This document shows, piece after piece, positions 1 to 64,000 of a DNA stretch of 64,000 nucleotides. The DNA lies in the NCBI RefSeq assembly GCF_030028105.1, contig NC_092398.1, forward strand, positions 28,986,424 through 29,050,423. Reading direction: 5' to 3'. The DNA comes from Mobula birostris (lineage: Eukaryota). Position 1 is the first letter of the stretch. Every line of letters starts with the position of its first letter. Below the pieces are notes generated by a model that worked only from the letters and a program-made list of their open reading frames with translations, did not search any database and was not told where the DNA came from. A program made the translations under genes and the position numbers.

Positions 1-69
1 TCCAACTCAGAACTCTGTACCAGCCTTCCCTCCATACCCCCTGATCCCTTTAGCCACAAGTGCCATATC

Positions 70-570
70 ATTGAGGCCTAATTTGGAGCATTGTGTGCAT
101 TTCTGGTCACCTGTCTGCAGGAATGATATCAATAAGATTGAAAGAGTGCAGAGAAAACTTATGAGGACTTGAGGACTTGAGGACCAGAGTTATTGGGAAA
201 GGTTGAATAGGTTAGGACTATACTCCCGGAGTGTAGGAGAATGAGGGGAAGATTTGATTGAGATAAACAAAATTATGAGGGGTGTAGAGAAGCTAAACGT
301 GAGCAGGCTTTTTCCGCTGAGGTTGGGCGAGACTGGAGCTGGAGTTCGTGAGTTGAGAGTTAAGGGTGAAGTGAAAGGGAACCTCAGAGGTGTTGAGAAT
401 GTGGAACAAGCTGCTATCGCAAGTGGTGGTTGTACCGTTGATTGCAATATTTAAGAGATGCACCTGGATGGGAGGAACACGGAGGGTGATAGCCCGGGCG
501 CACATCAATGGATGAGAGTACGGCATGGGCTAGATGGGCCAAAGGTCCCGTTTCTGTGCGCTATGACTCT
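70..570 (+). mobile_element. CR1 LINE 3' fragment
   Basis: Degenerate RT C-terminus (…ttggagcattgtgtgcatttctggtcacc…) and CR1 3' UTR gggctagatgggccaaagg. Confidence 0.75.
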
Positions 571-584
571 GCGCGGCGACTCAC

Positions 585-857
585 TTTTCAGGACGCTCGA
601 ACCGTTGGTGAACTTCATCATCTCCTTGGTGATGCCCTGCTGCCAGGCCTGGATCCCACTCGATCTCTCCTTGAAGTGGTTCACCTCATCTTGGCCGAGC
701 TCCTTTACCCCGTCTGTCTCAACTCCCTTGATGAAGAACATCTGGCGCTGGTAATCGTAGAAGAGGAAGGGAGAGGTGTTCGCATCGAAGACCTTGCCGT
801 TGGTTTCGGAACTCGGGCTGTAGCTGTAATACAGCCTTTCTGAGACGCTTTTAAACA
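585..857 (-). CDS. MHC alpha1-domain exon (exon 2) of a second, divergent alpha-type gene, W-category WA-like; later exons lie left of the window
   Basis: Acceptor ttctttctcactttattccaag and donor A|gtgagt bound 273 nt, phase 1 to 1, fully open: VFKSVSERLYYSYSPSSETNGKVFDANTSPFLFYDYQRQMFFIKGVETDGVKELGQDEVNHFKERSSGIQAWQQGITKEMMKFTNGSSVLK. It has the alpha1 aromatic-aromatic-D strand (FLFYD), no Cys, and a C-terminal N-glycan site; MMKFTNGS parallels MMLTNNS of the exon at 41232. Confidence 0.8.
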
Positions 858-949
858 CTTGGAATAAAGTGAGAAAGAAGTTAGGTACGGTATATGCCCA
901 CCCTTTCCTCGATCACGTCCAAAATAAATAAATTATCAAAGTACATCTA

Positions 950-1530
950 CAATCACTGGCCACATTATGAGGTACACCTGCTCGTAGTACTCAGCCAATC
1001 ACATGGCAGCAGCTCAATGCGTAAAAGCATGCAGGCATAGTCAAGAGGTTCAGTTGTTGTTCAGACCAAACATCAGAATGGGGGAAGAAATGTGATCTAA
1101 GTGACCATGGAAAGATTGTTGGTGCCAGACGGGGTGGTTGGAGCATCTGAGAAGCTGCTGATCTCCTGGGATTTTCACCTGCAACTGTCTCTGGAGCAGT
1201 GGTTCCCAACCCGGGTCCATGGGCCTCTTGATTAATGGTTGGGGTCCAATCCACAAAACAGGTTGGGAACCCCTGTTCTAGAGTTTACAGAGAATGGTGT
1301 GAAAAACAAAAACAAAAAAAAAAATCCAGCGAGCAGCAATTCTGTGGGCAAAAACGGCTTGTTAATGAGAGAGGTCAGAGGAGAATGGCCAGACTGCTTC
1401 AAGCTGACAGGAAGGCAACGGTAACTCAAATAACCACACGTTACAACTGTGGTGTGCCGAGGAGCATTTCTGAGCACGCAGCACGTTAGAGCTGGTAGTG
1501 GCTAGGCTACAGCAGCACATAAACTTAGTG
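950..1530 (+). mobile_element. Tc1-derived non-autonomous DNA element. Related copies at about 10260-10630(-), 15900-16070, 37770-37980, 49965-50885, 56580-58790, 59250-59745 and 62285-63600
   Basis: Shared termini cactcagtggccactttattaggtacacctg / ctaataaagtggccactgagtg and internal transposase remnants (RGQRRMARLLQADRKATVTQITTRYN). Confidence 0.75.
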
Positions 1531-4291
1531 GCTGTCGTGGAAATATTAACTGGGAGCACCTGAGTGACCTTGAGTTTCGTTTTAAGAGTTTATTAACGTG
1601 ATAGCATGGAGGGCCTGCAGCAGTCTCCACCGCCAACAGAGCTCTATCTTTTAGGTTATACATAGCTCACCATATACTACCCTGAGATTCATTTTCTTAC
1701 AGGCCTTCACAGTTTTGTTGAGGCCCTCCGTTGGTCGGGGACAACTCTTATTGCATCCTAGCGGTCTACATGGTATGCAAGCCAGGGCAGTCCGATATGG
1801 AGCGCAAGCTGTTGCCCCTGTCGCAAGCTTCCCCTCTCCACGCAGCCGTGAATCCAAAGGAACGGCGGAGACCGATACAGTTTGGCACCAGCCAGTGTTA
1901 CTCGTGTTGCCAATCAGCATTTAACTCAACGTGGGGACTCCAGCTCCGGATAATTCCTCGGAGTTTATTCCCGAAGCCAGGCCCATGACTGGGTATAGCC
2001 TCAAGGCAGCAGAGGTTTGAGGGTTTTCCTTCTACAAGATGAGCTGCCAGCCATATCTGCCCGATGCGACTGGTTTTAAGGTGCCAGTCACCGCCTTTGC
2101 CCCTTCTCCAATGGGTTTAGTAGCTAAGCCACACGTGAAAGCCAAGAGCTGGACTTGGTTGTCAGAGGCTATTGGAGGCGCACGACATTGGGAGCATTTA
2201 ATAGATAGTAGGAGCTTATTCCCACTACCTCTCCGGGCTATGGGAACTTTAAGGAGCCTAATGAAAAGCTACAAAGACTTACCAACAACCAATGTGCAAA
2301 AATGAAAAGTGTGCAAATGCAACAAAAAAAGATAAATTAGTAAATAAATAATACTGAGAACATGTAGAGTCCTTGAAAGTGAGTCTGCAGGTTCTGGAGT
2401 TCAGTGCGGAGGTGAGTGAAGTATGCAGACTCACACCCAAATAAACAAAATTCCATTCTTCATACTGTACAGCCCTTGAGGGAGAGACGCTGGCCAAGAA
2501 CATTTGCTCCTCTTTCAGCGAGGCCGGACTGTTGTTAGTCATTCAGGGACCAACAGACATACATTTGGACCAGAATCTGGCCATTCGGCCCATTGAGTCT
2601 GCTCTGCCATTCCATTGTGGCTGACTTATTATCCGTCTCAATCCCATTCTCCGGCCTTCTCCTCGTAACCTTTGACACGCTTGCTAATCAGGCCCCTGGT
2701 TTATATATACTCAATGACTTGGCGTCCACAGCCCCATCTATGGCAATGGATTCCACAGATTCATCACCCTCTGGATAAAGAAATTCTTTTCAATATCCAA
2801 TAGGTTTCAGTGAGACCTCTCCCCCCTCCACCCACCTAATTCTTCTAAACTCCAGCGAGAACAGGCCTAGAGCCATCAAATGTGCCTCGCACACTAATCC
2901 GTTCATTCCCAGGATAATTCCTGTGAAGTTCCCCTGGATCCTCTCCAATGCCAGCACATCATTTCTTCGAGAAAAGGCCCAAGATAGTTCCATTTTCCCA
3001 GGCCAGACCTGCCTAATGCAAGGGAGCATAACGTTAAAGTGACTGGAGATGTTAGGGTCAAAAACAGATGGTGTGTCCTAGCTATCGTTATACGCAAGCC
3101 AGGGCAGTACGATATGGGGAGCAAGCTGTTACCCATGTAACAGGCTTCCCCTCTCTATGCAGCTGATGAATCCAAAGGAACGGCAGACGCCGATACCGTC
3201 AGGCATCAGCAGCACCGCAGGCGTTGCCAGTCAGTGGTGAAATCAACGTCGGACTGTCTTACAGACTCCAGCTCTGGATTTTCCCCTTGGGGTTTACTCC
3301 CCATGAGTGGGTATAGCCCCAAGGCAGCAGAGGTTTGAGATCAGAGTTTTCCTTCTCCTATACCAGCTTCCAATGTCGGCCGATGAACCCCATCTGCCTG
3401 ATGCAGAGGTAGTTTTTTAAACACAGACTATGTGGGTATGTGGAACACCCTGCCAGGGGCAATGGGAGAGGAAAATTCCTTAGAGACATTTAAGGAACTC
3501 AGATGGATGATAGAAAAATGGAGGGTTACATAGAAGAGAAGGGTTAGATTGACCTTAGAGTAGGTTAAAACCTTGTCACAAAGTTGTACGTCGAAGGACC
3601 TGTTCTGTTCTAAGTTCCATTTTCTATGTAAAGATGCTCACGATACTCCAGTTGCGGTCTGACCAATGCAGATTCAGGCATTGGTCAGACGACACTTGGA
3701 GTATCCAGGGAGCCCAAGTTCGAACCTGACCCAAGGTGCTACCTATGCGGAGTTTGCAAGCTCACTTTGTAAACACTTTGGCTTCTGCAGGATGCTCCAG
3801 AGGCCCCTGCACGTCCCCAAGCTGTGTTAACGAGCCAATGTAGTATCAAGGATCAATATTATTCACCATAGCTATCTGTTAGTCTCGTGAGACCATGGAT
3901 TTGCGCCTTGGAAGGTCTCCAGGGCGCAGACCTGGGCAAGGTTGTATGGGAGACCGGTAGTTGCCCATGCTGCAAGTCTGCCCTCTCCACACCCACTGAT
4001 GTTGTCCAAGGGAAGGGCACTGGAGCCGATGCAGCTTGGCACCAGTGTCGTCGCAGAGCAATGTGTGATTAAGTGCCTTGCTCGAGGAAACAACATAAAG
4101 ACATAAATACCAGCATGTATTTACAATGTAAACAGCATTATAAAATTGGTTTGAAGTGTTTGCAGTGCAATGATGGAGTAATAGATAGAGGGGATTGGGG
4201 AGGTAACTAGAATGGTGGATCAGATTAACTGCCTGGGGGAAGAAACTTTTAAGATGGCGTGAACGCTTTGTTTTAATAATCGTAGAGCGCT

Positions 4292-6975
4292 TTCCACAAG
4301 AATAAATTACTGTTTTATTTCTATTCTGACATGTTCCAGCACCTGTACAACGAACTTTGCTAATTGCCATGATGTTAATCTTTAGTCTTTCCATTTCATT
4401 TATCACATTGTCCAATCTTCCTGCTTGATATAGGGTTCTGACATTCCATTCTAATGGGGTAGGAATTCTTATGGATGAAAACATGGTAAAAATTGTTTTA
4501 GGACATTGGACAATATCAGAAAGAGTGCTCCTTGTTAGATTCAGATTTAGCAGTTATACAGGTATATGGAACAAATGAGGATATACTGTAGATAAATTCA
4601 ACGAAGAGCTTGAACAAGCAAAGAATGGATGCAAATCTCAAGATATAGTTATTGTCATGGGAGATCTAAGTGCTAAAGTAGGACAAGGTGCAGATGGAAA
4701 TACCATAGGAAAATTTGGACTAGGGAAAAGAAATGAAAGAGGTGAGAAATGGGTAGAATGGTGCAAGATGAATAATCAGGTCATTACGAATACCTACTTT
4801 AAAAACCATCCAAGAGGCTTGTGGACTTGGAAAAGTCCAGGTGATAACACTAGAAATCAAATTGACTTTATTACTATAAACCAAAGATTTAGAAACCCAG
4901 TGACTCAATGCAAAACATATCCAGGTGCAGTCTGTAATAGTGACCATAACCCAGTAATATGTCATGTAAAAGTAAAACTTAAAAAAGTAAAGATGCAAAA
5001 TCCTGAACAATCCCTTGACTGTTTCCTATTAACTAAAGAAGAGAACTTAAGACAAAAATTTACAATTGAAGTAAGGAATAGATTTCATAGTCTAGAAATA
5101 GACTCTGTTGAAGATGATCGCCATCATGTAGAAATGAAGTTTAACTCTCCAAAGGATGCCTTGGTAGAATCAGCAAAGGCAGTGATTCCTAAAAAAAAAG
5201 AAAAAAAAACAAAGAATAAATGGATGATAGATGAAATCAAAAATCTATGGAATGAAGGAGACAGAATAAAGCAAAAAAAGTTAAAAGTTTATGTCAAAAA
5301 GCCAAAGAAGAATGGTTAAACTAGAAATGTGAGCAGCTAGAAAGAATTTCTATTACTGATCCAAAAAGGTTATATCAACAAATCAAGAATATCACTGGTA
5401 AAAAGCTCCTCTGTTCTTCAGGTGGATGTTTGAAAGCAAAGGACGGTACCATTATCATGGAAAAAGATGAGATTATGAACAGATGGACTGAGTATATTCA
5501 GGAATTGTTTGAAGATGATCCAGACGAAAAAACAGAAATTAAGAAGAACATGCAAGGTCCAAGTATTTTAAAATCTGAAGTTCGTAATGCAATAAATAAG
5601 ATGAAGAAAGGAAAGGCAGCAGGTCCTGATGAATTAGTAATAGAACAAATTATCACCCTTGAAGATTATGGAATTGAAAAACTTACTGATTTAATCAATG
5701 ACATTTATCAGACTGGAATAATAACAGAAGAGATGATAAAATCTGTATTCATCACTCTTCCTAAGAAACCTGGAGCAATAGAATGTGAATTACATAGAAC
5801 CATAAGTTTAATGAGTCGTATCACCAAGATAATTCTAAGAATTTTGATGACAAGAGGTAAAAATAAGATACAAGCTGAAACAGGTAAAGAACAATGTGGT
5901 TTTATGAAAGACAAAGGTACAAGAAACGCGATATTGACGTTAAGGATACTATCAGAACGAGCTGTTCAAGTGCAAAAAGATTTGTTTGTTTGTTTTATTG
6001 ACTGCACAAAAGCATTTGATAAAGTAAAGCACATAAGTTATTTGAAATATTACAGAAAACTCTAGATCTAGATTCAAAAGTCCTCGCCTAATCAGAAATC
6101 TGTACTGGGAGCAAGCTGCCGCTGTAGGAATAGATGGTGAAGTAACTCACTTTACGCAAATCAAGAGAGGCATTAGACAGGGGTGTGTTTTCTCCCCTGA
6201 TTTGATTAATGTGTACTGTGAAACAATATTACAAAAAATGAGACATCTTGGGAATCAAAGTTGGCACTGAAAACATCAATAATTTCAGATATGCGGATGA
6301 CATTATGTTAATTACAAGTACTGAGGAAGAACTACAAAACTTAATTAATATAGTTGTTGAAGAAAGTGCAAAAATGGGTCTATCTATCAATTGCAAAAAG
6401 ACAGAAAGTATGGTGATATCCAAAAAGAAGGCGAATCCTATCTGCAGGCTGAGAATAAATGGGGAAGACATAAAACAAGTACAGAACTTTTGCTGCTTTG
6501 GAAGCTGGGTGACATCAGATGGCAGGTGTGACATGGACATCAAAAGGAGAATAGGGATGGCAAAAGACACCTTTACAAGAATGAAGAGTATACTGACCAA
6601 TACTAAATGAATTGTAGCAGAAGAGATGTGGTTTCTGAAGAGGATGCAAAGAATATCATGGACGAAACGAATATCTAACAAGGATTTCATGAACAGAGCA
6701 AGTACAAAAAGAGAAATAATGTATGAGAACATGAAAAGGCAAGGTGCCTTCATTGTACATGTGATTCGGAAAGAGGAGTTAGAATACACGGTAATTATGG
6801 GAAAGATTGAAGGGAAGAAAGCAAGAGGAAGGCAAAGACAAATGATGATGGAGACAGCAGCCAGAAAACTAGAAATGAATACCAATGAATTGATCCACTT
6901 GACCCGAAACAGGAGCGTGTGGGCCATGGCAGTCAAAGCTCAAACTGGGCATGGCACCTGATGATGATGATGAGA
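4292..6975 (+). mobile_element. RTE-clade LINE, near full-length ORF with frameshifts and an inverted 5' end
   Basis: APE endonuclease (MGDLSAKVG…SDHNPV), RT (GKAAGPD, RTISLMS, RYADD), (TGA)n tail. 4292-4451 encodes the N-terminal WNVRTLYQAG segment on the opposite strand. Confidence 0.92.
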
Positions 6976-9780
6976 GCGCTTTCCAGAGGGGAGTGTCTGC
7001 GTTGATTTTTCCTGCACACTTCTTTGTCCTGGACACGCACAAGTCCTTCTTTGTCCTGGACACGCACAAGTCCTGCAGTGATGGTAAACTGCAGCCAATG
7101 CAGGGCACTGCCCTCACAGTTCGCTGTAGTTTTTCTTTACTGTGCGAGGATACAGTGAGATGATTGCCAGTTACTTGTCACTGACCATCCTAACTTCTGT
7201 CGAGAGTGTCCTGGCTGGTTACATCACGGCTTCCATGCGCAGGAATACAAAAAAGCATCAGAGATTAGTGGACTCAAGCCAATGCATCACAGGCCCATCC
7301 CTTCTCACCATCAGTAGTGTTTGCCTCAGGAAAGCAACATCAAAGATTGCTGACCACTCAGGGCCACACCATCACTGCGCAGCTCCCATCGGTACTGGAG
7401 CCTGAAGTCCCACCCCACCAGGTTCAGAAACAGCGACTTCCCTTCAACCATTCGGTTCTGCAACTGACTGGCACAACTCTGATCACCACCTCGGTACAGT
7501 AACTGACCTTGATTACCGCTGGATCATGGTGTAGAAATATCTCTATTTTTCCCTTTCAGGGTTCTTTTGAAGACGCTGACCTGGAGTTACACGCTGACTT
7601 CAGTTCCTTGCGGGAATGGGACCCGCTCCCGGGGTCTCACGACTGGCCGTTATTCGTTATGCCAAGGACATGGCCTATAAGACGCGCGAGCCTTCAGGGT
7701 TCCGGGATTTCGTGGCTCTGGAGGCTGGCAGACTTGAGGTCGGTGCCTCAGCAGGAATTTGGTGTGCCGTGGGAGCACACAGAAGATCGAAAGCAGAGAG
7801 CTGGCTGCTAGCTGTGTGCCCAGAGTCCCGAGAGCTTTGGGCACAGAGCTCAGAAAAAGCGACGCAGCAGACTTTTAACACCGTAAATCAGCGAGTGGCT
7901 TTGTTATGTCTCCCCTCTCGCTGTGAAATGGGGACATCTCTTTTTCCCTCATTTGGGTGAGAGAGAGAGAGAGCCCATGGTATGTTGAATACCGGGTGAA
8001 GGAGTAGTCTTTCGGCTACTACAAGTCTGTCTGTTTATTGATGCTTTTCTGTATGCTTGAGTGCTTGGTGAGGCGTGCAGCTGCTTTTTCTCTGGTGGGG
8101 AGGGGGCCATTGCTTTGCTGCTGCTTGTGCGTAGGAGTGGGAGCTGGGGGCGGGGCTTTGGAGTTCCTCTGTATTCGTTGATGTTTGCGAAGAAAAAAGA
8201 TATTCAGGATTTATATTATATACATTTCTCTGACATTAAATATACCTTAGAGAATTGCAACCTTTCTTATATTTCCCTTGTGGTTTAACATTCTTGAGCT
8301 TGCCTTTTACGTAATCACCTGATCAGTGATTTTTCCAGCAATTACGGTATAGTGTTTCTATATTTTTCTGGAAGCTTCCTATTTTGTCATGCCACTTGAA
8401 TCCAGCTATTTATAGGTTGTTATCTCCAGTCTGAGTATGTCCTTTGTTCTATGGAATGCTGAAAGGCCTCGACAGAGTGGGTGTGGAGAGGATCTTTCCA
8501 ATGGTGGGGAGAGTCTAAGACCAGAGCACACAGCTTCAGATTGGAGGGGCGTCCTTTTTGAACGGAGATGTGGAGCAATTTCTTTAGCCAGAGAGTGGTG
8601 AGTCTGTGGAATTTTTTGCCACAGATGGCTGTGGAGACAAAGTCATCGGGTGTGTTTAAGGCAGAGGTTGATAGGTTCTTGATTAGTCAGGGCATGAAGA
8701 CAGGAGACTGGGGCTGAGAGGGAAATGGATCGGCCATGGGGAAATGGCAGAGCAGACTCGATGGGCCAAATGGCCTAATTCTGCTCCAATATCTTATGGT
8801 CTTTATTAAGTACACCCGCTTGATAATATAAATATCTAATCAGCCAATCATGTGGCAGCAGCTCACTGCATTAAAAAGTATTTTTCATAAAAGTATTTCA
8901 ACACACTGCTTTTCAAGATACTTTTTCGAACAAGCTAGTGTAAGTTTTCTTCTGTCCTGTTACACTGAAGGACCTTGAGTCAAGGCAAACTACTTATTTG
9001 ACTTTACCAGGAGTGACAGAAGGGTGTTGCAGGGTTGCCAGGGCTCCTTAGTTGTAGAGGAGAAAAGTTTAGATCAGATTATTTTGAGATTAAAAGCAAG
9101 TAATGCTCAAGCTTTAGAAGGCATTGGTCAGACCACACTTGGAGCATTGTGAACAGTTTCAGGTCCCTTAGGTGTTGGCATTAGAGAAGGTCGAGAGGAG
9201 AATGGTCCTGGGAATGAGAGGGTTAATAGATGAGGAGGATTTGATGGCTCAGGGATGTACTTGCTGGTGGTTAGAAGAATGATGGGTGATTCTCAATGAC
9301 ACCTATTGAATATTGAAAGTCTTAGAGAATGGATGTGGAGAAGATGTTTCCAATGGTGCAGGAGTCTAGGACCACAGGGCATAGAAGAAAAGAGACACTT
9401 TAGAACAGAGATGAGGAGGAATTTCTTTAGTCAGAGGGTGGTGAATCTGCAGAATTCATTGCCACAGATAGCCGTGGAGGCTGAGTCACTGGGTAGATTT
9501 AAAGTGGAGGTTGTTGTTTAGTAATGGCATTAAAGGTTACGAGGAGAAGGCAGGAGAATGGGGTTGAGAGAGTAATAAAAAGGCCAATCGAATGGCAGAG
9601 AAAATCCGATGGGCTGAATGGCTAATTGGTCTTACAACAGCCATTATTGTATGGAGACTCAATGAGCCCAACTCTGCTCCTCTGCCTTACAGTCTTATTG
9701 CCACCAATCAGCCAACTATGTAATGCAAGTCCCTTCAACATCAATAAGTTCCAAGTTTCCCCCAATGACAAAGCACTCAC

Positions 9781-9841
9781 CAATTTCCTCTCCCGTTGCC
9801 ATGGGCAATAGCAGGGCCATTAAGAAGCCAAATAGGTCCAT
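9781..9841 (-). CDS. Signal-peptide exon (exon 1) of the left MHC alpha-type gene
   Basis: cagacATGG start, MDLFGFLMALLLPMATGEEI plus one G, then a gtgagt donor. The 61-nt phase-1 exon joins exon 585-857 in frame (G+TG=Val). A TATA-like CATAAA lies about 60 nt upstream (9901-9906). Confidence 0.78.
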
Positions 9842-11899
9842 GTCTGCGGATGGCTCCTCTCTCCAGGAGCAATAAAATGATGTGAACTGGGACTGTCCAG
9901 TTTATGAACGGGGCTTAGATTTTTGCTGACTACACAAGACATGGTGAAATAATTCAACTCCACTGCTAGTGTGACGATTTTATGAGTAACATTAACTTGA
10001 CAGCTACAGTAACAATCGTTAACAGGCAGTGGTTCAACTCTCAAACCGTTCTTCATGAAGTAGCACGTTTAAATATACTTTCAGGAAATTTTAGACCTCA
10101 AGGCACAGAGCAGTTATTGAAAGTGGCGATTTTGTCAAGTTAAAGTGTTTTGTGAAGTCTGTGTTTGGATTTACTTCACAGGATGGCAGATTTTGTAACG
10201 GTATTAAATCATGCCACATTCCAATTTACTTATCACGTGTGCATTGAAACATTACTCAATGGCTACTTTATTAGATACCTGCTAAATTGTTTGTTTGTGT
10301 TCTTCTGCTGATGTTGCCCACCCTCTTCAAGGTTTGACGTGTTGTGCGTTTAGAGATACTCCTCAGCACACCACTGTTGTAACGCGTGGTTATTTGAGTT
10401 GCTGTCGCCTTCCTGTCAGCTTGAACCAGTCTGGCCATTCTCCTCTGACCTCTCTCATTAACGAGGCACTTTCGCCCACCGAGCTGCCGCTCTGTGGATG
10501 TCTTTTTTGTTTATCACACCGTTCTCTGTTAACTCTAGAGACCGTTGTGCATGAAAATCCCAGGAGATCAGCGGTCTTTGAGATACCCAAATCGTAACCA
10601 TCTGGCACCAACGGTCATTCCACAGTCAAGTAATAATTTAGATTACATGTATTTCGAGATCAGCCATTCCTCCCTTTCGAGCCGCACCACCCAGCAACCC
10701 CCGATTTAACTCTGGCCTAATCACAGGATAATTTACAATGGCCAATTAACCTACTGACCAGTAGGTCTTTTGATTGTGGGAGGTAACCAGAGCATTGGGA
10801 GGAAGCCCACGTGGTCACGGCGAGAACGTACAAACTCCTTACCAGCAGCGGCGGAAATTGAACCCGGGTCGCTGGTACCGTAAAGCGTTGCGCAGGCAGA
10901 CTTCTTCCTCTGAGTTTGGGGGAGACTAGAATTAGATATCGTGAGCTGAGGGTTGAAACGTTTAAGCGGAACGAGGGGGGATCCTCTTCACTCAGAGGGC
11001 GGTGAAAGTGTGGAACGATCTGTCAGCAGGAGTGGTGGGCGTGGGTTTGGTTGCAACACTTGGGAAATTTGGGTGGGTACATGGACGGCAGGAGTAATGG
11101 AGGGCCAAGGTCCAGGTGCAGGTTGATTGGGCTAGGCAGAATAACAGCTCGGCATGGACTAGATGGGCCAAAGGGCCTATTTCTGTACTGGATGACCACC
11201 CGTCAGCCAGAACATCCTCAAGAGGTGGTGACTCAAGAAGTTGGCATCTGTCGCCAATCTCTGGGACGTGCCCTCTTCTTGTTCATACCATTGGGAGGAG
11301 ATACAGGAGCTGAAAACACACACTCAATGATTCACAAACTTCTTCCCCTCTGTCATTGGAGTTCTGAATGGACATTGAACCCATGAGCAGCACCTCATTA
11401 TTCTCTTGTCTGGTTTTTTGCACTAGGGATGGTGGTAGAGTCAGATACATGAGGGACATTTAACACAAAGACACATGGATAAAAGAAACATGGAGGGGCG
11501 TGTGGGAGACAAAGGTTAAATTGATCTTGGAGTGGTTTGTAAGGTCAGCCCAACAATATTCACAGTACATTTATTATCAAAGTATATGTATACTTTATAC
11601 AACCTTGAAATTCGTCTCCTTATCGGCAGCCACAAAACAAAGAAACCCCAAAAAACAAATTTAAAGCAAAAGACCGACAAACACCCAATGTGGTGAGAGA
11701 ATAAAAATAACAAATTGTGCAAACAATAGAAGTAAGTAAATAGCATTTAGAATGAAAGTGAGTTCTCAGGGACGAAGCCCAGCCATTTGGCCCATCGAGT
11801 CTACTTTGTCATTCAAGCCTAGCTAATTTAGCATGCCTCTCAATCCCATTCTCCTGCCTTCTCCCCGTAACCTTTAATGTCCTTACCCATCGAGAACTT

Positions 11900-12150
11900 T
11901 TCTAACTCGGCACGGTAGTATAGCGGTTAGCGCGACACTTTACAGAACCAGTGACCCGGGTTCAATTCCCTCTGCTGTCTTTGAGGAGTTTGTACGTTCT
12001 CCCCGTGACTGCGTGGGTTTCCTCTGGGTGTTCCGGTTACCTCCCACCATCCAAAGATGCACCGGTTGGTAGCTTGATTGGTCATTGGGCTAGGATTAAG
12101 TCATGGGCTACAGGGTGGAGTGGTTTGAGGGCCAGAAAAGCCTGTTCCTC
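11900..12150 (+). mobile_element. tRNA-derived V-SINE/HE1-like SINE. Related copies at about 10660-10900(-), 14500-14620, 43880-44130 and 44570-44810(-)
   Basis: A/B boxes (tagtatagcggttag; gggttcaattcc) followed by the conserved gagtttgtacgttctccccgtgactgcgtgggtttcc core. Confidence 0.7.
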
Positions 12151-12539
12151 TCTGAATTTCAACCTCCGATTAAAAATTACATATCAGCCTCCGCTTTAAA
12201 TGACTTGGCCACGACATCTTGGGAATATTCGATGTGTTTTATTTCCATGAAATGACCAATTTCCTGTTTTGAACTGGTCTAAGGGGAAGTTTTCTCCTCG
12301 TCGTATCTCTGTGACATCTCCCCCTCACCACCCGCCCCCCCGCTTTGCGATTGAGATCAGTCATTAACATTGTGCTGTGGAATTATATCATTTCTGAGAA
12401 AGCTGCTGGTCCATTTTGAGCCAAGCCTTATTATAAACAGACCTTTTGGGTTTGCCCAGAAATATCAACCAGGATTTTAGATATTTAACCCAGTTATGTA
12501 AAAGTAAGAAAGATTCAGTGCTCATGTGTAATCCTCCAC

Positions 12540-13190
12540 CATGTGGACATATAAATACCTGGGGATACGAATTGACAATAAACTGGACTGGTCTAAAAAC
12601 ACTGAGGCTGTCTACAAGAAGGGTCAGAGCCGTCTCTATTTCCTGAGGAGAGTGAGGTCCTTTAACATCTGTCGGACGATGATGAGGATGTTCTACGAGT
12701 CTGTGGTGGCCAGTGCTATCATGTTTACTGTTGTGTGCTGGGGCAGCAGGCTGAGGGTAGCAGACACCAACAGAATCAACAAACTCATTCGTAAGGCCAG
12801 TGATGTTGTGGGGATGGAACTGGACTCTCTCACGGTGGTGTCTGAAAAGAGAATGCTGTCTAAGTTGCATGCCATCTTGGTCAATGTCTCCCATCCACTA
12901 CATAATGTACTGGTTGGGCATAGGAGTACATTCAGCCAGAGACTCATTCCTCCGAGATGCAATACAGAGCGTCATAGGAAGTCATTCCTGCCTGTGGCCA
13001 TCAAACTTTACAACTCCTCCCTTGGAGGGTCAGACACCCTGAGCCAATAGGTTGGTCCTGGACTTATTTCATAATTTACTGACGTAATTTACATATTACT
13101 ATTTAACTATTTATGGTTCTATTACTATTTATTATTTATGGTGCAACTGTAACAAAAACCAATTTCCTCCGGGATCAATAAAGTATGACT
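12540..13190 (+). mobile_element. Rex1/Babar-like LINE 3' fragment. Related pieces at 22370-23270(+), 32200-32680(-) and 38900-39340(+)
   Basis: YKYLG…LDWSKNT…QSRLYFLRR…FYESVVAS RT C-terminus; aataaagtatgactatga tail. Confidence 0.8.
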
Positions 13191-13237
13191 ATGACCATTA
13201 ACCCTAAAAGTTCTGGTTCCCATTCACTCTTCCCAAT

Positions 13238-13964
13238 CGTAACATGGTAACAGGTTCAAGGTTCCAGTGAGCGAACCAGACAACACAGATTGCGCGTGAA
13301 TATGTTAACTATTTATAAATACATGAACAGTGAAACACTAAACCAGGTATCTAGCGAAACAAGTGCTTGTCTAAACTACCTTAAACTACAAAGGGCCACA
13401 ATATGAAACATTTAGTAACTTTTACTCCAATAAATCTCCCCAACCAAGCATGCTACAAATGAGTACTTAACTAAACAAAAGTGGGGGCCTGTCTCTGTCT
13501 GCAACACTCTTTCCCAATGATCCTTCAGCGCTGGTCGTGACTTCAGCCTGAAGCGAGCCCCTGAAGACAGAGGAAAGGGAGCGAGTCTCTCGCACGTGCC
13601 ATTCTTATACCCCTAAGCCTCCCGGAACCGGAAACCGATGCCACGGCGCACAAGTCAACCAATGGAAAAAAACTGCCACATCCTTTGAATGAGCCAATCA
13701 ATGACTGGCATGGCAGAAGGAGCTTTTGACAGGTTAATAAGCCAACTCCTCTCATGACAACAATTCTTGAATACTCTGGCTTCTGTCCAAACTAATTAAT
13801 GTGCCTCGTTAAGATACTGAGACAGCCTTTAACAATCAGAAGCATTACAAATTAATACTACATATTTAAAACAAGGAGACATAGAGATGCTTAAAGCAAT
13901 TAAAATGTTTAAATTGATAATAAAATATGTATATTCAGTAATTTAAAAAAAAGATACTGTGACA
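13238..13964. mobile_element. Solo-LTR-like element
   Basis: Discrete non-coding block starting (c)GTAACA and ending TGTGACA; family not recognised. Confidence 0.4.
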
Positions 13965-15600
13965 GCTTTCTTTGACCGACCCATGATAACTGTTGACTAA
14001 TAATGTGAGGCCGATGTTCCTACTCTTCGACCAGTCTCTTTGTGAGCGACGGGGTGGGTTCCTTAAACAGAGCTGGTTCAGTACATGGGTAGGAGGGGTT
14101 CTGTGGGACACGTACCAAGTGGCATAAACTTAGTGGGCACTATGGTTGGTACAGATATGTTGGGCCGAGGGGCCTATTTCTGTGTTGTATTGTTCCATGA
14201 CCTCTATTAGTTCATTAGATCAATAAAAAGAAATGGATGAAAGCTTTCCGAGTATGAATTTCTCGTCTTATATCATGGAACCATGGAACTTGATGGCTGA
14301 AGGGTAATACCTGTTCCTGAACCTGGTGGTGTGGGACTTAAGGCTCCTGCACCTCCTTCCCGAAGGTGGTAGTGAAAAGTAGGAGTCGCTGATGCTGGAT
14401 GGTCACTGGGTGGTGAAGGTGGTGTTTGGCATGCTGGCCTCCAGCAGTCATGGAACGCTGTAGAGGAGCAGGGACATGTCATGCATTTGTCCAGCGATCA
14501 CAACCAGGGTTCGAACCCCATCACTGTCAGCAAGTCACCCACGACTGCGTGGGTTTCCTCCGAGCACTCCGATTTCCTGCCACACTCCAAACACGCCGCA
14601 GATTGATGAACTTGCGTTCAAGAGCCACAGGGTGATGTTGCGGCTCCATTAAACCCTGGTTAGACCAAACTCGGAACAGTGTATTCAGTTTTGATCTCCT
14701 CGTTATAGGAAGGATGTGGAAGCTTTAGAAGTGGTTCAAGTTAGATTTGCTGCCTGGATTAGAGAGAGTGCCTTACGAGGATAGAATGAGTGAACTAGCG
14801 CTATTTTGTTTAGAGCGAAGAAGAATTAGAGGTGACTTGATAAAGGTGTTAAAGATGATAAGAGGTATTGACTGGACAGGCAGATTACAATGTTCGATGG
14901 ATTTTATTAAAATTCGCCACTTCATTCTCCTAAACTCCAGCAAGTACAGACCCAGAGCAATCAAATGCTCCTCTTACTTTAACCCTTTCATTCCCAGGAT
15001 CATGCTTGTGAACCTTCAATGCTAGCAGATGCTTTCTTAGATAAGGGGCCCCAAACTAATCACGATACTTCAAGTGTGGTTTGACCAATGCCTTTAAAGC
15101 CTCAGCATTACATCCTTGCTTTTTTTATTCTAGCCCTCCGGAGATGGCTGCTAACATTGAATTTGCCTTCCTTATCATTGATTTAACCAAATTAACCTGG
15201 GAAACTGGGACGAGCAGTGGTCACATCTCAGAAGTCACTCTGGAGTTGGCAATCTGGACTCACTCAGTTTGTAGTCAATAGCCAGGAATCAGAAGTCAGT
15301 GCTCACTGACCCAGTCCTCACACTAATCCCAGCACCCCTCTCTCCTAGTGTGGGGAACAACCCAGTGTTTGGATAAGTTCTTGTGTCAGTCTCTCCACAT
15401 CTGTTTGTCTATATGTTCACAGAGTAATTAGGCTATTTGGCCCCGTGAGTCTGCTCCGCCATTTCATCATGGCTGATGCAATTTTCCTCTCAGAAGGCAG
15501 GAGACTGGGGTTGACAGAAAATTGGATCAGCCATGATGAAATGGTGGAGCAGACTTGATGGGCCAAATGCCCTAATTCTGCTCCTCTTTCTTATGGTCTC

Positions 15601-15810
15601 CTCCCACTGCCCCAATCTCTCCCGAGTCCTGGGTCAAACGAATCCCAGTACTCTACTCTCTCTTCACAGCCCTTTTCCAATCCCCAAACTCTCCCACTGC
15701 CCCAATCTCTCCCCTGAGCCCTGTGTCAAACGAATCCCACTCTTCCACTCTCTGTTCACAGCCCTTTGCCAATCCCCAAACTAATCTCACTGCCCCACTC
15801 TCTCCCTTCA
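15601..15810. repeat. ~90-bp tandem duplication (2 and a partial unit)
   Basis: ctcccactgccccaatctctccc…gtcaaacgaatccca…cacagcccttt…ccaatccccaaact begins at 15601, at 15691 and partially near 15785. Confidence 0.8.
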
Positions 15811-16058
15811 GCCCCGCGTCAGTCACCGGGCTCTCACTGCCCTGTGTCCCTGCCCCACTCTCTCCCCTCGGCCCTGCGTTCTCCCCTCAGCCTTGCGTTG
15901 TTACAGAGTTGAGAGGAAACAGGTTCAAGGTGACAGGAACGTGAGAGTAACTCAAATAACCACCCGTGTGCAGAAGAGCATTTCTGAACGCATAAAATGC
16001 CGACCCTTGAACGTTGAATACAGCAGTGGAAGGCCACGGAAACACACTCAGTGGCCAC

Positions 16059-16804
16059 TTTATTAGCGGCGGGCGGCATTTACACTGAGCGTATATTCTC
16101 CGTTTCGTTTTTTGTTCAGAACTGACTTAATGTACTTATGGAATCTGGAAAGCATACAAAGCAAAAACTGTTCTATTACTTAACCTATGATGATTTATAA
16201 TGAAGTTATTTAGTATAGTGATATATTAATAAGGAATTATTTACAACAAAATTATTTACAGTCAGGCAATTTGTAAAGTTTCAAGTCTTAGCAAATCATT
16301 CCTCAGCCGACACCGAAGTGTCTTCTGGAGACGCGCACTGAGTTCCATTGAAAGGACGGCAAAGTAACCCAAAGGATCTTTCTTGGACACTGCCGCTCAC
16401 TTGATTGTTAGAAAAGCCCGATTTCTCTCCGTGGAGAACAGTCTCCTGCTACTCTTCGATGTCAACCGTCCGCCTGGCGTGGAGAGGTGGCCGGAAAATC
16501 CTCATCCTCGGCAGCGGCGAGCTCCTCCACGGTGCTTGTGACGTTGTGGGGCGACCACGGGAGGAGGAAGGTCTGCACTCAGCTCACACCTCTACTGGGG
16601 CAAATTGACCTGCAGGTTCCTTTGCCAGCTCCAGTTCCTCTCCCTTGGGATCGGCCACAGGGCGACGCACCTCCGCAGATAGAGGTTCTTCGCCAGGGAA
16701 CACACGGGCCGCAGCTGGAATAGCGAGGGCTCCCCACCGCCGTTCATCCCATTGCTGGCTACTGCCAGATGATCTGGGTGCCTTTCTTCCGGGTCTTCTG
16801 GCTC
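16059..16804 (-). other. Orphan terminal exon: GC/CpG-rich 5' part followed by an AT-rich 3' UTR-like part
   Basis: Acceptor cattctatttctactcaag|; unique non-repeat sequence; composition switches to AT-rich near 16280; first canonical AATAAA at 16059-16064. Product not recognised. Confidence 0.4.
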
Positions 16805-17034
16805 CTTGAGTAGAAATAGAATGTTTAGCCGTCTGCTTCTCTCAAACCGCAGCAAATAAACAATAAACGACGACGCATCCATTGTTCTACCGTGAAGAGG
16901 CAAAAAGACAAGCTCCAAGCAGAACGAGAGGTGAACGAAATGGTCACACCGTCGTGATGAGTGGCCGCTCAGTAGACACCAATGGGGCACCAAGGTAGAT
17001 CAAGCTACAGGTGCGAGTTGGTAACAATCGTTAC

Positions 17035-17096
17035 CTTGACAACACTCAAGACCCGGGGGTGGAGGGGGGCGGGGGAGGGAGGGGGTGGCAGCTGCC
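17035..17096 (-). other. Orphan 62-nt exon (Pro-rich if coding)
   Basis: First AG after a long pyrimidine-rich, AG-poor stretch (ctggctcag|); donor CAAG|gtaacg. Confidence 0.45.
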
Positions 17097-17099
17097 CTG

Positions 17100-17710
17100 A
17101 GCCAGAAACATGAATTTGAGGCCAACAACAAAGGGGCAGGGAGAGGGAGAGAGAAAAGGGGCCGAAACAGGGAGGGACATAGAAGGGGACATTAACAGAG
17201 AGAAAAACAGATAAAGAGAGAGAAGGAGATGAAGGTGGAAAGAGGGAGGGCGACGGAGAGGAAGAGAGAGGTAGACAGATAGAGAGGAAAAGTGGGGAAG
17301 AGAGGGAGGTTGGCAGAAAGAGAGGGAGAGGGGGTGTCGGGGCAGATGGGGGAGACAGCAGGCTGGGGAGATGGACTTGGGGGGGAGAGATGGAGCGGGA
17401 GAGTGGACAGAGTTCTGAGAAAGAGAGAGGGAGACGAAGAGGGAAAGGAGGGAGGACCACAGGTAGGGAGAGAGAGAGAAAGAGAAACAGAGGGGGACAG
17501 AGAGGGAGAGAGACAGGTGGAGGGGAGAGGGAGATGGAGAGGGGGAGTCAGTGCAGGTGGGAGAGATGGAGTGGGGTGGGGTGGAGACAAAGTAGGGGGT
17601 AGTGGAGTAGACAGAGCTGAGGGCGGTTTGGACAGAGCACTGGGGGAGACAGAGAGGAAGGGAGAGGCAGACAGGGTGACTGAGAGAGAGAGAGAGAGAG
17701 AGACATACCC
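17100..17710. repeat. Polypurine/polypyrimidine low-complexity tract
   Basis: About 600 nt, almost entirely G/A on the + strand, ending in (GA)n. Confidence 0.9.
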
Positions 17711-18165
17711 CAATTTATAACACTAATTCTAATTTCTAATCCTTCGGTCCATGACCCTGATCTGGTCCCTAGTCTCCCTCATCTCCAGTCATCATGTTAC
17801 TCCTTACATCTGTTATAAATTTGCAGTAAAAGTTCAGGATTTAGTTTAGGGACTTAGAGTTAGTTCCAGCACATATTTCCTTTGATAAGGGCACAAAAGT
17901 GTTCTCGATACTCCAAGTGTAGTCTGACTGATGCTTTAAAAAGCCTCAGCATTGCATCCTTGCTTTTATGTTCTGGTGCTGTGGAAACGAGAGTTTCCCT
18001 CACCGTTGCACCCCGCTCCCCCCCCCCCCCCCGCCCCCTGCCATTTCTACTCAAGCCATTGATTTCCCTCCAGCAATCTGGGGGCTGTTCCAATGACAGG
18101 AACGGGGAATGGGAGGTCTCAGCTCACCCCCCCCCCCCCGCCCACTGAGTGAATCTGCCACTCAC

Positions 18166-18191
18166 CCGAATCTATGTTTGGTTACTCGGGC
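18166..18191 (-). other. Orphan 26-nt micro-exon
   Basis: gtggtttctcttag|GCCCGAGTAACCAAACATAGATTCGG|gtgagt: near-consensus splice sites on both sides. Confidence 0.45.
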
Positions 18192-19599
18192 CTAAGAGAA
18201 ACCACAGTGTGAATACTGAATGCAGTAGACTAGACTGGAAAAAATGTAAGTGAATTACTTCTTGCCCCGCAAGGAGTAATCAGGTCCCAAGATGATGGGA
18301 CGGGAAGAGGTCAGAGTATTGTGAGCAGTTTTGGTCCCTTTAACTAAGAAAACATTTGCTGGCATTGGAGGCTCATGAGAATGATCCCAGGAATGAAAGA
18401 GTTAACATATGAGGAGTGTTTGATTTCTCCAGGCCTGAAGTCACTGGGGTTTAGAAGAGTGAGGGGGGAGTTTCATTGTAACCTGCCAAATAGTGAAAGG
18501 CCTAGATAGAGAAGACGTGGAGAGGATGTTTCCTATCGTGGGGGAGTCCAGGACCAGAGGGCACAGCTTCACAATAGGAGATCACTTTAGAATAGAGATC
18601 AGGAGGAATTTCTTTAGTGGTGAAACTGTAAAATTCATTGCCGCAGTTGGCTGTGGAGGCAAGTCAATGGGTAATTTAAAGTGGAAGCTGATAGGTTCTT
18701 GGTTGTCAAAATTTATGGAACAAGGCTGGAGAATGAGGCAGAGAGGGAAAATGGGAAGAAGGAAAGGCAAAACATAATTGATGGGCTGAATGGCCTAACA
18801 CTACTCCTGTGTCTTATGGTCTCTTCTGGCACATGGCAGTTGCAAGAGCAGGTGCTGTGAGAAGGGTCATGATGACAATCTGGGGTGACTTTGTTTTTGT
18901 TCGTCCATCGTCAACGTCGATAAAGACCTCGACACCACCTGGTGTCGAGACTAGCGCGTGATTTGGATTTAAGTGAGGGAGAGTTGCGCAGCATCAGCCT
19001 CACTCTCTGTTCCCAATTCCCATCTGGGTCCAGTGGCAAGACAGATTTGAGACGGCTGGAGATGGGAATAGGCACAGTGGATAACCAACACATCTTCTGT
19101 GTCTTATCACATTCCACGACGCTTGCAGAGACCGCCTTCTTGACTGTTGGACCTTCCATTTGTCTTGTCTACTCAATCTGCCAGATAGAAGCAGGTATAG
19201 ACAACACCCTATCTCACCGAGGGTTTGAGACCCGTTGGCTACCCTCACCTGGTTTAGCCGTTGCCCGGGGTGTGGCTGCTGTCGCATGCAAACAGCTATG
19301 AGGAGCCACAGGTGAGAGCTGAGTGCCAGGTGGGGACCAAAGGTGGACTATTGACCTTGAAAAGGACGCAACATGTTCGCCCACCAGGTGATACCCCTCC
19401 CTGACACCCCATACACTCCAAAAGCTGTATAAAGTCACTCTTAAGTTGATTTACTGTTGTCACATGCACCAAAGCACATAAAAAATGTTCATGCAGATTA
19501 CGCGGTGCATTGAGGTAGAACAAAGTAAAATAAGAAAAGAATTCAGAATAAAATGTCACAGCAACATTGAATGTTCTGCGGGATAGGGAATAAGGTTGA

Positions 19600-20060
19600 G
19601 ATAGACTACTCTCCAGGGATCTGAATAAAGGCGGCTGTGTAGATCGTGGAGACATTAATCATGATCTTTCAAGAATCACTAGATTTATGAATGGTTCTGG
19701 AGTACTGGAAAATTGCAAATGTCACTCCACTCTTCAAGAAGGGAGAGAGGCAAAAGAAAGGAAATGGTAGGCCAGTTAGTCTGAATGCAGTGGTTGGGAA
19801 GATGTTGGAGCCAATAGTCAAGGAAGAGGTTTTGTGGTACTTAGAGGCACGTGATAAAATAGGCCATGGTTTCCTTAAGGAGATATCTTGCCTGACAAAC
19901 TTGTTGGAATTCATTGAGGAAATAACAGGCAGGGTAGACAAAGGAGAGTCAGTGGGTTTTGTGTACTTCGATCTTCAGAAGGCCTTTGACAAGTTGCCAC
20001 ACATAAAGCTGCTTAAGAAGATAAGAGCCTGTGGTTTTACAGGAACAATACTCGTGTAAC
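19600..20060 (+). mobile_element. CR1 RT fragment
   Basis: WKIANVTPLFKKG…RPVSL…HGFLKEISCLTNL…FDLQKAFDK. Confidence 0.85.
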
Positions 20061-20339
20061 CCTCAGGTTTGGTGAGCAGATCACTCTCGGGAAAGACACC
20101 TCCGGTCCGGCCCAAACTTGAGAAATCTCGTTTGGGTGGATGCTGCATGGTGTTCCCCTGTTACAAATCAGTACCACGAAATAACAAACAGTACAGAACA
20201 TGCAATTAAACGATTGAGCTTCATAATTCTTAATTTGACTATAGGGTTAGTAAAGAAGGTGCTGTCTTACTGTCAGACACCTCACAGACTGTCTGAGACT
20301 GGCTGTCTGTAGTTCTGAGCCAAAATTCAGGGAACTAGC

Positions 20340-21830
20340 AGAAAGTATTGAGCCCCAGTCATCACACTGAGTGCAACAGTCAATTTTTATTCATTTATTT
20401 TTCGTGTTGAAATAAAACTAAATAAAGAATCTTAGAATTAAAGGTATGAGGTATTGTAATATTCTTAAAGAAAGACAGCTATGGCCTGTTTGATATGCTA
20501 GTTACAGTGTTTTCTTGGTTGAAATAATTTGAAAGTTTGACAAAAGCATTTTATGTAATTCAATTAGCCCAAATAACAGACCTCAAGTTGGAAGTACAAT
20601 CTGAGCTGTTTTCTCTGTAAACGATTTAGTAGGTACATCTTGCCTTTCACTAAGGCCCAGGTAGGGGATCTTGGGCTTAAAAATGTTGGCCACCACTAGT
20701 CTAAATCATCGTCAACATTTTGAGCCAAAAACCTCAATCGACGACTTTTTTCAAGCATGACTCTTGTAATATCTGCTAGCAACAAAATTAAAGTTCATCC
20801 TTTAAATAGCGGAATATTTTGCCAGTTATGCCAAGATAATGATGAAAATTTTAAATGCTTGTTTCTTTACACTGAGGTGCATTGGCTGTCAAAGGTATGT
20901 TATTGAAAATACTTCTTTGATCTTTTTGCCACTGTGTCTGAACTTTTGCTCAAAGTAGACAACAGCTTGGGGAACTACTACATGGAGATTTGGCATACCT
21001 AGCCAATCTATATGGCGAAATGAACATTCTAAATATAAACGAGAATTTCAATTTAATCCAGGCAAAAAGTGCAGTGTCCGCTTTTATCAGAAAGTTGGAA
21101 ATATATGAGTAAAACATTAGGAGAAAAATGTTCTCATCGTTTCCCTACATGGAAAGTATGGCACTCCCTTTCACAGATGATGATTTGCAAAGGTACTGCT
21201 TACACCTGCAGTCACTGAAGAAGGATTTTCCGAGTGAATTTGAACGATCTATAAATTCCGGACTGGGCATTTAACCCATTTCTTTGCAAGGTGGAAGAAC
21301 AGCAAGGGAGCTCGCAAGAAGAAATGATTGAAATTCAGTGTGATGAAAATGCAAAAATGCTTTTCAAAACTGTCGGCTTTTGTGATATTTGGCTACACTG
21401 TCATAGAAAGTTTCCTGGTCTTTGGAGAAGATCCAAACAGCTCCTTATTGCATTTCCATCCTCCTACCCTGTTGAAAGATGCTTCATTGCAGTGAATCAC
21501 AAATTCACAAAAGCAGGACTGCTTGGTCATTGTTATATGTGGGGACTTAAGGCTTTTGCTGTCACAACTTGAATCAGATATTTCAACTCTTGCTAAAAAC
21601 CTTCAAGGTCAGGGCTCATATCGATATCGAAGCTGCTGTGCAGTGTGTAGGTACAGTGTAAGCGAGGTTTAAAGACAAACAAGAATTTAAAGCAGAATCA
21701 GTTCTCTCATGTTAGCATATTGTAGGCATGTTTCTGTGCTATGGGGGTGCCGGAAAGTACATTGTGGTAAGTATGAAGGTGCTTTAGGAGGGCATTGGGC
21801 TAAAACCTGTTAGAAAACACTGACCTACAG
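20340..21830 (+). mobile_element. hAT (Charlie/Buster-like) transposon remnant
   Basis: YTEVHWLSKG motif near 20870 and a C-terminal AFPSSYPVERCF segment; heavily frameshifted. Confidence 0.7.
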
Positions 21831-23609
21831 AAACTTCTGTCACCTGCCCTAATTTGACAAACTCTATCCCATCTCGTCCTTTTACAGCATGGGAGTCCCA
21901 GTTAATGTGTGTAAAGTTAAAATCACCTTCTATAACAACCTTATGTTTCTTGAAACTGTCTGTGATCTCTCTACAGATTTATTCCTCTAAATCCCTCAGA
22001 CTGTTGGGTTGTCTGTAATATAGTCCCATGAACATAGTCATACCTTTCTTTTTCTCAGAGTGCCTCACTAGACGAGTTCCCCAGTCTGTCTCGATTGAGC
22101 ACTGCTGTGACATTTTCCTTGACTAGTAATGCCACCTCTCCTGCTTTAAACCATCCTACTCTGTTGCATCTAAAACAGACCCTGGAATATTGAGCTGCCA
22201 GTCCTGCCCCTCCTACAACCAGGTCTCACCAATGGCTATAATATCATAACTCCAAGTGTTAATCCATGCCCTAAGCTCATCCACCTTTCCTACGCTACCT
22301 CTTGCATTGAAATATACACAGCTAACTGTACACCCATGATTGTATAGCCAGGTTTCCATCAAACTCAATATATAAACTTGCTGATGACACCACAATTGTA
22401 GGCCCTATCTCCGATAATGATGAGTTTGAGTACAGAGAGGAAATTAAGAACCTAGTGAACCTGGCGAAGACAATAACCTATCCCTCAACTTCAGCAAGAC
22501 GAAGGAATTGGTTTTTGACTTCAGACGGAGTAGCGGACCGCACAACCCCATTTACATCAGTGGTGCGCAAGTGAAACAGGTCAAAAGCTTTAAGTTTCTT
22601 GGGGCCAATATCACAAATGACCTGACTTGGTCCAACCAAGCAGAGTCCACTGCCAAGAAGGCCTACCAGCGCCTTTACTTCCTGAGAAAGCTAAAGAAAT
22701 TTGGCCTGTCCACTGAAACCCTCACTAATTTTTATAACTGTGGAAAGCATTCTTCTTGGGTACATCACAACCTGGCATGGAAGCTGTCCCGTCCAAGACC
22801 GGAAGAAACTGCAGAAGATCGTGAACACAGCCCAGCACATCACACAAACCAATATTTGGTCCTTGGACTCACTTTAACACGCACACTGTCAGAGCAGTGC
22901 TGCCAAGATAATCAAGGACACGACCCACTCAGCCAACACACTTTTCGTCCCTCTTCCCTCCGGGAGAAGGTTCAGGAGCTTGAAGACTCGTACAGCCAGA
23001 TTTGGAAACAGCTTCTTTCCAACTGTGATAAGACTGCTGAACGGATCCTGACCTAGATCTGGGCCGTACCCTCCAAATATCCGGACGTGCCTCTTGTTTT
23101 TTTTTCACTACCTTACTTTCCCTTCTCTATTTTCTAATTATGACTTATAATTTAAAGTTTTAACATTTACTATCGATTTGTACTCCAGGGAGCGCGAAGC
23201 GCAGAATCAAATATCGCTGTGATGATTGTACACTCGAGTATCAATTGTTTGGCGACAATAAAATACAGTGAGGTAATGTAAAGTTAAAGGTCAGGACACT
23301 CAACCTTTAGATTCCTGGCTCAGTCTGAGCTCTTACCAACATCTGTCTCAACAATCTCTCCGCTAGCTGTTCTGGCACTCTAGTTCCCATCCCCCTGCAA
23401 CTCTAGTTTAAACTCCACTGTGAAGCACCAGCAAACCTTCCCACTAGGATATTAATCCCCTCCCCGTTCAGGTGTAAACCATCTCTTCTGTACAGATCCC
23501 ACCTTCCCATCTCTCGCATTTCAGCCACTAAAGCTTGTAACTCCTCCAGAGTTGTCATAGATCTCTTAGTGTCCTCCCTCACTTGTCCCCTTCTGGCATT
23601 GTCATCCAA

Positions 23610-24061
23610 AATTCTTATGCGCTTCCTCCTACATCAACTCATTAGCCACATGTAAAGCTGTATAAACTTCCTATTCACCCCTTTTAATATGACACACCAA
23701 ATCATCACTGATGCAGCCAATTCGTTTTAGATGTCACATAATTTATTTTCTGTTTTTGGAGACCTGTGTGCAATCAGGGTGTTTGAATTGATAGCAGTAA
23801 AAATGTACCTGTATCTGGAAGGCCAACCTGGTCGTGAGCCAGTGTCCAAGTAACACTGGCTACACCATGAAATAAAAGAACACTCCAAGCAACTCCGCCA
23901 AAAGCACAAGTCAGGAGATGGATACAAGAAAAATTTCAAGTCACTGACTATCCCTTGGAGCGCAGTTGTTGATCATCAAGAAATGGAGAGAATATGTAAC
24001 AGCTGTAAATCTGCCCAGAGCAGGCCGTCCTCAAGAACTGAGTGACTGTGCCAGAAGGGGA
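23610..24061 (+). mobile_element. Tc1 transposon, 5' part (split by a CR1 insertion)
   Basis: Transposase N-terminus remnant ending …ccgtcctcaagaactgagtgactgtgccagaagggg, which resumes at 28445. Confidence 0.75.
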
Positions 24062-27000
24062 CATAGAAACATAGAAAATAGGTGCAGGAGTAGGCCATTC
24101 GGTCCTTCGAGCCTGCACCGCCATTCAGTATGATCATGGCTGATCATCCAACTCAGAACCCTGTACTTGCCTTCTCTCCATACCTCCTGATCCCTTTAGC
24201 CACAAAGGCCATATCTAACTCCCTCTTAAATATCCCCAGTGAACTGGCCTGAAACTGTTTCCTGTAGCAGAGAATTCCACAGATTTACCACTCTCTGTGT
24301 GAAGAAGTTTTTCCTAATCGCAGTCCTAAAAGGCTTCCCCTTTATCCTCAAACTGTGACCCCTCGTTCTGGACTTCCCCAACATCGGGAACAATCTTCCT
24401 GCATATAGCCTGTCCAATCCCTTTAGGATTTTATACATTTCAATAAGATCCCCCCCCAATCTTCTAAATTCCAACAAGTATAAGCCTAGTCAATCCAGCA
24501 GGCTTAAAGTCCGCCATCCCAGGAATCAATCTGGTGAACCTTCTTTGTACTTCCTCTATGGCAAGAAAGTCTTTCCTCAGATTAGGGGACCAAAACTGCA
24601 CACAATACTCTAGGTGTGGTCTCACCAAGGCCTTGTACAACTGCAGTAGTACCTCCCTGCTCCTGTACTCGAATCTTCTTGCTATGAGTGCCAGCATACC
24701 ATTCACCTTTTTCACCGCCTGCTGTACCTGCATGCCCACTTTCAATGACTGGTGTATAATGACACCCAGGTCTCGTTGCACCTCCCCTTTTCCTAATTGG
24801 CAACCATTCAGATAATAATCTGTTTTCCCGTTTTTGCCACCAAAGTGGATAACCTCACACTTATCCGCATTAAATTGCATCTGCCATGAATTTGCCCACT
24901 CACCTAACTTATCCAAGTCACTCTGCATCCTTTTAGCATCCTCCTCACAGCTAACACTGTCGCCCAGCTTCGTGTCATCCGCGAACTTGGAGATGCTGCA
25001 TTTAATTCCCTCATCTAAGTCATTAATATATATTGTAAACAACTGGGGTCCCAGCACTGAGCCTTGCGGTATTCCACTCGTCACTGCCTGCCATTCTGAA
25101 AAGGTCCCGTTTATTCCCACTCTTTGGTTCCTGTCTGCCAACCAATTCTGTATCCACATCAATACCATATCCCCAATACCGTGTGCTTTAAGTTTGCACA
25201 CCAATCTCCTGTGTGGGACCTTGTCAAAAGCCTTTTGAAAATCCAAATATACCACATCCACTGGTTCTCCCCTATCCACTCTACTAGTTACATCCTCAAA
25301 AATTTCTATGAGATTCGTCAGATATGATTTTCCTTTCACAAATCCATGCTGAATTTGTCCGATGAATTCACCGCTTTCCAAATGTGCTGTTATCACATCT
25401 TTGATAACTACCTCTAGCATTTTCCCCACCACCGATGTTAGGCTAACCGGTCTATAATTCCCCGGTTTCTCTCTCCCTCCTTTTTTAAAAAGCGGGGTTA
25501 CATTAGCCACCCTCCAATTCTCAGGAACTAGTCCAGAATCTAAAGAGTTTTGAAAAATTATCACAAATGCATCCACTATTTCTTGGGCTACTTCCTTAAG
25601 CACTTTGGGATGCAGACCAGCTGGCCCTGGGGATTTATCTGCCTTTAATCTCTTCAATTTACATAACACCACTTCCCTACTAACATGTATTTCCCTCAGT
25701 TCCTCCATCTCACTAGACCCTCTGTCCCCTACTATTTCCCGAAGATTATTTATGTCCTCATTAGTGAAGACAGAACCAAAGTAGTTATTCAATTGTTCTG
25801 CCATGTCCTTGTTCCCCATAATCAATTCACCTATTTCTGTCTGTGTCATGGTCTGGATCGGAGTCTCTTTAAATTTACCTTGTTTATGTTGCGATCCGGA
25901 CCGTTGATTCCCTGTTTTCCTGTGTCCCTTGACTTTGGTGATTAGAGGCAATTAACGCTCGGCTGAAACGGTAGTTTATAGTTTCCAGCTTTCAGCCGTT
26001 GGGCGCAGGAGCGTCTGCAAAGTCATCAAGGTTATGGCGTACCAATGTCATCTGGCCGGATCAAGCTAGCGTCCGCCCGAAGCGAGTGCCGATAATTCGC
26101 CTTTCCTCACCGGAGCAACCTTGTCAATTTACCTCACCACAGCGAGCATGCAAAGTTCCCTCACCGAGCTGGCTCCGTCAGTTAACCCACCGGAGGGAAT
26201 CAAGAATGGCTGTCTACTGTTCCTCGGTCGAGTCTAGAGCTCACCACTACCCGGAGGATACAAGTACCACGTCCAAGTCCTAGCTCCGGCGGCATTCGAA
26301 TGCCAAGTCGAGTCCTGGTCCTGGCGGCATTCAAGCACCAAGTCAAGTCCTGGTCCTGGCGGTCTGTGATTCCTGTCCTACCCCCTTGTCTGAATCCCTT
26401 CTCTGCCCCTCTGGCCTCTAGCCCTCGTCTGCAGCCCCTGCTTGCACTTTGGTCTAGTTCCATCACCGGAGCTAGTTAGGTACTGTCTGGTGCTTATTCG
26501 TGTTTGTCTTGTCTTGTCTTGTCCCCGCCTCCATCGGGTAAGTCAGGCCATCTTGCCGTTGCCCCCCGGGAGGTCATGTTCTGTCTTGTCTTGACCTTGC
26601 CTCCGTGGGGTAAGTCAGGCCTTTTTGCCGTTGCCCTGCGGAGGGTCATGAGTCCCGGCCCTATGTCCTGTACCCAAGGAGGGGTCCCTGTTCTCTGTTC
26701 TGTGTGTGAGTCCCAGCCCTATGTCCTGTTCCAAAGGAGGCGTCCCAACTCTGTGTTCTGTGTATGTGTCCATGGTTCCATATACCTGCTCCCCGAGACC
26801 GAGGCTCTGTGTTCCCATGTTCCTCCTCTCCCTAGCCCATGTCATGTCCTTGCCTGGTTCTGGGGTCCGAGCCCGAGGCAAGACCCAGGTACTGGGTCCT
26901 TGACAGTCCCTGGCTTGGAGTCCATACCCTAGCCTCTTCATGTCTCCTCTAGTTCTGGGAGCCGATTCCAAGTCCAAGCCCAGACCCTTGGTCCCAGCCC

Positions 27001-28444
27001 CATCATAGTCCTGAGTTCGCTATTTCCTGCTCCTGCCTTGCTCTCCTGGTATCGAACAATGAACTAAATCTAAGTAACCTCACAAGATGTATCTTGCATT
27101 TGGGTCCATCCTTGCTCCCAATGCCCCGCCATTGTGACAGTCTGTAAGGGACCTACATTTGTCTTAACCAATCTTTTTCTTTTCACATATCTATAAAATC
27201 TTTTACAGTCAGTTTTTATGTTCCCTGCTCGTTTTCTCTCATAATCTTTTTTCCCCCTTCCTAATGAAGCCCTTTGTCCTCCTCTGCTGGACTCTGAATT
27301 TTTCCTGTCCTCAGGGGAGTCGCTTTTTCTGGCTAATTTGTATGTTTCTTCTTCGGAATTGATACTACCCCTAATTTCCCTTATCAGCCACGGATGCACT
27401 AACTTCCCTGATTTATTCTTTTGCCAAACTGGGATGAACAATTGTTGTAGTTCATCCATGCAACCTTTAAATGTTTGCCATTGCATATCAACCGTCAACC
27501 CTTTAAGTATCATTTGCCAGTCTATCTTAGATAATTCACGTCTCATACCTTCAAAGTTACCCTTCTTTAAGTTCAGAACCTTTGTTTCTGAATTAACTAT
27601 CTCACTCTCCATCTTAATGAAGAATTCCACCATATTATGTTCACTCTTACCCAAGGGGCCTTTCATGACAAGATTGCTAATTAACCCTTCCTCATTGCTC
27701 AATACCCAGTCTAGAATGGCCTTCTCTCTAGTTGGTTCCTCAACATGTTGGTTCAAAAAACCATCCCGCATACATTCCAAGAAATCCTCTTCCTCAGCAC
27801 ACTTACCAATTTGGTTCACCCAATATATATGTAGATTGAAGTCACCCATTATACCTGCTGTTCCTTTATTGCACGCATTTCTAACTTCCTTTTTAATGCC
27901 ATCCCCAACCTCACTACTACTGTTAGGTGGCCTGTACACAACTCCCACCAGCATTTTCGGCCCTTAAGTGTTATGCAGCTCTACCCATATCGATTCCACA
28001 TCCTCCCGGCTAATGTCCTTCCTTTCTATTGCATTAATCTCCTCTCTAACCAGCAATGCTACCCCACCTCCTTTCCTTTTATGTCTATCCCTCCTGAATA
28101 TTGAATATCCCTGAATGTTGAGCTCCTATCCTTGTATTGTCTTGGAGCCATGTCTCTGTGATCCCAGCTATATCATATTCATTAATAACAATCTGCACTT
28201 TTAATTCATCCACCTTGTTACGAATGCTCCTTGCATTGACACACAAAGCCTTCAGGCTTGCTTTTACAACACTCTTAGTCCTTCAATTATGTTGAAAAGT
28301 GGCCCTTTTTGATTTTTTCCCTGGATTTGCCGGCCTGCCACTTCTACTTTTCACCTTACTACTTTTTGCTTCTACCCTCATTTTACACCCCTCTGTCTCT
28401 CTGCACTTGTTCCCATCCTCCTGTTGTGAACTAACCTTTTCTCT
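24062..28444 (-). mobile_element. Long CR1 LINE (ORF1 end plus ORF2 EN/RT) interrupted by an LTR
   Basis: EN 27140-27954 (GVVYRPP, GDFNL), RT 24464-25843 (PQGSVLGP, FADD), (catagaaa)n tail complement at 24062. Confidence 0.93.
25844..27139. mobile_element. Solo LTR with 5-bp TSD GTCTG
   Basis: TGTCA…TGACA termini; gtctg at 25839-25843 and 27140-27144. Removing the insert restores continuous CR1 ORF2. Internal tandem duplications are present. Confidence 0.85.
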
Positions 28445-29300
28445 TCTAGTGAGGGAGGCCACCAAGAGATCTTTGACAACTCTGGAGGAGTTATGAACTT
28501 TAGTAGCTGAGATGGCAGAGACTGCGCATACAACAACTGTTGCCCGTGTGCTTCACCAGTCACAGCTGTATGGAGAGTGGCAAAGAGAAATCCACTGTTG
28601 AAAAAAAACTCACATGAAACCTTGAACTTGCCAGAAGGCATGTGGGAGACTCTGAAGTCATCTGGAAAAAGGTTCTATGGTCTGATGAATCCATCAGACT
28701 TAGCCATCAGACTAAGCACTATGTTTGGCATAAGCCAAACACCGCACATCATCAAAGACACACCATCCCTCCTGTGAAGCATACTGTGGGGATGCTTCAC
28801 AGCAGCAAGCCCTGGAAGGCTTCTGAAGGTAGAGGGTAAAATGAACGCAGCAAAATACAGGGAAATCGTGGAGGAAAACCTGAAGCATTCTGCAGGAGCA
28901 CTGCGAATTAGGAAAAGATTTGTTTTCCAGCAAGACAATGACTCCAAGCATAAAGCAGAAGCTACAGAGGAATGGCTTAAAAACAACAAAGTTAATGTCC
29001 TGGAGTGGCCAAGTCAGAGTCCAGACCGCAATCCAATTGAGAATTTGCGGCTGGGCTTGAAAAGAGCTGTTCACTCACAACTCCCGTGCAATCTGACAGA
29101 ACTTGAACAGTTTTGTAAAGAAGAATGGGGAAAATTTGTAGAATCCAGATGTTCAAAGCTGATAGATTCCTATCCACACAGACTCAAGGCTGTAATTGCT
29201 GCCAAAGGTGCATCTACTAAATACTGAGTTGGAGTGAGTGAATGTTTATGCAATCAATTATTTTGTGCTTTATATTTGTAATTAATTTGGATCACTTTGC
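28445..29300 (+). mobile_element. Tc1 transposon, 3' part (catalytic domain)
   Basis: VLWSDE…, QQDNDSKH…WPSQSPDRNPIENL…LKAVIAAKGASTKY. Confidence 0.9.
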
Positions 29301-29304
29301 TGAG

Positions 29305-30975
29305 AGCCAAAAAGCTCCTCTGTTCTTCAGGTGGATGTTTGAAAGCAAAGGACGGTGCCATTATTATGGAAAAAGATGCGATTATGAACAAATGGACTGA
29401 TTATATTCAGGAATTTTTGAAGGTGATCGAAGAGAAATTAAGAAAAACATTGAAGGTCCAAGTATTTTAAAATCGAAGTTCATAATGCATAAATAAGATG
29501 AGGAAAGGAAAGGCAGCAGGTCCTGATGAATTAGTAATAGAACAAATTATTGCACTTGAAGATTATGGAATTGAAAAATTTACTGATTTAATCAATGACA
29601 TTTATGAGACTGGAATATTAACAGAAGAGATGAAAAAATCAGTATTTATCACTCTTCCTAAGAAAGCTCGAGCAATAGAATGTGATTTCATAGGACCATA
29701 AGTTTAATGAGTCATATCACCAAGATACTTCTAAGAATTTTGATGACAAGAGCTAAAAGTAAGATACAAGCTGAAATAGGCAAAGAACAATGTGGTTTTG
29801 TGAAAGACAAAGGTACAAGAAACGCGATATTGAAGTTAAGGATCCTATCAGAACGAGTATCTATTCAAATGCAAAAAGATTTGTTTGTTTGTTTTATCAA
29901 CTACACAAAAGCATTTGATAAAGTGAAGTCCAATAAGTTACTTGAAATATTACAGAAAACTCTAGATCTAGATTTGAAAGACCTCTCCTAATCAGAAATC
30001 TGTACTGGGAACAAACTACGGCTATAAGAATAGATGGAGAAGTGAGTCAGTTTATGAAAATCAAGAGAGGCGTTAGACAAGGGTATGTTTTCTTCCCGGA
30101 TTTATTTAATGTGTACAGTGAAACAATATTACAAAAAAAAGAGACATCTTGGGAATCAAAGTTGGCGGTGAAAGCATCAATAATTTCAGATATGCAGATG
30201 ACACTGTGTTAATTGCGAGTACAGAGGAAGAACTACAAAACTTAATTGATATAATTGTTGAAGAAAATGCAAAAAATGGGTCTATCTATCAATTGCAAAA
30301 AGATAGAATGTATGGTGATATCCAAAAAGAAGGAGAATCCTATCTGCAGGCTAAGAATAAATGGGGAAGACATAAAACAAGTAAAGAACTTCTGCTACTT
30401 AGGAAGCTGGGTGATATCAGATGGCAGGTGCGATTTGCACATCAAAAGAAGAATAGGGATGGCAAAAGACACTTTTACAAGAATGGAGAGTATACTGACC
30501 AATACTATGCTAGGCATGAAAACCTGCCTCAGAGTACTGAAATGTTACGTTTATCCAGTTATGTTATATGGCTCAGAATGTTGGACAATATCTAGTAACA
30601 TGAGGAAACGAATTGTAGCAGCAGAGATTTGGTTTTTGAGGAGGATGCAAAGAATATCATGGACGAAACGAAAATCTAACGATGATGTCATGAACAGAGC
30701 AAACACAAATAGAGAAATAATGTATGAGATCATGAAAAGGCAACGTGACTTCATTGGACATGTGATTAGGAAAGAGGAGTTAGAATGCACGGTAATTATG
30801 GGAAAGATTGAAGGGAAGAAAGCAAGATGAAGACAAAGACAAATGATGATGGAGAGAGCAGCCAGAGAATTGGAAATTAATACCAATGAATTGATCCACT
30901 TGACCCGAAACAGGAGTGTGTGGGCCATGGCAGTCAAAGCTCAAACTGGGCATGGCACCTGATGATGATGATGAT
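29305..30975 (+). mobile_element. RTE-clade LINE, 5'-truncated copy of the 4292-6975 family
   Basis: Very similar RT pieces and an identical 3' end ggcatggcacctgatgatgatga; it retains about 120 nt that are missing from the first copy. Confidence 0.92.
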
Positions 30976-31225
30976 CTATCAATATTATGTATCGCAATGT
31001 ACTGCTGCTGCAAAACAACATTCATGACCTATGTCGGTGATACTAAACCTGATTCAGAAATAATAGTGCTGTCACTGGCTTGAATTTATAATAAACGTAT
31101 TTTTGTTAAAGAATAAAGGTGGGGGTACTGTTCCCGGCACTTGTAGAATTGGCTGCAGTCCAAGGTCAAAATAACTTCCTCTGTTCAATGTGAGCTTGTA
31201 TTCAATCATCCAGTTAACCACTTAC

Positions 31226-31535
31226 AGTTCAGGGTCAGAACATTTTGGTAAACGCTCTCTGCAATGAAAGGGACGAAGGCTTGGTATGGTTGACTTCAAT
31301 GACAGCCTGGGGGTTGCTGTGGTTCAGGCCTCTGATGAAAGCTTCCAAAAGTGAAAAGCTGGCCCCAAATTTCCTCGCAGAGAAATCAACGTAGATGACA
31401 TCTTTGCCGTCGTAACCAAATCACAGGTCCGTTTTCGAGAACCATGGAGCTGTGCTGGAGTAGATTGTCCAGCTGATGTACATCCCAGATAAACACTAAT
31501 TAGAAGGATAGTTTAAGAGTCATCTCAGAGCCATT
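31226..31535 (-). pseudogene. Decayed MHC beta1 (WB-like) or class I alpha2-like exon
   Basis: Acceptor ctcattcccaactcag and donor T|gtaagt bound 310 nt (net frameshift). The pieces read xWL*DDS*TILLISVYLGCTSAG / L*FGYDGKDVIYVDFSARKF...AFIRGLN / GCH*SQPYQAFVPFIAESVYQNVLTLN. GC and GYDGKD match the class I alpha2/W beta1 motif; several stops. Confidence 0.7.
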
Positions 31536-33559
31536 CTGAGTTGGGAATGAGTTACTTAAGACAAGGTGATTTCTATCTCCTGAGTTGCAGACTGCATCTA
31601 TCAGTTACAGTTTCAATCTCTTTCCTTTTATTTTAGACATCACAACATTAATGCCTCAACAAGCTCTATAGAGCCATACAGCATAGAAACAGGCCTTTCA
31701 GCCCAACTGGTGCATGCTGGCCAAGATTCACATCCAAACCAATACTACTTGTCCATATTTGGCACACATCATTTACCCTGTTTGCACTCCCTGCCTTCCC
31801 CCCTTTTCCCTCTTTCCCACCTTGAAATCTTTCTTATCCATGTACCTTTCAAATGCTTCTCTTCCACCTGCCTCAGTCAATTCCTCTCGTAGTTTGTCGT
31901 ATATAGACACACATAGCTCTCCAACTGGGACAAGGCCTCTTCTCATTACAATCACTGGGATGAGGTTCAGGAGGCTGAAGAGCCAGCTTCTGCCATCAGA
32001 TTTCGGAACAGTTCATGAATCCACGAACACTACTTTGCTGTTCTTTTGTTTTTGCGCTAATTTATGGTCTATGCACTGTACTGCCGCTGTAAAACTACAA
32101 ATGAACAGAATCAGATTTATTTTCACCGGCGTCTATTAGCAGCGGCAATAAATGATTTTGGAGAAAAAAAAGTAGATAACCAAGTAAATCAATTACAGTA
32201 CATTGAATAGATTAAAATATATTTTTAAAAAAGTGAGGTAGTGTTCATGTTTTCAATGTCCATTTAGGAATCTTATGGCAGAGGGGAAGAAGCTGTTCCT
32301 AAATTGCTGAGTGTGTGCCTTCAGGCTTCTGTACCTCCTTCCTGGCGGTAACAATGAGAAAAGATCATGCCCTGGGTGATGGGAGTCCTTAATAATGGAC
32401 ACTGCCTTTCTGAGGTACCGCTCCTTGAAGATGTCTTGGGTACTACGGAGGCTAGCACCCAAGATGGAGCCGACTACTTTTACAATTTTCTGTAGCTTCT
32501 TTTGGTCCTGTACCTGCCCCCTACCATACCTGACAGTGATGCAGCCTGTCAGAATGCTCTCCAGAGTACATCTACAGAAATTTTTAAGTGTTTTAGGTGA
32601 AAAACCAAATCTCTTCAAACTCCGAATGAAATATAGCCACTGTGTTGGCTTTTTATAGCTGGATCAATATGTTGCAACCAGGTTAGGTCCTCAGAGATCT
32701 TGACACACAGGACTTGAAATTGCTCACTCTCTCATTGTGTCCTAAACGAAACTTACAATTTAAACTGATTCTGATACTGACCACCCTCTGGGTGAAAGGG
32801 TTGCTCCTCAGGCTCATAGTAAATCTCTCTCCTCTCATTTTAAACCTACATTCTAGTTCTTGATTCCCCATCACTGGGGAAAAGACAGCACATTCACCCT
32901 AAATATGCTGTTAATGATTTTGGAAAGTGGAAATGAGGGGGATCAAACTGAGCAAGGTTAGGAAGGAGGAGGAGGAGGAGGAGGGAGGAGCAATCTCCAT
33001 AAATTCCCTCCATTTAAGTGACACCCAACGCCATCCCCTCTCATTTGTCCCTCTCACCCACCTTTTCCACTAATCTCCCAGACACCTCGATAACCATCTC
33101 CCATCATAAACCAATTCCTCTTTCCAGTTATTCCCTCTCTCCTCCTGCACACATCTCCTGAGAATCAGTCTGCACTGCCTCCTCACACACACCCCTTCAG
33201 CACAAATCTCTGAAACCACCCCCTTACAATCAGCACCTCCCCTCATCACTCACTCCACATTTACCTACTCACATTTTGCACAGACCTGGTTAGCTTCAAC
33301 CAGTCCTCCAACCCATCAGTCCCCCCATCAGCAATCACCTTCCAACCCCTGCACCACCCAGCCACACAACTCCCAGGCTCTGCATCTGTCTCATTCTTTC
33401 CACCCTCTGCACCATTCTTCACCCCACCCTCTGATCTACCTACTCAACACCTAATGCACCCACCCTTGTCAGTCCACGCCCTCTCCCTCTCCCTGGGCAC
33501 CCACACATCACTTTCATTATCTACAGCCACCCTTCTGAATCCATCTGCTCAACACCCTA

Positions 33560-34700
33560 TCCCTGCTCGGTCTAAACCGTGCAGATGAGCGCCACGCAGT
33601 TACTGAAATGCTCCCGCTCACATAGCCATCGTAGCTGTGCAGCTGGAATTTTCTTTAGTGCTGACTGCGAACGTGGATTCAGTTTTATGAATTAAATCAA
33701 ACGTAAATCGAGGAACAAACTAGAAGTGGAACATGTAGATGATCTGATGAGGGCTTAAGAAGTATCTTTCATCTGGATGTGAAATTAATCTGGATGACGT
33801 TTACAAGCAAAAGATTTGTAATAAAGACAGACAAGAAAAACTTTATGAAACTCATAAGATTTTCTTTGTTGTGCTGTATTTAATTATGCCCTTCAATTAA
33901 TACATAAAATAAAATGTATATGATTCTAAAAACGCAAACATGAGAAAATCTGCAGATGCTGGAAATTCAAGCAACCACACAGAAAATGCTGGTGGAACGC
34001 AGCAGGCCAGGCAGCATTATTAGGAAGAAGTACAGTCGACATTTCGGGTCGAGACCCTTCGACAGGACTAGCAGAAAAATAGAGCCAGTAAGAGATTTGA
34101 AAGTGGAAGGGGGAGGGGGAGATCTGAAACAATAGGAGAAGACAGGAGGGGGAGGGATGAAGCCTAGAGCTGGGAGATTGAGTGGCGAAAGTGATACAGG
34201 GTTGGAGAAGGGGGAGTATCATGGGAAGGAAGCCCTTGAAAGAAAGCAGAAAAGGGAAGGGAGCATCAGAGGAAGATGGAGAACAGGTGCTTTGTACTCC
34301 CCCTTCTCCAGCCTTGAATCCCTTTTGCCAATCAACCTCCCAGCCCTTGGCTTCATCCCTCCCCATCCTGTCTTCTCCTATCATTTCGGGTCTCCCCCTC
34401 CTCCTCCCACTTTCAAATCTCTTACTATCTCTTTTCTTCCGTTAGTCCTGACGAAGGGTCTCGACCCGAAACATCGACTGTACCTCTTCCTATAGATGCT
34501 GCCTGGCCTGCTGCGTTCCACCAGCATTTTGTGTGTGTTAAATGTATGTGATTGTTCAGTTTTCATTCTAAATATTCATAGTATGTTATTTACACAAAAA
34601 AATAAAGAGCTACGCAGTTTTCAGGCCATGTAAAAATTTCCAGCTCAGAACAATGGTTGGTCCATGCAGCTGTAAAAAATATTAGAGCAAAAATTGCATC
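33560..34700 (+). mobile_element. hAT transposase 3' remnant, interrupted by a Penelope-derived repeat (33925-34540)
   Basis: ADCERGFSFMN*IK…RNKLEVEHVDDLM dimerisation-domain motif at about 33660-33755. Confidence 0.65.
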
Positions 34701-34909
34701 CAATTCACCACCCGCCACTTCCATCCAGTATACCTGAGTGCCCCCAATACCCTCTGCAGTCATCCAGCTGCCCACATCTCTGCACCCACCCAACCATCCC
34801 CATCTTCTGCAACTGTCTAGCCCTCACCCCGCCATCCTCTGCAACCACCCTGAGTGATAGATAGTTGCAGAGGATGGGAGGGATGAGGGATTGACAGTGG
34901 ACTCTTGTC

Positions 34910-35965
34910 CCCAACCTCTGTAACTGCCTATCCCTCACCCCCCATCCTCTACAACTGTCTATCCCTCACTCCTCCCATCCTCTACAACTGTCTATCCCTC
35001 ACCCCTCCCATCCTCTACAACTGTCTATCCCTCACTCCTCCCATCCTCTACAACTGTCTATCCCTCACCCCTCCCATCCTCTACAACTGTCTATCCCTCA
35101 CCCCTCCCATCCTCTACGACTGTCTATCCCTCACCCCTCCCATCCTCTACGACTGTCTATCCCTCACCCCTCCCATCCTCTACGACTGTCTATCCCTCAC
35201 CCCTCCCATCCTCTACGACTGTCTATCCCTCACCCCTCCCATCCTCTACGACTGTCTATCCCACACCCCTCCCATCCTCTACAACTGTCCATTCCTCACC
35301 CCTCCCATCCTCTACAACTGTCTATCCCTCACCCCTCCCATCCTCTACAACTGTCTATCCCTCACCCCTCCCATCCTCTACAACTGTCCATTCCTCACCC
35401 CTCCCATCCTCTACAACTGTCTATCCCTCACCCCTCCCATCCTCTACAACTGTCCATTCCTCACCCCTCCCATCCTCTACAACTGTCTATCCCTCACCCC
35501 TCCCATCCTCTACAACTGTCTATCCCTCATCCCTCCCATCCTCTACAACTGTCTATCCCTCACCCCTCCCATCCTCTACAACTGTCTATCCCTTACCCCT
35601 CCCATCCTCTACAACTGTCCATCCCTCATCCCTCCCATCCTCTACAACTGTCTATCCCTCACTCCTCCCATCCTCTACAACTGTCCATCCCTCACCCCTC
35701 CCATCCTCTACAACTGTCTATCCCTCACCCCTCCCATCCTCTACAACTGTCTATCCTTCACCCCTCCCATCCTCTACAACTGTCCATCCCTCACCCCTCC
35801 CATCCTCTACAACTGTCTATCCCTCACCCCTCCCATCCTCTGCAACTTCCTATCCCTCACCCCTCCCATCCTCTACAACTGTCCATCCCTCATCCCTCCC
35901 ATCCTCTACAACTGTCTATCCCTCACTCCTCCCATCCTCTACAACTATCTGTCCCTCATCCGCCC
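34910..35965. repeat. 33-bp minisatellite (VNTR), about 31-32 units
   Basis: Unit ctcacccctcccatcctctacaactgtctatcc, with variants (gac/aac, ccattc, atc). It produces the spurious LTPPILYNCLS repeat ORF. Confidence 0.95.
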
Positions 35966-35984
35966 TTCACTACACCTGCCCCCC

Positions 35985-36520
35985 CCATCCCGAGTCAGCC
36001 AGGCACCGCTGATTGGCTGCCGCGTCTTCCCGCCAGACAGCCCACCCCCACCACCACACTACTCCCTCCACCGGGCGCGCGCATCACCGCCGGCGGGCCG
36101 CTCGCGCTCCCCGGGCGCGCGCCATCACAGACGTCGGGCCAGTCGCGCTCCCGCCGGAGGCTTGGCTTGGGTGGAGGAGGAGGAGACTGAGGTCGGTGGG
36201 CGGGTTGAATGGCGGCGGCGTCTCCTCCTCCTCCCGCCGCTCTTTTGCTTTCGGGACGGTTTCTGCCATGGGTCGTTATCCCGCTGCTTGGGCGCTCCTC
36301 CTGCTCCTCCGCCCCTGTTCGGGGACTACCTACAAAGTGGCCGGTGAGTCGATTCCTGTCGCTGCGATCGCCGCCCGGTCAACTTGCTGTAAAGTTGTTG
36401 CTAAGGGTGGGATCTTGCTGAGTAGACGCCCCTGGGGTCATCAACCGTGTCTTGGGGTGGGGAGGGCGGTAGCGTTCGGATCTTGCGAAGCACATTCTAC
36501 TTGGCGTCTTGCTGGCTTGG
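35985..36520 (+). promoter_or_regulatory. CpG island/promoter of WA with an inverted CCAAT (Y-box) CTGATTGG at 36009-36016
   Basis: Dense CpG and GC boxes against a CpG-poor background; CTGATTGG preceded by an AP-1/X2-like CGAGTCA at 35991-35997; spans exon 1. Confidence 0.65.
36268..36343 (+). CDS. WA: MHC W-category alpha chain, exon 1 (signal peptide)
   Basis: Kozak gccATGg; MGRYPAAWALLLLLRPCSGTTYKVA plus G; donor gtgagt; 76 nt, phase 1; lies inside a CpG island. Confidence 0.88.
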
Positions 36521-39339
36521 TGTTAAACTACCTGGTTCGTCCAAACTTGGAAAATTGTGTGAAGGATGGGAACCAAGTTTAATATCAAGATATTGAAATT
36601 GGGATGTGGAAGCTCGAGAAAAAGATGCACAGGAGATTTACCAGGATTAGAGATCAGGAGCAGACTAGGGCTTTTCTCTTTGAAGTGAAGGAGGATGAGA
36701 GGTGACTTGATAAAGGTGTACAAGATGACAAGAAACACCTATAGTAGAGTGGACAGTGGAAGACTTTGCCCCAGGGTGGCAATGGCTAACAGGAGGGGGC
36801 ATACCTTTAAGGTGTTTAGAGGAAAGTACAGGGGGAATGTCAGAGGTAGTATATTTAGGTGCATAATCTGGCACTGCTAAGGTTGTCATTAGGGACATTT
36901 AAGAGATCTTAGATACGCACATAGCTGACAGAATAATGGAAGCTGCTGTATGAGGGAAAGTTTAGATTGACCCTGTAGTAGATCAAGGGGTCGGCACAAC
37001 AATGTGGACCAAAGAGCTGGTACTGTGATCTACTGTTCTATGCACATGGTTGGTGAGATCTTGCTGTGGGCGTGCAGGGATGGGGAGGGAGGAGTTGTGT
37101 TGTGGGATCTGTTGGGTGGGGGCCGTACTATGGATTGAATGGGAATTTGTTTGATTGTGCATTGCCCGTGTTGCATGGATGCTTCCCATGTGCAGACTGG
37201 GTGGGGATTGTTGTCGTGTTATAGACTTGTACAACACACAACTGGACCCTTTTGCCCACCATGTGTTTGCTGACGTTTTTTTTCTATGTATGCTAATTCA
37301 CCCCTCCAACCCCCACCATATCCTGATAATACATGTACTTTGAATATACTTACACACCTTGCCCCTTTACTCCCCTGACCAAATACCTTTCAAATGTAAT
37401 GGTTGTGCCAGTTTCCACAGCCTCCAGTGGCAGCTCATTCTACATATCAACCATTCTTTATGTAAGAAAAAAAAGCGTATCCCTTCATGTCCCCTTTGAA
37501 ACTCATTCCTTTCACTTGAAATCTGTGCCCTCTTGTTTCCACTGTGTATGGATTGGTTGGGATGTTGTTGTGTAACTGGTGAGTGGGATCTTGCCATGTA
37601 CACAAGGTTGGAACTTGTCACAGAGTGGGATCGTGTTTGTGCTTTGTGCACGGGTGAGTTAGACGACAGATGACTTGATAGAGTTGTACAAGATGGATGG
37701 GCAATTGATCTGCACCTTGTATTTTCACTTGCTTCATTCATGAGTTCAAGTTTTTTGTGTCATTCGATATGAGAGGTCAGTGGAGAATGGCCAGACTGGT
37801 TCAAGTCGACAGGAAGGCGACTAACTCAAATAGCCATGTGTACTAACAGTGGTGTGTAGAAAGACATCTTCCAGCACGTCGAAACTTGAAGTGGATGGCA
37901 CAGCAGAAGACCATGTACTTACACTCGGTGGTCACTGTATTAGGTACAGGAGATACCTAATAAAGTGGTCACTGAGGGTGAGTAGATGTTTGTGTGGGTT
38001 CGTGTTTAATGTCCATACTTAAGGTCCGGTCTCCAGTTGCATTGGAATTCCTCATCCTTGACCAAGACCTCACTCTTGTCAACATCACGTGGCAAATGAT
38101 GTACAAGAGCCACTCCACATTAAAAATATTCACAATCTGTAGTAGCATATCACCCTTAGCCTAAGAAGACATGATCATAAAAACATTGGTATAATGCAAG
38201 TAATTCTAAGATTCAAAGTACATTTTTTTAATCGAAGTGTTTATACAGAATACACTTGCGAGTGGACAACACATAGAATTTCAAACATCAAACCGGGGGT
38301 CTAGTAGTATTCAGTTCAGTGCCCTGCCACTAGCTCGCTACAGGCTGCAGAGAAAAGCATTCTTTGCTAAGCGACGAAGATAGCATAGATTGCCCCGATC
38401 AAATCACTCAAAGGTAGCAAAAAAAGAGTAACCAGAATCCAGGGACATATGCCCAAAGCATGGCAACACTGTCCAGCAGAATCTTCAGACTGTGTTGGCA
38501 GTTGACATCAGCGACGCTTTTCTCTGTATGTTTTAATGTTTCAGTATACATGTGACAAATAAAACTAATTTATATTCTTTACTTTTGATTTCTGTTAGCC
38601 TCACCAAAGAGCATTTTACAGACATTAAATCTGCCCTCTCACATGCAAACATCCAGCATTTTTTCTTGCTGAGTGACAATGACTGCTTTGGTAGGGTCTG
38701 AGGAGGATTTGGGACTGTGAAACACAATAAGCACTCTGCACTTCGTGGCCACTTTATAAGGTACCTCCTGTACCTCCGGTACCTCATAAAGTGGCCACTG
38801 AGTATATGTTCATGGTGTTCTGCTGCTGCAGCTCATCCACTTCAAGGTTCAACATGCTGGCCTGAAACTCCTGTAATTTACGTATCGCAACACTAGGTTT
38901 ACAGTGGAGACATTCTCACTGGCTCTCCACTCAGTCTTGCAGCACCTGGACATCAGCAATACCTACATCAGGCTGCTGTTTATTGATTGCAGCTCAGGGT
39001 TCAACACCATCATGTTCTCAGTACTAATCAACAAGCCCCAAAATCTGGGCCTCTGTACTTCTGTCTGCAGATGGATCCTTGACTTCCCATAGTCAATGCA
39101 GATTGGAAATAACATCTCCTTCTCACTGGCTCACTTCAAGGATGTTTGCTTAGCCCACTGCCCTACTCTACACCCACAACTGTATTTAGGTACAGTTCAA
39201 ATGCTGCCTAGAAAAATTGCTGTTGATTGTTGGCAGAATTTTAGATGGCGACAAGGAGGTGTACATGATTGAGATAGATCAGTGGGTTGGGTGGTGTCGC
39301 AACAGCAACCTTGCACTCAATGTCACAAAGACAAATTGC

Positions 39340-41050
39340 GTGTCCTACCCATGTACACCAAGGTCCATCTGTCCTTTGACGCTACCCACCATTCATAGTG
39401 TGTGTGTCCTACAATTGTGGAGTGAAATCCCATTGTCCCTTGACACTTCCCAACATTCACTGTGTGTGTCTGTCGTGGTTTCTCATTTCTTACAAACAAC
39501 AAGGAGACGCAGAAAATCCTTCAAGACGTTTTAAACTTTAATTTGCAAATCAAAGCTGAGACAATCAGAAAGCTAGTAGCTGACTGCCCATCGAGGCTTG
39601 TACACAGCATTTTTTATAGCAATCTCCTATTTTAGCTACAATCCAGATGGCCTGTGATCACATATCATCAATACATCTGCTCTCGACCTTCCACTATTGT
39701 TTTACTCCCCAATTTAATTATGTCCTAGTTTACTTTTTAGACCAGGTGTCCCCTCATCCCTAACCACAGTTATTTCTTAATTGGTCTTGTTTTGACATAC
39801 TGCCACATATTTCATTACCCTACTCGCCACCGTTATTTTCCTACTTGGTTTCATTCTAGTTCTCTTCCTGAATTAATAGTGATTAGGTCAAAAGTCATGG
39901 CTACATAGTGAATACCCTCTATTCAGCTAGCAGTGGTTACATAGTAAATATAGAAAATATAATGTGTGCATTTGAGTAAATACTGAAATACTGTTGAGTA
40001 AATACTGTAAATACTGTAATACATAGAAAATACAATGTATGCGTTTACATTTTCCAATATGTCCAACCCTTCTACAATGAGGTCCCTCTGTTCCTTGATA
40101 CTCTACACCATTGTATACCATCTACCTTTGTATACCATCTGCCCCAGGATATTCCCACATCATACACGGTGTGTGCCAACAGCCTTGTACTGCCAACACC
40201 CTCTGAAACTCAACACTGCCCACTGTTCACTATGTGTCTCTTACCCTTGTACACCGAGGTCCCTCTTTCCCTCAATTCTCCACACCATTCGTAATGAGTG
40301 TCCTACCCTCGAAGACCGAGGTCACTCTGTCTCTCGACACCCCTCACCAGTCACGTAGTCTCTCCGACCCTTGTACACAGAACTGCACTTGAACCTCGAC
40401 TCTCCCCGCCACTCATAGTCTGTCTTTCCCTCTACACTGTGATGCCTCTGTCCCTTGACAATCCCCACCATTCAATATGGGTGTCCTACCCTTGTACACT
40501 GAGATCCCTCTATCCCTCGATTTTCCCTAAAATAAACAGTGTTTGTCTTATCCTTCCAATGCACACAAAATACTGGAGGAACTCAGCAGACCAGGCAGCA
40601 TCTATGGAAAAAGTACAGTTGATGTTTCAGGCCGAAACCCTTCAGAAGGACCCTTTATCCCTCTGCTATAAGGTATTGGACTGAAATGTCGACTGTACTA
40701 TTTTCTATTGATGCTTGTTTGATTTTCTCTTGTTTGTCCTACGCTTGTACACCGAGATCCCTCTATCCCCCGACACTCCCTATCATAAACAGTGTTTGTC
40801 CTACCCTAAAACACTGAGGACCCTTTATCCCTCAGCATTCCCTAACATAAACAGGGTTTGTCCTAGCCTTGGATATTGAGGTCTCCCGTCCCTTGACTTC
40901 CCACTACTTATGGATTTTGTCTTTTGGATTTTGCCCTTGTACAGCGAAGTCTCACTATACTTTGATACTCCCCATAGTTCACTCGGTGTGCAACCCTTCT
41001 ACACCAAGGTTCCTCTGCTCCTGGATACTCTACACCAGTTACGACGTGTG
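39340..41050. repeat. Degenerate ~60-65 bp tandem repeat in WA intron 1, broken by insertions
   Basis: Recurring gtgtcctacccttgtacac(c)gaggtccctctgtcccttgacactccccaccattca at 39340-39470, 40050-40550 and 40730-41040. Confidence 0.65.
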
Positions 41051-41231
41051 CCAGCTGAACCTCTTGACCATTTTTGCATGTTTTTATGCTGCCACATGAT
41101 TGGCTAATAAGATATTTATGTTAATGAGTACATATACCTAATGTGGCCACTGAGTGTTGTTTAAACATTAGTTGCAAAAATTGACAATGTGATTAAAAGT
41201 CTTTTTTACAATAATCTTTTTATCCTTTCAG

Positions 41232-41495
41232 AGACAGACACATTGGAAGTCACCATCTTCTTTGCAGATGACCCCAGCCTACCCAAGGGGGCAGCCGAGT
41301 TGAAGACTCAGGATAGAAGCATTGGTTACTATGACACCACGTTACCGAGAGCTCAGTTTCACTTGGCTAACTTAGAACACTTCCGTAAAACTATTGATAG
41401 CCTGTTGGAAGAGAATAAGGACAACACAATCGCATTGGCAAAGAGCCTGATGGATCAGGCGATGATGTTAACCAACAACTCTCTCCCCCCAAACG
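41232..41495 (+). CDS. WA: MHC W-category alpha chain, exon 2 (alpha1 domain)
   Basis: tatcctttcag acceptor, G|gtgagt donor, 264 nt, phase 1-1: ETDTLEVTIFFADDPSLPKGAAELKTQDRSIGYYDTTLPRAQFHLANLEHFRKTIDSLLEENKDNTIALAKSLMDQAMMLTNNSLPPN, with a C-terminal NNS glycan site typical of alpha1 domains. Confidence 0.88.
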
Positions 41496-43477
41496 GTGAG
41501 TCAAGATAGGAACGTAAACAGCTCAGTGTAGTGACTACCATCAGCCCAATAAAGTGTCCTCAGTATGGATTTAGCTTAAAGTACAGGCCCTTTGGTCACC
41601 ATGTTGTGATGACCTTTCAAACTACACCAAGATCAATCTTAAAAACGCAAACAACAGGAATTCTGCAGATGCTGGAAATTCAAGCAACACACATCAAAGT
41701 TGCTGGTAAACGCAACAGACCAGGCAGCATCTCTAGGAAGAGGTACAGTCGACGTTTCAGGCCGAGACCCTTCATCAGGACTAACTGAAGGAAGAGTTAG
41801 TAAGAGATTTGAGAGTGGGAGGGGGAGAGGGAGATCCAAAATGATAGGAGAAGACAGGAGGGGGAGGGATGGAGCCAAGAGCTGGGCAGGTGATTGGCAA
41901 AGGGGATATGAGAAGATCATGGGACAGGAGGTCCGAGGAGAAAGACAAGGCTGGGGGAGAACCCAGAGGATGGGCAAGGTATCATGGGACAGGAGGTCAA
42001 GATCAATCTAACCCTTTCCACCTACACAGTCCTCTAATTTCCTTTCATCCGTGTGCCTCTCTAAGAGTTTGTTAAATGTCCCTAATTTATCCACATCCAC
42101 CACCGCCTCTGGTAGGGTGTTCCAAGCGCCCACTAACTAGAGTTTTGTAGAGCTGCAACATTACCACCCAGCTCTTGAACTCAAAACTCTCCATCTGACG
42201 TTACCTCTCCACCCGCCCCCTGCACTTTCCTCCAAACACCTCAAAGTTATGCCCTGCTGCATTAGCCATTTCCACCCTGGGAAAGAGTCTTTGGCTGTCC
42301 ACTCTGTCTATGCCTCTTATTATCTTGTACACCTCTATCAAGTCACTGCTCATCCTCCTCTTCTCTGAAGAGATAAGCCCTAGCCTACTCAACCTATCCT
42401 CATACTGTAAGGGATGTTTTCTAATCCAGACACCATCCTGTAAACCTCCTCTGCACCCTCTCTAAAGCTCTGCATCCTTGCTATAATGAAGCGACTAGAA
42501 TTGAACACAAACAAGTGTGATCTAAGCATTACCTCGCGGCTCTTGAACTCAAACCCTCAACTGACAATGGCCGACACATCACAACCCCTTCTTAACAATC
42601 ATTTCACTGGAAATACTTTAGCTGGAAATTTGAGTAAATGGCTGGCACTGTGGTACGCTGACATAATTAATCCTTTGTTGTGTCAGGATACCACTGGCAG
42701 TTAGTTTCTCTCCCGTGGCTCCATTAGGTGACTGATGTGAACATTGATTGTCAAAGTGGGTCCAATGGCAGATCATCAGCAAGAAACCACTTCACCCTTC
42801 CTGCAGCAAAATGTTTCGGGCTGCTTTATTTCTATGCAGTAATACTGAATTTCAAAAGTAATTTTTATATCATTGGCGTTGCTAACGGGAATTACATGGA
42901 CTTGGTTCACTATCTTCCCACTATGGTTGTGTTGCCGGCGGTGAGTTGGCAATCTCGGGGAACAGCGGATGATGTACTCTTCTTGCTGCTGCTGTCAGGA
43001 AGAGATACAGGAGCCTCAGGACTGACACCACCATATTCAGGAATAGTTGTTGGCTATCAACCATCAGGCTCTTGAATCACTGGTAATAATTTCACTTGCC
43101 CCATCACTGAAATGTTTCCACACCTATGGACTCGCTTTCCAGGACTCTTCATCTCATGTTCTCAATATGTGTTGATTATTTATTTCTTGTTGTTATTTTT
43201 TTCCTTTTGTATTTGCACATTTTGCTGTGTTTTACAGACAGGTTGTTTTCCACCCTGTTGGGTTTGGTCTTCCATTGATTCATTTATGGTTATTGGATTT
43301 ACCAAGCATGCCCATGAGAAATCAAATTCCAGGGCTGTATATAGTGAAATATATGTGCTTTGATAATAAATTTACTTTGAATTCTAGAAGTTTGCATCCA
43401 GGACTGATACAAATTAATAGATAATAATCATCATCTAGTGCAACTGACAAAAAAAAATCTTTAATTTGTCCTTTTAG

Positions 43478-43759
43478 AAATCGGTGAGCTCTATCTGTAC
43501 TCAGAGAAACCAGCTGTCTTCGGGAAGGTAAACACTTTGACCTGTTTCGTCAGCGGCATTTTCCCACCAACCCTAACTGTAACGTTACAGAAGAACGCGC
43601 AACCTGTCAATGGCGAAGTTAACTCCTCACACCTCTCATTTGGCAAAGATTGGCGATTTCATGTGCTCCACTACACATACATCCAGCCAGCAGAAGGTGA
43701 CATATACTCCTGTAGAGTGCTCCATAAAATCAGCAAAGAGGAAAAAGTAATTTACTGGG
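43478..43759 (+). CDS. WA: MHC W-category alpha chain, exon 3 (alpha2 Ig-C1 domain, beta2-microglobulin-like)
   Basis: tttgtccttttag acceptor, G|gtaaga donor, canonical 282 nt: EIGELYLYSEKPAVFGKVNTLTCFVSGIFPPTLTVTLQKNAQPVNGEVNSSHLSFGKDWRFHVLHYTYIQPAEGDIYSCRVLHKISKEEKVIYW. Two Ig cysteines; residues match b2m Y10, L54, F56 and W60. Confidence 0.93.
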
Positions 43760-45362
43760 GTAAGAGAATGTTATGGTTGTTATTCTATAGATTTATTGAG
43801 TATGTCCACAGGAAAACGATAGGTACTTTGATGCTAAAGTTACTTTTTGAACTTTGAAAATACTCTGGGGTAAGTGATACAGGGCAGCAGAGTAGCATGG
43901 CAGTTAGCGCCGTGGTTAACAACACCAACTGTAAGATCAAGGTTTGATTCCTACTGCGGACTGTGAGGAGTTTCTATGTTCTCTCCGTGACCGCATAGGT
44001 TTTGTCCAGGCACACTGCTTTCCTCCCATGTTTCAAAGATTATGGGTTAAGGTTAATGAGTTCTGGGTTGCTATGTTGGCACCAGAAGTGTGGCAGCATT
44101 TGCGAGCTGCCCTCAGCACAATCCTCACTGTTATGATTGGATGCATTTCTCTGTATGTTTTGATCTTTCAACGTACACATGGCAAATAAAGCTTATCTCT
44201 GAAATCCAGCTCATTGCCTGCAGTGCTGACTGACAGTATTTTCCAGTGGAAGTGTTGAGATCAGGAGCTCAGCAAATACAAGGACAAGCTTCCCTTAGCA
44301 CATTTCAGCTAGCGTTGTACCACTCCAACCCAATCTGGAGCCGAGCCATGGATTCACTAATGAGGGGTAGTGCTGAAGCACTCCAACTGGATGAGATTGG
44401 TTTTAACCCTCGTGTTGCTCTGTTAGGTCAGTGAGAGGAAAACCAGCTCATGTTCCTGTTTACACTCAGTATCCAGCAATTCCCAGTGGAACATGAGGAT
44501 GCAATGTGACTATTTCGGTTTTCTGTTGATCAACCCTGCTGCCAATATTGATACAGCACAGAATAGACCCTTCCAGCTGCACCACCCAGCAACTCCCAAA
44601 TTTAACACTAACCTAATCACAGGACAATTTATAATGACCAATTAACCCATCAACTAGTACGCCATTGAACTGTGGGATGAAACCGGAGCACTTGGTGGAA
44701 ACCCATTTGGTCATAAGGAGAACATACAAATGACTTGCACACAGCTGCAGGAATTGAACCCAGTCACTGGTACTGTATCGTGCTAACCTCTGCACTACAG
44801 TGTTTTCGTTTATTGATAGCCATTTAGTCATTTAGTCATGGAAAAGTACAGCACAGAAGTAGGACATTTGCCCCACCTAGTCCATGCCAAACAATTTAAA
44901 CTGCCTACTTCCCTCGACCATAGCCCTCCAAACCCCTACATCCATATACCTATCCAAACTTCTCTTAAACGTTGAAATCAAGCTTGCATGCACCACATCT
45001 GCTGACAGCTCGTTCCACACTCTCACAATCATCTGAGCGAAGTAGTTTCCCCTTATCTTCCCCTTAAACTTTTCACCTTTCACCCTTCACCCATGACCTC
45101 TAGTGCAGCATCACTCAACCTCAGTGGAAAAAGCCTATCTATACTCCTCATAATTTTGTATCTAAAATCAGTCTAGGGCTGATCCTAGGAAAACTTTGGA
45201 CACCTGGAACCTTTGGAACACCTGCTTCACTATTGGAAAGTATATTCAGCTGAGAAAGGGAAATGGGGAAGAGGACAATTTAGTTTTGCCAGCTCATCTT
45301 TGTTCAAACTGATTTAAAAACTAGTTCCTCGTTCAAAATATGAGTATGTGCTTTGTTCACAG

Positions 45363-45535
45363 AACCAGAAGAACAAAGTAGTGCTGAAGAAATGGATACA
45401 AGCCAGATTGCTGTTTTGATCTGTGGGCTGATTATAGGAATACTTGGCACAGCAGTTGGACTCTTCTTATGTTTTCACTTGCGACTGCCTGGCTGCGACT
45501 CTTGGATAGTCTGGATCAATCCCTCTTCTCAATAA
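45363..45535 (+). CDS. WA: MHC W-category alpha chain, exon 4 (connecting peptide, TM, cytoplasmic tail, stop)
   Basis: tttgttcacag acceptor; EPEEQSSAEEMDTSQIAVLICGLIIGILGTAVGLFLCFHLRLPGCDSWIVWINPSSQ*; class II alpha TM motif C-GxxxGxxGxxxG. The four exons sum to 795 nt = 264 aa plus stop. First clear downstream AATAAA seen at 46697-46702. Confidence 0.9.
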
Positions 45536-46789
45536 GAAATGAATCTGCAATGTTTCACAGTCATCTGTACCTTGCTCTGTCACAATTAGGTGCACTCGGA
45601 TTTGTAAATATCATTCTCTTCCATCTTAAGTTGTTGATTTTAAATACCATGTTCTGATTTTGAAATTCTGTATTTCATCTGTCAGTCGGCCATTTACATG
45701 CACTGTCTGCTTAATACTACAGCAATCTCCTTCAGATAGATAAGGTCACAATCAGGTCGGGTCATAAAACGGATGGCACATTCGTTTTCAGAAATCAAAG
45801 TATTCAGTACATGAGTTGGGATGTTATGTTGAAGTTGTACAATACACCGGTGAAGCCTAATTTGGGAGCATTGTGTTCAGTTCTGGTCACCTACCTACCG
45901 AAAAGATTTCAATAAGATTGAAAGAATGCAAAGAAAATTTACAAGGACGTTGCTGGAAGTTGCAGGCCTGAATTAGAGGAAAGGTTGAGTAGGTTAAGAC
46001 CGTATTCCCTGGAGCACAGGAAACCAAAGGAGTTTTGATAGAGGTGGACAAAGTTATGAGGGGTGTAGATAAGGTAATTGCAAGCAGGCCTTTTCCACTG
46101 AGGTTGGGTGAGACTAGAACTAGAGTTCATGGCTTAAGGGTGGAAGTGAAATGTTAGGGGAATTAATTTGCTAAGGAATTTCAATTCAAGTTGGTCGCAA
46201 ATACATTGGACATGGATTTCAAAGTGACTAGAGGATACCCTTATTCAAGAATAAGGAAGAATGATTTGCTAACAGAGAGCTCGCCAAGTTTTCCAAAGAA
46301 AAATAGTCATAGCCTTTTTTATACTTGCACACAGAAGGTCAATTACATCAACGTTAAAAAAGTTCAATCCTGCCGAATGGTCTGGGCCCAAAACATCGAC
46401 TTTACTTTTTTCCATAGATGCTGCCTGGCCTGCTCAGTTCCTGCAGCATCTTGTGGATTATTGCAAGCACGCTGAGAGCCGAGTAGCCCCACCAACATCT
46501 TCCCCACTCCCATAGAGGGGTCACCCTGGAAATATTTTCTACAGCCATAGTCTCTTCACCAATGAAAGGGACGACAGCTACAACTAAATGCAATAAGGCT
46601 TGTTACTGGACAAAAGTGATATTTGCTGTTACCTCATTTGTTTGCCTTTACTTTTGCCATGTCTTTCTGTATTATTTTGCTGTATTTAACATGTGCAATA
46701 AAACGAATTACTGGGCAAAAGTGATTTTATTTTTACCTGAGTAAAAGTGAAACTTACAATTTTCCTTTTTTGGCCTTAACACTTTCATG

Positions 46790-47690
46790 TCTTAGATAGG
46801 TGGCGTTGTGGATAATGGTGTAGGTTTTCAAAGCTTGCAGAGAGATTTAGGCCAGTTAGAAGAGTGGGCTGAAAGATGACAGATGGAGTTTAATGTTGAT
46901 AAGTGTGAGGTGCTACATTTTGGGACTAATCAAAATAGGACATACATGGTAAATGGTAGGGCATTGAAGAATGCAGTAGAACAGAGGGATCTTGGAATAA
47001 TGGTGCATAGTTCCCTGAAGTTGAATCTGATGTGGATAGGGTGGTGAAGAAAGCTTTCGGTATGCTGGCCTTTATAAATCATAACATTGAGTACTGAAGT
47101 TCGGATGTAATGTTAAAATTGTACAAGGCATTGGTAAGGCCAAATTTGGAGTATTGTGCACAGTTCTGGTCACCGAATAATAGAAAAGTTATCAACAACA
47201 TAGAGAGAGTACAGAGAAGATTTACTAGAATGTTACCTGGGTTTCAGCACCTAAGTTACAGAGTAAGTTTGAACAAGTTGGGTCTTTATTCTTTAGACGT
47301 CGAAGGTTGAGGGGGAACTTGATAGAGGTATTTAAAATTATGAGCGGCAGAGATAGAGTTGACGTGCATAGGCTTTTTCGATTGACAGTAGAGGAGATTT
47401 AAACAAGAGGACATGAGCTGAGGGTCAGGGGGCAAAAGTTTAGGGGGAACACGAGGGGGAACTTCTTTACTCAGAGAATGCTCACTGTGTGGAACGAGCT
47501 TCCAGTAGAAGTGGTAGAGGCAGGCTCAATATTGTCATTTAAAGTAAAATTGGGTCGGTATGTGGACAGGAAAGGAATGGAGGGTTGTGGGCTGAGTGCA
47601 GGTCGGTGGGATTAGGTGAGAGTAAGCATTCGGCATGGACCAGAAGGGCCAAAATGGCCTGTTTCCGTGCTGTAATTGTTTCTGGTTATA
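46790..47690 (+). mobile_element. CR1 3' fragment. Other CR1 pieces at about 2560-3060(-), 8400-8800, 9090-9640, 10900-11190, 14660-15200, 18230-18820, 36590-37040, 42000-42560(-), 44810-45150(-), 45760-46200, 52340-53160, 54140-54710 and 61240-62130
   Basis: LYKALVRPNLEYCAQFWSP…ERVQRRFTRMLPG RT C-terminus and CR1 3' UTR. Confidence 0.85.
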
Positions 47691-48269
47691 TGTCTATGCC
47701 AAACATAAGCTACTACTTAAAAATGACATTTTGGAAATAGTGACAGTTGCATCTATTGAATGTTTGCACAAGCAATACATTAATAAAGCACCTTGTTAAA
47801 AATGGTTTAAATTCACAGGGTCCTCCCTACAATTTATGACCTAAGGCCAGCACTAGGCACATTGGTAAGTAAAGGAAGGTGCAGGGTGTTAACTCAGATA
47901 ACTCTTTATTCAGAATTTTCTTTCAAACTCTCTAATCTATTTTTGCGCTTCTGCTCTGCTGTGCCACATGCCAACGTAAACCACTTCCTTACCACCAATT
48001 TCTCTATTTTCACTTCTCTTTGTAAAGTAAATGAGCATTTCTTTACATATCACAATTACTGTTGTTCTAAATTAAGCCTAGGCATTAAGTCAGTGGATTC
48101 ACTGTAAATCTAAAAATAAATCTGTGTTGTTTGTGGAGAATAGAACGTTTGCACAAAATCTGCAGATCCTCTCTTTTGCAGCTAATGCCTCTCTGTAAAA
48201 CACCATTTCTGTTCTTGGGGCAGCTGTTAATTATTCCCCGTCTCCACAGTAGCTTAGAGATCAGTCAAA

Positions 48270-49450
48270 TGATCATAAACACAAAATAATCTGCAGATGC
48301 TGTGGTCAAAGCAACTCTCACAAAACTTTGGAGGAACTCAGCAGGTTGGGCTGCATCTGTTGAAAAGAACAGTCAACCTTTCGGGCCGGAACTCTTTGTC
48401 AGGACTAAAGAGAGAGGGAGCAGGGGCCCTATAAAGAAGCTGAGGGGAGGGGGGAAGGTGAAGGCTGGTAGGTGCCAGGTGAAAAACCAGTAAGGGGAAA
48501 GATAAAGGAGTAGGGGAAGGGAAGCAGGTAGGGAATAGGCAGGAAAGGTGAAAGAGCAATAGGGGAAAACACAATGGGTAGTAGGAGGAGGCGGAACCAT
48601 AAGGGAGGTGATAGGCAGCTGGGGGAGGGGGCAGAGTGAAACTAAGATGGGGGAAGGGAGGGGCAGGGAATTACTGGCAGTAGGGGAATTCAATGTTCAT
48701 ACCGAGGGGCTGGAGACTACCCAGACAGTATATGAATTGTTGCTCCTCCAACCTGAGTTTAGCCTCATCATAGCAGTAGAGGAGGCCATGTATGGACTTA
48801 TCCGAATTGGAACGTGAAGCAGTGTTGAAGTGGGTGGCAACGGTGAGATCCTGTCTGTTGTGGCGGACGGAGCGGAGATGCTATACGAAGCGGTCCCCCA
48901 ATCTGTGTGGGGTTTCACCGATGTAGAGGAAGCCGCACCAGGAGCACCGGATGCAATAGATGACCCAAACAGACTCACAAGTGAAGTGCTGCCTCACCTG
49001 GAAGGACTGTTTTGGGCCCTCAATGGTGGCAAGAGAAGAGGTATAGGAACAGGTGTAGCACTTACGCTTACAGGGATAAGTGCCGGATGGGAGATCCATC
49101 AGGAAGGACGTGTGGACCAGGGAGTCGCGGAGGGAACGATCCCTGCGGAAAGCAGAGAGGGGTGGAGAGGGAAAGATGCGCTTAGTTGTGGGGTCCTGTT
49201 GAAGGTGGCGGAAATTGAGTAGGATAATGTGCTGGATCCGGAGGCTGGTTGAGTGGTAGGCGAGGACAAGGGGAACTCTGTTCTGTTGTGGTGACGGGAG
49301 GATGGGGTGAGGGCCAAAGTGCGGGAATGGAGGAGATGCGGGTGAGGGCATCATTGATGACAGCAGAAGGGAAACCACGATCCTTAAAGAAAGAGGACAT
49401 TTGAGATATCCTGGAACAGAAATCCTCATCCTGGGAGCAGATGCGGCACA
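48270..49450 (-). mobile_element. Penelope-like element (GIY-YIG endonuclease). Short derivatives at about 33925-34540, 40550-40710, 41640-42000, 51115-51650, 53770-54030, 58900-59060 and 59930-60320
   Basis: PLVLAYH…FTCES…VIYCIRCSWCGFLYIGET…RLGDRF GIY-YIG motif with Cys pairs. Confidence 0.85.
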
Positions 49451-52400
49451 ACCCACTGACTTCCTGTAGCGTGTTGTGAGTTTTGCCAAGTGATCGTGCT
49501 TTGTTTTTTAGACCATACAAGAGACACACAATTGTCAGGGATTTACAAAAGTATCTAAACAACTTCAAATTAAAATAGGATTGCTGTTGTCTACAAATCA
49601 CTCGATTCCCTGGGGGGGGGGGGAGTTGGTAGTGCCCCATTCACAGAAATCCCCCGTTGTGCCATAGAGATTGCATGTTAACCTCTCCATGGACACTCCA
49701 GCTCGAATGTAATACTGGAAGAGGTCAGTCGGCTCAAGCAGAGACCTTGACTGCCTGCTGCCTGGAACTGCGCGTGGCCATTTTGGCAAGGCCCAGGATC
49801 GAGCCTACCAAGAGATCCCTGAGTTACAGCCCCCACCCTCCCACGCTGTGGGACTGTGGTTGATGAGCATGGGGTTGAGGTGCAGTCAGACCTTGAGGAG
49901 CAGCTTCTTCGAGCATACAAACAGGAGCTGCAACTTCTCACACTCCATATACATTCAGTGGCCACTTCATAAGGTACACCTGCTCGTTCATACAAATATC
50001 TAATGAGCCAATCATGTCACAGCAACTCAATGCATAGGAGCATGCAGGCATGTTCAAGAGGTTCAGTTGTTCTTCAGAACAACTTCAGAATGGGGAAGAA
50101 ATGTGATCCAAGTGACTTTGACGGTGGAATGAATTCTGGAGCTAGTTGGGATCATTCGAGTATCTCAGAAGCTGCTGAGAAAAGCTTTCCCCACCATTGA
50201 GCACATCTACTTGAAATGCTGTCGTAGGAAAGCAGCATCCATGATTAGGGACTCCCACCACCCAGGACATGCTCTCCTCTCGCTGCTGCCATCATGAAGG
50301 TGGTACAGGAGCCGCAGGATAACTTCACTTGCCCCATCATTGTAAATGCTGACACAACCAATGGACTCATTTTCAAGATTTCTTCATCTCTTGATCTTGG
50401 TATTTATTGCTTATTTATGATCATTTCTTCATTTTAGTATTTGCAGAGTTTGTCATCTTCTGCACAAAGTTCCCCCGAGTTGGTGCGGTCATTCATTAAT
50501 TCTTGTATGGTTATTGTATGCCAGCAAAGGAAAAAATCCCAGGGTTGACATATGGCGTATATGTACTAAATTTACTTTGAAATTTGATCTCTGTTGGATT
50601 TTCATGCACAGCAGTTTACAGAGAATGGTGTGAAAAAGGAAAAAAAAGCCAGTGAGTGTCAGTTCTGTGTCTGAGAACGCCTTGTCAATCAGAGAGTTCA
50701 GAAGGGAATGACCATACTGTTTCAAGCTGACAGGAAGCTGACAGTAATTCAAATAGCCATGCATTACAACAGTGGGGTGCAGAAGACCATCTCTGAACAC
50801 ACAGCATGTCGAACCTTGAAGAGGATGGTCTACAGCAGCAGAAGACCAGAAATATACAAGCGATATCTAATAAAGTGGCCAATGTGTGTATTTTAGTTTT
50901 CTGAACTTGAATCATCATGCTGCTGGATGACAAAGTGTGTTGTACAGATTTTATTTGAAACCACAGACATTCTTCATTCTTCCAAGCAGGTGCGGCAACA
51001 GAAAGATTTTGCTCAGAGGTTAATTGTACCTTAGGATGTAGGATTCGGCACCTCTTGATAACTGCTTTGCAGGCACTGACAACACTGGTCTCCAGCACTG
51101 CAGTTAAACATAGGCAACAAGATGCTGGAAATCCAGAACAACAGACACACACAAAATGGTGGAGAAATTCTGCAGGTTAGATAACATCTATGGAGGAAAA
51201 TAAACAGTTGATGTTTCAGGCTGAGAGCCTTCATCAGGACTGGAAAGGAAAGGGAAAGAATAAGGAGGGGAGAAGAAGAAGCTGCCAGGCCATAGGTGAA
51301 GTCGGAGAAAGGTGGTTGGGTGGAGGAGGCTGGATGAAGTGAGAAGCAGGGAGGTGATAGGTGGAAAAGGAAACAGCTAAAGAAGGAGGAATCTGATAGG
51401 AGAGAATAGTTGACCGTGGAGGGAAGGCAAGGAGAAGGAGCACCAGAGGGAGGTGATGGGCAGGTGAAGATAAGCGAAGAGGTAAGAGAGGAGCCAGATT
51501 GTGGAATATATGAGGAAAAGGTTGAGGAAACAATTTCCTGAAGGTATAAAGTCTAAATTTATGGTATCAGGTTGGAGGTTACCCATAGAGAATATGAGGT
51601 GTTGCTTCTCCAGCCTGAGTCTGACCTCATCATGGGAGTAGAGGAAGTCGTGGACCGACATGTGGGAGTGGGAATCATGATCATCATCATGTGCCATGTC
51701 GTAGGATGCGGATGATCATGGTCATAGGTTCTTGGCAAATTCTACAGAAATAGTTTGCTATTGCTTTCTTCTGGGGAGTTGTTTTACAAAACGAGTGATT
51801 CCAGCCATTATCAATACTCTCCAGAGATTGTCTGCCAGGCTGTTGTCAATTGTCAATGGCCACAAAATCAGGATTTATGCCCCATGAATCTGACAGGGGG
51901 CTAAGCAGGTGCTACACCTTACCCAGGGGTGACCTTCATGCCAGCAGAGGGAAGGAGCACCTTACACCTTTGGTCAACGTATGTGAATAGGAAATCAAAC
52001 TGAAATGGGTTAAACACAAAGTAAAAAGCGGCATTGTGAGGCAGGTGATTTCCAATGCATGCCAGACAAACGAGAACAGAGACGGCAGTCACCAGGTATC
52101 CAAGTACCGGCAAGTTGTGAATTTGACAGTTCGATTTCAAGCTTCTGTCGTGCATTCAGAGGCAGGCCTCGGCATCTGGCCAAGTTCTTCACACAGACAG
52201 TCGTCCTCACCGTGTGAGCAGAGTTCTGAGAAGAAAAGAGAAGAGGGATAATGAAGATATGGACTGTGTAATAATTAAGACAGCACCAGTCAGCAGCAGT
52301 ATGTAACATTTCAGGATATAATGCTGCTGCTTTATAATGGATTAGGCAATCTGCATTTGGAGCATCGCGAGCAGTTTTGGACCTAAGCTAAGAATGGATG

Positions 52401-52571
52401 TACTGACAGTGGAGTGGTTCCAGAGGAGGTTCATGAGAATGATCCTGGAAATGAAAGGGATAAAGTATGATGAGCAGTTGACAGCTCTGGGTCTATACTC
52501 ACTGAAGTTTAGAACAATGGCGAGTGGGATGTCATCAAAACCTACTAAATATTGAAAGGCCTGGTTAGAAT

Positions 52572-52789
52572 CGCCAGCTGGTGGCGTAGTGGCATCAGCG
52601 CCGGACTTCGGAGCGAAGGCTCCCGAGTTCGAATCCAGCCGACTCCCTTGCTCGCTTTCCATCCATGCTGGGTTGAGCATCGAGCTAGCAACTCGGCCTC
52701 GTAAAAACGAGAAAGCCTGCTAAGAAAACGCCATCATGACTGAGTCCCAATGACTCCACTCGGAGTCAAGGGGTTTCTTCTTTCTTCTT
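52572..52789 (+). mobile_element. Young tRNA-derived SINE with an 11-bp TSD, inserted into CR1
   Basis: A box TGGCGTAGTGG, B box GTTCGAATCC, (TTC)n tail; ctggttagaat at 52561-52571 and 52790-52800. Confidence 0.85.
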
Positions 52790-54714
52790 CTGGTTAGAAT
52801 GGATGTGGAGATGTTTCCTATTGTGGGGGAGTCTAGGACCAGAGGGCACAGAATCCGAGTGGAGGGATGTCCCTTTAGAACAGAGATGAGGAGGAATTTC
52901 TTTAGCCAGGGGGTTGTGAGTCTGTGGAATTCATTGCTACAGGTGGCTGTGGAGGAGAAGTCATTGCTTATATTTAAAGTTGAGCTTGGAAGGAAGGAAG
53001 TTGACATTCCTTCCTGAACTTGATGAGTTCTTGATTAGTAAGGGCGACAAAGGTTATGGGGAGAAGTTAGAAGAATGAAGTTGAAAGGAGGATAAATCAG
53101 CCATGATGGAATGGCGAAATAGACATGATGGGCTGAATGGCCTAATTATGATCCTATGTCTAATAGTTACGTCCTCCTGACCCCAGGTTCCTGTGTGCAT
53201 AGTGCACCCTAGTTAACTTTTCTGATGTTTACCAGACATAAAATGGGGTGTATGAGATGTCCAGGGGCGGGGTGCAGTGGGGGGTAGCACTGCTGGTGAA
53301 GAAGCTTGTCGTGTCCATTCTGGGGCAGCTCAGTCACACTGGTCCCCGCCTGACACTCAGCTTTCACATGCAGCTCCAAGTAGCTGTATAGGTGTGACAG
53401 CGGCCACACCCCAGTACATTGCTTCGATGGACAGGTTAAACCAGGAGAGGGTAGCCGGCGGCCTTATACCACAGTGAGATAGGAACATGCCCATCCGAAC
53501 GTGCGAAGAGATGCGGAATGAGTGGATGAGGTCAACAGTGAGATTCAACAGCCACACTTCATTGAGAGGTACAGAAGAAGTCATGGTCGTCTACTGCAAT
53601 GAAGGAAGACGTCAGTTATGACAACTACTCATACCACTGGTCCTGGACCTTCAAATTTCAGAGAGTGGTTCTGCCCCAGTGCAGCAGTATTTCCACTTTA
53701 AAAACTGTCCAGCACTGGTTTCAAACTCATTATCAGATATCCAATCAATCATCCAGAAACAAGGCAAACAAGAGAAAATCTCTAGATGCTGGAAGTCCAA
53801 GCAACACACATAAAATGCTGAAGGAACTCAGCAGGCCAGGCAGTGTCAATGGAAGAGAGTAAAGGGTTGATGTTTTGGGCTAAGACCCTTTAGCAGGACT
53901 GGAGAAAAAAAGATGAGGAGTAGAGTTCTGGGGGGTCCTGTTGAAGGGTCTCAGCCCAAAATGTTGATTCTTTTCCATAGATGCTGCCTGTCCTGCTGAG
54001 TTCCTCCAGCATTTTGTGTGTGCTGTCCAGGTACAAGGTATTACTGACACTGGTGAAGTGATTGCACAGCAAAGAATTTGCACTGACTCCAATATGCTGA
54101 CTTAATGTCACTTTCCCCCATTTCAGACATGAATAATTGTTACTCTTGATGACATGGCTGTGGACAGCACAGTAGGTTGTTGTAGGTTACAACAGGACAT
54201 TGGCAGAATGCAGAGCTGGACCCAGAAAACTGAAAAGATTCACATTGGAAGGTTGATCTTGAAGTCAGAGTACAGGGTTAATGGCGGTATTCTCAGCAGT
54301 GTGGAGGACAGAGGGATCTTTGGTCCATGTTGCCAGTCACCTCAACGTTGCTATGCAAGTTGAAATTGTGGTTAAGAAGACATATGGTATGTTGGCCTTC
54401 ATTAGTCGAGGGATTGAGTTCAAGAGCTGACAGGTAATGATGCAGTTCTACAAAACCCTGGTTATACCACACTTGGAACAGGTTGTTCAGCCCAGGTCTC
54501 CTCATTATAGGAACGATGAAGAAGCTTCAGAGAGAGTGCAGAGCAGATTTACCAGGATGCTGCCTAGATTGGGGAGCATGTCTTATGAGAATAGGTTGAG
54601 TAAGTCAGAGCAAAGGAGGATGAGAGGCTACTTGAAAAAAAGGTGTATAAGAGGCAATGATTGAATGGATAGCCAGAGCCTTTTTCCCAGGGCAGTAATG
54701 TCTAATGCGACCCA

Positions 54715-55690
54715 TCTTCCCTACTCTAAACAGCACTAAGAGAATCTCAATAACTATGTCAGATCGAGCTTTTGATTTACTCCCTTTTATAGACTATGAA
54801 GTAGCAGCAGAATCCGAACAGATGATAACCCTGCATGGTCAAGAGTCTTCTATCCACCATGAGGCCCAGAGGATTGCTTATAATTCTGTTGCAAAGCAAG
54901 TAACACCATCTGAAACCACGTGACCAATCTTAACTCCAAGTTGAGATGCATACATCCCAAATCCTGCCCTACTGCTCTCTGGGTCCACTGAACCATCAGT
55001 AAAAATCTTCAGCTAAGATCCCCATTTATTATTTAAACATACATTTGTAATCAACGCTAATCAAATTGCACTGCTTCCTTGAAGCTGAAGAAGGAGGATT
55101 ATGTCCACTTCTGGTTCTGGAAAGAGCCAAAAAGGGACGGGTGGCAAGAAAATTTGATCAACTATGTCTTCCTCAGTCAGTTTCAATTTCACAGCCCAGT
55201 TAGTAACCAAATCTAAAAGTGGGTATCTTTTAATTTTACTTCGGTGCTCTGACTTCCCCTGCAAAAGACACTTTGATGGACAGCAGTGATTGAATCCATT
55301 TAGTTTTACCCAATACTTCAGGCCCAACTGAATTTGTCTTAAATGCAGAGGCAGTTCTCCCATCTCCACACATAATGCCGGGACTGATGTTGTTCTAAAA
55401 GCTCCACAACAGAGTCTAAGTGCTTTGCTTTAAACACAGTGTCTAGTTTTCCAAGCACTGCCATAGCAGCTTGAACCATAAGCAATACAACCATAATCTA
55501 TAACATCGAATCATAGCTAGATATATTAAGTACATAGTTTCCCGCCCTGCTCTGCAGTCGCATCCAGCAATACTTCTCATAACATTTAAAACTTTCTCAC
55601 ACTTTTTGGGACAAGATTGAGGAGTCAGGGTATTTATAAAGCTTTGAAATTTGTATCACCTGGCCTTACCTAACAATGACTGTGAACAAG
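54715..55690 (-). mobile_element. I/Nimb-clade LINE fragment with RNase H
   Basis: RT C-terminus (DYGCIAYGS…ALRLCCGAFRTTSVPALCVEMGELPLHLR) followed by RNase H motifs LKIFTDGS…AILWA…IICSDS. Confidence 0.75.
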
Positions 55691-56652
55691 CCATAGCCCT
55701 AACAAGCTAATTAAGGTCTGAGACCTTGGCAAAAGTTATCTGAGAGCTCAAATCTCTTGGGGTGCCCAAACTTTGGCATGGTGCTCCTTTCCTTTTCTCC
55801 ACTCTGATATTCTACAAAACAAAAATAATACACTGACCTTGCTTAAAGTGTTGAAAAGAATGTTTCATTTTTAACTTTATGACTTTTGGAGATTAGTTCA
55901 TCTTCTACTCACTTAACTATTCACAGTAACAGAAATTTTGACTGGGGTGCCCAAACTTTTGCATGCCTCTGTATGTTTTTATTTGCACAATTAGTCTTCT
56001 TTTGCACATTGGTTGTTGATCAGTTTTTGATTATGTATAGTCTTCATAAATTTGATTGTAATTATTTTCCTGTAAATGCCCAGAAGAAGATGAATCTCAA
56101 GGCAATATTTGATGGCATATATGTACTTGGATGCTATATTTAAATCACAATTCATAGAAGCAGAATTAGGGCATTTGGCCTATTGAGTCTGTGCTGGCCA
56201 TTTCATTGCAGCTGATTTATTATTCATCTCAAACCCATTCTCCTGCCTTCTCCCCATGATCTTTGTTGCCCTTACTAAACTTTAATTTTAACAAGGTGTA
56301 ATTAAAATTACTAATTTACTCTGACTTTGGTGGATACACTGCTCAGAAGAGGCCACATGTAAATGGTATGCACAGCATGGAAGAAACGATCAAGATACTG
56401 ATTTGATGACACGATCAATTTAGAAAGAGACATCTACTAATCATATCGTATTTCCTGCCTATAATTTGAATGAATAAAGGTATGTTTTCGAAACAAAGAA
56501 AAGTACAGCTCAGAAACAGGCCATTCCGCCCACATTTGTACTAATCATGATACCAAATTACACGATCTCCCTTTAGTCTTCATTCACTGGCCACTTTATT
56601 AGGTACACCGGTAAACCTGCTTGTTAATCCAAATATTTAATCAGTCAATCAT

Positions 56653-58538
56653 TCTTTCTTTCCTTTCAAATCTTTTTATTGTATATATAGGAAAAATAAC
56701 ATGAGTACATCGAAGTAACAACACTTACAATGCCTCAGAAAAAAACCCCATCACCTTAAAGATTGAAAACAAAATTTTGTGAAAACAAAAAAATCTACTG
56801 AGCAGAAAAGTGAGAAAAAAAAGAGAACCTATTAAGTGTACAACCCCGGAGCCATGCGTCATACAAAAAGCTTCTAAAAACAAACATCAAACCGCCAGCA
56901 AGAAAAGAAAATATACTAAAAAAAATTACAATTAGATCGTGGAAATATTATATCACTTAACTCAAATGATAATAACGAGCAAATGAGCCCCATCTTTTCT
57001 CAAGATCAAATAAAGGTTCAAAGGTTCGACTTCTAATTTTCTCCAAACTAAGACATAGCATCACCTGAGAGAACCATTGTGACAAAGTGGGAGCTGATGT
57101 ATCCTTCCACTTCAACAAAATGGTCCTCCTAGCTATCAATGTAACAAATGCAATAACATGTTGGTCAGACACAGAAATACCATGAATATTTTCAGGAACT
57201 ATTCTAAAAAGCGCAGTTAATTTATTGGGTTGTAAATTAATTTTAAGTGCTTTAGAAAATGTTGAGAAAACCGACTTCCAGAACTGTTCCAATATAGAAC
57301 AAGACCAAAAGATATGTGTCAGTGTAGCTATCTCAGTTTTACATCTATCAAAATGACTATCAACATTAGAAAAGATTTTAGAAAGTTTCTCCTTTGTCAA
57401 ATGATAACGATGTACAATTTTAAATCGAGTCAATGAATGGCTAGCACAAATTGAAGAAGAGTTAACCAACTTCAATAGCCGCATCCAATCCTCCATCATA
57501 AAAGTCAAATTAAGTTCCTATTCCCAAACCTGTTTAATCTTAGACAAAGGACACTTATCCCATTGTAATAATAAATTATAAATTCTTCCAATAGAACCCT
57601 TAATCAAAGGATTCATACTCATAATAGTATCTAACAGGTCAGCCTCCAATATGTAAGGGAAAGTACTTAAATATTTTTGTAAAAAATGTCTAACTTGAAG
57701 GTATTGCAGAAAGTGTGAGTATGAAAGAGAATATTTATCAATTAATTGTTAAAAGGACATCAATCTATCTTCTTTAAATAAATCTATGAAAGAATTAATA
57801 CCTTTATTTTCCCATGGTAGAAAAATTGGATCACTCAAAGGCGGCTTAAAAAAGTAATTTCGGTAAATTAAACTACAAAGTTTAAGTTTTTTAAGATTAA
57901 AAGAATTGCGGAACTGGGGCCAAATTTGTAAAGAATACTTAATCACAGGATATAGGTTTAAATTAACAACTTCACCTAATTGCATAGGTAAAGGAGCCCC
58001 CAATAAAGAGGTTAAATAAAACTGTTTGACACATTTTAGTTCCAGGTCTACCCAAATTGGCCAATCACTCTTATCAACCCAATATAACCAAAAAGACATA
58101 TATCACAGCTTAACAGCCCAATAATACATTCTAAAATTAGGCAAAGCAAGACCACCATCCTTTTTCAATTTTTGTAAATGACATTTACTAATTCTTGGTC
58201 TTTTATTATTCCAAATAAAAGATAAAATAATAGAATCAATCTGATCAAAAAACTGCCTAGTCAAAAAAACAGGAATATTCTAAAATAAATATAAAAATTT
58301 CAGTAGAATCATCATCTTAACTATATGAATACGACCAACAAGTGAAAATGTAAGTCAAATCCATCTACTAAATAAATACTTCATAGAGTCTACTGAGGGA
58401 ACAGAATTAGCTTTATTAAGATCCTTATATTAATTTTAGTAAAAGTGAATTGTTTCCTTTAAATGATTCTGTTTCTATATATAATAATACTCTTTTTAAA
58501 GTTTCAGACTCTCTTTAGATATTTAGGTATTATGATTA
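56653..58538 (-). mobile_element. 5'-truncated L1-clade LINE with a 16-bp TSD
   Basis: ORF2 C-terminus (…RCKTEIATLTHIFWSC…), AATAAA plus A-rich tail at the left end; TSD ttaatcag(t/c)caatcat at 56637-56652 and 58539-58554. Confidence 0.85.
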
Positions 58539-60556
58539 TTAATCAGCCAATCATGTGGCAACTTCAAGCATAAAAGCATGCAAACGTGGTCAAGGAGTTC
58601 AGTTGTTGTTCAGTCCAAACATCAGAATGGGGAAGAAATATGATCCAAGTAACTCTGACCACAGACCAGACAGAGTGGTTTGAATAGAGAATGAACTGCT
58701 GATCTCCTGGGATTTTCACGGACAACAGTTCCTAGAGTTTACAGAGAGCGATGCAAGGACAAAAATAACATCCAGTGGAGCAGATCTGATGGGCTGAGTG
58801 GCCTAATTGTACTCCGATGTCTTACGTCCTATCTCTGAAGGTTAAAACTATTTAATCCACACCTTTGGGGCCTGAGTGGTGCTGACTACACAAAATGTCT
58901 CCTTTAGACTTAATGACTGGTCTTGGCCCGAAATGTCAACTGTTTATTCCCCTCCATAGACGCTGCCTGACCTACCGAATTTTTGCAGCATTGTGTGTAT
59001 GTGACTGTGTGCGTTGCTCTGGATTTCCACCAACTGCAGAATCTTCTGTGTTTCAAAACTGTCCTCTGGTCATTCGCCACTGACCAGGGGAACGGTTCTT
59101 TCAGACACTCCCAAATCATATGAGGGTTCCAAAAACAGTTGGTAACCCGAAGTTTCAGTGAAATTGAAATACCAACGGCCGAAATATCAAAAGTTACATT
59201 GTGAGGTTAATTAGCTACAGGTTAGTGCAGATCAGAAGCAGGTTTAATATTAATAGAAACATCTAATCAGCCAATCATGTGGCAGAAATTCAACGCATGC
59301 GGGCATAGTCAAGAGGTACATTTGTTGTTCAGACCGAGCATCAGAGAGGGGAAGAAAGGCGATCTAAGTGACTTTGACTGTGGAATGATTGTTGGTGCCA
59401 GATCGGGTGGTTTGATTATCACAGTAACTGCTGCTCTCCAGGGATTTTCACATACAACAGTCTCTAGAGTTTACAGACAATGGTGCGAGGAACAACAGAG
59501 GGGCAGTTCTGAGGGTGAAAACAATTTGTTGATGGGAGGGGTCAGAGGAGAATAACTAGACTGGTTCAAGCTGACAGGAAGGCGACACTAACTCAAATAA
59601 CCACACGTTATAACCGTGGTGTGCAGGAGAGCATCTCTGAACACACAACATGTCAAACTTTGAAATTGATGGGCTGCAGCAGCAGACCATGAACATAAAC
59701 TTTATTATGTTCCTCATGCACCCTTAATAAAGCGGCCACTGAGGGAATAATGGCTCCACTTCTTGCCTTTTCACTCATCTGCCAAAATGGTCTTAAACAT
59801 TGCTTTCATATCTGGTTCCACCACCTCCTCTGGTACCCCAGGTTCTGACCACTCTGTGTACAACAGTTCTCCTCACAACTCTCCGTACATTTTTCCTCTC
59901 TCATCTGGAATCTGCACCATCGGACATTTAATAAACACAAGGGGTTCTGCAGATACTGGAAAATCCAGAGCAACACACACAAAATGCAGGAGGAACTTAG
60001 CAGGCGAGGCAGCAAAGATGGAAGGGAATAAACAGTCAATGTTTCAGGTCAAGAACCTTCGTCAGGACTGGATTGGAAGGGGACAGAAGTCAGAGTAAAG
60101 CGTGAGGAGGGAAAGGAATACATGCTGGCAGATTACAGTGAATAGCATCGATTTCTCTAACTTCTGGTAATTTCTCTCCCCTTCCCATCTTATCTTTATC
60201 CATTCCCCATTCGGCATATCCATTACCCCTTCACTTCTCCTTACTGCCCAGCGCCTCCCTATGGCGTCCCTCCACCTTCCCTTTCTCCAAGATCTACTCT
60301 CCTCTCCTTTTAGATTAGTTGAGTGTTGGGAGCTGATGGGAATGTCTCTAGCATGTAGGTGTGTGTGTGGGGGGGGTGGAGTTTATTTGGGCTAATGGGA
60401 ATGTCGGAAGAACAACGGTGGAAAAATGTAAATGGATATTTGATGGTCAGTGTAAACCAGTGGTTTGTTTCTGTCTTGAATTGTTTCTTGCTCCCTGGCC
60501 TGCCCTTGTATTCTACCACTCTTAGTGTAGAATTTGCTGTGGTAACCCATGCTGAA

Positions 60557-60603
60557 TCACTGGGTCTCAGATGACCAGACTGGGTATTTGGCCAACTGGG
60601 TAT
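60557..60603 (-). CDS. WB: WB-like cytoplasmic-tail exon (short form)
   Basis: After a 79-nt intron (acceptor ...aaaaaagccacag; an in-frame AG also lies 6 nt upstream) it reads DTQLAKYPVWSSETQ*. Minus-strand AATAAA at 60382-60387. Confidence 0.6.
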
Positions 60604-60682
60604 CTGTGGCTTTTTTAAAAATGAAGTGTATGAACAAAAAAATGTCCCCCGGACTGATGAGTACATACAAAAATATTCCTAC

Positions 60683-60784
60683 CTTTCCACCTGATCATTC
60701 CTCCGGACACTGCAGTCAGAATGCCAATTATTCCAGCGATTATTCCAATCACATATCCATAGACTGGATAGGTATTCTTGGGAA
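60683..60784 (-). CDS. WB: WB-like connecting peptide/transmembrane exon
   Basis: ttactgattttcctag acceptor, G|gtagga donor, 102 nt, phase 1-1: VPKNTYPVYGYVIGIIAGIIGILTAVSGGMIRWK; in frame with exon 63674-63955. Confidence 0.85.
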
Positions 60785-63673
60785 CTAGGAAAATCAGTAA
60801 AACTGAGATCAGAACATATTACAGCACAGAGCATTTTAGCCACAGTTGTTGGTCAGAAGATATTACAGCAGAGAGCAACTTGGCCACAGTTGTTTGCATT
60901 TTATTGTCTTCACCAGACTTCTCTAGTCTTGGTCCAATACAACAGCAGAGAATGGCCCCTTGTCGAAGAAGGATGTGCTGGGTTTGAACCCAGGTCACTG
61001 GCAGTTAAAGTGTTATGTTACCTGCCAGTTAGACTGCTGGAATGTGCCGGTTGTCTTATGAGAAAGGGTCAGACAGGCTGGGCTTGTATCCACTGAGGTC
61101 AGAAGTGTCCTAATTGGCTTATTACGATACACCGAGGGAGAGTAAAAAGTATTTGTGAGCCTGATATCCAAACCATCATTCCATATATACAAGGTAGTTC
61201 AAAAGCAAGTACTTGGGAGAACTCGTGGAGGGTTCCCTTAGTGTTAATTTGTCGATTGAATCAATGGTAAGGGAGGAAAATGCAATGTCAGCTTTCCTTT
61301 CCTATGGACTTGAATATGAAAGCAGGAATCTATTGCCGGGCCTCATTAGGCACTGATCAAATCCTCACTTGAAGTATTATGAGCAGTTTTGGGCCTCTTA
61401 TCTAAGAAAGGATGTACCGGAATTAGAGAGGGCCCAGAGGAGGTTCATGAGAATCATCCCAGGAAGGAAAGTACGAGCCAAGAGAAAACACAAATCCGAG
61501 GTGCAAAGGGAATTGGAGGTCCCCGAACAGGATTCCCGAAAGGTTAATTTGCAGGCTGAGTCAGGAAGGCAAGTGCAGTGTTACCACTCTTTTATGCTGA
61601 GGCTTCATAAGAGATTGGTCTTACGCAGTTTGAGTATTGGAGAGGGTCCGAATGAGGATAACGAGAATGATCCTGACAATGCACGGGTTAACATATGATG
61701 AGAATTTGATGGCTCTGGGCCTGTACTTGGTGGAATTTAGCAGAATGATGGGGGTGGATGTGTCATTCAATCCTATCAAATACTGAAAAGCCTAGACAGA
61801 GTGGACGTGGAGAGGATGTTTCCTCTAATGGGGGAGTCGAGCACCAGAGGACACAGCCTCAGAATAGAAGGACATCCTTTTAGAACAGAGATGAGAAGGA
61901 ATTTCTTTAGGTAAGTCCCTGAATTCATTGCCACAGACTGCTCTGGAGGCCACATCACTGGGTAGATTTAAAGATGAAGTTGAAAGGTTCTTGATTATTA
62001 AGGGTGTCAAAGGTTATGGGGAGAAGGCAGAAATACGGGGTTGAGTGGATAATAAATTAGCCATGAAATGCCTAAGCAGGTTCAATAGGCCAAATGGACT
62101 AATTCTGCTCCTATAATTTATGATCTTATGGTGATCAGCATGGTCCACTTGGACAGAAGTGCACATATCTGTATTACTCCATGACTGATGTAGAAAGTGG
62201 AGATACTGATCCTCACCAGGTTACAGCAGGATTCTGTTCCTGTGAAACAATCGTAACCTGAATGGGTTGAAAATGTGAACCAGATCACCCAATCATGTGG
62301 CAGCAACTCAATGCATCAAAGCATGCAGACATGGCCAAGAGGTCCAGTTGTTGTTCAGACCAAACATCAGATTGGGGAAGAAATGTGATCTGAGTGACTT
62401 TCACCATGGAACCTAGTCAAGATGGTGCCTGTGTACAACGTCCCGCTGGTCAACGTCTATCAGATAGTCAACGAATCTGTTTATTTCACTTCTTTTACGT
62501 CTGCTTTTCATCTGAAATGTGTTTCTGGAACTGTTAAGAGCCTGTGATTTACAGTTTAGAGATCAATTGAGTGACCTAGTGCTTTGCTGTCTCCGGGAAG
62601 ATTCCAGGAAGCTCAAACAGCCTCAAGGCGAAACAGCTTAAAGATAAGGCAGGGGCCAATGATCGACTCCATTTTGCTGAGTAAAGTGTTGAGGAAGATT
62701 GAATCTGAGGCAACTGCTTGCCTTTTGATTGCAGGGATGGACTTCTCTGCTGTGTGGTGCCTTTCACTCTTTGTTGTTGGAGGGCAGGCCTCCGCGTTTG
62801 AGTGTTCTCTCTCTCTCTCTCTCTCTCTCGCTCGCTGTTGGTCAGAGGATATTACCAGGTTCTGAATTTATGAATTGGACTATGGACTTCCAGTCTTATG
62901 ATTTTTATATTCTATGTTTTCCCCTGTTCTTTCACCTTGTTATTGCAGAGCATGTTTTGTTAGTTTTTTTTTTACATGAGGGAGTGGGATTTAGATGGGT
63001 TGATGTTCTTGTAGCATTTTGATTTTTTTGTGCAGGGTGGGGGTTTGATGTTCCTGTTCAGTTTTGATTTTTTTGTGCAGTGGAGGGGTGGGGGTTTGAT
63101 GTTTATCTTTGAATGACTTCCATGGATTTCTTTTTTTCATGGCTATCTGGAGAAATGAATCTCAGAGTTGAATAATGAACACATAGTTTGATAATAAATG
63201 AACTTTTGAACGATGCTGATGCACGACGGGGTGGTTTGAGTATCTCAGAAATTGTTGAGCTCCCGGGATTTTCAGGGACAAGTCTCGAGAGTTTAAAGTG
63301 AACAGTGTGAAAAACAAACAAAAAAAAATCATTTACTGAGTGGCAGTTGTGGGCAAAAGTGCCTTGTTAGTGAGATTTCAGAGGAGAATGGCCAGACTGG
63401 TTCACGCTAACAGGAACACGACAGTAACTGAAAGAACCGCCTGATACAATGTTGGTGTGCGGAAGAGCGTCACTGAACGCAAACATTTCCAACCTTGAAG
63501 CGGATGAGCTACAGCAGCATAAGACCACAACCTTACACTCAATGGTCACTTTATTATGTAGAGGAGGTGCCTGATAAAGTGGCCACTGAGTGTATAATAT
63601 AGTGTTGGACAGAGTGTGAACCAGATCATCACCAGTACACTGCACCCCAAATTACTCAGACTCTGAGCCTTAC

Positions 63674-63955
63674 CCCAAACTGCATGCAGCTTGTCAGGGA
63701 CGCTCAAATGCTCGATTTCACAAGTGTAAGTGTCACCCTTCCCGGGGTCAATTTCGACCTGTAGCCGGACTTGGAACGTCCTATCCCAGTTGGGTAAAAT
63801 TCTCGTCATTAGCACTTCCTGATCGATCGCCACACCATTCCGCAGCCACGTTGCATGGATTTTCTTGGGATAAAATCCATGCACTTGGCATGTCAGGGCC
63901 AAGGTATTCTCTCTGTTCTTCATGTGTCTTGAGGTTATTGTGATAGTTGGCTTCG
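63674..63955 (-). CDS. WB: MHC beta-chain (W-category WB-like) beta2 Ig-C1 exon; beta1 and leader exons lie right of the window
   Basis: ttctgtccactgcag acceptor, G|gtaagg donor, 282 nt, phase 1-1: AKPTITITSRHMKNRENTLALTCQVHGFYPKKIHATWLRNGVAIDQEVLMTRILPNWDRTFQVRLQVEIDPGKGDTYTCEIEHLSVPDKLHAVW. A class I alpha3 exon cannot be excluded without the upstream exons. Confidence 0.82.
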
Positions 63956-64000
63956 CTGCAGTGGACAGAAACACATTGAAGCTGAACTTGGTTACGGGAT

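What the first reader, a model, noticed from the sequence alone, without database searches (positions are those of the whole stretch)
585..9841. Second, highly divergent alpha-type MHC gene with a 9-kb first intron
Leader exon 9781-9841 and exon 585-857 join in frame across an 8.9-kb intron full of transposons. The alpha1 domain resembles the WA alpha1 only weakly (FLFYD vs IGYYD; MMKFTNGS vs MMLTNNS), which implies an old paralogue. In an ungapped alignment on the FD/YD motif it has Val at the position of class I V25, a b2m-contact residue, where the other WA has Glu. It may be a separate W lineage or an unrecognised non-classical class I gene.
Basis: partly seen in the sequence, partly recalled or inferred. 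Interest (0 to 1): 0.74.

Follow-up and report, generated by a model that had tools for sequence, protein, structure and literature searches.

The report
Manta ray WA_DS5-type MHC alpha gene
The two exons are real and are the front half of a manta-ray "W-category" MHC alpha-chain gene of the WA_DS5 lineage described in 2021, so this is one more copy of a known family and not a new lineage or a hidden class I gene.

Summary
On the minus strand, a 61-nt signal-peptide exon (9841-9781) and a 273-nt phase-1/phase-1 exon (857-585) have consensus splice sites. They join in frame across an 8,923-bp intron rich in transposons.

The same leader, junction Val and alpha1 appear in Mobula birostris XP_072102696.1. 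The leader matches 20/20 and alpha1 85/90.

The family is the WA_DS5 lineage of Okamura et al. 2021 (PMC8713811); the Triakis WA_DS5 sequences are direct hits. The window's other WA (41232-41495) is WA_DS10-like. The weak resemblance between the two (17% identity, E 1.9) therefore reflects two published lineages found in both sharks and rays.

The class I reading is rejected. The 12 full-length relatives I read are all leader-alpha1-Ig-TM.

The sawfish orthologue has identical exon sizes, collinear intron remnants and a conserved ~250-370-bp upstream block. The alpha1 model folds as an MHC membrane-distal domain.

Two things remain open:
- No WB partner lies next to this copy, unlike the sawfish and stingray orthologues.
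- No protein model matching this copy turned up in the collection. Its Ig and TM exons lie off the window, so it may be a disabled duplicate.

The scan has already followed up a WA_DS5 gene about 424-436 kb to the left. Verdict: new member of a known kind, low interest.

The parts
9781..9841 (-). Exon 1: start codon, 20-codon signal peptide plus one base (phase 1), donor GTGAGT
   Evidence: Sequence read. Only consensus-donor leader candidate. 20/20 identical to residues 1-20 of XP_072102696.1. Same 61-nt length as the sawfish exon 1, L001:10001-10061.
9842..10210 (-). Conserved 5' flank (5' UTR and proximal promoter block)
   Evidence: BLASTN finds 71% identity over window 10093-9726 against L001 9745-10122, so about 250 bp upstream of the ATG is conserved. 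The MAFFT alignment suggests similarity out to about 370 bp; it is 79% identical overall, but that figure includes the leader exon. Similarity decays about 40 nt into intron 1. The alpha1 coding exon itself is about 80% identical, so the flank is only slightly less conserved than coding sequence.
858..9780 (-). Intron 1, 8,923 bp, expanded by transposon insertions
   Evidence: RVT_1 hits at 5430-6065 and 6248-6610 on the + strand. 39% of the intron is repeated elsewhere in the window. Collinear remnants of the ancestral intron: 9078-8901, 3731-3703 and 2524-2497 match L001 10138-10310, 13645-13673 and 13704-13731. The sawfish intron 1 is 3,845 bp.
585..857 (-). Exon 2: alpha1 (membrane-distal) domain, 273 nt, phase 1 to phase 1, two N-glycosylation sequons (NTS, NGS)
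   Evidence: 85/90 identical to XP_072102696.1; tblastn identity 63% to Triakis WA_DS5_n4 and 48% to WA_DS5_n1. Sister to the Mobula protein in the tree (98/86). Keeps all 7 invariant and 9 near-invariant family positions. AlphaFold model has four main strands plus a long helix, and every listed Foldseek PDB hit is an MHC chain.
1..584 (-). Start of intron 2; the Ig, TM and tail exons lie beyond the window's left edge
   Evidence: No DS5-type Ig or TM match anywhere in the window. The region carries dispersed repeats shared with L001.
4657..6961 (+). Decayed LINE (reverse-transcriptase ORFs), antisense to the gene, inside intron 1
   Evidence: ORFs; RVT_1. One search shows near-identical ORF translations at about 29.7-30.9 kb, and the 5400-6973 stretch has copies elsewhere in the window.

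Best explanation
These are exons 1 and 2 of a manta/devil-ray W-category MHC alpha-chain gene of the WA_DS5 lineage.

Shown: a signal-peptide exon and an alpha1 exon with class II-alpha-type phases. They are spliced across a first intron that transposon insertions enlarged from a few kb to 8.9 kb. Upstream lies a block conserved with the sawfish orthologue.

Inferred from orthologues: the gene continues left of the window with a 282-nt Ig exon that carries the family's signature Trp, then a connecting-peptide/TM/cytoplasmic exon and a short tail exon. The product would be a ~255-aa type I membrane glycoprotein. Following the published salamander WA/WB experiments, such a chain would pair with a WB chain (in sharks and in sawfish the WB_Nds5L type) into a class II-shaped heterodimer with class I-like domain contacts. 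The strong conservation (dN/dS 0.06 against sawfish) fits a non-classical, non-polymorphic role.

This copy is most likely a recent paralogue of the annotated Mobula gene XP_072102696.1. It has no WB partner beside it, and I found no matching protein model in the collection. I therefore put roughly 55% on a disabled or truncated 3' half and 45% on an intact gene.
For: - Exons, phases and splice sites.
- Homologues: an HMMER scan of 1.84 billion representatives returned only four proteins, all from sharks or rays. The family search recovers the Triakis 'MHC class II alpha chain like' proteins, which are the published WA_DS5 n1/n4, and XP_072102696.1.
- Lineage: Dataset S1 rows place the motif ...SVSERLYYS...ETNGHIF...PFLFYD in WA_DS5, and the other window gene in WA_DS10.
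- Tree: window alpha1 is sister to Mobula P0008, then Hypanus, then Pristis. End branches are 0.022 and 0.032.
- Sawfish locus L001: identical 61- and 273-nt exons, a 282-nt Ig exon, collinear intron remnants and a conserved upstream block.
- Constraint: dN 0.10, dS 1.66. All conserved family positions are kept.
- Fold: MHC membrane-distal domain.
- WA/WB heterodimer and surface expression: PMC8713811, section read.
Against: - Only 2 of about 5 coding exons are in the window. The defining Ig-domain Trp and the TM could not be read for this copy.
- No head-to-head WB gene is present. No WB_Nds5L-type beta1 exon and no third C1-set exon lie anywhere in the window. Pristis and Hypanus orthologues both have a partner about 4 kb upstream.
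- No protein carrying this exact alpha1 is in the 5.8-billion-protein collection. The 90% cluster of XP_072102696.1 has a single member.
- An unchecked first-reader note on the neighbouring window says the Ig exon runs into a SINE.
- No transcript evidence could be obtained.
- Pfam and a PDB sequence profile do not recognise alpha1, so the MHC assignment rests on family context and predicted fold.
Confidence: 0.9

Rival explanations
1. A pseudogene or truncated duplicate. A partial duplication copied the promoter, leader, alpha1 and perhaps the Ig exon of the WA_DS5 gene without its WB partner, and the 3' half is broken (for example by a SINE in or after the Ig exon). The intact-looking 5' exons then make no membrane-anchored chain.
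For: No WB partner in the window, whereas orthologues have one. No matching protein model found in the collection. The neighbouring-window note reports the Ig exon running into a SINE (unchecked). Other W genes of this genome were reported as decayed (unchecked).
Against: Leader, alpha1, both donors, the acceptor and the conserved upstream block are all intact. This copy has changed no more than its annotated relative since they split (2 versus 3 derived residues by outgroup comparison; branches 0.022 versus 0.032). All conserved positions are kept.
Confidence: 0.5
2. Not a second copy at all. The window shows the same locus as XP_072102696.1 from another haplotype, individual or Mobula species, and the five alpha1 differences are allelic or orthologous.
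For: The XP_072102696.1 gene spans 11,676 bp and has no called neighbour within 10 kb on either side. That fits a long first intron and the absence of a WB partner seen here. The leader is identical.
Against: Earlier follow-ups place an annotated WA_DS5 gene, head-to-head with a WB gene, 424-436 kb to the left in this same genome, with a similar ~11.9-kb span (unchecked). The protein is not masked as one the window encodes. W-category genes are reported to lack high allelic polymorphism, which makes 5/90 differences between alleles less likely.
Confidence: 0.25
3. [quoted passage not shown]
For: Foldseek's top hits to the alpha1 model are class I heavy chains. Val sits at the class I V25-equivalent position.
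Against: All relatives, up to 94% identical in alpha1, have alpha1 followed directly by one Ig domain and a TM. The sawfish gene has no alpha2-type exon. Class I-like contact residues are the published hallmark of the W category. Class II chains also appear among the fold hits.
Confidence: 0.01

Closest known systems
Mobula birostris XP_072102696.1, named by NCBI 'RLA class II histocompatibility antigen, DP alpha-1 chain-like' (255 aa)
   Same: Identical 20-residue leader, same junction Val, alpha1 85/90 identical, sister in the alpha1 tree. Long gene span of 11.7 kb.
   Different: Five alpha1 residues differ. By outgroup comparison, K and V are derived here, and H, Q and T are derived in the annotated protein. 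Whether it is another locus or the same one could not be settled, and the 3' exons of the window copy were not seen.
Banded houndshark WA_DS5 (n4 and n1 sequences; BBJ00839.1, BBJ00836.1), Okamura et al. 2021, PMC8713811
   Same: Same lineage. Alpha1 is 63% (n4 type) and 48% (n1 type) identical by tblastn, with shared motifs and the same position-30 I/V. Class II-alpha exon plan.
   Different: This is a ray copy; the paper's batoid material was little skate. The first intron is much larger. No adjacent WB partner, whereas the published arrangement is head-to-head WA_DS5L/WB_Nds5L.
Pristis pectinata WA_DS5-like gene (XP_051865087.1; locus L001)
   Same: Exon 1 is 61 nt and exon 2 is 273 nt, as here. 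Alpha1 is 82% identical. The upstream block is conserved and intron remnants are collinear.
   Different: Intron 1 is 3.8 kb there against 8.9 kb here. The sawfish has a WB_Nds5L-type gene head-to-head about 3.9 kb upstream; the window has none.
The window's own WA_DS10-like gene (leader 36268-36343, alpha1 41232-41495, Ig 43478-43759)
   Same: Same category (WA), same exon phases, long first intron (about 4.9 kb).
   Different: Alpha1 is only 17% identical (E 1.9). It has Glu rather than Val/Ile at position 30 and sits on a very long branch in the tree. It is a different published lineage.
Classical MHC class II alpha chains (e.g. HLA-DRA)
   Same: Leader/alpha1/Ig/TM exon plan, phase-1 introns, an N-glycosylation sequon near the end of alpha1, and the MHC fold.
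   Different: No Pfam match of any kind, including the class II alpha family, and no PDB sequence match. The W category carries class I-type interdomain residues and a beta2-microglobulin-like Ig domain.

Membership tests
W-category MHC alpha chain (WA), WA_DS5 lineage | Alpha1 sequence homologous to published WA_DS5 sequences | tested here: met
   tblastn E 6e-34 (63% identity) to BBJ00839.1 and E 1e-25 to BBJ00836.1. Dataset S1 motifs match. Nested among ray WA_DS5-like sequences in the tree.
W-category MHC alpha chain (WA), WA_DS5 lineage | Class II alpha-type gene plan: separate leader exon, then a phase-1/phase-1 alpha1 exon | tested here: met
   61-nt and 273-nt exons with consensus splice sites, identical in length to the sawfish orthologue's.
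W-category MHC alpha chain (WA), WA_DS5 lineage | Ig-like alpha2 domain with the signature Trp (W61) plus Y8 and L55, beta2-microglobulin-like | not testable with these tools
   The exon lies left of the window. Related proteins carry ...HIY... and ...DWTF.... The criterion is from PMC8713811.
W-category MHC alpha chain (WA), WA_DS5 lineage | Connecting peptide, transmembrane and cytoplasmic region | not testable with these tools
   Off the window. Present in all full-length relatives I read. DNA of the Mobula locus could not be fetched.
W-category MHC alpha chain (WA), WA_DS5 lineage | Hydrophobic V/I at alpha1 position 30 (HLA-A2 V25), the class I-type contact to the Ig domain | tested here: met
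   Val in ...NGKVFD.... Position assigned from Dataset S1 and the SI legend.
W-category MHC alpha chain (WA), WA_DS5 lineage | Head-to-head WB partner gene (WB_Nds5L type) | tested here: not met
   No WB_Nds5L beta1 match and no further C1-set exon in the 54 kb upstream. A partner is present in Pristis and Hypanus. This is a feature of the locus, not of the protein family.
W-category MHC alpha chain (WA), WA_DS5 lineage | MHC membrane-distal fold (beta strands followed by a long helix) | tested here: met
   AlphaFold2 mean pLDDT 75, strands 4-47 and helix 55-83. All 50 listed Foldseek PDB hits are MHC class I, class II or MR1 chains, with TM 0.41-0.62 normalised by the query and weak E-values of about 0.07-0.2.
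MHC class I heavy chain (classical or non-classical) | Alpha1, alpha2 (two Cys) and alpha3 in one chain | tested here: not met
   Judged from orthologues and paralogues: alpha1 is followed directly by one Ig domain and a TM. The window copy's own downstream exons were not seen.
Conventional MHC class II alpha chain | Recognisable class II alpha N-terminal domain | tested here: not met
   No Pfam family at E up to 10 for alpha1. No PDB chain at E up to 10 with the family profile.

The most novel reading that the evidence does not exclude
A partner-less WA_DS5 duplicate keeps its promoter, leader and alpha1 under constraint but has lost its membrane anchor. It would then make a soluble alpha1-Ig chain. 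That would be a living parallel to the step proposed for the origin of beta2-microglobulin from a WA-like alpha chain. It would also be part of a manta-specific expansion of the W cluster over several Mb.
Probability: 0.08. Interest if true: 0.55.

Novelty: new member of a known kind. Interest (0 to 1): 0.2.

Why it matters
W-category genes are the proposed link between MHC class II and class I, and they are almost invisible in annotation. NCBI names this family variously as class II alpha-like, class II beta-like or beta-2-microglobulin-like.

Correct labelling of the DS5 and DS10 copies helps anyone mapping the ray W cluster. A solo WA_DS5 copy with an intact 5' half is a small data point on how these pairs duplicate and decay. 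Nothing here changes the picture given in 2021.

Tried and rejected
- **Sequence-profile searches on alpha1.** Pfam gave no family. A PDB sequence search with the 22-sequence family profile gave nothing at E up to 10.
- **Word-index protein search with the 90-aa exon alone.** No candidates, because of the tool's length window. The full HMMER scan and searches with full-length relatives were needed.
- **Fetching Mobula and Hypanus locus DNA.** I therefore could not read the exons left of the window, could not compute dN/dS between the two Mobula copies, and could not decide between same locus and paralogue.
- **Alternative leader exons between 858 and 20000.** The other hydrophobic candidates lie antisense in the LINE or lack a usable donor.
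- **WB partner search.** Searches with the sawfish WB_Nds5L beta1 and with C1-set exons found nothing. The fossil beta1 at about 31.2-31.5 kb is on the minus strand with stops, and belongs with the DS10 gene.
- **Class I reading.** Rejected from the architecture of all relatives.
- **Scripted rebuild of the sawfish CDS.** Failed because my exon-4 search range was too narrow. I set the boundaries by eye; exon 4 is approximate.
Full report
**What is in the sequence.** On the minus strand, 9841-9781 reads ATG plus 20 codons (a hydrophobic signal peptide) plus one base, followed by GTGAGT. At 857-585 there is a 273-nt exon behind a pyrimidine-rich acceptor. It is open in the phase-1 frame and ends ...AAA A|GTGAGT. 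The split codon is G|TG, giving Val. I scanned every ATG-started, phase-1, GT-ended candidate on this strand between 858 and 20000. This was the only hydrophobic one with a consensus donor; the others lie antisense inside a LINE or have poor donors. The window has no N runs.

**What the exons encode.** Pfam does not recognise the 90-residue translation, and it does not recognise the alpha1 of the window's other WA gene either. An HMMER scan of 1.84 billion representative proteins gave only four hits, all from sharks or rays. A search with the full-length skate hit gave the whole family. It includes the two Triakis scyllium "MHC class II alpha chain like" proteins, BBJ00836.1 and BBJ00839.1, and Mobula birostris XP_072102696.1 (P0008). 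P0008 starts with exactly the window's 20-residue leader, then Val, then an alpha1 that is 85/90 identical to the window's. The stingray and sawfish proteins use the same join.

**Which family.** Okamura et al. 2021 (PMC8713811) describe three WA lineages in cartilaginous fish: WA_DS5, WA_DS10 and WA_Nds3L. In the great white shark each is paired head-to-head with a WB gene, giving the pairs DS5L/Nds5L, DS10L/DS1L and Nds3L/DS3L.
- In their Dataset S1, the WA_DS5 rows (houndshark n4, spiny dogfish) carry the same motifs as the window exon: ...SVSERLYYS...ETNGHIF...PFLFYD....
- The WA_DS10 rows (for example little skate) match the window's other alpha1 at 41232-41495...FFA.DDPSLP...GYYDTTL....
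- The two window genes are 17% identical in alpha1, E 1.9. In the tree the DS10 alpha1 sits on a branch of about 5 changes per site.
- Both lineages occur in sharks and in batoids, so their split predates that divergence, which the paper's SI puts at about 281 My.

Position 30 of Dataset S1 is HLA-A2 V25, the contact to beta2-microglobulin L55. It is I or V in WA_DS5 and E in WA_DS10.

**Placement and constraint.** In a maximum-likelihood tree of 22 DS5-type alpha1 domains, the window exon is sister to Mobula P0008 (98/86), then Hypanus (97/95), then Pristis. End branches are short and similar, 0.022 versus 0.032. The exon keeps all 7 invariant and 9 near-invariant positions of the family. Comparing the outgroups in the same alignment, two of the five differences from P0008 arose on the window's side and three on P0008's side. 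Against the sawfish exon, dN is 0.10 and dS 1.66, giving a ratio of 0.06. This lineage's alpha1 is strongly conserved, which fits the paper's statement that W genes are not highly polymorphic.

**Fold.** An AlphaFold2 model built from the family alignment (mean pLDDT 75) shows four main strands and a long helix. All 50 listed Foldseek matches in the PDB are MHC class I, class II or MR1 chains. TM-scores are 0.41-0.62 normalised by the query, and E-values are weak, about 0.07-0.2. A sequence profile finds nothing in the PDB. The MHC assignment therefore rests on family architecture plus predicted fold.

**Comparison with an orthologous locus.** The sawfish gene (L001) has coding exons of 61, 273, 282, about 112 and 37 nt: leader, alpha1, Ig, CP/TM/CY and tail.
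- The first two exon sizes equal the window's.
- BLASTN finds about 250 bp upstream of the ATG conserved (71% identity over 10093-9726). The MAFFT alignment suggests similarity out to about 370 bp. Similarity fades about 40 nt into the intron.
- Small collinear intron remnants survive. Window 9078-8901, 3731-3703 and 2524-2497 match L001 10138-10310, 13645-13673 and 13704-13731. In the window the last two are pushed 2.8 and 1.6 kb away from the alpha1 exon.
- Intron 1 is 3,845 bp in sawfish and 8,923 bp here. It holds a decayed LINE with reverse-transcriptase ORFs, and 39% of it recurs elsewhere in the window.

The "9-kb intron full of transposons" is real. It is an insertion-swollen version of an ordinary intron. 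The window's DS10 gene also has a 4.9-kb first intron.

**What is unusual or unresolved.**
- *No WB partner.* The sawfish and stingray orthologues each have a ~295-aa C1-set gene head-to-head about 4 kb upstream. In sawfish its beta1 is of the WB_Nds5L type. The window has no such beta1. Its only C1-set exons are those of the DS10 gene (about 43.5 kb) and of a WB gene at about 63.7-63.95 kb.
- *No matching protein model.* None turned up in the protein collection.
- *3' exons unseen.* The Ig, TM and tail exons lie left of the window, and I could not fetch that DNA. An unchecked first-reader note on the neighbouring window says the Ig exon is there but runs into a SINE.
- *Another copy nearby.* Earlier follow-ups of this scan place an annotated WA_DS5 gene with a WB partner 424-436 kb to the left.

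I therefore think this is a recent partner-less duplicate, about even odds intact or disabled. About 25% remains on it being the XP_072102696.1 locus itself seen in another haplotype or species. That gene's 11.7-kb span and its lack of called neighbours fit either reading.

**How it would work if intact.** This part is inferred, not shown here. The product would be a ~255-aa type I membrane glycoprotein. Its alpha1 would form half of a groove-like platform with a WB beta1. Its Ig domain would contact the platform through the signature Trp, as beta2-microglobulin does in class I. Salamander WA and WB reach the cell surface only together. The ligand and the function are unknown for the whole category.

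**Verdict.** It is a new member of a known kind and of low interest. The small open point is whether a solo copy is still used.

Noticed in passing
window 36268-36343, 41232-41495, 43478-43759 (+): The window's other WA gene matches the published WA_DS10-like rows (little skate) and has a 4.9-kb first intron. The broken beta1 at about 31.2-31.5 kb (GYDGKD motif, surrounded by stops) is on the minus strand, head-to-head with it.
   Followed up: partly
window 63546-63974 (-): A C1-set exon of a WB-type gene near the right edge. Its N-terminal stretch resembles the WB_DS1-like rows of Dataset S2 (AKP.ITITS...). The rest of that gene was not examined.
   Followed up: no
L001:14407-14550 (+): The sawfish WA_DS5-like gene carries a partial second Ig-like fragment inside intron 2, 59% identical to residues 104-150 of its own protein. 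It looks like a relic of an exon duplication.
   Followed up: no
proteins P0011/P0013 and P0028/P0029 (Triakis, Mustelus): WA_DS5 has two old alpha1 types, houndshark n1-like and n4-like, that share near-identical leader, Ig and TM parts. In Mustelus asterias both types have a 114,253-bp longest contig, which may be the same contig, so they look like separate loci rather than alleles. Rays other than skates carry the n4 type. This could reflect exon exchange or concerted evolution of the 3' half.
   Followed up: partly
window 34905-36347 (+): A long tandem array, reading as repeated ...PPILYNCLSLT... in one frame, lies just upstream of the DS10 leader. GC skew is strongly negative there (-0.51 for 34001-36000).
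   Followed up: no
annotation names: Public annotation names members of this one family variously as class II alpha-like, class II beta-like, B-L beta-like and beta-2-microglobulin-like. The Ig domain is evidently what drives the automatic names.
   Followed up: no

Follow-up and report, generated by a model that had tools for sequence, protein, structure and literature searches.

The minus strand at positions 31226–31485 of the 64-kb window (the whole stretch of DNA analysed here) carries what is very probably a solitary, dead beta1 exon of a WB_DS1-like gene, which once stood head-to-head with the WA_DS10-like gene now found 4.8 kb away. WA and WB genes belong to the W-category, a family described in 2021 (Okamura et al., PMC8713811). 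The exon body is about 260 nt long and runs from GG-ATG (G-M-Y-I-S-W…) to …L-T-L-N plus one phase-1 base. We consider it dead because it contains an in-frame TGA and a 1-nt deletion, lacks an AG where the ancestral acceptor would have stood, and is accompanied by no leader, beta2 or transmembrane (TM) exon. An earlier note on this DNA had given the exon as 31226–31535 (310 nt), which proved too long at its 5′ side, as the body covers 31485–31226.

The relic was compared with living WB proteins. The Ig exon present at 63.5–64.0 kb of the window (minus strand) recovers Mobula proteins annotated “class II beta chain-like”, and the query set gathered from it consists of ray and shark relatives, P0004 to P0013. 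Since the basking shark protein P0013 comes close to matching the row labelled “great white shark WB DS1L” in Dataset S1 (Okamura et al., 2021), the query proteins are taken as WB_DS1-like chains. In a frameshift-aware alignment, the minus strand from 31485 to 31226 is colinear with the full 86-residue beta1 domain of the ray and shark proteins, the colinearity spanning 86 to 88 residues. The entire 86-aa domain was aligned for P0004–P0009 and P0012, and part of it for P0010, P0011 and P0013. Scores of the ten beta1 queries were between 49 and 114, compared to 24–25 (+/−4, maximum 45) in 200 control regions of the same window, which places the relic 10 to 22 SD above the controls for the eight 86-residue queries, and 5.8 and 9.2 SD above them for the two WBs with a short beta1. 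Using tblastn of WB proteins against the window, 31486–31280 was matched in a single frame with E values down to 9e-7, and a WB beta1 profile HMM found its sole match in the 64 kb at 31486–31295. The proposal that a fossil MHC beta1 exon lies here is therefore upheld, by an end-to-end alignment (z = 5.8 to 22) as well as by tblastn and by a profile match unique in the window. The same frameshift-aware procedure applied to a gecko class I protein (P0014) gave a chance-level score (z = 0.7), so that the similarity of the relic is specific to WB, and not to class I generally.

Searches starting from the relic itself were less informative. Reading 31150–31620 on both strands and in all frames yielded a 61-codon stop-free piece at 31420–31238 (minus strand). 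This 61-aa piece had no Pfam match, neither to MHC_I nor to MHC_II_beta. With phmmer, the PDB returned a single, non-significant match (E = 0.59), to residues 114–160 (alpha2) of a class I chain, and 1.84 billion representative proteins returned five, all internally repeated proteins with summed weak repeats and none of them MHC. A protein atlas search with the piece gave nothing usable. Living WB beta1 domains, for their part, do match Pfam MHC_II_beta (PF00969): three ray domains with E values of 1e-5 to 1e-8, above the cut-off, and P0013 with 4e-3, under it, that is 3 out of 4 living domains above. They also match weakly the alpha2 part of MHC_I, and the relic is thus tied to the MHC fold by transitivity.

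Identity between the relic and living WB beta1 domains is only 23–35% (26–35% for the ray domains), compared to about 58–60% for living ray WBs among the ray genera compared. In a tree of beta1 domains, the relic was placed beside a Hypanus WB (support 86/82) on a branch of 2.2 changes per column, a placement that we judged unreliable. With such identities and such a branch length, any finer placement or dating of the relic would be tentative. Its layout is of the DS1 type, being gap-free over strands S1 to S4 and lacking Cys at column 12, like the WB DS1 rows of Dataset S1.

The stop-free piece contains FGYDGKDVIYVDF (31382–31420, minus strand, translation), an interdomain motif of W-category or class I type, with G32, Y33, D34, G35, K36 and D37 in the numbering of Dataset S1. 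According to Okamura et al., 2021 (PMC8713811), the beta2-m-like W61 contacts A32, G35 and D37 of alpha2/beta1, residues characteristic of class I and the W-category. In their Dataset S1, class I alpha2 rows read (A/G)YDG(K/E/R)D, as in YAYDGKDYIAL, cyprinid (teleost) WB rows read YGYDGKDIMHVDL, and classical class II beta1 rows read YN(R/Q)EE, as in YIYNREEY. The relic, with G32-Y-D-G35-K-D37, has the W/class I pattern at beta1 columns 32, 35 and 37. Both the presence of a class I-type GYDGKD motif, on the minus strand at 31420–31382, and its lack in classical class II beta1, where YN(R/Q)EE occupies the same columns, had been correctly read by the earlier note. Its further match of the motif to class I alpha2 holds for the beta2-microglobulin-contacting strand, which is common to both, but nothing significant is found outside the motif (z = 0.7; E = 0.59). 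Living Mobula WB beta1 domains (P0004–P0007) read FAYNGE(T/V/A) at these columns, with N34 and no D37, whereas the dead exon keeps GYDGKD (31403–31420). A contact residue held characteristic by Okamura et al., 2021 would thus have been lost from the living chain that presumably pairs with the W61-bearing WA.

Among known systems, the WB_DS1 and WB_DS1-like genes of cartilaginous fish resemble the relic most broadly, in beta1 length and layout, in an S2 strand without Cys, and in the (A/G)-Y-(D/N)-G-x-(D/x) pattern. WB_DS1-like genes also have a separate beta1 exon with a phase-1 donor, and a head-to-head arrangement with a WA_DS10-like gene as in the great white shark. The relic differs from the living members of this group by its stop, its frameshift, the absence of an acceptor at the homologous site and the lack of leader, beta2 and TM exons, and from the living Mobula WBs in particular by having kept D34 and D37. 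Teleost (cyprinid) WB beta1 has a core motif, YGYDGKD(I/V)MHVD(L/F), almost identical to FGYDGKDVIYVDF, a likeness at the level of the motif, but its column 12 is occupied by a conserved Cys, and its S2–S3 loop is longer. MHC class I alpha2 shares with the relic the (A/G)YDG(K/E/R)D strand contacting beta2-microglobulin W60/W61; the relic, by contrast, is without the GC…C disulfide cysteines, and forms an exon of its own, in the manner of class II, in linkage with a gene for an alpha chain. Compared with classical class II beta1, it has YDGKD instead of YN(R/Q)EE, lacks Cys15 and Cys79, and does not match Pfam MHC_II_beta.

We then come to the lesions. The body of the relic reads in one frame from a Gly codon at 31486–31484 (start G-M-Y-I-S-W). 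The TGA, at 31421–31423 (minus strand), stands where living WB beta1 domains have Q, K or R, and our guess is that it derives from CGA. The 1-nt deletion shifts the frame somewhere within 31272–31288 (minus strand), its exact place varying with the query in the frameshift-aware alignment; the sequence read after the shift, YQAFVPFIAESVYQNVLTLN, lines up with the final part of the living domain (…MPFAMEIIHQNLQALT). One extra codon is also present relative to living WB beta1. The “stops and frameshifts” initially reported in this exon are real, but amount to just one TGA, one 1-nt deletion and one extra codon.

At the 3′ side, a GTAAGT splice donor (31220–31225, minus strand) directly follows the phase-1 base 31226, so that the exon ends with AAC T before GTAAGT; this last base is in phase 1, as are the boundaries of the beta2 exon in the window's living WB gene. 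In the 5′ boundary zone (31486–31497, minus strand), TG is found (31487–31486) where the acceptor of a living WB is expected, and the nearest AG, at 31497–31496, does not fit the phase of the beta1 frame and is absent from one paralogous copy (31497 T>A). The acceptor position was deduced from protein isoform junctions only: comparing …SIAL-V-KPTIT in the beta1-skipping P0002 with …SIAL-G-MHIGQ in P0006 indicates that living beta1 exons start two bases ahead of the Met codon. The interval between the upstream AG and the GT (31495–31226) is 270 nt, a multiple of three, and contains two stops when read in phase from this AG. Of the two splice sites that had been described as kept, the donor is therefore intact and in the right phase, but the homologous acceptor position is TG, the nearest AG being out of phase. 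The “GC strand cysteine” (VYLGC) described along with them has to be abandoned, as it lies in another frame, upstream of the inferred exon start, and at a place where the beta1 domains of living ray WB_DS1-like chains are without Cys. Concerning the annotated X2 isoforms of Mobula WBs, P0002 skips the whole beta1 and P0003 uses a donor inside beta1; if real, these isoforms would encode groove-less beta chains.

The lesions are also supported by sequencing runs. Support was taken from contigs of public runs rather than from raw reads; such contigs drop rare variants, and the changes considered are those listed. Organism A is the same species (two runs); organism B (one run) bears the label of another species and diverges by about 3%. 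Organism A contigs match the window over 31180–31307 save one substitution (31245), and exactly over 31320–31465. In contigs of both organisms, among the differences listed, the TGA is unchanged and no indel is present in the frameshift zone. The earlier note had left room for assembly indels, in which case the exon would belong to an intact gene; the same TGA and the same frame in contigs of two species speak against consensus errors. A few other differences were seen. Position 31245 is C in all organism A contigs and T in the window, the main contig is short of 2 nt at 31515, and a low-depth contig skips 121 nt within the exon (31244–31366). Allelic or paralogous variation of the relic may account for them.

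Between organisms A and B, nine substitutions were counted by hand within the exon, distributed 2/4/3 over the three codon positions, 6 of the 9 being non-synonymous. This is the pattern that neutral drift would give. Further decayed copies of the relic, approximately 5% and 8% diverged and including the immediate flanks, exist in both organisms, and one of them has an additional 1-nt deletion (31347) together with a 5-nt deletion upstream. Among the differences listed for the paralogous copies, none affects the TGA. As it is unchanged in all copies, again among the differences listed, the stop seems older than both the duplications and the species split. No RNA run was listed as containing the exon, and a putative RNA run (one small run, probably DNA) gave no contig on it, only on the flanking repeats.

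No remnant of beta2 (Ig), TM or cytoplasmic exons was detected in 1–31 kb on either strand, using tblastn, blastn and profile HMMs. A blastn match to a beta2 exon around 29.3 kb (E = 0.076) was dismissed as chance, its translation being without Ig features. No leader exon was found either between the relic and WA (31.5–36.6 kb, both strands, as well as the 300 nt directly upstream), where scores equalled those of controls. The only beta2 and TM exons of a WB found in the window belong to a separate, living WB gene at 52–64 kb. That no Ig or TM exon exists in the transposon pile-up at 19–31 kb, as the earlier note had stated, thus holds across 1–31 kb on both strands, with LINE reverse transcriptase and endonuclease ORFs occupying 22–31 kb. 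Within this pile-up, ORFs 22508–23053 and 12541–13047 match Pfam ALKBH8_N (E ~1e-10); they are probably not a host gene, but a tail conserved among ORFs of a fish LINE/retroelement.

The relic is bordered by high-copy repeats on both sides, at 31000–31080 in its 3′ flank (summed contig word depth up to 7,800–11,000) and at 31648–31755 in its 5′ flank (up to 33,000–55,000). Depth over the relic is about 20–130 (bins 31108–31647), so that it forms an island of about 570 nt between them. Further towards WA, a 33-bp minisatellite (34910–35958, 31.8 copies, 94% match) separates the relic from the WA promoter. Its translation is a 480-aa pseudo-ORF in which LSLTPPILYNC is repeated, and it sits immediately ahead of the WA promoter, which is CpG-rich. 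A short repeat, translating as MLVERSRPGSI.RK.YSR.FGSRPF, is present as inverted copies at 33926–34566, in the gap that separates WA from the relic, and also at 41510–41785, in a WA intron.

The neighbouring gene, on the plus strand, is a living WA_DS10-like alpha-chain gene (36268–45532). Its exons were placed by the ORFs containing them: ATG at 36268, alpha1 in 41165–41506, alpha2 (Ig) in 43465–43854 and TM in 45344–45532. Its alpha1 reads TLEVTIFFADDPSLPKGAAELKTQDRSIGYYDTTLP, and matches the little skate WA DS10-like row, TLALTFFATDDPSLPDGVLEAKADGRSLGYYDTTLS, on which basis the gene was assigned to the WA_DS10-like lineage. The alpha2 exon matches Pfam C1-set with E = 2e-18, and retains L-S-F-G-K-D-W, that is the beta2-m-type L55/F57/W61. 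About 250 nt upstream of the ATG at 36268, a class II-style Y box, CTGATTGG (36009–36016), is preceded by GAGTCAGCC (35992–36000); from their sequence, the two may constitute an X2-Y promoter module within a CpG island (GC 0.66). Tail-to-tail with WA is the 3′ part (52140–63956, minus strand) of the living WB_DS1-like gene encoding P0006, with its cytoplasmic (52140–52232), TM (60657–60785) and beta2 (63675–63956) exons. This gene spans 18.4 kb, its beta1 and leader exons being past the end of the window; the tblastn identity of its beta2 is 100%.

The relic lies 4.78 kb from the WA ATG (36268), in divergent orientation, which agrees with the earlier statement that it points away from WA, 4.7 kb upstream. 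In the great white shark, three head-to-head pairs have been described, one of them being WA_DS10L/WB_DS1L (Okamura, Dijkstra et al., PNAS 2021, PMC8713811). The gene lists examined here place a C1-set gene head-to-head with the basking shark WB_DS1L gene (P0013), 276 nt upstream, while for Hemitrygon P0011 and M. hypostoma P0010 the only C1-set neighbour is tail-to-tail. As WA is DS10-like, and as sharks have WA_DS10L and WB_DS1L head-to-head, the relic has the lineage, the place and the orientation expected of the former partner. Lineage, position and orientation thus support the view that it was the partner beta gene of WA; the partnership itself is what we infer from them.

Four other explanations were weighed. 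That junk DNA would merely resemble a short MHC motif by chance has next to no probability. It could draw on the absence of Pfam matches for the 61-aa piece, the PDB E value of 0.59, the repeat artefacts from phmmer and the unproductive protein atlas search, but colinearity over 86–88 residues, z values up to 22 against 200 controls and a single HMM site in 64 kb argue strongly against it, and the location and orientation are those predicted. It is also extremely unlikely that the relic still serves as an exon in a functional WB gene, its stop and frameshift being assembly errors or being spliced around. The GTAAGT donor is indeed in the right phase, and the AG…GT interval at 31495–31226 is 270 nt long. 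Against this, contigs from two same-species runs and one second-species run have the TGA too and show no indel where the frame shifts, substitutions between the species have no codon-position bias, no contig of the putative RNA run (probably DNA) covers the exon, reading from the upstream AG meets two stops, and no leader, beta2 or TM exon was found.

A processed (retrocopied) fragment of a WB pseudogene is very unlikely too. By eye, leader-like LRR*KSPCL and LLN stretches can be seen just upstream, and a beta2-start-like L.L.C..FY just downstream. Upstream scores were nevertheless those of control regions, the living beta2, TM and cytoplasmic exons had no blastn match directly downstream, and the exon stops precisely at a canonical GTAAGT of correct phase. 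No significant intron-free, colinear alignment of a leader-beta1-beta2 cDNA was found across 31.0–31.8 kb. The last explanation takes the relic as a genuine WB beta1 pseudo-exon that was never the partner of this WA, but a dead fragment brought in by segmental duplication or transposon transduction, the head-to-head orientation being coincidental. Several diverged copies of the relic with their immediate flanks exist in the genome, high-copy repeats lie within about 150 nt on both sides, and WA has a living, tail-to-tail WB neighbour. Because of the copies elsewhere, this one may have come with a duplicated block rather than decayed in place, and no leader exon or shared promoter element physically links the relic to WA. 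Lineage and orientation match the shark WA_DS10L/WB_DS1L pair all the same, the sequence just outside the exon resembles unique intron, and the simplest reading of the extra copies is that whole units comprising relic and WA were duplicated. We therefore regard such a transported fragment as rather unlikely, and retain the former head-to-head partner of WA as the preferred interpretation.

Under the preferred interpretation, a WB_DS1-like beta gene would have stood head-to-head with the WA_DS10-like gene, as sharks still have. The stop would have appeared before the split of the two manta/devil-ray species, and before the segmental duplications that multiplied the relic. Neutral drift would have followed, leaving the relic with no function today, and its surroundings would have been filled by retrotransposons, other repeats and the minisatellite. 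The living WA presumably pairs with the intact tail-to-tail WB_DS1-like gene downstream. Two or three frame-breaking lesions, despite such divergence, are not easily explained by neutral decay alone. So few indels for so much divergence favour an old WB_DS1 sub-lineage that died fairly recently, rather than a very old corpse.

A more elaborate and tentative version of this history, which we consider possible without leaning towards it, is that the relic is the fossil of a shark-type WA_DS10L/WB_DS1L pair in rays, from a deep, extinct sub-lineage that kept GYDGKD. The head-to-head WB would have died before the amplification of WA and the speciation of manta/devil rays, and living WAs would have switched to convergent WBs without D37. 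If true, an MHC-type heterodimer would here be documented to have changed partners.

Class II beta pseudogenes reduced to a solitary exon 2 beside an alpha gene exist elsewhere, for example human HLA-DRB9. Like the relic, HLA-DRB9 is an isolated remnant of a beta1 exon, in an MHC block that has been duplicated and close to an alpha-chain gene that is still alive; the relic differs in MHC category and vertebrate class, and in having several diverged copies. The relic is, in this respect, an ordinary pseudogene of a known family in a known arrangement. Annotators are warned not to take this exon, or its paralogous copies, for missing exons of living genes, since all are fragments of pseudogenes. 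Its use is mainly that of an evolutionary marker for the rearrangement of the WA/WB pair in rays. W-category genes have been used to argue that class I arose from a class II-type heterodimer, and the head-to-head pairing of WA and WB is part of that argument. The present results suggest that the arrangement seen in sharks formerly existed in rays too, and that the beta gene of the head-to-head pair was lost there afterwards; a relic of that gene beside a living WA bears on how alpha and beta partners are kept or exchanged in MHC clusters.
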